In this document: positions 1-21,882 of the stretch, piece by piece | How the letters are laid out: the number at the start of each line of letters is the position of its first letter | How positions within the stretch are numbered: the stretch's first letter is position 1 | The notes under the pieces: generated by a model | What the model was told of the DNA's origin: nothing | What the model saw: the letters and a program-made list of their open reading frames with translations, nothing else | Databases searched by the model: none | Origin: Armatimonadota bacterium | Lineage (GTDB): Bacteria; Armatimonadota; UBA10988 | Length of the DNA: 21,882 bases | Assembly (NCBI GenBank): GCA_016235455.1 | Contig: JACRKZ010000092.1 | Span: 1-21,882 of the forward strand | Reading direction: 5' to 3' | Translations under genes and position numbers: made by a program

Positions 1-1208
1 AAGGTCTTGATCGGGCCGTCGGCCGAGGCGGTGCGCCCGTTCACGGTGATCTCGTTGAAGAACCGCTCAACCCGGCGGGTGTGCATGAGGTTGTCGGTGT
101 AGTACGGCGGGATGTGGCACGGCGCGCATTGACCCCGGCCAAAGAAGACGTCCTGACCGCGCAGTTCGCTGGCCGTGGCCAGCGCGGGCGTGAGCCGGCC
201 GAACAGGTTGAGCTTGGGCGCCGGCGGGAAGTCGAGGAGCGACTCGAACTCAGCCATGAAGTGCACCTGGCTGCCGCGTTCGAGCACATTGATGCCCTTG
301 CGCGCCGCGTCGGCCGGGATGCCGTCGAAGTAGGCGGCGCGCTGCTCGAACTCGGTGAAGTCTTCGACACTCTTGATGGCCCGCTGCGAGCCGAACAGGC
401 GCTGCACGTTGAGGCCGCGCAAGGTGGGCGTGTCGATACGATGCCGATGCTCGTTGGGCCGAATGTCGCCGACCGTGTGTGTGGCTGAGTTGGTGTGGCC
501 GTTGGCGTGGCAGTTGAAGCAGGCCACGCCGGGATGAGCCTTGAGGCTGCGGCGGTCCTCGGTGCCGTTGAACTGCTGCTGCGGGAACGGTGTGACCAGC
601 AGCCGCAGGCCCTCGAGCTGCTTGGGATTGAGGATGTCGCGGAACACGCTGTCGTAGTTGGCCAGCGTGATCAGCTTGCCCTGCGACACGTCGCCCAGGT
701 CGGGCCGCGTGGTCAGGTAGATGGCGGCAGGGAACTCGGGCAGGAAGTGGTCGGGCAGATCGAAGTCCAGGTCGAAGCGGGTCAGATCGCGATCGGTCTG
801 CCGGCGGACCTCTTCGATGGTCGAGGTTGGGAAGATCATGCCGCCGGCCTCGTGGTGCGGATGGGGCAGCGGCAGGAAGCCCGCCGGCCACAACTGCTGA
901 GCCTTGACCTGCTCGGGCGGCAGCGCGGCCAGCCTGGCCCAGGTGGTGCCCGCGGCGAGCTTGGTCCGCACGCCGCCCTGCACCCGCTTGCCGCGCGACA
1001 TGCGGATGTCGCCCGCCGCCTGGTTGCCCAGGTCGTAGCGGGCCGTGAGCATGGCCTGCTGACGCGCGGCGAAGCTCGCCTTCTCGCCTTGGAGGCGCTT
1101 GACCAGCGCCGCGAAGTCTTCTTCGGCGCGGACGGCCGGCGCCACGCCGACCAGTGCCGCGAGCGGCAGAACGGCGGACATCAGACGGACTCGGTTCCAG
1201 ACAGACAT
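1..1208 (-). CDS. Di-heme cytochrome c peroxidase-like secreted protein (often annotated 'cytochrome B6'); 3' end runs off the window
   Basis: Not in the ORF track because no stop codon lies in the window. ATG at 1208 follows RBS AGGGAGGAAG. Signal-peptide-like N-terminus MSVWNRVRLMSAVLPLAALVGVAPAVRA. Two in-frame CxxCH motifs, CFNCH (507-521) and CAPCH (114-128), plus a DTPTLRG motif typical of the CCP/MauG family. Confidence 0.85.
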   Translation of the reverse strand, partial: MSVWNRVRLMSAVLPLAALVGVAPAVRAEEDFAALVKRLQGEKASFAARQQAMLTARYDLGNQAAGDIRMSRGKRVQGGVRTKLAAGTTWARLAALPPEQVKAQQLWPAGFLPLPHPHHEAGGMIFPTSTIEEVRRQTDRDLTRFDLDFDLPDHFLPEFPAAIYLTTRPDLGDVSQGKLITLANYDSVFRDILNPKQLEGLRLLVTPFPQQQFNGTEDRRSLKAHPGVACFNCHANGHTNSATHTVGDIRPNEHRHRIDTPTLRGLNVQRLFGSQRAIKSVEDFTEFEQRAAYFDGIPADAARKGINVLERGSQVHFMAEFESLLDFPPAPKLNLFGRLTPALATASELRGQDVFFGRGQCAPCHIPPYYTDNLMHTRRVERFFNEITVNGRTASADGPIKT

Positions 1209-1250
1209 AACTTCCTCCCTTTGGCGCAGGAACGTGGCGTGGCGAACGGC

Positions 1251-2021
1251 TCAGCGCCGCAGCATCGCCGCAGCGCTTTCGGCCACCCAGTAGCCGGGCA
1301 GGCCGTAGTGCCGATGGAGCAGTTGCTCGTACTCCGTTGTGATCGCGTCGCCGTCGCGGTACTCGGGCGCGTCCTTGATGGCGGCGCGAGGCAGGTGGAC
1401 GAAGACTTTGCGTTCGGTCCAACTGACCTGCTCGATCCAGCGCGGCGCGATGAGCACTCGCTTGCCGGGCCACCAGTTGAAGGTGTCGACGATCAGGTAG
1501 CGGATGGCCCAGGTCTGGTCATCGATGACGAAGTCGACCACATGGCCGATCTGACCGTCCTGGGCCTGGATATGGTGACCATGGACGTCGTTGGTGCTGC
1601 GCAGATAGGGGTCCCAGGCGTCCGCCGGCTCGGCCGGCGGCTCGGTCGGGTAGGGCTCACGCGGAATATAGTTGAACGGTCCCCACATCGATGAGCCCGA
1701 CCAGTAGACCGGCCAGCCGTAGTAGCCGTGGTAGGTCTCTTCGAACTGGCGCGACACAGGCTTGTCGGTGGCCAGCGCCGGGCTGTCCTCAATCTGCTTG
1801 CTGGTCAGCGCGACGACGATCCGTTGCTCGGCCTCCTGCACCTCCACCAGCGCATAAGGCGAGATGAGCACCTGCCGGTCGGTGAGCCAGGTGCCGGTAT
1901 CGGCCACCAGGTAGCGCACCGTCCAGTGCCGATCATCGAAGAAGAACTCGGCCACGGTGCCCATATGGCCGTCCAGGCTGGCCAAGGTGTATCCCTTGAG
2001 TGTGTTGGCTGTGCGTAACAT
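1251..2021 (-). CDS. Tandem PRC-barrel domain protein
   Basis: Two PRC-barrel-like repeats (DGHMGTVAEFFFDDRHWTVRYLVADTGTWL and DGQIGHVVDFVIDDQTWAIRYLIVDTFNWWPG) with HYGLPGYW near the end. ATG at 2021 preferred over the ORF-track start at 2138 because a purine-rich AGGAAG lies upstream. Confidence 0.88.
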   Translation of the reverse strand: MLRTANTLKGYTLASLDGHMGTVAEFFFDDRHWTVRYLVADTGTWLTDRQVLISPYALVEVQEAEQRIVVALTSKQIEDSPALATDKPVSRQFEETYHGYYGWPVYWSGSSMWGPFNYIPREPYPTEPPAEPADAWDPYLRSTNDVHGHHIQAQDGQIGHVVDFVIDDQTWAIRYLIVDTFNWWPGKRVLIAPRWIEQVSWTERKVFVHLPRAAIKDAPEYRDGDAITTEYEQLLHRHYGLPGYWVAESAAAMLRR

Positions 2022-2275
2022 GGTGGCGCGATCACTTCCTGAGGCAGCGGCGCTGCTCGACGGCGTCGAGCAGGCCATGGCTGCACACCCCCATGGTGCC
2101 GTGCCGACCCAGGGCCCGGCGCCATGGCAAGTCGCCATTCGGCCCCGTGGAAGACCGTAGATCGCACCTCAAAACGCTGCCTCGAGCGCTCGCTTGCGGC
2201 GCGCCTTTAGCGGCCGCGCGCCATCGGGCTACAAGGGTGACCTCGGCCGCCGATCGCGGCTGCCGAGCAGAGCAT

Positions 2276-2399
2276 GGCGACCATAGCTCAGTGGGTAGAG
2301 CACGCAACAGCGGTCCGCTCCAACTTGCCCGCGAGGGCTGATTGCAGACTGTTCTCGATTACAACGACGGGGTCGTGGGTTCGAATCCCACTGGTCGCC
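2276..2399 (+). ncRNA. tRNA-mimic Y RNA (YrlA-like) in canonical tRNA connectivity
   Basis: Acceptor stem GGCGACCA (2276-2283)/TGGTCGCC (2392-2399); TA linker; D arm GCTC-AGTGGGTA-GAGC (2286-2301); variable loop GGGTC; T arm GTGGG-TTCGAAT-CCCAC (2375-2391). The anticodon arm is replaced by about 67 nt containing CAACTTGCCC-GCGA-GGGCTGATTG. No CCA is encoded. It lies about 110 nt upstream of a Ro60 gene. Confidence 0.8.
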
Positions 2400-2401
2400 C
2401 T

Positions 2402-2473
2402 GGTGAGGGCTGAAGGGCTTGGGTTATCGCATGAACCGATGAACCCCCAGGCCCGCGCACTTGCCCTCACCTT
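2402..2473 (+). ncRNA. Second candidate Y RNA (conventional stem-loop topology, YrlB/Yrn-like)
   Basis: Helices GGTGAGGGC (2402-2410)/GCCCTCACC (2463-2471), GGGCTTGGG (2415-2423)/CCCAGGCCC (2446-2454) and ATCG (2426-2429)/CGAT (2437-2440). The junction GGGC-T-GAAG...CA-CTT-GCCC resembles the metazoan Y RNA Ro site GGUC-C-GAAG...CACUU-GACU. Confidence 0.68.
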
Positions 2474-2511
2474 CACGCCAATGGACATGCCCCACGAAAG
2501 GAGGGGCCAAG

Positions 2512-4125
2512 ATGCGCTACACACAGCACTACAGCAAGCTGAAGACGTCCCAGGCCAAGCCGCTCGCCGGCCGGGCCATGGTGGCCAACGACGCCGGCGG
2601 TTATGTCTTCGCCGTCAGCGACTGGACGCGCCTGCGGCGCTTCCTGATCCTCGGCAGCGAGGGCGGCACCTACTACGCCGGCGAGCGCGTCGTCACCATC
2701 GACAACGCCAAGGCGGTCGAACGGTGCCTGGCCGCCGACGGCCCGCGTGTGGTCCGCGAGGTGCTCGCGGTCAGCGAGGGCGGATGCGCGCCGCGCAACG
2801 ATCCGGCGCTGTTCGTGCTGGCGCTCTGCACCACCGGCGACGAGGCCACGCGGCGCGAGGCGTTCGCCGTCCTGCCGCGGGTGGCGCGTACCGGCACGCA
2901 CCTGTTCACCTTCGTGACCTACATGAAGGACCTGCGTGGCTGGGGCAAGCTGGCGCACCGTGGCCTGGCCCGGTGGTATGTCGAGCGCGACCTGCACGAC
3001 CTGGAGCTGCAACTGGCCAAGTACCAGGGCCGCTCGCAGGCCGGTGAGCGCTGGACACACCGCGACGTGCTGCGTAAGGCCCGGCCGAAGGTCGAGGCCG
3101 GACCGCGCAACGCCGCGCTGGCCTGGGCCGTGGGCCATGAGGCCGACCTGGACGGTCTGCCGCTGCTGGCCGCCGTCGAGGCGGTGCGGCATGCCGAGCG
3201 CGTGGACGACGTGGTGCGGCTCATCGAGACCGCGCACCTGCCGCGCGAGTGCGTGCCGACGCAGTGGCTGACCGAGCCGGCGGTGTGGCTCGCCCTGCTG
3301 CCGCAGATGCCGCCCATGGCGCTGCTGCGCAACTTGGCCAAGCTGGCCGGGCTGGGCCTGCTGGCTGGCCGGTCCGAGGCCTGCGAATGGGTGGCGAAGC
3401 GGTTCGCGCGCGAGTCGCTGCTCCGCGCGCGGCTGCATCCGCTGGCCATCCTGCTGGGTCTGCGACAGTTCGCCCAGGGCCGGGGCGACAAGGGCCGCCT
3501 GACCTGGCCGGTGGCGCCGCAGGTGGTGGACGTGCTCGGGCAGGCTTTCCACGACGCCTTCGCCGTGGTTGAGCCGACCGGACGGCGACTGCTGCTGGCG
3601 GTCGACTGCTCGGGCTCGATGGACGGCACCTACATCGCGGGCACGTCGCTGTCGGCGCGTGAGGCGGCCGGCGCGCTGGCCATGGTCACGGCGGCTGTGG
3701 AGCCGTCGTGCCAGGTGGTCGGCTTCACCGCGGGGCCGCACCGTGACCGGTACGGGTTCGGCAGCGGCCTGACCGCGCTGGACATCTCGGCCCGGCGGCG
3801 GCTCGACGACGTGCTGCGCGTCATGCGTGGCGTGCCGTTCGGCGGCACCGACTGCGCGCTGCCGATGCTCTGGGCAACCGAGCAGCGGCTGGCGGTCGAT
3901 GCGTTCGTCGTCATCACGGACAACGAGACCTGGGCGGGCAGCATTCACCCGACTCAGGCGTTGGCCGAGTACCGCCAGAAGACGGGCCTGCCCGCCAAGC
4001 TGGCGGTGATGGCGCTGACGTCCACGGGCTACAGCATCGCCGACCCGGACGATGCGGGCCAGATGGACATGGTCGGCTTCGACACCGCCACGCCGACGGT
4101 GCTGGCCGACTTCCTGCGGGGGTGA
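2512..4125 (+). CDS. rsr: Ro60/Rsr ribonucleoprotein (TROVE domain + VWA domain)
   Basis: ATG at 2512 follows AAAGGAGG. TROVE motifs NDAGGYVF, RLRRFLILGSEGGTYY, RTGTHLFTF, KY...WTHRDVLR, MALLRNL and RLHPL. VWA MIDAS DCSGSM, plus GGTDCALPM, ITDNETW and IADPDD...GFD. Confidence 0.95.
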   Translation: MRYTQHYSKLKTSQAKPLAGRAMVANDAGGYVFAVSDWTRLRRFLILGSEGGTYYAGERVVTIDNAKAVERCLAADGPRVVREVLAVSEGGCAPRNDPALFVLALCTTGDEATRREAFAVLPRVARTGTHLFTFVTYMKDLRGWGKLAHRGLARWYVERDLHDLELQLAKYQGRSQAGERWTHRDVLRKARPKVEAGPRNAALAWAVGHEADLDGLPLLAAVEAVRHAERVDDVVRLIETAHLPRECVPTQWLTEPAVWLALLPQMPPMALLRNLAKLAGLGLLAGRSEACEWVAKRFARESLLRARLHPLAILLGLRQFAQGRGDKGRLTWPVAPQVVDVLGQAFHDAFAVVEPTGRRLLLAVDCSGSMDGTYIAGTSLSAREAAGALAMVTAAVEPSCQVVGFTAGPHRDRYGFGSGLTALDISARRRLDDVLRVMRGVPFGGTDCALPMLWATEQRLAVDAFVVITDNETWAGSIHPTQALAEYRQKTGLPAKLAVMALTSTGYSIADPDDAGQMDMVGFDTATPTVLADFLRG

Positions 4126-4133
4126 GCCGCACA

Positions 4134-4167
4134 TCGTAGGGGCGACCAGGGCTGGTCGCTCCTACGA
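4134..4167. repeat. GTAG-type REP-like palindrome / probable bidirectional terminator between convergent genes
   Basis: TCGTAGGGGCGACCAG (4134-4149) and CTGGTCGCTCCTACGA (4152-4167) pair at 15 of 16 positions plus one G-U. Shares the GTAGGGGCGACC core with 7220-7325 and overlaps the VOC gene stop codon. Confidence 0.75.
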
Positions 4168-4590
4168 CGTGTTGGCCCAGTCCGTGTACCGCGTCTCCTC
4201 CGGCACGTCGGTGGGGCTCTCGAACTCCAGCCGGTACCCGTCGGGGTCGACCAGGTCGACCACCCACAGGCCGTTGCCCACGAACGGCTCGGCGCAAACG
4301 ACGCCACGGGCGGTGAACTCGTGGTACAACGCCAGCGCGTCGGCGCACATGAGGCACACCGTCACGCCCTCGCCCAGCCGGCCCGCGGGCCGCTGGTGGA
4401 ACTGCTGGAGCATGAGGCCCACGCCGTCGCGCTCCACCCGACACCAGCGCAACTCGCCGCCCGGCGACCAGTGCAGGGGCATGGCAAAGCCGAGGCCCTC
4501 GGTGTAGAACCGCGCCGAGGCCTGCATATCGGTCACGCCGAGGAACGGCACGGCTTCGCGCAGATTGGGCTGCTCGCCGGTGTCACTCAC
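4162..4590 (-). CDS. VOC/glyoxalase/bleomycin-resistance family protein
   Basis: Motifs AVPFLGVTDMQASARFYTEGLGF and DPDGYRLEF. GTG start at 4590 with GGAGGG RBS is preferred over the ORF-track start. Confidence 0.88.
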   Translation of the reverse strand: MSDTGEQPNLREAVPFLGVTDMQASARFYTEGLGFAMPLHWSPGGELRWCRVERDGVGLMLQQFHQRPAGRLGEGVTVCLMCADALALYHEFTARGVVCAEPFVGNGLWVVDLVDPDGYRLEFESPTDVPEETRYTDWANTS

Positions 4591-4630
4591 GGCCCGGCCC
4601 TCCATCTCCATGCCGCTGCATGGTTGCCTG

Positions 4631-5986
4631 TCAGATGCCGTAGAAGGCGTCGAGCCAGTCGGCCCAGCCGGACGGCGCGGCCCAGTCCTGCACACGGTAC
4701 GCGGCGCGCAGCAACGACCAGGCGTCGCTCGTGGTGGCGGGCGTGTTGTTGGGCAGGAACACGGCCAGGCCGTGCGAGCCGGCGTCCGAGGCGGCGCCGT
4801 TCACGTTGGTGTCGACATGCGCCTCGGCCACCAGCGCCGCGCTGACCGCCGCGGCCACCGCGTTGCCGGCGGTGGTGAGCTGGGCGTCGCCCGTGCCCGC
4901 CGCCACGCGCTCGGTGAAGTCGACCAGGTCCCTCATGCCTTCGTAGTCGGCTGGGTCGCCGCCAGCGTAGTCCTGCGTGTTGGCGCGCGCCGTGGCGATG
5001 GCGTTGTGGTACGCGCCGTCCTTGGCCACCAGCAGGTCGGCATAGGTGTTGGCGGCCGTGGCCACCGCGCCCAACGCACTGGTGCGGATGGCCGACTGGG
5101 TCAGGCTGCTCTGGGTGTGGTCGGCATAGGCCTGGGTCGCGTACAACCGCACGATGTCGCCGGCGACCTGCGCCGGCGTGCGGCTCGCATCGGCCATCAG
5201 CGGCGCCAGGATGGTCTGGTATGGGTAGCCTTCGTCCGGCGTCGCGTCCTCGCCGGCGACGACGTAGTCGCAGACGTTGCGCACGGCATAGGCCACTTCG
5301 GCCATCTGCATGTTGCAGGCGTCCATCATCAACAGGTCGATCTTGGTCGACGCGGTCAGCGCCGCGGCCATCTGCTCATTGTGCAGATAGGCCGAGTAAG
5401 TGTCCGAGTAGAGGATGCCGCGCGACACATTGGCGCCGGCGGTGCGGCCGATGGGCCGCCAGCCCGAGCCATGGTCCCACAGGTCGAGCGCGTAGTGGTC
5501 AGCGGGGTAGTTCGCCTGGCACCAGGCCACGAAGCTCTGCACCGTCGAGACCTGACCCATGTCCAGGTTGCCCAGGTCCGTGGCCTGGCCACCGCTGCTC
5601 TCGCTGGCCAGCAGCGACGACACGTAGGCATTGCGCGACGACGAGTGGTGAACGACGAAGCGGCGCGCGCGCGGCGCCGTGCTGCTCGCGCTGGGGAAGC
5701 CGCGCAGGCACTTCATCAGGCAGACCAGGTTGACTTCCGCGTTGTCGGGCAGCTGTTCGAGCTGGTCGAGGTTGAGCAGCGCGTCCTGCCACAGGTTGTT
5801 GTCGGCGTCGATGTACAGCATGATGGTCCACGCCGCGCGCGTGCCTCCGCCGCCACCGCCGTTGTTGTTGGTGCCAGAGGATCCGCCGCCGCAGGCGCCC
5901 ACCAGCGGCACCGCCGCCAGCGCCAGCAACATCGCCACCCGCTTGACATATCGTCCGAACCGGCTGCCGGTCGTCACCGAGTCCAT
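4631..5986 (-). CDS. Clostripain family (peptidase C11) cysteine protease, probable lipoprotein
   Basis: WTIMLYIDADNNL, YPADHYALDLWDHGSGW (catalytic His), DLLMMDACNM (catalytic Cys). Lipobox LVGA-C followed by a Gly/Ser/Asn linker. ATG at 5986 with a GAGGAG RBS. Confidence 0.9.
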   Translation of the reverse strand: MDSVTTGSRFGRYVKRVAMLLALAAVPLVGACGGGSSGTNNNGGGGGGTRAAWTIMLYIDADNNLWQDALLNLDQLEQLPDNAEVNLVCLMKCLRGFPSASSTAPRARRFVVHHSSSRNAYVSSLLASESSGGQATDLGNLDMGQVSTVQSFVAWCQANYPADHYALDLWDHGSGWRPIGRTAGANVSRGILYSDTYSAYLHNEQMAAALTASTKIDLLMMDACNMQMAEVAYAVRNVCDYVVAGEDATPDEGYPYQTILAPLMADASRTPAQVAGDIVRLYATQAYADHTQSSLTQSAIRTSALGAVATAANTYADLLVAKDGAYHNAIATARANTQDYAGGDPADYEGMRDLVDFTERVAAGTGDAQLTTAGNAVAAAVSAALVAEAHVDTNVNGAASDAGSHGLAVFLPNNTPATTSDAWSLLRAAYRVQDWAAPSGWADWLDAFYGI

Positions 5987-6088
5987 TGCACAACTCCTCA
6001 CCGTCTGGGGTCGAGCGCCCTGGCCTTGGTTACAGGCGCCGCATCCTCCAACGCCCACGGCACCAACCGGCTTCAGCCCAACCCGGCG

Positions 6089-7195
6089 CTAAGCCAGCGC
6101 GTGGTGCAGATGGTGCACGAAGGTCGCGTTGTCCGCCTGGACGTAGTGCAGGTCGCCGCCCATGCGCGCGTAGCTCTTGCAGAAGCGCAGGTAGTAGGCC
6201 GCACTGGTCTTGGGCGGTTCGCCCTGGGTCCAGTCCCAGCCGCCGCCGTCCTGCAGGTCGACCACATAGAGGCTGTGCCCGCTGACGATGGGCCGCCCGG
6301 CTTGCAGGCGCAGGTTGTTCACGCAGCTCAGGCTCTTCTCGAAGACTTGCGGTCCCATGATGGCTGTGCCCACCGACAGCACCACGCCTCCGTCCAGGCT
6401 GTCCACCGCGGCGCCGAACCGCGCGAAGTCGATGTTCGCCGCGCGTCCGACCGCCGCGCCGCTGTACCAAGGGTGGCAGGCGATGATGTCGTAACCGATG
6501 CCCGGGTGCACGGTCCACGGCACGCCGGCCGCATAGGCCTGCGCGGCGACGGAGGCGTGCCGGTAGCGGTGTGCCACGTTGACCCGGCCGTCGGGCAGGC
6601 TGGGCAGCCGGTGCCTGGCGGCCAGCAACTCGGCCACGCCCGGCAGCCGGGGGTCGTCGTCGCCCATCAGCGATATTTGCTCGCGCAGCTCCTCGGTGGT
6701 GGGCACATCGATGCCATCCTCGGCGATGAACCGCCCGATGGCCTGGCCATAGCCTTCGCCGCGCGTGCCGGCCACGAGCAGGGCCAGGTTGAGCGCATCG
6801 CCGGTCTCGCGCCAGGTGCCAAAGGTGCCCGTGGCCACGTTCTCGCGCACGCTCTCCGAGGTCTTGGCCTGCCACGAGAACTCCCAGTCGTGGATGGAGC
6901 CGGCGCCGTTGGTGGCCAGGTGGGTCAGCCAGCCGCCGCGCATCAGCTCGCCCAGCAACTGGCCCGCGCCATTGCGCAGCAGATGCGCGCCGTAGAGGAG
7001 CATGACGCCCGCGCCGCGCGCGCGCGCGGCACGGATGGCCTCGACGCACGAGGCGACCTGCGCCGCGCCGGCCTCGTTTATCGGGCCGGGCGCCGAGGCC
7101 GGGTCGATGAGCACATCCTCCAGCCGCGACAGATGGCGGCGCTCGGCGAGCGGGAAGACGCGGAGGTGAGAGAGGTCGATACGATCGCTGGCCAT
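6089..7195 (-). CDS. Uncharacterised protein with deoxyhypusine-synthase-like (DHS-like NAD-binding) fold
   Basis: Motifs GAHLLRNG...LTHLATNGAGSIHDWE, PWTVHPGIGYDI and GGVVLSVGTAIMGPQVFEK resemble DHS-like proteins as I recall them. ATG at 7195 with a GAGGT RBS. Confidence 0.6.
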   Translation of the reverse strand: MASDRIDLSHLRVFPLAERRHLSRLEDVLIDPASAPGPINEAGAAQVASCVEAIRAARARGAGVMLLYGAHLLRNGAGQLLGELMRGGWLTHLATNGAGSIHDWEFSWQAKTSESVRENVATGTFGTWRETGDALNLALLVAGTRGEGYGQAIGRFIAEDGIDVPTTEELREQISLMGDDDPRLPGVAELLAARHRLPSLPDGRVNVAHRYRHASVAAQAYAAGVPWTVHPGIGYDIIACHPWYSGAAVGRAANIDFARFGAAVDSLDGGVVLSVGTAIMGPQVFEKSLSCVNNLRLQAGRPIVSGHSLYVVDLQDGGGWDWTQGEPPKTSAAYYLRFCKSYARMGGDLHYVQADNATFVHHLHHALA

Positions 7196-7219
7196 GGTTA
7201 CCTCGACGGGACAAGGGCC

Positions 7220-7325
7220 CCCTCGTAGGGGCGACCCTCCGTGGTCGCCCCATGCCCGGCGCCGTACGCTGATGCGAGCTGACCGCGCGTGGCTGGGCGA
7301 CCACGGCGGGTCGCCCCTACGAGGG
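7220..7325. repeat. REPIN-like inverted doublet of GTAG-type REPs
   Basis: CCCTCGTAGGGGCGACCCTCCGTGGTCGCCC (7220-7250) and GGGCGACCACGGCGGGTCGCCCCTACGAGGG (7295-7325) match at 30 of 31 positions as an inverted pair. Each arm is itself a hairpin (GGGCGACC...GGTCGCCC) flanked by GTAG. Confidence 0.88.
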
Positions 7326-7406
7326 AGGCGTGCCTGTCCGGCAGTGTACACCAACCGGACAAGGACTCTGAGCGCACCCCGCGAACACGGCCGCGTGGAG
7401 TCCAAG

Positions 7407-10400
7407 ATGCGCTGTGGATGGATCCTCTTGCCGTTGCTCGTGAGCGCCTGTGCCGGCCAGCCGCCCGCCGACCCCAACGTGGTCACGCTGCCGCCTGGGC
7501 TGACCAGCCTCGGCGAGATCGGCCGCTTCCGCGTGGGCTGGCAGTCCTATGGCCAGCCGGCCGAATACATGCCCGACGGCTGGGTGGGCCACTTCGAGGA
7601 GCGCACCGGCGTCTCGTACAACCTGGGCGACTCGGTGCTCGGGCGCGAAGCCGTGCTGATGCATTCGCCCTGGCGTGTGCCGCCGGGCCGCACCTGCGTC
7701 GAGTTCCGGCTGCGGCTGCCGCGGGCAACGCCCATCACCTTCACTACGGGCATCACCATGAACCCCTACAGCATGGAGCCCGAGCACAGCGATGGCGTGA
7801 CGTTCAGCGCCTACCTGGTCGATGGCGCCGAGAAGCAGTTGTTCCGGGAGCACTACGCCAAGGCTGAGTGGAAGGACCTGACCTTCGACCTGTCGGCCTC
7901 CGCGGGCCGCGACGTGACGCTGCGTCTGCAGGTCGAGCCCGGCCCGGCCAACAGCCCCAGCTTCGACTTCTCCTACTGGAGCCGGCCGGTCATCCAGTGC
8001 GGCACGACCACCGGCCCAGGCGAGGACCGTGTGGCCAGGCTGCTGGCCAAGCCTGCCTATCGCGCGGTGGCTGGCCGGAGCCTGGTGACGTTGGCCAACC
8101 GGCCGGGCGAGGCACAAGGCATCGCTCCGTCCACGTTCCTGCCCGCCGAGACCAGCGTCAGCGCCCAAGGCGGCACGTTCTGGCTCAGGAGCAAGGCCGC
8201 GGACGCGAGTGTGGCCTACATCTGGCAGCCGGCGACCGGCACGCTTGACGACATCACGGCCAAGGTGGACGATGGCACCGAGTTGCATCCCTGCGCCGGT
8301 GGTGGCGTGACCTTTGCCGTCGGCGACAAGCTCGTCTCTGGCCGCGGCGGTCGGTGCACGGCCTCGAGCGTGGACGCGAACGGCCGGACCGTGCGCATCG
8401 AGTGGCAGTATCCCGCCGAGCAGGGCGGCGCCACCGTGGTCTGGACGTTGGGTATCGTCGGCCGCGCACTGACCGTCCGGGCCGAATGCGCCCAGCCCAA
8501 GGTCGCCGGTCTGTCGCTGGGCCAGGTGACCGGCGCGGCGCTACGCCGGCGGCTGGCTGTGCCGTACCTGCTGGGCAACCTGGACTATCTGCCGGCCGAC
8601 GCGCTCTACTCGGGTCGGTACCTGGACTGGACCGTGAGCCATGCGTCCACTTGCCCGCAAGGCGAAGCCAGCTACCACGCCCTGACCGACGGCACGCGCA
8701 ACACGCTGCTGGAGTCGGGTTACGTAACGCTCACGCCGCACGTGGCCGAGGCGTTGCCCAACCTGCCGCATCCCGTCTCGCCCTATGTGGCGTTGCTCGG
8801 CCCGAAGGTCATGCTCGACATCTGGGGCCACCGCGACAACACCTACGCCGGCGATGCCCGGCTGCTGCGCGAGCTCAAGGACAACGGCGTCGACCACGTG
8901 GCTATCATCCAGCACGACTGGCAGCGCTGGGGCTACGACGCCAAGCTGCCCGACCACCTGCCGGCCAACCCGGCCTACGGTGGCGACCCGGCCATGATCG
9001 AGTTCGGCCGGGCGGCGCGTGACTGCGGCTATGTGTGGTCGCTGCACGAAAACTACATCGACCTCTACCCCGACGCACCGTCGTACGATCCGGCCGCGCG
9101 CGTGCTCCAGTCAGATGGCAAGCCGTCGCCGGCCTGGTACAACTCTGGCACGAAGGTGCAGAGCTACGGGCTCAAGAGCAACCGCGCGCTGGGCTATGCC
9201 AAGGCCGTCGCGCCCGAGGCGCATCGGCGCTACGGCACCAACGCCGCCTACCTCGACGTGCACACCTGCGTGCCGCCCTGGCATCAGCTCGACCATGAGG
9301 CGGGTCAGCCACTGGCCGGCATGGCGCTGGCCAAGGTCAAGAACGACACGGCGCTGTTCCAGTTCATGCGTGACTCCCACGAGGGTCCCATGTTCGGCGA
9401 GGGCAACAACCAGTTCTACTGGGCCGGCCGCTGCGACGGCGTGGAGGCGCAGGTGGAAGGCGGCGAGGACCATCGGCCGTTCCTCGACTTCGACCTGCTG
9501 CGGCTGCACCCGCAAATGGTCAACCACGGCATGGGCTACTACGAGCGCTGGTTCCGCCAGGGCTACGACGCGAACTTCGGCCAGAACGTCGGTACGCCGG
9601 TCGATATGGACCGCTACCGCGCGCAGGAAGTGGCCTACGGCCACGCCGGCTTCATCGGCAACGCCCTGACCGGCAACGTCAACCACGTGGTCAAGGAGCA
9701 CCACCTGATGCACGCCGTGCAGGCGCTGTCCGGCACGGCCAAGGTCACGGCCATCGAATACGGCGTCGGCGACCGCTTCGTCGACGCGTCCATCGCCTTG
9801 GCGGTGACCGACACGCGGCGCCAGCGCATCCGCTATCACAGCGGCCTGACGGTGTGGGTCAACTGGGCCGAGCAGCCCTGGACCGTGGACGGCCACACGC
9901 TGCCGCAATGGGGCTGGCGCGCGGCCGGGCCCGGCACCGAGGTGGCCACCGAACTGCGCGACGGCAAGGTGGCCGACACCGCGCTGACGCCCGAATACAC
10001 CTATGTCGACGCGCGCACCTGGTTCCCCGCGCCGTATGTCAACCGGCCGCGCGACATCGAGCCGAAGCTGCGGTCGCTCAAGGATCTGGGCGACGGCCGC
10101 GTGGAGATCACCTATGAGTGGAAGGTCGGCGAGAAGCTGAGCGAGGACTACAACTGCTTCGTGCACTTCAACAACGTCGCGGCCGACCAGTGGGGCGGTG
10201 ACGACATCGTCTTCCAGCACGACCATGCGCTGCCCCGGCCGACCAGCGCCTGGCAGCCCGGCGAGACCATCGTCGACGGGCCGCATATCCTCACCGTGCC
10301 GGCCGGCAAGTACAACAGCTACGACGTGACCATCGGCCTGTGGAAGACCGGTCGCCTGAACCTCAAGGGCATTCGCGCCACGCGCGAGCGCATCCTCATC

Positions 10401-10784
10401 GGCCGGCTCGGCGTGAAGCAGGAGGGCGGCAAGGTGGTCGCCGTGACCAGCCTGCCCGTCACCGCGGCGGACGACGCGATCGGCAAGACGCCGGACTGGG
10501 ACGAGCGCGTCTATCCCGCGGCGACCACGGTCACCTGCGGCGACGTGCGCACCAACGGCTCGGTCAAGCTGGTCAAGGAGTCGGCGCGGCGCTGGGTGGT
10601 CTATCCGTACCCGCGGGACCGGGCTTTCCAGATCGGCCTGAAGGTGGCGCCGACGGCCAAGGTGGCGGCCCTGGCCGCGCTGACTGGCGCGGAGCTCGGC
10701 GCGGTACCGGCCAAGACTGACGGCGGCTGGCTGACGTTCGACGCGGGCAAGGTAGGGGCCGGTCGGTACGTCGTGACGTGGTGA
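7407..10784 (+). CDS. Large secreted/lipoprotein glycoside-hydrolase-like protein (DUF5696/GH101/GH129-like barrel with accessory beta domains)
   Basis: ATG at 7407 with GGAG RBS and lipobox LVSA-C. Central motifs HDWQRWGYD, LHENYIDLYPDA, AYLDVHT and FGEG. N-terminal SDGVTF...WKDLTFDLSASAGRDVTLRL carbohydrate-binding-like domain. C-terminal FVHF...QHDH...WQPGETIVD domain. Family assignment is inferred. Confidence 0.65.
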   Translation: MRCGWILLPLLVSACAGQPPADPNVVTLPPGLTSLGEIGRFRVGWQSYGQPAEYMPDGWVGHFEERTGVSYNLGDSVLGREAVLMHSPWRVPPGRTCVEFRLRLPRATPITFTTGITMNPYSMEPEHSDGVTFSAYLVDGAEKQLFREHYAKAEWKDLTFDLSASAGRDVTLRLQVEPGPANSPSFDFSYWSRPVIQCGTTTGPGEDRVARLLAKPAYRAVAGRSLVTLANRPGEAQGIAPSTFLPAETSVSAQGGTFWLRSKAADASVAYIWQPATGTLDDITAKVDDGTELHPCAGGGVTFAVGDKLVSGRGGRCTASSVDANGRTVRIEWQYPAEQGGATVVWTLGIVGRALTVRAECAQPKVAGLSLGQVTGAALRRRLAVPYLLGNLDYLPADALYSGRYLDWTVSHASTCPQGEASYHALTDGTRNTLLESGYVTLTPHVAEALPNLPHPVSPYVALLGPKVMLDIWGHRDNTYAGDARLLRELKDNGVDHVAIIQHDWQRWGYDAKLPDHLPANPAYGGDPAMIEFGRAARDCGYVWSLHENYIDLYPDAPSYDPAARVLQSDGKPSPAWYNSGTKVQSYGLKSNRALGYAKAVAPEAHRRYGTNAAYLDVHTCVPPWHQLDHEAGQPLAGMALAKVKNDTALFQFMRDSHEGPMFGEGNNQFYWAGRCDGVEAQVEGGEDHRPFLDFDLLRLHPQMVNHGMGYYERWFRQGYDANFGQNVGTPVDMDRYRAQEVAYGHAGFIGNALTGNVNHVVKEHHLMHAVQALSGTAKVTAIEYGVGDRFVDASIALAVTDTRRQRIRYHSGLTVWVNWAEQPWTVDGHTLPQWGWRAAGPGTEVATELRDGKVADTALTPEYTYVDARTWFPAPYVNRPRDIEPKLRSLKDLGDGRVEITYEWKVGEKLSEDYNCFVHFNNVAADQWGGDDIVFQHDHALPRPTSAWQPGETIVDGPHILTVPAGKYNSYDVTIGLWKTGRLNLKGIRATRERILIGRLGVKQEGGKVVAVTSLPVTAADDAIGKTPDWDERVYPAATTVTCGDVRTNGSVKLVKESARRWVVYPYPRDRAFQIGLKVAPTAKVAALAALTGAELGAVPAKTDGGWLTFDAGKVGAGRYVVTW

Positions 10785-10787
10785 TCA

Positions 10788-10867
10788 GCTAACCACGAGA
10801 GGACACAGAGGGCACAGAGATGGTTCTGAACTGGCTCTCTTTGTGTTCTCTGTGTCCTCTTGTGGTT
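10788..10867. repeat. CACAGAG-type inverted repeat element (MITE/REPIN-like) between convergent genes
   Basis: AACCACGAGAGGACACAGAGGGCACAGAGA (10791-10820) and TCTTTGTGTTCTCTGTGTCCTCTTGTGGTT (10838-10867) pair at 26 of 30 positions. TGATCA occurs at 10782-10787 and 10867-10872. Confidence 0.85.
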
Positions 10868-10869
10868 GA

Positions 10870-11532
10870 TCACTTGTCAGGCGCGTCTGCGGCTTCCACG
10901 CGCAGGTCGTCGAGGAACAGCAGGTAGCCGCGCTTGCCGGGGTAGGTGACCGGCATGAAGATGCCGTGGCCCGAGGCCGGTGCCTTGCCGGGCACGCGGA
11001 CCAAGGGGCCGCTACCGAGCCGCGCCAGCACCTCGGTCTGGGCGCCGCCGGACGTGGGCAGCCAGAGCCAAAGCACAGACCAGGCGTCCTCGGCATACTC
11101 GCCCAGCGGCACGGTGTGGGCGAAGTCGCCGCTGATCAGGCTGACGCGCCGGCCGTCGAAAGCGACCGCCGCCGAGCGGTCGCCGGGGTTGGCGCCGCGC
11201 AGCTCGAACCCGAAGCGCACGCTGTCGGCCTTGCCCTGAATGAGGAAGGCCACCGAGAAGGCCAGCCAGCGCTCGGCGACGTTGGGCAGACGCGTGTTGT
11301 AGCCGGCCATGGGCGACTGCTCACCGGTCTGACGGTCGAGCAACAGGCTGCGCTGACCGCTGTGCGCGCGCAGGTTGCTGGTCAGCAGCAGGTCGTCGCC
11401 AGGATCGCCCCAGCCCACCGACCAGCCCTGCGCGGTCTGGCCGGGCAGACGATCCTCGAAGCCCTGGGTCCAAGGCAGTTGCGCCGAGGCGGCCGAGGCC
11501 AGCATCAGTAGCACGATGGCTGCTCGTTGCAC
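10870..11532 (-). CDS. Hypothetical secreted protein (possible lectin/carbohydrate-binding jelly-roll)
   Basis: Signal-like AAIVLLMLASAASA followed by QGFED...AHSGQRSLLL...LFLDDLRV. Start uncertain (GTG at 11532). The ORF-track extension to 11805 runs through repeat DNA. Confidence 0.65.
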   Translation of the reverse strand: MQRAAIVLLMLASAASAQLPWTQGFEDRLPGQTAQGWSVGWGDPGDDLLLTSNLRAHSGQRSLLLDRQTGEQSPMAGYNTRLPNVAERWLAFSVAFLIQGKADSVRFGFELRGANPGDRSAAVAFDGRRVSLISGDFAHTVPLGEYAEDAWSVLWLWLPTSGGAQTEVLARLGSGPLVRVPGKAPASGHGIFMPVTYPGKRGYLLFLDDLRVEAADAPDK

Positions 11533-11759
11533 CGGTTTTGGCCGAATGGCGCTTCCACGACACCGGCAGCCCCCCCTGTAGTCCCCCCGCGAGCGGGGGG
11601 ACGGTGCACTGACACCCTCCCCGCTCGCGGTGAGGGCCGGGGTGGGGGCTGTCCGCGACTCCATCACAACGCGCCCTTCCGCGCCACCAGGCACCGTGTC
11701 TAGCGCTGGCGGCGCCGACCAAGGGTGGGGAAGCGCCATTCGGCCAGAGCCGGCACAAC
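11526..11759. repeat. Composite repeat element: outer inverted pair (GCCGGnTTTGGCCGAATGGCGCTTCC family) enclosing C/G-run REP hairpins
   Basis: Outer arms 11526-11556 and 11729-11759 match at 27 of 31 positions. Inner elements are CCCCCCTGTAGTCCCCCCGCGAGCGGGGGGAC (11571-11602) and CCCTCCCCGCTCGCGGTGAGGGCCGGGGTGGGGG (11615-11648). Confidence 0.82.
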
Positions 11760-11785
11760 CAAAGGGATCGCCGCTTGCCATCGGC

Positions 11786-14700
11786 CTACCAGTACGTGAA
11801 TTCATAGGGATCCGCCAGATTCAGGGTCGTGTCGTAGAAGGAGGGCCCACGTGCCTCTTGCGAGGCCAGCCGCGTCGGGTCCCAGCCGGCGCGCGACAGG
11901 TTGGCCCAGAAGCCAAAGCCCTTGCCGCCCGAGCCGACCTTGAGCGTGATGATGTTATCGCCGGCGCGCAGGTCGACGTCCACCTGATGCCGGTTGGCCC
12001 GCGGCGAGCCGTGGCCGGTGGTCACTTCGTAGACCGGCTGGCCATTGACCCAGGCTGCCAGCCAGTAGTCCACGCCCAGCCGCAGTCGCGCCTTTCGCGC
12101 CTGGTCGGCCTTCACGTGGCAGACCGCGAAGCTGGTCGACGACAGCTTGCCACCGAGGTCGACGAAGCCATGCTCGTCGGCCTGGGCCACGTGCCAGGTC
12201 GGGCCGTTGCGACCGGCGACGGCGTCGGCCTGTTCGGGAATCACAGCGCCGATCAGGCTGGGTCCGTCGTCCTTGGCCTGAGCGAACGGGCCGAGCACCT
12301 GCCAGCGGGTCAGCTCGTCGTAGCCGGCGCCGGCTTGGAGGGTGCACAGGCGCTGCGCGACCTCGGGCGCGAGTCGCGCGCCGGCGTTGGTGCCGATCTG
12401 TGCGGCCAGCGTCGCGAGCCGCGCGCGGCTCAGCCGAATTGCATCTCGGCGCGCGGCGTCGTCCACGTAGCGGGGGGCGAGCAGCGCCGGATCGGCGGCC
12501 AGCCACACGTCATTCCCGCGCACCAGCGCCAGCCCGCCCAGCAGAACCGTGCTGCCCGCCGGCTGCCCGGTCGGGTCGTAGGCCGGTGTGCGGAGCCCAT
12601 CACGCCAGCGCAGCAGGCTGGTGTCAACCCCGCGCAGCAAGGGATGGCCGTCGAGCGGCACGCGCCATAGCTCGCGCTCGGACAGCTTGAGGCCGCCCGC
12701 GGCCGCGGCCGGATGCACCGTGTAGGCCGGCGTCGGCGCCAGGGCGCGCTGGCACTCCGCCAGCAGGTTGGCCGCCAGTCGCGTGGCGCCAGGGTCGACG
12801 CCCACGCGGTCGGTCAGGTCCAGCGAGCAGCAGGTGATACGCCCCTTGCCATGCCGCAGATGCAGCAGCGGCGTGTAGGCCAGGTCGAACTCGCAGGACA
12901 ACACCGGCGTGAAGCCCACCACCTGCGGGATCTCGAACACCGTCGAGGCCACCGCGCCGGTGTTGGTCCAGCGCGGCGCGCGCGGCCCGTCGTAGTCGCG
13001 GGCCATCTTCCCTTCGGGCAGCAGGTCGGGCGAGCCGCGCCAGTTGATCAGGTCCTCGGGCGCGATGCCGGCCAGGATCGGGCTCTGGGCATCGCGCGCA
13101 AAGACATAGCGCGTCATCGTCTCGACGTTGCGGAAGCCCAGCCCTTCCCAGATCTCGGGCTTCTGCTCCAGGATCAGCACACGGTGGCCGGCCTGGATGT
13201 CCGCGCTGGTATACGGCAGCGCCATGCCCGGCTCGAGCGCCTCGCGGCCGATGACCAGCAGGCTGTCGGCCGGCCTGGGCTGGCCCGGCTGCCACAGCGT
13301 CGGCCGGATGCCCAGCGCCTCGATCCAGGCGCGTGAGCGGCCGCGGGGGTCCCACAGCGCGACCTTGCCCGCCGGCTGGGGCAGCAGGCGCGGATGGATC
13401 TGGACGGGCAGCGTGTCCGTCGCGACGACCTTGCCGCCGTCTTCGACCCTCAACTCCAGCCGCGCGGCCAGACGCTGCGCCGCGGCTGGCGCGGTGACCG
13501 CGAAGGGCAGGAGCTTGATGTCGCCGGCGGAGACATCGATGGCCAGTTGACCGTTCCCGAGGGTCTTGTCGCCCGCGACCAGCGACCAGCGCGCCGTCAG
13601 GCGGCGCCGGCCGGGCCCGTCCCAGACCACCGCCACCTGCTTGTCGATGCGCTCGCCTGACCAGTAGGCGTGCGACTTGTCGGTGAACTTGGGCGCGCCG
13701 GCCAGGTAGGCCAGCAGCGGCTGGTTGTCGGGCGCATAGATATCGAAGTTGGCGTTGGCCCAGTCGGGCCGCCTGGTCACGGGCTCACGGAGTGCGGCGT
13801 AGCGGTTGAACACATTGCCCGCGTAGCCCGGCGGGTCGCCGTAGCCGAGGCCGAAGTTCCACCACTGCCAGCCGCCATTGACGCCCCAGGTGCGCCAGGC
13901 GCGCGTGGTGTTGCGCACGAACAGCCGCTGGAACTCCCAGTAGCCGGGCCACTGCTTGAGATCCACCTTGTCGAACGCGCCGTGGCCACTTACGTTGGCC
14001 AGGCTAAGCTCGATGATCTTCTTCTGGCCTGCCTCGCTCTCCCAGGCATAGGCCTGCGGGCCGAAGTACATGGCCAGATACTCGGTCAGCAGGAACTGCT
14101 TGCCCTTCCAGAAGTTGGCCGTATACGGCTCGCCAAACTCAACCGCGGAGTAGGGCATGTTGCCCGACGCGGCCCACCGCGACGGCCAGTCCTCGCGCTC
14201 TTGCAGCGGCACGAAATTGAGGTACGAGTTGGCCGTGGACAGATCGCCCGTGCTGCCGTCGGCATGGGAGAAGGCCAGCCGCGTCGGGTCGTGCTGCCGC
14301 GTCACCCGACAGGCGTACTCGATGGCGCGCGCGTTCCCGTTCTTGTCTTCCGCCGGCCGATGACCCATGCCGTCGGCGTGGATGTTGGTCCGCGGGCAAT
14401 AGGTGTTCATGCCCACGGCATAGGCGAAGACGCTCGGATGGTTGCGCACGAAACGCAGATGGTAGGCCATCTCGCGGTCGTAGTCGGCCTGGAGCTGCTT
14501 GTCGGTCAGCAGGCTGGGCTTGAGATTGCTCATGCCGGGCACGGGCAGCGTGGCGCCGCAGCCGTTCTCGTCGAGCGCCGCCAGCGTGGCCTCGTCGAAG
14601 ATCGGCGTCTCCGACCAGTTGCCCCACCAGGCGCTGGGGTTGGGCTGCCACTGGAAGACGTTGAAGCCAAGCAGCCGGAAGAACGACAGCGAGGTCGGCG

Positions 14701-15646
14701 TCAGCCCCGAGTTGGCCCAGGTCAGCCGCCAGCGCATGTCGTGGCCGTTGAGCAGCAGACGACGGCCCTCGGTCCACACCTCGCGGAAGCCGAACCTCAC
14801 CGGCTCGGCCTGGTCGGCCACCTGGCCACGCAGCGATGCCGTGCAGCTATACAGGTACGGCGCCTCCAGCTCCCACAGCCGGACGTCGGGCCAGGCTTTG
14901 GTCAGCCGATGGGTCGAACGGCCCGCGGGCAGGGCGACAGCCGGCAGGTCGAGCGCCAGCGCCGGCTGGCCGGCGGTCTGCGTGATGTCGGCATGGAGCG
15001 CCGCCTGCGTGGCCGCGGTCGCCTCGACCTCCACCTGCACGGTCAGCTCGTGCTTCCGCTGTGAGGGGATGACGAAGACGTCTGTGATCGCCGCCGCCTT
15101 GGGCCGCGCGCGGATCGTCACCGGCGCGGTGATGCCCAACGGCCACTGGTCGGGCGTGAGCTTGTCATGCCGTGTCAGGTAGCGCAGCGGGTCGTGCGCG
15201 AAGTCGCGCGAGATGCCCGTGTAGTCGCGTGTCAGGAACACCGTCAACCGGTTCTCACCAGCCTTGACCGCGGTATCGAGAGCCACCTCGCCGCCGGGCC
15301 GCAGCAACTCGCCGAGTCGCTGGCCGTTGAGGAAGACGACGGCATCGCCCTCGATGCGGCGGAAGTCGGCCACGACGTGCCGGCCCTGCGGGTCGGCGAG
15401 CGTGGTGAAGACCTGCTCGTACCACAGCGAGTGCACCTGGCCGCGCGGCGTCTTGGCCCAGGCCTGGCCGGGCGCCGTGGGTGCGGTGCCGCGCCAGTCG
15501 CGCGCGGGCATGGTGCCCCAGGCGTCCGGTTGGGGCGGCGTGTCCGGCGACACCGCGACCTGCACCCGCCAGACCTCGGCCAGGGCCAGGTTCCAGCGCG
15601 GCGGCGCGTCGGTCGCGAGCAATGCGGTCAGCAGCAGGGGGATCAT
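11786..15646 (-). CDS. Glycoside hydrolase family 2-like multidomain secreted protein
   Basis: ATG at 15646 with GGGAG RBS and signal-like MIPLLLTALLA. GH2 hallmarks AVVFLNGQRLG, GITAPV, RLWELEAPYLY, RFGFREVWTEGRRLLLNG, RNHPSV, HDPTR and EFG. C-terminal domain with WVNG...GDNIITLKV. Confidence 0.85.
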   Translation of the reverse strand: MIPLLLTALLATDAPPRWNLALAEVWRVQVAVSPDTPPQPDAWGTMPARDWRGTAPTAPGQAWAKTPRGQVHSLWYEQVFTTLADPQGRHVVADFRRIEGDAVVFLNGQRLGELLRPGGEVALDTAVKAGENRLTVFLTRDYTGISRDFAHDPLRYLTRHDKLTPDQWPLGITAPVTIRARPKAAAITDVFVIPSQRKHELTVQVEVEATAATQAALHADITQTAGQPALALDLPAVALPAGRSTHRLTKAWPDVRLWELEAPYLYSCTASLRGQVADQAEPVRFGFREVWTEGRRLLLNGHDMRWRLTWANSGLTPTSLSFFRLLGFNVFQWQPNPSAWWGNWSETPIFDEATLAALDENGCGATLPVPGMSNLKPSLLTDKQLQADYDREMAYHLRFVRNHPSVFAYAVGMNTYCPRTNIHADGMGHRPAEDKNGNARAIEYACRVTRQHDPTRLAFSHADGSTGDLSTANSYLNFVPLQEREDWPSRWAASGNMPYSAVEFGEPYTANFWKGKQFLLTEYLAMYFGPQAYAWESEAGQKKIIELSLANVSGHGAFDKVDLKQWPGYWEFQRLFVRNTTRAWRTWGVNGGWQWWNFGLGYGDPPGYAGNVFNRYAALREPVTRRPDWANANFDIYAPDNQPLLAYLAGAPKFTDKSHAYWSGERIDKQVAVVWDGPGRRRLTARWSLVAGDKTLGNGQLAIDVSAGDIKLLPFAVTAPAAAQRLAARLELRVEDGGKVVATDTLPVQIHPRLLPQPAGKVALWDPRGRSRAWIEALGIRPTLWQPGQPRPADSLLVIGREALEPGMALPYTSADIQAGHRVLILEQKPEIWEGLGFRNVETMTRYVFARDAQSPILAGIAPEDLINWRGSPDLLPEGKMARDYDGPRAPRWTNTGAVASTVFEIPQVVGFTPVLSCEFDLAYTPLLHLRHGKGRITCCSLDLTDRVGVDPGATRLAANLLAECQRALAPTPAYTVHPAAAAGGLKLSERELWRVPLDGHPLLRGVDTSLLRWRDGLRTPAYDPTGQPAGSTVLLGGLALVRGNDVWLAADPALLAPRYVDDAARRDAIRLSRARLATLAAQIGTNAGARLAPEVAQRLCTLQAGAGYDELTRWQVLGPFAQAKDDGPSLIGAVIPEQADAVAGRNGPTWHVAQADEHGFVDLGGKLSSTSFAVCHVKADQARKARLRLGVDYWLAAWVNGQPVYEVTTGHGSPRANRHQVDVDLRAGDNIITLKVGSGGKGFGFWANLSRAGWDPTRLASQEARGPSFYDTTLNLADPYEFTYW

Positions 15647-15665
15647 CGACGGCTCCCGGCTCACT

Positions 15666-15694
15666 AGGATGGCCGATGCGCGCGACGGTGTCCA
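15666..15694 (-). promoter_or_regulatory. Possible sigma70 promoter of the GH2-like gene
   Basis: Minus strand TGGACA-N17-CATCCT, ending about 20 nt before the ATG. Confidence 0.35.
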
Positions 15695-15740
15695 GCGGGG
15701 GCGCGGCGCAGTACACTGAGCGCCAGAGCGCAAGATGCTG

Positions 15741-16011
15741 GTTGTACCGGCTTGGGCCGAAGGGCGCTTCCACTCGGCGGTGGCAGTCTCCCGCGCCGAT
15801 GACCGGCAACGCTGACGCCGGTACGCTGAGCCAGCAGAGCTGGCTGCATCTCCAGATTGGCAGTGGTCCGCAGGACCATCGTTGGCCACCGGTCCGCCGC
15901 GATGTCGATCTGCGGCTACGCCTCCGGCCGATGCCAATCTGGAGATTGGCGTACCGGCACGGGCGGCACTGACCGGACAATGGAAGCGCCATTCGGCCAA
16001 AGCCGGCACAA
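15741..16011. repeat. Second copy of the composite repeat element, with different nested REP cargo
   Basis: Outer arms GTTGTACCGGCTTGGGCCGAAGGGCGCTTCCA (15741-15772) and TGGAAGCGCCATTCGGCCAAAGCCGGCACAA (15981-16011). Inner inverted pairs GCCGGTACGC (15817-15826)/GCGTACCGGC (15949-15958) and ATCTCCAGATTGGCA (15848-15862)/TGCCAATCTGGAGAT (15932-15946). Confidence 0.85.
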
Positions 16012-16042
16012 AGAACATGATCTGCTGCGACGGGTGGCCTGC

Positions 16043-17662
16043 ATGGCGGAGCGAGACCAGTGGGTGGCGGAGTTCCTGGCGCATATCGCGGCGCTCGACC
16101 TGCCACGTCACCACTACATCCGCCTGCCCGACCGCGACCTGCTGCTCACCGCCGACCTGCGCGGCATCCTGCGCGCCGAACTGGACACCTGGCTGGCGCG
16201 CCGACTGCTCGACCTGGACACCGCCGACGCGCTGGATCTGGCGCGTGCCGTGCGCGAGGCCGCACGCGCCGCGGTCGAGCCGCTGGCCGAGGCGGAGGAG
16301 GCCCGCATCGCCCGCTGGCAGGCGCCGCGCGCGGCCGTCGAGGAGTTCTGGTGTGTCACGCTCGACCGCGTGCCCGAGTCGTTGCACGCCGAGATCGCCG
16401 GCAACGCCGCGCAGCGCCAGGCCTGGGCCGCGCTGTATGGCGACGATCGGCTCAACCTGCACGCCATGGTCGATACGCGACTGTTCGGCGCTGAGTTCAC
16501 GCAGCGGCTGCTGACCACGCTCGGTGATGCGCCGCCCGACGGTACCGTCTATCACGGCGACAACCACGACGCGCTGGCGCACCTGGCCGGTGAGCTGGCC
16601 GGGCGCGTGCGCTGCATCTACCTCGACCCGCCCTACAACACGGGCAACGAGGCCTTCACCTACCGCGACAGCTACCAGCGCACGGTCTGGCGGACGATGA
16701 TGACCGAGCGCCTGACCGCCGCGCGCGAGATGCTGGCCACGGACGGCGCGGTGTTCGTGAGCATCGACAACAACGAGCAGGCCCGGCTGCGGCTGCTCAT
16801 GGACGAGGTGTTTGGCGAGCGCAACTTCGTCGAGACGTTCCTCTGGACCCGCACCAAGACGCCGCCCGCGCTGGCCGCCAAGTCGCGCAAGACCGTCGAG
16901 TTCGTGCACTGCTACGAGCGGCGCCTGTCGTCGACGCCGTACCGCGGCCGACCGCTGGACAACGGCGACGCGCCGCTGCTCAACACAGGCAACCGCGAGC
17001 GCGAGCTGACCTTCCCCGCCGGCAGCATCCTCACGTCGCTGCCCGACGGCGAGTATGCGCCCGGCCCGCGGGGCAAGGTGGAACTGCTGACCGCCGCGAC
17101 AGTGGCCGACGGCCGGATCGTCAATGCCATCACGGTGCGCGGCCCGTTCAAGTGGCAGCAGTCGTTCCTCGATGCCGAGCTGGCCGGCGGCACGACGCTG
17201 CTGGTGCGCACGGCGGCCTTCTCGATGCGTTTCCAACGGCCCGACCGCGGCCGCTGCAAGCCGCCCGGCAACCAGCTCGACGCCGACCTGCCCAGCGACG
17301 TGGGCACCAACGAATCAGCCTCGGCCGAGCTGCGCGCCATGGGCTTGAGCGGCTTCTCGTACCCCAAGCCGGTGTCGCTGGTGGCCGCGCTGGTGCGTAT
17401 GAACACTGGCGCGGGCGACATCGTGCTCGACTTTTTCGCCGGCTCGGGCACCACCGGCGCGGCGGTGCTCGCGCTCAACCGCGCCGACGGGCTGGGCCGG
17501 CGCTATGTGCTGGCCGAGCTGGGCGACCATGTCGACACCGTGCTGCTGCCGCGGCTGATCAAAGCCGTCTACGCCGCGGAGTGGCGCGACGGCCGGCCGC
17601 TGCCGGGCACGGGCGTCAGCCATGTGTTGCGCGTGGTGCGGCTGGCGCGGTTCGAGGAGTGA
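16043..17662 (+). CDS. Site-specific DNA amino-methyltransferase, beta class, type III R-M Mod-like; no res gene adjacent
   Basis: YHGDN, CIYLDPPYNTG (DPPY at 16625-16636), FVSIDNNE, LLMDEVFGERNF, a target-recognition region, FSYPKP and VLDFFAGSGTTG (from 17429). The catalytic motif precedes the SAM-binding motif. Start uncertain. Confidence 0.9.
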   Translation: MAERDQWVAEFLAHIAALDLPRHHYIRLPDRDLLLTADLRGILRAELDTWLARRLLDLDTADALDLARAVREAARAAVEPLAEAEEARIARWQAPRAAVEEFWCVTLDRVPESLHAEIAGNAAQRQAWAALYGDDRLNLHAMVDTRLFGAEFTQRLLTTLGDAPPDGTVYHGDNHDALAHLAGELAGRVRCIYLDPPYNTGNEAFTYRDSYQRTVWRTMMTERLTAAREMLATDGAVFVSIDNNEQARLRLLMDEVFGERNFVETFLWTRTKTPPALAAKSRKTVEFVHCYERRLSSTPYRGRPLDNGDAPLLNTGNRERELTFPAGSILTSLPDGEYAPGPRGKVELLTAATVADGRIVNAITVRGPFKWQQSFLDAELAGGTTLLVRTAAFSMRFQRPDRGRCKPPGNQLDADLPSDVGTNESASAELRAMGLSGFSYPKPVSLVAALVRMNTGAGDIVLDFFAGSGTTGAAVLALNRADGLGRRYVLAELGDHVDTVLLPRLIKAVYAAEWRDGRPLPGTGVSHVLRVVRLARFEE

Positions 17663-17707
17663 TTGGCGTCAGCGCGCGACGGGTAGACTCTGGGGCAGGG
17701 GACAGCC

Positions 17708-18604
17708 ATGGACTACCGGCAGGTGCGTGACCTCCACGTGCGCCAGCGACCCCGTCTGGACCGCGTGGGCTGCGTCGCGGGGCTGCTGTTCCCGCTGGCG
17801 TGCCTGGCTCATGTGTGGTGGGTCACGCCGCCGACGCCGCGCGTGCCCGTGATGTGGGGCGAGAACGGCGCGGTGTGCGTGACGCGGCCCGCCCAGGACG
17901 ACATTCAGCGCTTCCGCGTAGGCCCCCGCGAACCACATCGCTGGCGGCGGTTCGGCGTCGCGCTGGTCGGCTATGACTGGGGCGAGCGCCAAGCGGTCAT
18001 CGTCAGTGCCGACGGCAGGCGGCGCACGGTGCGCACGGGCGATCTCCGCAGCGTCGACAGCGCTTACCCCTTCGCGGATGGCGCCATCGTCAACAGCAAC
18101 GATGACCAGACCTACTTCGCGCGCGACGGCGCCGCCCGCCGCATCGCGGATGTACGTTGCGTGCAGCCCGAGCCGGGCGGCCAACGCTGGGCCGCCGAGC
18201 GACCCAACGAAACCATCGAGGTCTGCTCTGGCCCGCTCGATGCGCCGACCGCGCGCCGGCCAGTGTATCGCGTGGTCGGCGCGCGGAGTTGGCTCTACGA
18301 CTGGCGCCACAATGAGCTGGTCTGGTCCGACTACCAGGGACTCTGGTCCGCCCGCCAACCCAACCAGCCGCCGAAGTTGCGCGCCAGGCTCAGCCAGGCT
18401 CCGTTGGAGCTGGGTACCGACCCGCACACGGGCGACCTGCTAGTGACGTTGGACGCCATCGTCCGCGGCTGGATGGTCTCGGTGCCCCACGGCCAGATCC
18501 AGCCGCGCTGGCGTCAGCGCTGCTACCGGACGGCGACGCCGTTGGGGGAATGGCGGCCGGAGGATGAGCGGATGTTAGGGGCGCTCACGCTCCAGGGGCC
18601 ATAG
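17708..18604 (+). CDS. Hypothetical protein with one N-terminal hydrophobic segment and a beta-rich remainder
   Basis: ATG follows GGGGA. Hydrophobic stretch VGCVAGLLFPLACLAHVWWV. The ORF fills the gap between co-oriented genes. No family recognised. Confidence 0.6.
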   Translation: MDYRQVRDLHVRQRPRLDRVGCVAGLLFPLACLAHVWWVTPPTPRVPVMWGENGAVCVTRPAQDDIQRFRVGPREPHRWRRFGVALVGYDWGERQAVIVSADGRRRTVRTGDLRSVDSAYPFADGAIVNSNDDQTYFARDGAARRIADVRCVQPEPGGQRWAAERPNETIEVCSGPLDAPTARRPVYRVVGARSWLYDWRHNELVWSDYQGLWSARQPNQPPKLRARLSQAPLELGTDPHTGDLLVTLDAIVRGWMVSVPHGQIQPRWRQRCYRTATPLGEWRPEDERMLGALTLQGP

Positions 18605-18648
18605 GCGCGGCTCGCGATCGCCGGTGACCACACGCTGAGCAAATCTGC

Positions 18649-18677
18649 TTGACAATGCCTCTGCGTCTCAGTAGAGT
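18649..18677 (+). promoter_or_regulatory. sigma70-type promoter for the SIR2-TPR/SLATT pair
   Basis: TTGACA (18649-18654), 17-nt spacer, TAGAGT (18672-18677), ending about 20 nt before the GTG start. Confidence 0.75.
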
Positions 18678-18697
18678 CCCGCGCACAGCGGGGGGAC

Positions 18698-20740
18698 GTG
18701 GTGCCAGAGCAGGGGATCAACCGACTGACGGATGAGCAGTTCGCGGGCCGGCTGCGCCGGGAGGTGAAGCGGGTGCCCACGCGCGACGCCGCCTGCGTGC
18801 TGATCCTGGGCGCCGGCTTCTCCTATGGCTTGGTGCCCACGGTGCGGGCCATGGTGCGCGACATCGTCTGGTGGGAGCGCTGCCAGGACGATCCGTCGTT
18901 GAACTACGAGCGCGAACCCGCCGGGCCAGCCAACTGGTACCGCGAGCGGCTGGCCGAAGTGCGCGGCGAGCACGAGGCGGCGAAGTTCGACCCCGGCAGC
19001 GGCCAGTTCGACCCGACGCTGGTCTACCTGACGCTGATGGACCCGGCTGGGCAGGTGCTGTTCAGCGCCGACCTGCGCGCGCGCTACCTGCACGCGGTCA
19101 TCGCCAAGGCGGGCAACCGGCTCAACGACGCCCACATGTTCCTCGCCGGCCTGCTGGCCGAACAGGCGGCCTGGCCGGGCGAGCGGCTGCCGTTCTGCCG
19201 CACCATCCTGACCACCAACTTCGACTGGTTCCTCCAGTACGCGCTGCAACTCACGCAGACGCTCTACTTCATGTCCGACCAACCTGGCGCCATCGACCCG
19301 CTCACGGCCGGCCTCGGCTCGGCCATCCATCTGGTGCAGGCGCATGGCTCGGCGCACCACTACCGCCTGTGCAACAACGACAACGAGATCGAGCGCGCCA
19401 AAGCCGCGGCGGCCGGGATGGTGCCGTACCTGCAGGAGCACATGGTCGTGGTCATCGGCTACAGCGGTTGGAACGACGCGATCATGGCGGCGCTGGAGAG
19501 CGTGCCGCAGTTCCGGCATGGGCTGTACTGGTGTGACATCGTGGAGCCGGGCGACCTGGGCGAGCGGGCGCGAGCACTGCTGGCCCGGCACGCTGATGCG
19601 CACTACGTGAAGTGCCAGGGTGCTGATGCCCTGATGCGCCGTGTGTATGAGGCGGCGGCCGGCAAGTCGCGGGGTAGCGTGCCCGAGTTCATCCGGCAGC
19701 CCCTGAAGGGCCTGGGCGGCCGGTACGCGGCGTGCGCGGAGTCGACCCAGCCCTTCGGTGGTCTGCAAGCCTGGTTGGAGCGGTTGGTGCCCGAGTTGGT
19801 GGAGGCGCAGGCGCACATCGATCGGGCGCTCAAATCACCCGAGAACGCGCTCTTGAGCAAGAGCTACGTGCTGTTCGACTCAAATGACTGGGACGCCGCG
19901 ATCCACGCGCTGACGACGCTGGTCGACCAGCACGAGTTGTCGCCTGAGCTGGCGGCGCGCGCCCGGCTTGGTCGGGCAGTCAGCTACGGTGAGCGCAAGC
20001 GAGTCGGCGACTCGGCGCTGGCGGTGGCCGACTACTCCGCAGTCGTGGCCATGGCCGACGCGCCTGCAGAGCAGCGCGCCAAGGCGCTGTTCAACCGTGG
20101 GCTCAGCTACGGCCAGAGCGGCGACTGGGCGCTCGCGGCGGCGGACTACACGGCCGTGGCCGAGATGACGGACGCGCCGGTTGAGCTGAGGGCCAAGTCG
20201 CTGGTCAACCGCGGGTTCCGCCACGGCCAGCAGGGCGACTGGGCGCTTGCTGTGGCGGACTACACGACGGTGATCGAGATGGCCGACGCGCCGGTCGAGC
20301 AGAAGGCGAAGGCGCTGGTCAATCGCGGCTTCCGCTACGGCCAGCGCGGCGAGTCGGGCGACTGGCAGCGGTCGGTGGCAGACTACACTGCGGTGGCGGA
20401 GATGGCTGACGCGCCGGTCGAGCAGAAGGCCAAGGCGCTGTTCAATCGCGGATTCCGCTATGGCCAGCGCGGCCAGCCGGGCGACTCGGCGCGCGAGGTG
20501 GCCGACTGCACGGCCGTGGCGCAGATGGCCGACGCGCCGGCCAAGCAGAAGGGCAAGGCGCTGTTCAACCTCGCCTGCGTGTCCGCCCTTGCCGGTGATG
20601 TGGCTGGTTGCGTCGAGCACCTGGCTCGGTCGCATGAGGTCGTGCCGCTCACCAAGGCTGACGTCGACGGCGACCACGACTTCGACGTCATCCGCAGTGA
20701 CCCAGCCTTCATGGCATTCCGCGGCGGATTGGCCGAGTAG
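18698..20740 (+). CDS. SIR2-like (SIR2_2) NADase domain fused to a TPR repeat array
   Basis: SIR2 motifs LILGAGFS (GAGFS at 18809-18823), ILTTNFD (TTNFD at 19211-19225), VQAHGS (HG at 19343-19348) and VVIGYSGWND. These are followed by 38/41-aa TPRs and a terminal FNLAC...DHDFDVIRSDPAF capping repeat. Confidence 0.88.
   Translation: MVPEQGINRLTDEQFAGRLRREVKRVPTRDAACVLILGAGFSYGLVPTVRAMVRDIVWWERCQDDPSLNYEREPAGPANWYRERLAEVRGEHEAAKFDPGSGQFDPTLVYLTLMDPAGQVLFSADLRARYLHAVIAKAGNRLNDAHMFLAGLLAEQAAWPGERLPFCRTILTTNFDWFLQYALQLTQTLYFMSDQPGAIDPLTAGLGSAIHLVQAHGSAHHYRLCNNDNEIERAKAAAAGMVPYLQEHMVVVIGYSGWNDAIMAALESVPQFRHGLYWCDIVEPGDLGERARALLARHADAHYVKCQGADALMRRVYEAAAGKSRGSVPEFIRQPLKGLGGRYAACAESTQPFGGLQAWLERLVPELVEAQAHIDRALKSPENALLSKSYVLFDSNDWDAAIHALTTLVDQHELSPELAARARLGRAVSYGERKRVGDSALAVADYSAVVAMADAPAEQRAKALFNRGLSYGQSGDWALAAADYTAVAEMTDAPVELRAKSLVNRGFRHGQQGDWALAVADYTTVIEMADAPVEQKAKALVNRGFRYGQRGESGDWQRSVADYTAVAEMADAPVEQKAKALFNRGFRYGQRGQPGDSAREVADCTAVAQMADAPAKQKGKALFNLACVSALAGDVAGCVEHLARSHEVVPLTKADVDGDHDFDVIRSDPAFMAFRGGLAE
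20075..20548 (+). repeat. Intragenic tandem TPR-coding repeats (114, 114, 123, 123 bp)
   Basis: Units start at 20075, 20189, 20303 and 20426. Consensus (R/K)AKAL(F/V)NRGFRYGQ..GDW....ADYTAVAEMADAPVEQ, with similarity visible at DNA level (GACGCGCCGGTCGAGCAGAAGGC recurs). Confidence 0.92.
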
Positions 20741-20789
20741 CCGGTGCGCCAATCGGCCGCCGTGCGGCCATAGGAGAAGCGAGGGGAAG

Positions 20790-21521
20790 ATGGCAATGAA
20801 CGCACTGGACACAGACACCAATCAGGATGCCAACGCGCAACCTGACGGCCTGCGCACGCACCGGACCGCCGACGCCGACCTTTCATCGTTGGAGTTCGGC
20901 GAACTGGACTGGAGCGACCCCGATCGTTGGCTGGAGATGCTGCGCGCTGTGCACGACGAGGTGTGCGCCAACGCTAACGAGACCGTGGCGTGGTACAGCC
21001 GGGCCAAGGCCAAGAAGAAGCCGAGGGCTGCTGGCGCACGCGGGCTCGCGCTGGCCACGGCGCTGATCACCGCTGGGCTCGCGGTCGCAGCGCAATTCGG
21101 GTTCAAACAGCCTGGGTGGACCGCGCTCTTCCTGTTCCTGGCGACCGCCTTCATCCTCACCGACAGCGTCGCTGGTTGGACGCAAGGCTACCTGCGCTCA
21201 ACAAAGACGCGGGAGAGGATCCAAGGGCTGTTGGCCGCCTTCCAGGGCGACTGGGAGCTGTCGATTTTGGCGGCCGTCGCCGCGCCTGACAGCGGCGGGC
21301 AACCAACCCTTGAGCAAGTCCAGGCGCTGCTGAAGCTGGCCTGCGACTTCCGCAAAGCGATGCAGACGGCCATCAGCGAAGAGACCCAGGAGTGGGCCAA
21401 CGACTTCAAGGCCGGCCTGGACCAAGTGGACGCCTTGCTGGGTAAGCAACGGAACCAAGCGGCCGGCTCGCCCGCCGCTGGTGCCGCGCCGGCACCTCCG
21501 GCAGGCGGCCGCAAGCCCTGA
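20790..21521 (+). CDS. SLATT domain (SMODS/SLOG-associating 2TM effector) protein
   Basis: ETVAWYSRAKAKKK, then two hydrophobic helices (GLALATALITAGLAVAA; WTALFLFLATAFILTD), then GWTQGYLR and a helical tail with EETQEWANDF. This matches the SLATT pattern as I recall it. ATG at 20790 follows GAGGGGA. Confidence 0.8.
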   Translation: MAMNALDTDTNQDANAQPDGLRTHRTADADLSSLEFGELDWSDPDRWLEMLRAVHDEVCANANETVAWYSRAKAKKKPRAAGARGLALATALITAGLAVAAQFGFKQPGWTALFLFLATAFILTDSVAGWTQGYLRSTKTRERIQGLLAAFQGDWELSILAAVAAPDSGGQPTLEQVQALLKLACDFRKAMQTAISEETQEWANDFKAGLDQVDALLGKQRNQAAGSPAAGAAPAPPAGGRKP

Positions 21522-21527
21522 CGCCCC

Positions 21528-21882
21528 CTACGGCCCCAACGGCACCTGCACGTTGTACGAATGCTCGCGGCGGCTGCTCTCGTCCACCGCGCAGTACAGC
21601 GTCGTCGGCACACCGCCTTCAAACAGCAACTGCGGCCGCTCCAGCGAATGGAGCGGCTGCACGCTTCCGTCGGGCCGCTTGACCCCGATTGTGCTGACCA
21701 GCGGGTGCTCGGCCAGCTTCCAGTCGATGCCGTCGCGCGATTCGAACAGCGCCAGCGACTTGCCCGCGTGGGTGAAGTGGCCTTCGTTGTCCTTCACCAC
21801 CGCCCAGTAGCGGTCGGGGCCGAACCAGATGAAGGGGTCTTCTGCGGGGAACATGACGCCCGCGGCGGTGAACACGGGGCGC
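21528..21882 (-). CDS. C-terminal part of a five-bladed beta-propeller glycoside hydrolase-like protein (GH43/GH117-like); 5' end outside the window
   Basis: Motifs AEDPFIW, YWAVVKD, LFESRDGIDW and LERPQLLFEGGVPTTLYCA. The frame is open to the window edge. Confidence 0.75.
   Translation of the reverse strand, partial: RPVFTAAGVMFPAEDPFIWFGPDRYWAVVKDNEGHFTHAGKSLALFESRDGIDWKLAEHPLVSTIGVKRPDGSVQPLHSLERPQLLFEGGVPTTLYCAVDESSRREHSYNVQVPLGP

Follow-up and report, generated by a model that had tools for sequence, protein, structure and literature searches.

Two predicted Y RNAs with mirrored Rsr sites, one in native tRNA order, upstream of rsr in an Armatimonadota bacterium

Why does one short motif recur in opposite strand order just upstream of a gene for a Ro60 orthologue? 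The locus that raises this question lies in a window of 21,882 bases, the whole stretch of DNA that was analyzed, from an Armatimonadota bacterium. A first-pass annotation had claimed that two Y RNAs stand there in tandem and share one Rsr module in opposite connectivity. Comparison with other rsr loci supports this claim: two element families track rsr, and the helices of the site covary. Judged from sequence, the segment 2277-2471 very likely specifies two non-coding Y RNAs, a native-order mimic of the YrlA class followed by a hairpin of the YrlB/Yrn2 type, both of them predicted partners of the Rsr encoded downstream. The unusual feature of the locus is the native tRNA order of the first RNA, not the tandem pair. 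A tandem of tRNA-like RNA and hairpin with a shared Ro site is known biology, because it has been reported in Chen 2014 and Wang 2018.

Layout and predicted structures of the two RNAs

The gene rsr (2512-4125, plus strand) encodes a Ro60 orthologue of 537 amino acids. Matches of its product to the Pfam families vWA_Ro60 (4.2e-59) and TROVE (1.4e-28) identify it as Rsr, and it is 44-52% identical to the Rsr proteins of 15 relatives. A Shine-Dalgarno-like GGAGG was read from the sequence at 2500-2504 (plus strand), 7 nt before the ATG at 2512. Both RNAs are encoded on the strand of rsr; 112 nt separate the end of RNA 1 from the start codon of rsr, and 40 nt separate it from the end of RNA 2. According to excerpts of Chen 2014 (PMC4201824), genes of the YrlA class share the strand of rsr and are found no more than about 4 kb from it, which holds for RNA 1 too. 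Downstream of rsr follow an 887-aa ORF without a Pfam family (4565-7228), a 1196-aa ORF with DUF5696 (7194-10784), a minus-strand ORF of 1816 aa with a glycosyl hydrolase 2 domain (11786-17236) and an ordinary tRNA-Ser (GCU) gene (17750-17840).

RNA 1 (2277-2399, plus strand, 123 nt) is a tRNA-like Y RNA in native tRNA order. Its acceptor stem of 7 bp (2277-2283/2392-2398) is followed by the discriminator base C2399, and between its two strands come the D arm (2286-2301) and, further 3', the T arm (2375-2391). The nucleotides that build the elbow of a tRNA can be recognized in the sequence, namely U8, A14, G18G19, G15 with C48, and the T loop UUCGAAU; the tRNA-like D and T arms with a conserved elbow that mark the YrlA class are therefore present. 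In place of the anticodon loop stands an arm of 65 nt, which ends in ACUUGCCC-GCGA-GGGCUGA. The Ro/Rsr site, read from the sequence in closed topology at 2323-2341 (plus strand), comprises ACUU (2323-2326), the helix GCCC 2327-2330/GGGC 2335-2338 closed by the loop GCGA (2331-2334), the bulged U2339, and G2340 and A2341. This bulged helix, with GCCC facing GGGC, one bulged U, and GA opposite UU, would form the loop-capped tip of an extended anticodon arm. The molecule would then run from the 5' strand of the acceptor through the D arm, the long arm, a variable hairpin and the T arm to the 3' strand of the acceptor.

The tRNA model of Rfam matched RNA 1 from end to end with 47.3 bits and an insert of 65 nt. 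ARAGORN called no tRNA in RNA 1 and saw no anticodon arm, and the 5-bp anticodon stem, the 7-nt loop and the anticodon of an authentic tRNA are lacking in it. The Rfam model of YrlA (RF02553) scored 15.7 bits on RNA 1, below its gathering cut-off of 69. Weak Rfam matches (E up to 10) were taken as chance; they were Plastid-ycf2, psbI-rps4 (on the T arm, reverse strand), mir-25 on RNA 2, P5 and an S4 leader.

RNA 2 (2402-2471, plus strand, 70 nt) is a hairpin Y RNA resembling YrlB and Yrn2. A terminal stem of 9 bp (2402-2410/2463-2471) is followed by the bulged U2411, by G2412 and A2413, and by an upper stem of 9 bp (2415-2423/2446-2454). UUAUC stands at 2424-2428, and ACUUGCCC forms the 3' strand at 2459-2466. 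RNA 2 thus has the long end-to-end stem with a Ro-site bulged helix that is typical of hairpin Y RNAs, and its 5' and 3' ends would pair into the same candidate Rsr site. No Rfam family was matched by RNA 2 at threshold.

Folding was proposed as a check in the first-pass annotation, and it came out differently for the two RNAs. The hairpin of RNA 2 is markedly stable (MFE -40.8 kcal/mol, z -5.13; none of 200 shuffles was as stable). The unconstrained MFE of RNA 1 (-48.2 kcal/mol) has a weak z of -1.74 and is not a cloverleaf; constrained to the cloverleaf plus the GCCC/GGGC helix, RNA 1 folds at -45.0 kcal/mol, 3.2 kcal/mol above the MFE. The extension stem of RNA 1 is irregular.

The repeated motif itself was found as claimed. 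The window holds just two copies of GAGGGCTGA, at 2333-2341 and 2405-2413 of the plus strand; 0.30 matches were expected from shuffling, and two copies were reached in 3 of 100 shuffles. ACTTGCCC is likewise present at 2323-2330 and 2459-2466, and it has two further, unrelated sites in the window (8649 and 21758); 0.8 matches were expected, and four copies arose in 1 of 100 shuffles. The order of the strands also agreed with the claim: at the DNA level RNA 1 reads ACTTGCCC-GCGA-GGGCTGA and RNA 2 reads GGGCTGA...ACTTGCCC, that is, as RNA, ACUUGCCC-GCGA-GGGCUGA in the former and GGGCUGA...ACUUGCCC in the latter. The notion that the two RNAs have nothing else in common did not hold at the level of their families. 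A motif of the type (G)GUUAUC follows the GGGCCG strand at a distance of a few nucleotides in both families; RNA 2 has it in intact form (2424-2428), RNA 1 in degenerate form. The two RNAs are separated by the spacer CU (2400-2401, plus strand), which follows the discriminator of RNA 1 and leads directly into the terminal stem of RNA 2. RNA 2 had been said to start 2 nt after the acceptor stem; the distance is right when counted from the discriminator base 2399, whereas the acceptor stem ends 3 nt before RNA 2. Taken together, the sequence evidence supports the reading of RNA 1 and RNA 2 as two Y RNAs with a predicted Rsr site in mirrored strand order.

Families of both RNAs at rsr loci

A pattern scan gave 80 named rsr loci from many phyla, and the source set for the models comprised 98. 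A search for the motifs at homologous rsr loci, also proposed in the annotation, was rewarding, as both element families recur there. The native-order form was sought in rsr loci with a regular expression that called for a D arm, a T arm 62-135 nt further on and at least 6 of 7 acceptor pairs. It returned 77 long-insert elements from 48 sources, with a GGGCCG-like strand in 67 of the 77 and a UUAUC-like motif in 69. Alignment A2 took in 72 of them and left out L004:4297-4402, L009:943-1085, L078:7414-7567, L078:7230-7383 and L086:3772-3931. Its consensus runs from CYUUGCCYG through a short loop, CGGGCCGNNGG, GGUUAUC, a variable hairpin and AGGUC to the T arm, and RNAalifold recovered the acceptor, D, capped Ro and T helices from the 72 relatives.

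A covariance search with model R1 placed 111 elements of at least 100 nt, from 59 of 98 sources, above the first ordinary tRNA. RNA 1 scored 92.1 bits, a value high by construction since RNA 1 itself belongs to the seed. It is the sole long R1 match in the home genome of 6.5 Mb; the other 33 matches are tRNA-sized and reach at most 60.6 bits. In the model-fitted alignment of R1, 94.1% of cells were paired versus 73.4% in shuffles, and the covariation score was 0.527 versus at most 0.092 with slid partners; fitting to models, as was done for alignments A3 and A5, favors pairing. Pairing reached 96.8% in the capped Ro helix, where 4 of 5 pairs show changes in both partners, and 82.5% in the extension stem, where all 9 pairs do. 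For the extension stem of RNA 1, as for the upper stem of RNA 2, covariation was assessed on model-fitted alignments because MAFFT left both stems unresolved. The cap beyond the modelled helix measures no more than 12 nt in 88 of the 111 elements. Six matches whose caps exceed 25 nt were removed, so that 105 native-order elements remained. L020:3418-3590 (76 bits) was rejected as a native-order element; it is an artefact of register across two canonical permuted YrlAs.

Among 61 genomes (the window's own and 60 relatives), 17 had an Rsr match. R1 matched at E<=1e-15 in 12 of the 61, and these were 12 of the 17 Rsr-positive and none of the 44 Rsr-negative genomes; the association is given as a description and without a statistical test because related genomes are not independent. 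Of the 19 R1 matches in whole genomes, 17 directly precede rsr and have its orientation. The native-order form was present in 45 of the 80 named rsr loci, among them 11 of 12 loci of Armatimonadota, 14 of 19 of Myxococcota, 7 of 12 of Gemmatimonadota, 9 of 18 of Chloroflexota and 2 of 7 of Verrucomicrobiota, and in none of 6 of Alphaproteobacteria and 2 of Planctomycetota. These counts per phylum are lower bounds, as many loci are incomplete, and the phyla were taken from record titles. The regular expression for permuted YrlA also matches tandem native-order copies with short spacers, and its count is an upper bound. The native-order form is probably a widespread variant. Because the Rfam model of YrlA misses this form, found at 45 of 80 loci, Y RNAs are probably under-annotated.

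Several loci showed further arrangements. L009:943-1085 is a native-order tRNA-like element whose insert is a 75-nt AT-rich near-perfect hairpin and not a Ro-site arm; a repeat may have inserted there, or the copy may have decayed. The same-strand rule is broken at L078:6946-7567 (minus strand), where four tandem native-order Y RNAs downstream of rsr are encoded on the strand opposite to it. A third architecture was seen in L031:5978-6107, L034:4565-4689, L034:3604-3732 and L093:3490-3628. Here D arm, anticodon-like stem-loop and T arm follow one another in the native order inside an open Ro stem, which takes the place of the acceptor and not of the anticodon. This architecture may be Yrn1-like.

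The acceptor stem of some relatives deserves mention. Of the 105 native-order Y RNAs, 17 have a G3:U70 wobble, and 13 of them combine it with A73 (examples are L023:2148-2253, L042:3373-3480, L021:3032-3148, L025:3630-3738 and L080:997-1099). G3:U70 with A73 is the identity set of alanine tRNA and is used by tmRNA as well. The occurrence of this set in the sequences suggests that some native-order Y RNAs may be charged. RNA 1 has G3-C70 and the discriminator C73.

The hairpin family was seeded by a regular expression for Y stems in open topology, which required the motifs and 9 of 9 terminal pairs and yielded 74 candidates from 39 sources. The terminal 9-bp pairing in this seed is not evidence because it was a criterion of selection. 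The element UGGGUUAUC was nearly invariant in 35 aligned hairpins, though it had not been used in the selection, and within the GGUUAUC motif T23 and A25 were invariant and G21, T24 and C27 conserved to at least 90%. L085:2199-2276, a GGGCTG match without UUAUC, and L076:5707-5771 were excluded from alignment A4. Model R2 gave 156 matches in rsr loci at E<=0.01. It scored 57.2 bits on RNA 2, again by construction as RNA 2 is in the seed, and its only match in the 6.5-Mb home genome was RNA 2. In the model-fitted alignment of R2, 84.2% of cells were paired versus 63.7% in shuffles; the terminal helix, evaluated on 150 matches in that alignment, was 96.0% paired, and 8 of its 9 pairs had changed in both partners.

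RNA 2 was also found in a relative of about 92% identity, known from metatranscriptome and DNA contigs of bioreactor data. It differs there at five positions (2430, 2432, 2433, 2436, which is deleted, and 2457), all of which are unpaired in the fold, where 18 of 70 positions are unpaired. Another relative's hairpin, L009:1094-1163, scored 39.4 bits against ceN72-3, an sbRNA family of Rfam whose gathering score is 38 bits. This match and the near-invariant (G)GUUAUC fit uneasily with the stated non-homology of bacterial and eukaryotic Y RNAs.

One base of the shared site sets the window apart. The bulge base between GGGC and G is U in both RNA 1 and RNA 2, an exception, as relatives carry C: C was counted in 110 of 111 native-order (closed) and 148 of 150 open-stem relatives. 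The Rsr-recognition motif of the YrlA class is GNCGAAN0-1G in excerpts of Chen 2014 (PMC4201824); RNA 1 and RNA 2 both read GCUGA and depart from this consensus at the position of the C. The U is retained in the relative of about 92% identity, in which RNA 2 is unchanged over 2400-2429. The Rsr of the window differs from 14 or 15 of the 15 relatives at 19 otherwise conserved positions, among them R92C, R149H, L186V, L189K, H191R, Y320F and Y347H, and the substitutions L186V, L189K and H191R cluster in the HRDLLRLxHP motif. It is speculation to tie the U in both RNAs to these window-specific substitutions. A common change from C to U in both would reflect co-evolution with an altered Rsr pocket, an idea that we consider possible, if somewhat short of probable. 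The paired change offers a natural specificity variant with which the reading of the bulge by Ro60 could be tested.

Transcription, processing and rival readings

The two RNAs and rsr would be transcribed together. RNase P would cut at 2277 and RNase Z after C2399; the latter cut would release RNA 1 and at the same time create the 5' end of RNA 2, and RNA 1, once freed, would gain CCA. Each RNA could then occupy the outer Y-RNA site of Rsr and tether the protein to a different partner, which, by analogy with YrlA and Yrn1, might be a tRNA-elbow-binding protein or PNPase.

Some observations bear on this scheme. A scan of 1950-4400 revealed neither a sigma-70 promoter nor an intrinsic terminator. 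RNA contigs of the relative run continuously from RNA 2 into rsr, with the reservation that DNA may be carried over into RNA libraries. An RNase Z gene is present in the genome (339 bits, above the cut-off), and neither RNA 1 nor any of 7 inspected tRNAs has an encoded CCA. With the enzyme present and CCA not encoded, a cut by RNase Z after C2399 would be expected from established tRNA biology. Support for processing at 2400-2401, the predicted point of RNase Z or 3' cleavage, is indirect. Among native-order elements, 26 are followed by a Y stem within 55 nt, and in 7 of these, the window's included, exactly 2 nt lie between discriminator and stem. RNA contigs X12 and X14, from two studies of the close relative, start at 2400 with no loose end, a weak hint of processing, while the DNA contig X9 and the RNA contig X8 of the relative cross 2400, and one X14 contig overlaps the break at 2400 by 30 nt, as a branch in an assembly graph would. 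The relative's runs (n = 4) cover the region from 2371 on; the sequence upstream diverges and is uninformative for RNA 1.

Could 2277-2511 be nothing but a structured 5' leader of rsr, through whose motif or motifs Rsr regulates its own synthesis with no separate stable RNAs being made? The position of RNA 2, which ends so close to the start codon, the contigs that continue into rsr, and the absence of a terminator between RNA 2 and rsr would all agree with such a leader. The relatives of the two RNAs, however, can form tandem arrays of several copies, found upstream as well as downstream of rsr and not at a fixed distance from it, an arrangement that fits a pure leader poorly. Moreover, RNA 1 possesses a full 7-bp acceptor stem and a tRNA elbow, which are substrates of RNase P and RNase Z. 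In M. smegmatis, excerpts of Chen 2014 (PMC4201824) describe YrlA and YrlB as encoded upstream of rsr and transcribed as one precursor; the Y RNAs at this same position are processed to stable RNAs, YrlA being cleaved by RNase P and gaining CCA. We therefore regard the pure leader as unlikely. Co-transcription with rsr and processing are mutually compatible, and the preferred reading of two Y RNAs accommodates both.

The end-to-end match to the tRNA model of Rfam might instead betray an ordinary tRNA gene with an intron or insertion, or a decaying pseudogene, with the motif match in RNA 2 arising by chance, and in L009:943-1085 an AT-rich hairpin insert does replace the Ro motif. Both sequence and pairing of the insert are nevertheless conserved over 111 elements from at least 6 phyla, and at rsr loci only. 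The 65 nt are too short for a bacterial group I intron, no intron family of Rfam was matched in RNA 1, and no anticodon arm was seen by ARAGORN. This explanation is hardly credible. It is also very improbable that RNA 1 is a native-order repair cofactor of the b7a-tRNA kind that works with RNA ligases independently of Rsr binding. RNAs of that kind are strongly like real tRNA and are occasionally adjacent to Rsr according to excerpts of Wang 2018 (bioRxiv 10.1101/312249). RNA 1, however, contains the Rsr-site module, no Band-7 family was detected among the six window ORFs scanned, and no RNA-repair gene adjoins rsr; RtcB is encoded on another contig (C97), outside the window. Two Y RNAs, one of them in native tRNA order, remain the preferred reading.

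Possible origin and comparison with known RNAs

Bacterial Y RNAs are thought to be derived from tRNA. In excerpts of Wang 2018 (bioRxiv 10.1101/312249), most YrlA RNAs resemble circularly permuted tRNAs with a loop-closed acceptor stem, and dimeric tRNA transcripts are the favored origin. The native-order form would open a simpler route than a dimeric tRNA: a tRNA gains a Ro-binding anticodon arm, a tandem duplication follows, and the copies come to be read in the alternative register. At L020:3341-3670, two canonical permuted YrlAs with 7-bp acceptor-like hairpins stand in tandem, and a native-order unit forming 6 of 7 acceptor pairs emerges if the first YrlA's D arm is combined with the T arm of its successor. 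Permutation by duplication fits this locus because its tandem YrlAs are also readable in the native register. Both registers can coexist there, which illustrates how tandem duplication may interconvert the topologies.

As a joint reading of these data, we tentatively propose, while leaning slightly toward doubt, that the native-order tRNA mimics are a widespread undescribed class of Y RNA, with a capped Ro helix on the anticodon arm and a tRNA-like maturation, and that they form a missing link between tRNA and Y RNA. Such RNAs would be matured by RNase P, RNase Z and the CCA-adding enzyme and would keep a free acceptor end, and their tandem arrays would have given rise to canonical permuted YrlA by permutation through duplication. 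What Ro60 displays would be altered by the native-order form, namely a tRNA mimic with a real acceptor end, processable by tRNA enzymes and perhaps chargeable. If this were true, aminoacylated members would place a charged tRNA mimic on Ro60.

No description of a native-order Y RNA was found in the literature within our scope; supplements and reviews beyond it may list one, and a prior description is possible because the excerpted text of Wang 2018 mentions the native-order b7a-tRNA as occasionally lying beside Rsr. The b7a-tRNA, compared here by the description in excerpts of Wang 2018 alone (bioRxiv 10.1101/312249), has the native order and is said to be encoded occasionally beside Rsr, both of which recall RNA 1. 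It is described as strongly like real tRNA, belongs to RNA-repair neighborhoods and is associated with Band-7 and an RNA ligase, whereas no SPFH/Band-7 family was detected among the six window ORFs scanned, and RtcB lies outside the window.

The hairpin Y RNAs, among them YrlB of S. Typhimurium and M. smegmatis, Yrn2 of D. radiodurans, the metazoan Y RNAs and the nematode sbRNAs, resemble RNA 2 in the long stem formed by their ends, in the bulged helix GGNC-N-GA/UU-GNCC and in the UUAUC motif. RNA 2 differs from them in the U at its bulge and in its apical loop, which is not the small pyrimidine-rich loop described in Chen 2014 (PMC4201824).

With YrlA (RF02553), RNA 1 shares tRNA-like D and T arms that are nearly invariant, a location next to rsr in the same orientation, and a hairpin Y RNA as partner. 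Both also have a strand of the GNCGAA type in the Rsr site, followed by a YUAY/UUAUC element that opens the variable hairpin. YrlA, however, is permuted: its T arm precedes the D arm, a loop joins the two strands of its acceptor stem, and the molecule begins and ends in the Ro stem. In RNA 1 the order is native, the acceptor stem is open and the Ro helix is capped by GCGA, so that the permutation characteristic of YrlA is absent. Circularly permuted tRNA genes and two-piece tmRNA likewise present one fold in two circular permutations, but they differ from the Y RNAs in serving other functions and in lacking a Ro60 site.

The processed YrlA of M. smegmatis has, like RNA 1, an acceptor stem of 7 bp with free tRNA-like ends. 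There, the acceptor ends arise by cutting of the closed loop, resulting in a two-piece RNA that has ends in the Ro stem too, whereas RNA 1 is the one-piece form directly encoded by a single gene.

Follow-up and report, generated by a model that had tools for sequence, protein, structure and literature searches.

Arginine in the column of the Y RNA-contacting histidine of a bacterial Ro60 and a bulged U in its two neighbouring Y RNAs

The closest described systems are the Xenopus laevis Ro60–Y3 fragment (PDB 1YVP/1YVR), the bacterial Ro60 of Deinococcus radiodurans, Rsr (PDB 2NVO), with the RNA Yrn1, and the YrlA/YrlB RNAs of Salmonella and Mycobacterium smegmatis (RF02553; Chen et al. 2014). 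The passages of a review that deal with the contact (PMC4030889) describe H187 as essential for direct Y RNA contact and the bulged C as the primary Ro60 site. Excerpts of other sources state that binding of mY3 is lost in the H187S mutant (PMC11277228) and that Ro60 mainly contacts the 5′ strand, which is the strand that carries the bulge (PMC4201824; bioRxiv 10.1101/312249). The bulged C and H187 are treated in reviews as invariant hallmarks of Ro60–Y RNA recognition. The facts on the H187 contact used here rest on reviews, and no earlier report of an Arg/U pairing was found in the literature searched. We compared these systems with the rsr locus of a 21,882-nucleotide stretch of DNA (the window; contig JACRKZ010000092.1 of the Armatimonadota assembly GCA_016235455.1). 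All of the features described below lie on the plus strand.

The rsr gene of the window (2512–4125) is an open reading frame of 537 codons for a Ro60 orthologue, and GGAGG at 2500–2504, read from the sequence 7 nt before the ATG, is its likely ribosome-binding site. The TROVE domain (HEAT ring; Pfam PF05731, 100.7 bits versus a cut-off of 23) is followed by the vWA domain (vWA_Ro60, PF25045, 199.6 bits versus a cut-off of 27.7). In phmmer comparisons with PDB chains, Rsr matches human RO60 (9nen_A, E = 1.2e-104), Xenopus Ro60 (1yvp_A, 2.8e-102), which belongs to the same protein fold family, and Deinococcus Rsr (2nvo_A, 1.7e-100). These matches span residues 13–534 or 20–537, so the similarity is full-length. 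In the vWA domain, DCSGS (residues 365–369, 3604–3618) is a MIDAS-like DxSxS motif, a name also used in PMC12135203, and it lines up with DVSAS in the human and Xenopus chains.

The window Rsr differs from the known proteins in the helix K170–K193, KYQGRSQAGERWTHRDVLRKARPK (3019–3090), which shares the motif KY..R..W.H.D.LR with Xenopus Ro60. Compared with the Xenopus protein, the window Rsr has Arg for H187, Val for the Leu five residues before it and a four-residue insertion. Arg191 (codon CGG, 3082–3084) falls in the H187 column in both the phmmer and the MAFFT alignments. For Deinococcus Rsr, the phmmer alignment is gapless through the helix and sets LRKAHPK against LRKARPK; the equivalent His is number 192 in the deposited chain. 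For Xenopus 1yvp_A, 'rlsh' is aligned with 'rkar' of the window, K170 and R174 are in register, and the His is chain residue 187 when counted from the start of the printed alignment row. With human 9nen_A, phmmer sets a two-residue gap at 'hl', which makes that single pairwise alignment ambiguous. MAFFT alignments with 120 and with 151 homologs place R191 in the His column both times. The insertion, SQAG (residues 175–178, 3034–3045), is seen relative to the Xenopus, human and Deinococcus proteins and most homologs. A sequence-only reading of this DNA had proposed by eye an Arg in the H187 column with about four extra residues upstream, and both alignment methods agree with it. A similar four-residue insertion is also found in His-type proteins (for example, P0113, P0121 and P0135); thus, the insertion is not tied to Arg.

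Regarding the family as a whole, for which 5270 homologs were gathered, the residue in this column is His in 115, Arg in three and Lys in two of the 120 best homolog matches. After clustering at 50% identity, 150 representatives together with the query give 119 His, 15 Arg, 14 Lys, one Met, one Gln and one gap; about one-fifth of the Ro60 sequence clusters therefore lack His here. Ser occurs naturally in 15 loci. In the phylum of the window itself, all 80 other Rsr proteins fetched have His. By a definition of Ro60 that demands His in this column, the window Rsr with its Arg191 would fall outside; since other members of the family also vary here, Arg is the sign of a subtype, and the protein still belongs to the family.

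Two RNAs are encoded on the same strand immediately upstream of rsr. Y RNA 1 (2277–2399) is tRNA-like and has the topology of a natural tRNA: its 5′ and 3′ ends pair with each other in a 7-bp acceptor stem, D and T arms are present, and conserved nucleotides resemble those of tRNAs. In place of the anticodon arm it has a long arm tipped with a putative Ro-binding helix. The Rfam tRNA model, whose gathering score is 29, gives it 47.3 bits (model positions 1–71, with a 65-nt insertion), and ARAGORN does not call it as a tRNA. Two covariance models, R1 and R2, were built with seeds of His-type, C-bulge relatives only and with the window omitted; thus, they are biased against finding U. R2, made from 30 relatives, scores Y RNA 1 at 89.2 bits, and compensatory changes occur among these relatives in the acceptor, basal-arm and T stems. 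The putative Ro-binding helix (2324–2341), read from the sequence and from the R2 alignment, is composed of CUU (2324–2326), GCCC (2327–2330), a GCGA tetraloop (2331–2334) and GGGC (2335–2338), followed by the bulged U2339 and the pairs G2340·U2326 and A2341–U2325. U2339 is placed in the bulge column of R2, where His-type relatives have C.

Y RNA 2 (2402–2471) is a short hairpin of the YrlB/sbRNA type with a predicted folding energy of −40.8 kcal/mol (z −6.26). Its 5′ strand is GGUGAGGGC (2402–2410) followed by the bulged U2411 and GAAGG, and its 3′ strand is CUU (2460–2462) followed by GCCCUCACC (2463–2471), which pairs with GGUGAGGGC. The upper stem carries the motif GGGUUAUC. Although absent from the seed, Y RNA 2 is the top match of R1 (53.3 bits), with U2411 in the bulge column. 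The R1 structure has 13 pairs with double changes, a number that none of 500 shuffles equals. The U at the bulge of both adjacent RNAs, as the sequence-only reading had it, is thus borne out by both models. These are the only two Y RNAs found in the genome of the window (6.5 Mb). A scan of 2050–2560 revealed nothing resembling a promoter or a terminator between the RNAs and rsr, and the Y RNAs and rsr are probably made from one transcript. We infer that both RNAs are bound by the window Rsr.

We compared the two RNAs with the known Y RNAs. The lower stem has the layout known from the vertebrate Y RNAs: a helix, a single bulged pyrimidine on the 5′ strand, a G·U pair and then either A–U or G·U, with CUUG on the 3′ strand. 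The differences are that the bulge is U and not C9, that the RNAs are encoded beside the protein gene and that one of them is tRNA-like. GAAGG and GCACUUG of Y RNA 2 presumably resemble human Y1. In Deinococcus Yrn1, both strands of the Ro-binding helix are recognizable, according to Chen et al. (2014), as they are in the window RNAs; however, the tRNA-like features are arranged otherwise, since in the window the RNA's own ends form an acceptor stem, whereas those of Yrn1 form the Ro-binding stem. The YrlA/YrlB RNAs also lie beside rsr, one with D and T arms and one short, and their 5′-strand motif GNCGAAN0-1G corresponds to G-G-C-[U]-G-A-A-G of the window; the nucleotide between the conserved C and GAA is U in the window and C in the relatives. 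Y RNA 1 keeps the natural order of acceptor, D arm, Ro arm, T arm and acceptor, with a loop-capped Ro helix, whereas YrlA, of which Chen et al. (2014) have more than 250 candidates, is permuted. Y RNAs shaped like a tRNA and keeping its natural topology are widespread as neighbours of rsr.

Neither window RNA reaches the gathering score of the Rfam Y RNA families RF00019, RF02553 and RF01656, and only the tRNA model is passed. RF02553, with a gathering score of 69, gives no more than 15.7 bits. The nematode stem-bulge RNA family RF01656 scores the short Y RNAs of His-type relatives at 32–39 bits (gathering score 38) because the bulged lower stem is common to both; the window RNAs differ from this family in being bacterial and beside rsr, and Y RNA 2 has no match to it at E up to 10. 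The earlier expectation that standard Y RNA models could miss these RNAs is therefore correct, but not on account of the U, as nearly all C-bulge relatives are also missed at Rfam gathering scores.

To relate the protein column to the RNA, the bulge was read with R1 and R2 in 539 distinct Y RNA helices adjoining rsr genes, merged by bulge coordinate. A loose regular expression for bulged helices gave far too much noise; a stricter one was used only for picking seeds and for a few extra calls. In the main set, His-type proteins are accompanied by 281 C and no U helices (74 loci). A cross-phylum His control, fetched with the same DNA pattern, adds 131 helices from 60 of the 80 loci searched, all C, so that the bulge is C in 412 of 412 His-type helices. 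Arg-type proteins show the opposite tendency, with 38 U and eight C helices; 22 loci are all-U, five are all-C and none is mixed. Counted by distinct protein, the Arg type divides into 16 with U and three with C, plus locus L138 with C. Lys-type proteins occur with 53 C and 14 U helices (16 loci all-C, six all-U, one mixed), and Ser-type proteins with 14 C and no U helices in 11 loci. A or G is found at the bulge in none of the 539 helices. The Arg loci were sampled through CGN-coded Arg in metagenome contigs, and 23 of 45 had no RNA call in the first pass. The Arg loci found by regular expression only (L141, L160, L171 and L177) all have U. The association that a sorting of TROVE proteins by this residue had been predicted to reveal is thus present. 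The proposed Ro/Y subfamily defined by protein–RNA co-variation stands in part: the Arg–U link is recurrent, but there is no strict code, because Lys occurs with either base, Ser with C, and four Arg lineages keep C, namely L031 (two RNAs), L138 (two), L147 (one by the models, two by regular expression) and L161/L165. A single U-bulge YrlA-like RNA, called by regular expression only, lies among C-type copies in the His-type locus L078. Base composition does not account for the association: C-bulge matches of the His type include helices with a G+C content of 0.44–0.50, and the U-bulge matches range over 0.45–0.66.

A second site in the same helix also follows the bulge. Residue 186 is Leu in most C-type proteins and Val or Ile in most U-type proteins, and is Val in the window (codon GTG, 3067–3069). 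Over all alignment columns, mutual information with bulge identity is third-highest at column 186 (0.537 bits) and fourth-highest at column 191 (0.532 of a possible 0.672 bits); the change from Leu to Val/Ile at 186 therefore co-varies with the bulge about as well as residue 191. The top column, 144, is unchanged in the window. When the two sites are taken together, Val/Ile186 with Arg191 is accompanied by U in 23 of 23 loci, Val/Ile186 with Lys191 by U in five and C in two, Leu/Met186 with Arg191 by U in three and C in four, and Leu/Ala186 with Lys191 by U in one and C in 15. With either basic residue at 191, Val/Ile186 is thus accompanied by U in 28 of 30 loci.

The likeliest explanation of these data, to which we give a probability of roughly 0.7, is a compensated switch in base-specific recognition in which Arg191 and Val186 go with U. 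The locus is a Ro60 ribonucleoprotein module with two Y RNAs immediately upstream of rsr, and the recognition pair between the outer-surface helix of Rsr and the Y RNA lower stem would have been switched in the lineage of the window. In the ancestral state, a bulged C would be read by His at the H187 position together with the Leu that precedes it by five residues; in the window, Arg191 and Val186 would read a bulged U. The C-to-U change would be compensatory, since the same change in both Y RNAs would keep binding while altering base preference, and the same solution would have arisen repeatedly in other bacteria. Under this explanation, residue 191 may directly contact the bulged base, and the affinity or specificity of Rsr may really have changed. 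A general form of this reading is tentative, and we hold it at a little under even odds: the residue in the H187 column, helped by the one five before it, reads the pyrimidine, and this lock has flipped repeatedly from Leu plus His with C to Val (or Ile) plus Arg with U, giving mutually insulated Ro–Y pairs. If true, it would be a natural, portable specificity switch in a ribonucleoprotein for which one recognition rule was believed to hold unchanged all the way from bacteria to humans. The recurrent Arg/U variant with Val186 points to which amino acid reads which base, and offers a rule for orthogonal Ro–Y tethers; U should be permitted at the bulge when bacterial Y RNAs are searched for.

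The same counts could be read as relaxed specificity, in which the contact made by Arg or Lys is with the backbone or with something that C and U share, so that loss of His removes the need for C and U accumulates by mutation pressure. The use of both bases by Lys-type proteins and the retention of C by some Arg-type proteins fit this idea, as does the natural occurrence of Ser with C, even though a review reports that H187S abolishes binding in mouse Ro60. Drift, however, predicts mixed genomes, whereas the bulge is uniform in nearly every genome: no Arg locus and only one of 23 Lys loci is mixed, and multi-copy loci are uniform, for example L110, the Lys-type locus of the cultured Desulfonema magnum, with five U, and L129 with three U. 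The absence of A and G also argues against relaxation, and the change at 186 tracks U, which suggests that the pocket was remodelled rather than lost. We therefore consider relaxed specificity unlikely. Regarding paralogues within one genome, a single rsr is present in the genome of the window and in each of five genomes with U-type or exceptional loci.

Common descent could also bring Arg and U together, if each was fixed in a few large clades and shared ancestry and sampling produced the association with no functional link. Most of the Arg/U rows do come from one clade of about 15 related metagenome loci. A FastTree phylogeny of 239 Rsr proteins, with long branches and unsupported deep nodes, was divided into 46 clades, each with one residue and one bulge base: Arg/U 8, Arg/C 3, Lys/U 3, Lys/C 6, Ser/C 5 and His/C 21. 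A Fisher test of Arg against the rest gives p = 8e-5 for these clades, which are not fully independent units. The strict independent-pairs test on well-supported branches is not significant (p = 0.5) and is underpowered at four pairs, of which two go the same way, none the opposite way and two show no difference. On the other hand, U has about ten separate origins on the tree, every one in an Arg or Lys background. Independent evolution of the bulge was simulated on this tree 2000 times under each of three rate settings. Every U tip had an Arg/Lys background in 0, 1 and 0 of these runs, and Arg made up at least the observed 25/31 of the U tips in 8, 5 and 0 runs. Moreover, the window is a lone Arg/U tip within a phylum otherwise His/C. 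Shared ancestry is thus a very improbable source of the pattern.

Lastly, the U might be selected for an RNA-side reason unrelated to residue 191, for example because the lower stem pairs in another way or because a further factor, such as an enzyme of processing or modification, recognizes it. The minimum-energy fold of Y RNA 2 does pair U2411–G2412 with a CA of the 3′ strand, bulging CUU. This CA is not conserved in other U-type RNAs, whose 3′ strands read AAACUUG, CACCUUG, UCACUUG and so on, and an RNA-side reason leaves the absence of U with His unexplained; we rank it as the least probable of the explanations considered. The compensated switch remains the reading that we prefer.

With the window Rsr alone as query, no relative was found among genome contigs, and a DNA pattern for the Arg-plus-insertion helix had no match in metagenome contigs. 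Contigs of a relative about 92% identical cover 2371–3150 in one DNA and three RNA libraries, the latter being no proof of transcription, and no change at 2411 appears among the differences listed. The closest Rsr relative, P0002, is 75% identical and also carries both Arg and the insertion.

The rsr gene, which encodes the Ro60 orthologue Rsr, occupies positions 2512–4125 of the forward strand, and its 537-residue product combines a TROVE domain with a vWA domain of the Ro60 type. The similarity of this protein to human and Xenopus Ro60 is about equal to that to Deinococcus Rsr (E values of 1e-100 to 1e-104). A GGAGG, read from the sequence, lies 7 nt 5′ of the ATG on the same strand. Two Y RNAs (RNA 1 and RNA 2) are located directly 5′ of rsr on this strand, and a sequence scan found no promoter-like or terminator-like sites between them and the gene. 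The flanking genes are on the opposite strand; their products, a PRC-barrel protein and a glyoxalase-family protein, look unrelated to rsr. The locus is an ordinary Ro60/Y RNA module with a switched recognition pair, and the switch recurs across bacteria.

The protein half of this pair is Arg191 (CGG, 3082–3084, forward strand), in the helix of residues 170–193 (3019–3090, forward strand), which reads KYQGRSQAGERWTHRDVLRKARPK. The sequence-only reading had placed this Arg in the column of Xenopus Ro60 H187, and the alignments bear it out. Deinococcus Rsr aligns across the helix without a gap, with LRKARPK under LRKAHPK. The His aligned to Arg191 is residue 187 of the Xenopus chain, counted from the printed alignment row, with K170 and R174 in register. 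Multiple alignments of 120 and 151 homologs both place Arg191 in the His column; in the pairwise comparison with human Ro60, a small gap falls in this region instead. An upstream insertion of about four residues had also been proposed. It is present 5′ of the helix as SQAG, but it is a matter apart from the Arg, because comparable insertions occur in His-type proteins. At the same spot, after KYxxR, insertions of 4–13 residues recur in Rsr proteins that are otherwise unrelated and mainly His-type (P0113, P0121, P0135, P0149, P0156, P0171, P0198, P0202, P0254 and P0255).

Arg is found in three of 120 close matches and is commoner family-wide: over the query and 150 cluster representatives, the column holds H 119, R 15, K 14, M 1, Q 1 and one gap. 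A DNA-pattern scan also gave 15 loci with Ser in this column (L019–L030 and L032–L034), mostly from Mycolicibacterium/Mycobacterium, with two from Gammaproteobacteria and one from a Saccharibacteria MAG; C is the bulged base in the Y RNAs called at these loci. They are notable because H187S is the standard loss-of-binding mutant of mouse Ro60. Two rsr loci lie on contigs labelled as archaeal MAGs: the Thermoplasmatota locus L107 encodes a Lys-type Rsr and has an RNA with a U bulge, and the Nitrososphaerales locus L231 is His-type.

RNA 1 (2277–2399, forward strand) matches the Rfam tRNA model end to end with 47.3 bits, the anticodon arm being replaced by 65 nt; ARAGORN makes no tRNA call for it. 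At the tip of the extra arm, CUU-GCCC / GCGA / GGGC-U-GA, a tetraloop caps the Ro-binding lower stem, in which U2339 is the sole bulged nucleotide. RNA 2 (2402–2471, forward strand) folds into a stable hairpin (−40.8 kcal/mol, z −6.26), in which the 5′ strand GGUGAGGGC-U-GAAGG lies opposite GCACUUGCCCUCACC and the bulged nucleotide is U2411. The covariance models for short (R1) and tRNA-like (R2) Y RNAs detected no others in this genome, so two of its two have a U bulge. Immediately 3′ of the Ro-binding region, a GGUUAUC motif is near-invariant in both RNA classes across phyla (alignments A1 and A6 of short and tRNA-like Y RNAs, respectively); the RNA 2 copy is GGGUUAUC at 2422–2428, and that of RNA 1 has diverged to a UGUUCUC variant at 2350–2357. 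Contigs of a relative of about 92% identity, from one DNA library and three RNA libraries, cover 2371–3150 and show no difference at 2411 among the differences listed. In two studies its RNA-library contigs start exactly at 2400, the RNA 1/RNA 2 junction and one base past the RNA 1 3′ end, and the DNA contig continues across this position. These starts fit, weakly, cleavage at the RNA 1 3′ end, RNA-library contigs being no proof of transcription, and give a slight hint that tRNA-type 3′ processing would separate the two Y RNAs.

In the phylum of the window, rsr is present in 86 of 401 sampled genomes, and all 80 loci fetched from these 86 encode His. The relatives carry both RNA kinds 5′ of rsr, often arrayed, with GGGC-C-G at the bulge in every copy by eye. 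The window is a lone Arg/U tip within a His/C phylum, and is the clearest single case.

For a wider census, R1 and R2 were seeded with His-type relatives only, leaving out the window RNAs. R1 (28 seeds) has 13 pairs with compensatory changes, matched by 0 of 500 shuffles; R2 (30 seeds), with a capped Ro helix, shows covariation in the acceptor, arm and T stems. The models score RNA 2 at 53.3 bits (R1) and RNA 1 at 89.2 bits (R2). Non-His Rsr proteins were sought in public collections with back-translated helix patterns. The Arg scan (CGN codon) gave three matches in genomes, two being Rsr, and 48 in metagenome contigs, 44 being Rsr; the Lys scan gave 31 in genomes, and the His control scan of genomes with the identical pattern provided 80 loci that were searched among the matches listed. 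Model matches were merged by bulge coordinate, and a G was required after the bulge.

Tabulated by column residue, as the sequence-only reading had proposed, the bulge is U in 38 Arg-type helices and C in eight (22 loci all-U, five all-C), against 0 U and 412 C for His (281 helices at 74 loci of the phylum set and 131 at 60 cross-phylum loci, at least five of which are also in the phylum set). Ser-type loci have 14 C and 0 U helices (11 loci), and Lys-type loci 53 C and 14 U (16 all-C, six all-U and one mixed). Neither A nor G is found at the bulge of any census helix. With identical Arg proteins merged, 16 go with U and three with C, plus L138 with C, so Arg is not equally associated with both bases. 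Four more Arg loci have U by regex only. In the first pass, 23 of 45 Arg loci had no RNA call, several having too little flanking DNA. The main rival explanation, that Arg and Lys proteins have relaxed rather than switched specificity, fits the mixed behaviour of Lys, with C or U, but does not fit the uniformity of the bulge within genomes or the lack of purines there. That all Y RNA copies of Arg-type genomes have uniformly changed from C to U is best taken as compensation, by which a base-specific contact is preserved.

The co-variation proposed from the sequence thus holds as an Arg/U association across lineages, but it is not strict. A simple code of His/C versus Arg/U is ruled out by the Arg/C loci (L031, L138, L147 and L161/L165) and by Lys with either base. 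His-type L078 has a U-bulge YrlA-like RNA beside C-type copies, a regex match missed by the models. The sole mixed-bulge locus (C, C, U, C), Lys-type L118 on a Verrucomicrobiota contig, adjoins a large Arg/U clade on the Rsr tree and may be a transitional state.

When all protein columns are ranked by mutual information with bulge identity, residue 186 is third and 191 fourth. Val/Ile186 with Arg191 is found at 23 U and 0 C loci, Val/Ile186 with Lys191 at five U and two C, Leu/Met186 with Arg191 at three U and four C, and Leu/Ala186 with Lys191 at one U and 15 C; His or Ser at 191 always goes with C in this two-site table. The window protein pairs Val186 with Arg191. Column 144, which ranks first and changes from Trp to Arg in one large clade, looks clade-specific, because the window protein is unchanged there.

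Shared descent was addressed on a FastTree phylogeny of 239 Rsr proteins, with 10 bulge changes and 19 residue changes. The 46 clades uniform in both traits comprise Arg/U 8, Arg/C 3, Lys/U 3, Lys/C 6, Ser/C 5 and His/C 21, and Fisher tests on these units, which are not fully independent, give p = 8e-5 for Arg versus the rest and 1e-5 for Arg/Lys versus His/Ser. The bulge was also evolved independently along the tree at three rate settings, and runs were kept if their number of U tips was similar. U tips were confined to Arg/Lys backgrounds in 0, 1 and 0 of 2000 runs, and the observed Arg share of U tips (25/31) was reached in 8, 5 and 0 of 2000. The strictest paired test, with only four usable pairs on well-supported branches, gave two in the same direction and none opposite (p = 0.5), and so weighs neither for nor against the link.

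Reviews name the bulged C as the primary Ro60 site and H187 as essential for Y RNA contact (PMC4030889), and report loss of Y RNA binding in H187S (PMC11277228). Binding is abolished by bulge removal or a change of the conserved sequence (PMC4726728), and the 5′ strand is the main Ro60 contact (PMC4201824; bioRxiv 10.1101/312249). Under compensation, His could plausibly accept a hydrogen bond from the N4 amino group of C, and Arg, an obligate donor, would prefer the O4 carbonyl of U. Chen et al. (2014) give GNCGAAN0-1G, with C fixed, for the bacterial motif. Literature searches found no published description of residue–bulge co-variation in Ro60/Y RNA; exceptions to the fixed C might be listed in the supplements of Chen et al.

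Y RNAs with their own 7-bp acceptor stem, D arm and T arm, and a capped Ro-binding hairpin at the anticodon-arm place, look like a widespread class (window 2277–2399, L002, L009, L016, L035–L067, L110, L122, L127, L188, L222, L226, L245, L253, L260 and others). R2 matches of 80–119 bits adjoin rsr in records labelled Armatimonadota, Chloroflexota, Gemmatimonadota, Myxococcota, Desulfonema and Thiotrichaceae. In contrast to YrlA (Chen et al., 2014), which has a permuted order, these RNAs, including RNA 1, have the natural tRNA order, and no description of the class was found in the literature examined. Many have a small hairpin 3′ of GGUUAUC whose 7-nt loop, CUnnnAA, would by its sequence resemble an anticodon loop (A6 columns 101–118; e.g. 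L035, L042 and L043). Tandem Y RNA arrays 5′ of rsr (L049, L053, L057, L116, L125 and others) mix short, permuted-YrlA and natural-topology tRNA-like forms, with up to eight distinct helix calls in L116 and seven in L125.

Follow-up and report, generated by a model that had tools for sequence, protein, structure and literature searches.

The window, a 21,882-nt stretch of DNA from an Armatimonadota bacterium (contig JACRKZ010000092.1), contains a gene that joins a defence-type SIR2 domain to an array of TPR-type repeats (SIR2-TPR), and a SLATT_2 gene follows it on the same strand. We tentatively favour, at somewhat less than an even chance, a reading in which the SIR2-TPR protein is an autonomous NADase and SLATT is a lineage-specific, co-transcribed second effector. 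A two-gene SIR2-TPR and SLATT system is plausible at best, because relatives of the SIR2-TPR gene stand alone in other genomes.

Results

Layout of the SIR2-TPR and SLATT locus

The locus (18649-21521) consists, on the forward strand, of a promoter-like site, the SIR2-TPR gene, a 49-nt spacer and the SLATT_2 gene (Table 1). The initial annotation had placed a near-consensus promoter ahead of the SIR2 gene and the start of the SLATT gene 49 nt past the end of SIR2-TPR, and both were recovered at these positions. The promoter-like site ends 21 nt upstream of the SIR2-TPR GTG start and is the only such match within 15500-21882 (50 shuffles, 0.3 +/- 0.7); on its match to the consensus, it is a promoter candidate. 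A second GTG at 18701 could also serve as the start, giving a protein of 679 aa. The spacer carries GGAGAAGCGAGGGGAAG immediately 5' of the SLATT ATG, and scanning 20741-20789 revealed neither a promoter-like nor a terminator-like site. The shared strand, the short gap with its ribosome-binding stretch and the lack of such sites between the genes argue for coupling. Third-position GC supports both genes as coding, with 0.90 for the SIR2-TPR gene and 0.81 for the SLATT gene; the lower value of the latter hints at a separate history and counts against our favoured reading.

Table 1. Coordinates of features in the window.
Feature	Position	Strand	Basis and remarks
Type III-like (Mod-type) DNA methyltransferase (context)	15857..17662	+	Pfam N6_N4_Mtase 9e-28; PADLOC MTase_III 5.9e-60
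Orphan ORF, 298 aa, directly upstream of the pair (context)	17708..18604	+	Third-position GC 0.87
Promoter-like site	18649..18677	+	TTGACA 18649-18654, 17-nt spacer, TAGAGT 18672-18677; 10/12 consensus positions
SIR2-TPR gene, 680 aa	18698..20740	+	GTG 18698 to TAG 20740; domain profiles, third-position GC
SIR2 (PF13289-type) NAD-binding domain	18779..19663	+	Residues about 28-322; Pfam, motifs, family profile, Foldseek
GAGFS motif	18809-18823	+	Residues 38-42
TTNFD motif	19211-19225	+	Residues 172-176
AHGS motif	19340-19351	+	Residues 215-218
GYSGWND motif	19457-19477	+	Residues 254-260
LYWC motif	19523-19534	+	Within SIR2 domain
TPR-type array	19940..20557	+	Five repeats, 38-41 aa each; Pfam, alignment
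TPR end-of-group cap	20558..20716	+	Residues 621-673; NCBIfam NF047558, 5e-10, 39.2 bits vs cut-off 32
Intergenic spacer, 49 nt	20741..20789	+	Purine-rich ribosome-binding stretch
SLATT_2 gene, 243 aa	20790..21521	+	ATG 20790 to TGA 21521; Pfam and NCBIfam SLATT_2
Disordered acidic N-terminal tail of SLATT	20790..20918	+	43 residues, net charge -8; pLDDT about 50
Two adjacent transmembrane helices	21042..21179	+	Residues about 85-105 and 110-130; hydropathy windows

The SIR2-TPR protein

Profile, fold and a complete motif set agree that the N-terminal domain is of the SIR2_2, defence type. The GAG, TTNFD, HG and GYS motifs that had been described as intact were all found (as GAGFS, TTNFD, HGS and GYSGW), and so was the described fusion to a TPR array, which comprises five TPR-type repeats plus an end cap. 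Residues T171-D175 (TTNFD), H215, G216 and S217, in alignment numbering that runs one below ORF numbering, are invariant in 21/21 aligned family members; we take the Asn of TTNxD and the His of HG to be the catalytic residues, from work on ThsA and DSR2. Pfam SIR2_2 (PF13289) passed only marginally (24.9 bits vs a cut-off of 24.5), which weighs against our favoured reading. A profile of the SIR2-TPR family matched the SPARSA Sir2 chains 8in8_B and 8jkz_A (1.5e-9), and a Foldseek search with the AlphaFold2 model (mean pLDDT 87.4) returned SPARSA 8y80_E (1.1e-7) as well as DSR2 8wya_E (9.0e-6) and 8w56_B (2.7e-5). The invariant catalytic motifs, the SPARSA NADase as nearest SIR2 and the DSR2 fold match support a sensor-effector reading and suggest that the protein would have NADase activity.

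In the model, the SIR2 domain leads through a helical linker directly into the TPRs. The repeats (Pfam TPR_2, 3.5e-12) follow the pattern DYTAV..M.DAP.EQ.AKAL.NRG, appear in the DNA as a 114-nt unit in 4.8 copies with 79% matches, and align with consensus TPR proteins once 4 inserted residues per repeat are allowed for. Their number varies widely among relatives, which range from 624 to 1010 aa, and P0017, P0024 and P0025, which have AAA_16/NACHT-type ATPase domains, carry repeats of the same type. Both observations, together with the rarity and scatter of the family, are consistent with a sensor-effector protein; by analogy, the TPRs may sense a phage protein.

The SLATT protein

The SLATT assignment of the initial annotation was borne out by two profiles, Pfam SLATT_2 (PF18183; 3.7e-15, 56.7 bits vs a cut-off of 25) and NCBIfam SLATT_2 (1.7e-24, 86.5 bits vs a cut-off of 40). 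SLATT was reportedly defined in a 2015 paper by Burroughs and colleagues. The gene is intact and has no SLOG or Macro domain. Its AlphaFold2 model (pLDDT 86.7) has four long helices, including helices 44-101 and 108-128; a Foldseek search against PDB structures returned only generic long helical bundles and nothing at E<=0.001. The protein retains R136 and W202, which are invariant in the family, as well as 12 near-invariant positions, and SLATT_2 was matched in 150/150 of its nearest representative relatives. These retained residues and the confident predicted fold speak for coupling.

Only one relative exceeds 50% identity (P0039, 51%) and the rest lie at about 30%, so this SLATT belongs to a sparse lineage of its own. 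SLATT_2 genes as a whole number 607 representatives at E<=0.001. Searches by tblastn found no SLATT relative in plasmids or in phages. A tail as acidic as that of the window SLATT was found in 0/148 distant relatives, and the tail of P0039 has 92 residues and a net charge of -7; on these sequences the acidic tail appears to be specific to the window SLATT and this one close relative, a further point for coupling.

Relatives of the SIR2-TPR gene and their neighbourhoods

The SIR2-TPR family is rare and scattered, with 108 confirmed stretches among 185,579 species genomes in several phyla; relatives are spread over Planctomycetota, Acidobacteriota and Verrucomicrobiota. The initial annotation had taken the two genes for one operon system, a claim that did not hold up across the wider family: with flanks of up to 8 kb covered on each side, SLATT is absent from all 79 related loci. 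A tblastn search for SLATT across these loci gave nothing at E<=0.01, and our own SLATT profile found nothing at E<=10 in their 5350 ORFs (window control, 5e-57). Pfam detected no SLATT, TIR or cyclase among 153 neighbour proteins, and SLATT was absent from all 113 immediate neighbours and from all 40 neighbours of membrane type at a distance of two or three genes. No neighbour family was common to more than 3 of the 79 loci. Where the gene encodes 600 aa or more and the downstream flank is 1 kb or longer, the following gene shares the strand at 21/42 loci and lies on the other strand at 21/42; flanks of at least 1 kb were available downstream in 51 and upstream in 60 of the first 64 loci. This result holds for the family outside the window's own subclade, to which L001 and L016, the nearest of the genomic relatives, with genes that run off contig ends, and P0004, a SIR2-TPR protein of 46% identity, belong. 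Because no SLATT was found at the 79 loci, the SIR2-TPR and SLATT pair is so far a singleton, and in view of this result and of the lack of a conserved neighbour, the family looks elsewhere like a self-contained, DSR2-like sensor-effector.

The enrichment in defence islands that was looked for also proved weak. A specific PADLOC candidate is an immediate neighbour at about 4/64 loci (L011, L036, L037 and L055), two more loci (L044 and L053) have generic PADLOC hits, and immediate neighbours are mostly housekeeping genes. Searched by tblastn, the SIR2 half gave nothing in phages, and the whole protein gave TPR-only matches in 4 plasmids and nothing else in plasmids.

The remainder of the window

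Scans of 18 long window ORFs with Pfam and of 16 with PADLOC (PADLOC-DB 2.0.0) found no STAND NTPase, TIR, HerA, cyclase, reverse transcriptase or Argonaute, in line with the initial annotation, which had noted the absence of the first four. The window thus has no other signal-making enzyme, which is in keeping with coupling. Upstream of the locus, the coding signal of the Mod-type methyltransferase ORF begins near 16040 in the frame plot, and no Res subunit was found in the window. The orphan ORF between the methyltransferase and the pair has an N-terminal hydrophobic anchor (stretch at residues 19-41), no Pfam, PADLOC or NCBIfam hit and no homologue that we could find. In these sequence searches it thus gives no sign of being a hidden TIR or a restriction enzyme partnering the methyltransferase; its anchor further disfavours a cytoplasmic nuclease. 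A tRNA-Ser called by ARAGORN at 17750-17840, which would suggest an island integration site, was discarded, having no Rfam tRNA match even at E<=10.

Comparison with known systems

PADLOC matched the SIR2 domain with Aga_SIR2 (3.7e-15) and PDC-S65 (6e-14), each over about 150-195 residues. These matches are partial, so no named system is matched over its full length; full-text searches found no paper that describes SIR2 paired with SLATT, and the earlier view that the pairing is not a named system therefore stands. The SIR2-APAZ protein of SPARSA has the closest SIR2 domain by sequence, fold and PADLOC model, but the window has no APAZ domain or Argonaute gene, and the C-terminus of SIR2-TPR is a TPR array. 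PDC-S65 resembles the SIR2-TPR protein in the SIR2 domain, but the match is confined to residues 167-318 against positions 139-288 of a 592-position model, and no paper was found under that name. DSR2, whose trigger is a tail tube protein according to PDB titles, is likewise one polypeptide with an N-terminal SIR2 NADase and a long helical-repeat C-terminal sensor, and the SIR2-TPR family has no conserved partner gene either. However, PADLOC matched 8 families at E<=0.01 without any DSR model among them, TM-scores over whole chains are low (0.27), and SIR2-TPR has as its sensor a regular array of 38-aa TPRs closed by an end cap, in a protein of 680 aa vs about 1000. The window differs from SIR2-HerA, Avs5 (SIR2-STAND) and CBASS in having no HerA helicase, STAND NTPase or CD-NTase.

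On the SLATT side, type VII Thoeris consists, in the consulted part of its description, of the TIR protein ThsB and the SLATT protein ThsH with cADPR as the signal (10.64898/2025.12.03.692087), and Shaseng, as far as its source was consulted, of TIR and SLATT (10.1101/2024.12.27.630466). As these sections present them, both resemble our locus in that a gene for an NAD+-consuming enzyme, a predicted one in our case, adjoins a SLATT-only membrane effector without SLOG or Macro; the enzyme in the window is SIR2, not TIR, and no TIR signal generator (ThsB) is present among the window ORFs scanned. The window SLATT is likened to ThsH on its domain description, and the pairing was seen once here, whereas TIR-SLATT is counted 84 times in one cluster in the part consulted (10.64898/2025.12.03.692087). 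Excerpts from other sources describe SLATT as the effector of an upstream enzyme in DRT10 (10.64898/2026.04.29.721553) and as added beside nucleotide-processing effectors (PMC7159879). In this literature, as consulted, SLATT acts as an effector of upstream enzymes in type VII Thoeris, Shaseng and DRT10, which favours coupling.

Discussion

In the reading that we tentatively favour, SIR2-TPR would be a single-protein sensor-effector whose TPR superhelix controls the SIR2 NADase and keeps it inactive. By analogy with DSR2 and SPARSA SIR2, a ligand of phage origin would bind in the TPR groove and set SIR2 free or cause it to oligomerise; SIR2 would then cleave NAD+ into ADP-ribose and nicotinamide, and the infection would be aborted. 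The family would act alone elsewhere, and a SLATT_2 gene would have joined it 49 nt downstream in the window's lineage, probably on the same transcript, where it would serve as a second effector that damages the membrane under the control of the SIR2-TPR protein. SLATT might be triggered by a product of NAD+ cleavage, as cADPR triggers ThsH in type VII Thoeris, or by direct contact, with its acidic tail and the TPR groove as candidate surfaces. Against this reading stand the 79 loci without SLATT, the even strand split of the next gene, the difference in third-position GC, the weak defence-island context and the marginal SIR2_2 score.

The main rival, which we consider unlikely but the most serious, is that two independent modules lie side by side: SIR2-TPR would be a complete single-gene system, and SLATT would be the remnant of a system that has lost its signal-maker (for instance TIR-SLATT or reverse transcriptase-SLATT), or would answer to something encoded elsewhere. 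The family stands alone at 79/79 related loci with no conserved neighbour, the GC of the two genes differs and the SLATT lineage is sparse, as independent neighbours would have it. However, a lone SLATT as a complete system was not found in the parts of the SLATT literature consulted, this gene is undamaged and keeps every residue conserved in the family, and it lies 49 nt from the SIR2-TPR gene without a promoter-like site of its own.

One of the two mechanisms put forward by the initial annotation, in which TPR phage sensing would cause SIR2 to make ADP-ribose or a derivative that opens a SLATT pore, so that SIR2 is more than an NAD+ sink, strikes us as improbable; in that reading the acidic tail may dock in the TPR groove and make enzyme and pore one membrane-bound unit. 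Gating of SLATT by an ADPR-type product is suggested by analogy, and we know of no SIR2 enzyme that makes a signalling molecule, which also counts against the reading that we favour. More improbable still is a non-immune role, in which a TPR scaffold would carry an NAD-dependent enzyme that regulates or modifies proteins, next to an unrelated membrane protein: mostly housekeeping neighbours and few PADLOC candidates would fit it, but the SIR2 domain lies closer to defence NADases than to deacetylase sirtuins, the family is sporadic with a variable repeat number, and the literature portions consulted present SLATT_2 solely as an effector of conflict systems. Least probable of all, SIR2-TPR and SLATT would respond in parallel, as effectors, to a diffusible signal from an enzyme encoded elsewhere, with the TPR as its receptor; this mirrors ThsI, the type VIII Thoeris effector whose TPR is a presumed cADPR sensor, the co-occurrence of ThsH and ThsI in rare operons and the SIR2 effector of type I Thoeris, all as given in the consulted part of one source (10.64898/2025.12.03.692087), but a signal-maker is expected beside a signal-dependent effector family, and the absence of TIR or cyclase from the window and from the 153 neighbours of relatives therefore speaks against it.

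If the coupling that we favour is real, this locus would be the first case found of a SLATT membrane effector fed by a SIR2 enzyme in place of a TIR domain, cyclase or reverse transcriptase, and NAD-derived immune signalling would extend to a second enzyme fold. Should an ADPR-type product gate SLATT, a Thoeris-like pathway would be run by a sirtuin-fold enzyme with no TIR. If the coupling is false, the locus would be an ordinary addition to the DSR-type class, still representing a single-gene SIR2-TPR family that is uncharacterised, has no full-length match among PADLOC models and occurs in Planctomycetota, Acidobacteriota and Verrucomicrobiota, phyla whose defence systems are poorly catalogued.

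Layout of the SIR2-TPR and SLATT genes

Because the window has a GC content of ~70%, at which long spurious ORFs are common, coding frames were judged by third-position GC. A 5.5-kb plus-strand block flanked by minus-strand genes holds four consecutive genes, encoding a methyltransferase, an orphan ORF, the SIR2-TPR protein (680 aa) and the SLATT protein (243 aa). The coding signal of the methyltransferase begins near 16040 in the frame plot, and no Res subunit for this Mod methyltransferase was found anywhere in the window. A promoter-like site is located 21 nt ahead of the SIR2-TPR start codon, while 0.3 ± 0.7 such sites were expected in shuffled sequence of 15500-21882. In addition, the 49-nt spacer between the SIR2-TPR and SLATT genes contains no promoter-like or terminator-like site and carries a purine-rich ribosome-binding stretch. 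Only 6 nt separate the SLATT stop codon from the stop of the convergent ORF, which leaves no space for a terminator. The initial annotation had described a promoter, a SIR2 domain with four motifs, a TPR array and a SLATT gene after a 49-nt gap, and all of these details were borne out.

Features of the window and of loci encoding SIR2-TPR relatives
Feature	Source	Position	Strand	Basis or remark
PRC-barrel protein	window	1251-2138	-	match to photosynthetic reaction centre subunit H, below threshold
tRNA-like element, 123 nt	window	2277-2399	+	Rfam tRNA, 47.3 bits
Rsr/Ro60 gene	window	2461-4125		NCBIfam Rsr 4e-140, under curated cut-off; Pfam TROVE and Ro60 vWA
Glycosyl hydrolase family 2-like gene	window	11786 to ~15500	-	minus-strand neighbour upstream of block
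Type III-like DNA methyltransferase (Mod-type)	window	15857-17662	+	Pfam N6_N4_Mtase 9e-28; PADLOC MTase_III 5.9e-60
Orphan ORF, 298 aa	window	17708-18604	+	coding-like third-position GC, 0.87
tRNA-Ser(gct), rejected	window	17750-17840	+	ARAGORN call inside orphan ORF
Promoter-like site TTGACA-17 nt-TAGAGT	window	18649-18677		sole such site in 15500-21882
SIR2-TPR gene	window	18698-20740	+	
SLATT gene	window	20790-21521	+	
Convergent ORF after SLATT gene	window	21528-21881		
~720-aa protein after SIR2-TPR gene	L002	10100-12262		twelve hydrophobic segments
~720-aa protein after SIR2-TPR gene	L003	10481-12676		twelve hydrophobic segments
SIR2 and TPR parts in two ORFs	L020	6618-10286		consecutive/overlapping
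SIR2 and TPR parts in two ORFs	L024	6509-9959		consecutive/overlapping
Nicotinamide mononucleotide transporter	L008	12031-12792	-	beside relative, single case
ParA-like ATPase	L047	10315-11586	-	beside relative, single case
SNc+LTD	L011			PADLOC
PDC-S01 + HmaB-like methylase	L036	4368-5642 and 8203-10710		PADLOC
PDC-M41B/M30B	L037			PADLOC
PDC-S02	L055			PADLOC

The SIR2 domain and the TPR array

The SIR2 domain scored barely above the Pfam SIR2_2 cut-off (24.9 vs 24.5 bits). In the family alignment, the TTNFD motif, HGS, GY.GW.D (G253, Y254, G256, W257 and D259; alignment numbering, one less than ORF numbering) and the WC of LYWC were invariant in 21/21 sequences, and the profile of this alignment matched the Sir2 chain of SPARSA complexes (1.5e-9). 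In PADLOC, pAgo-associated SIR2 models matched best (3.7e-15), followed by the candidate PDC-S65 (6e-14); since these matches span only ~150-195 residues, they indicate domain-level likeness, not system membership. A confident AlphaFold2 model (pLDDT 87.4) showed an alpha/beta SIR2 domain to approximately residue 322, a helical linker and then a regular helical-repeat solenoid. Foldseek matched this model to consensus TPR proteins, to the SPARSA Sir2 (8y80_E, 1.1e-7), to whole DSR2 chains (8wya_E, 9e-6) and to the KomBC complex (9v0g_E, 9.4e-6).

The repeats are TPRs of 38-41 aa with a 4-residue insertion, the array closes with an NCBIfam 'TPR end-of-group' cap, and the repeat copies closely resemble each other in DNA sequence (114-nt unit, 4.8 copies, 79% matches). 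Repeat number differs widely among relatives, with protein lengths from 624 to 1010 aa. The same 38-aa repeat type was also found on AAA_16/NACHT-type ATPase domains in place of SIR2 in three proteins (P0017, P0024 and P0025), with 42-47% identity over the array. The occurrence of one TPR type on both SIR2 and ATPase proteins suggests a common sensor module that is exchanged between effectors.

The SLATT protein

The SLATT protein matched SLATT_2 far beyond the cut-offs in Pfam and NCBIfam, retains the conserved positions of its family and has two adjacent transmembrane helices by hydropathy. Its AlphaFold2 model was confident (pLDDT 86.7) with four long helices, and Foldseek found no similar solved structure in the PDB at E<=0.001. 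The closest relative, P0039, lies on a 1174-nt contig and is 51% identical, the others being ~30% identical; 607 representatives passed E<=0.001, of which just 2 reached E<=1e-30. By these comparisons, the protein occupies an isolated position among known sequences. Each of the 150 nearest representatives belongs to SLATT_2, with no recurring enzymatic domain; one bears a ferredoxin-fold anticodon-binding domain, and the remaining single matches were weak. The N-terminal tail is disordered (43 residues, net charge -8); P0039 has a tail of 92 residues with net charge -7, and a comparable acidic tail was present in 0/148 distant relatives. As a lead only, this tail is a candidate docking peptide for a TPR groove.

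Conservation of the pair in the family

One genome per species (185,579 species) was scanned with the patterns [FL]TTNFDx[LF]LQ and [IL]V[IMV]GY[SG]GWxD. This gave 134 matching stretches, of which 108 were confirmed and 79 loci retained, with flanks of at most 8 kb per side; the window's own genome is absent from the set. The loci come chiefly from Planctomycetota, Acidobacteriota and Verrucomicrobiota and show 25-51% best-segment identity (28-41% where the SIR2 domain is what matches). By tblastn, neither the SLATT protein, the orphan ORF nor the methyltransferase matched any of the 79 loci (E<=0.01). Furthermore, a SLATT profile made from the 150 nearest representatives, which recovered the window protein at 5e-57, matched none of 5350 six-frame ORFs of these loci at E<=10. 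Pfam detected no SLATT, TIR or cyclase among 113 immediate neighbours in loci L001-L064 or among 40 further neighbours with hydrophobic segments 2 or 3 genes off, and in an all-against-all comparison of neighbours <=3 genes away no family was common to more than 3 loci. At least 1 kb of flank was available downstream in 51/64 and upstream in 60/64 loci. The gene is at least 600 aa long in 49 loci, 42 of them with at least 1 kb downstream, where the next gene lies on the same strand in 21/42 and on the opposite strand in 21/42.

In the SIR2-domain tree, the window protein is nested in the family as sister to L001 and P0004, the latter a relative on a metagenome contig, and L016 follows. The SIR2-TPR gene stands by itself in the wider family; in L001 and L016, the nearest loci, it runs off the contig end. 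Two other loci, L002 and L003, share a ~720-aa protein without a Pfam match, whose gene overlaps the SIR2-TPR gene by 4 nt in L002. As they also have an upstream gene in common, these neighbours may reflect plain synteny of related genomes.

Immediate neighbours in L001-L064 were mostly housekeeping genes by Pfam. PADLOC (E<=1e-12) gave specific candidates in four loci (L011, L036, L037 and L055) and generic matches in L044 and L053; matches in L020 and L024 were rejected as defence neighbours, being merely the SIR2 half of a gene that is split or frameshifted. Defence-island support from neighbours is weak, although in our judgement the PADLOC catalogue is thin for the three phyla. A conflict role is argued from SIR2 domain kinship, the variable repeat array and sporadic distribution. 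Single neighbours included an L008 transporter and an L047 ATPase with two C-terminal hydrophobic helices, for which PCTM systems offer a comparison (10.64898/2026.10.19.760177).

Other elements of the window

The tRNA-like element lies 62 nt upstream of the Rsr/Ro60 gene, keeps its acceptor, D and T arms intact but carries a 65-nt insert in place of the anticodon arm, and was not called by ARAGORN; we take it to look like a YrlA-type bacterial Y RNA. The tRNA-Ser(gct) call was considered a false positive because Rfam, even at E<=10, detects no tRNA at this position. The N-terminus of the orphan ORF is basic and leads into a hydrophobic stretch (residues 19-41); no family matched in Pfam, PADLOC or NCBIfam, and a search of the protein collection gave no homologue. 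The PRC-barrel protein matched NCBIfam puhA at 2.5e-18 (66.5 bits vs a cut-off of 200).

Discussion

The SIR2-TPR protein is probably an autonomous DSR-type sensor-NADase. The initial interpretation is partly supported: the domains and motifs are as described, but no SLATT gene occurs in any of the 79 related loci. We tentatively propose that a SLATT effector would have been recruited behind this autonomous sensor-NADase in the window's lineage, where it would act downstream via an NAD+-cleavage product or via contact. The main rival is that the two genes are unrelated neighbours, which we consider somewhat less likely.

SLATT proteins have known partners. Type VII Thoeris combines TIR and SLATT with cADPR as the signal, and the TPR of the type VIII effector ThsI is presumed to perceive cADPR, while ThsI itself can occur in one operon with the SLATT effector (10.64898/2025.12.03.692087). 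TIR and SLATT are also paired in Shaseng (10.1101/2024.12.27.630466) and in Firmicute phages (PMC9503650), DRT10 joins a reverse transcriptase to SLATT (10.64898/2026.04.29.721553), and GTPase-centred systems are reported to add SLATT genes where nucleotide-processing effectors are present (PMC7159879). No paper was found under the terms SIR2-TPR or PDC-S65. The relevant literature found on SLATT with SIR2/NADase does not describe a SIR2-SLATT pair in the passages covered; supplementary TIR-neighbourhood tables of the preprints might list SIR2-containing variants. The combination of SIR2-TPR and SLATT is a variant inside an already known kind, and its interest would be high only if the adjacency holds in the window's subclade or if both genes work jointly.
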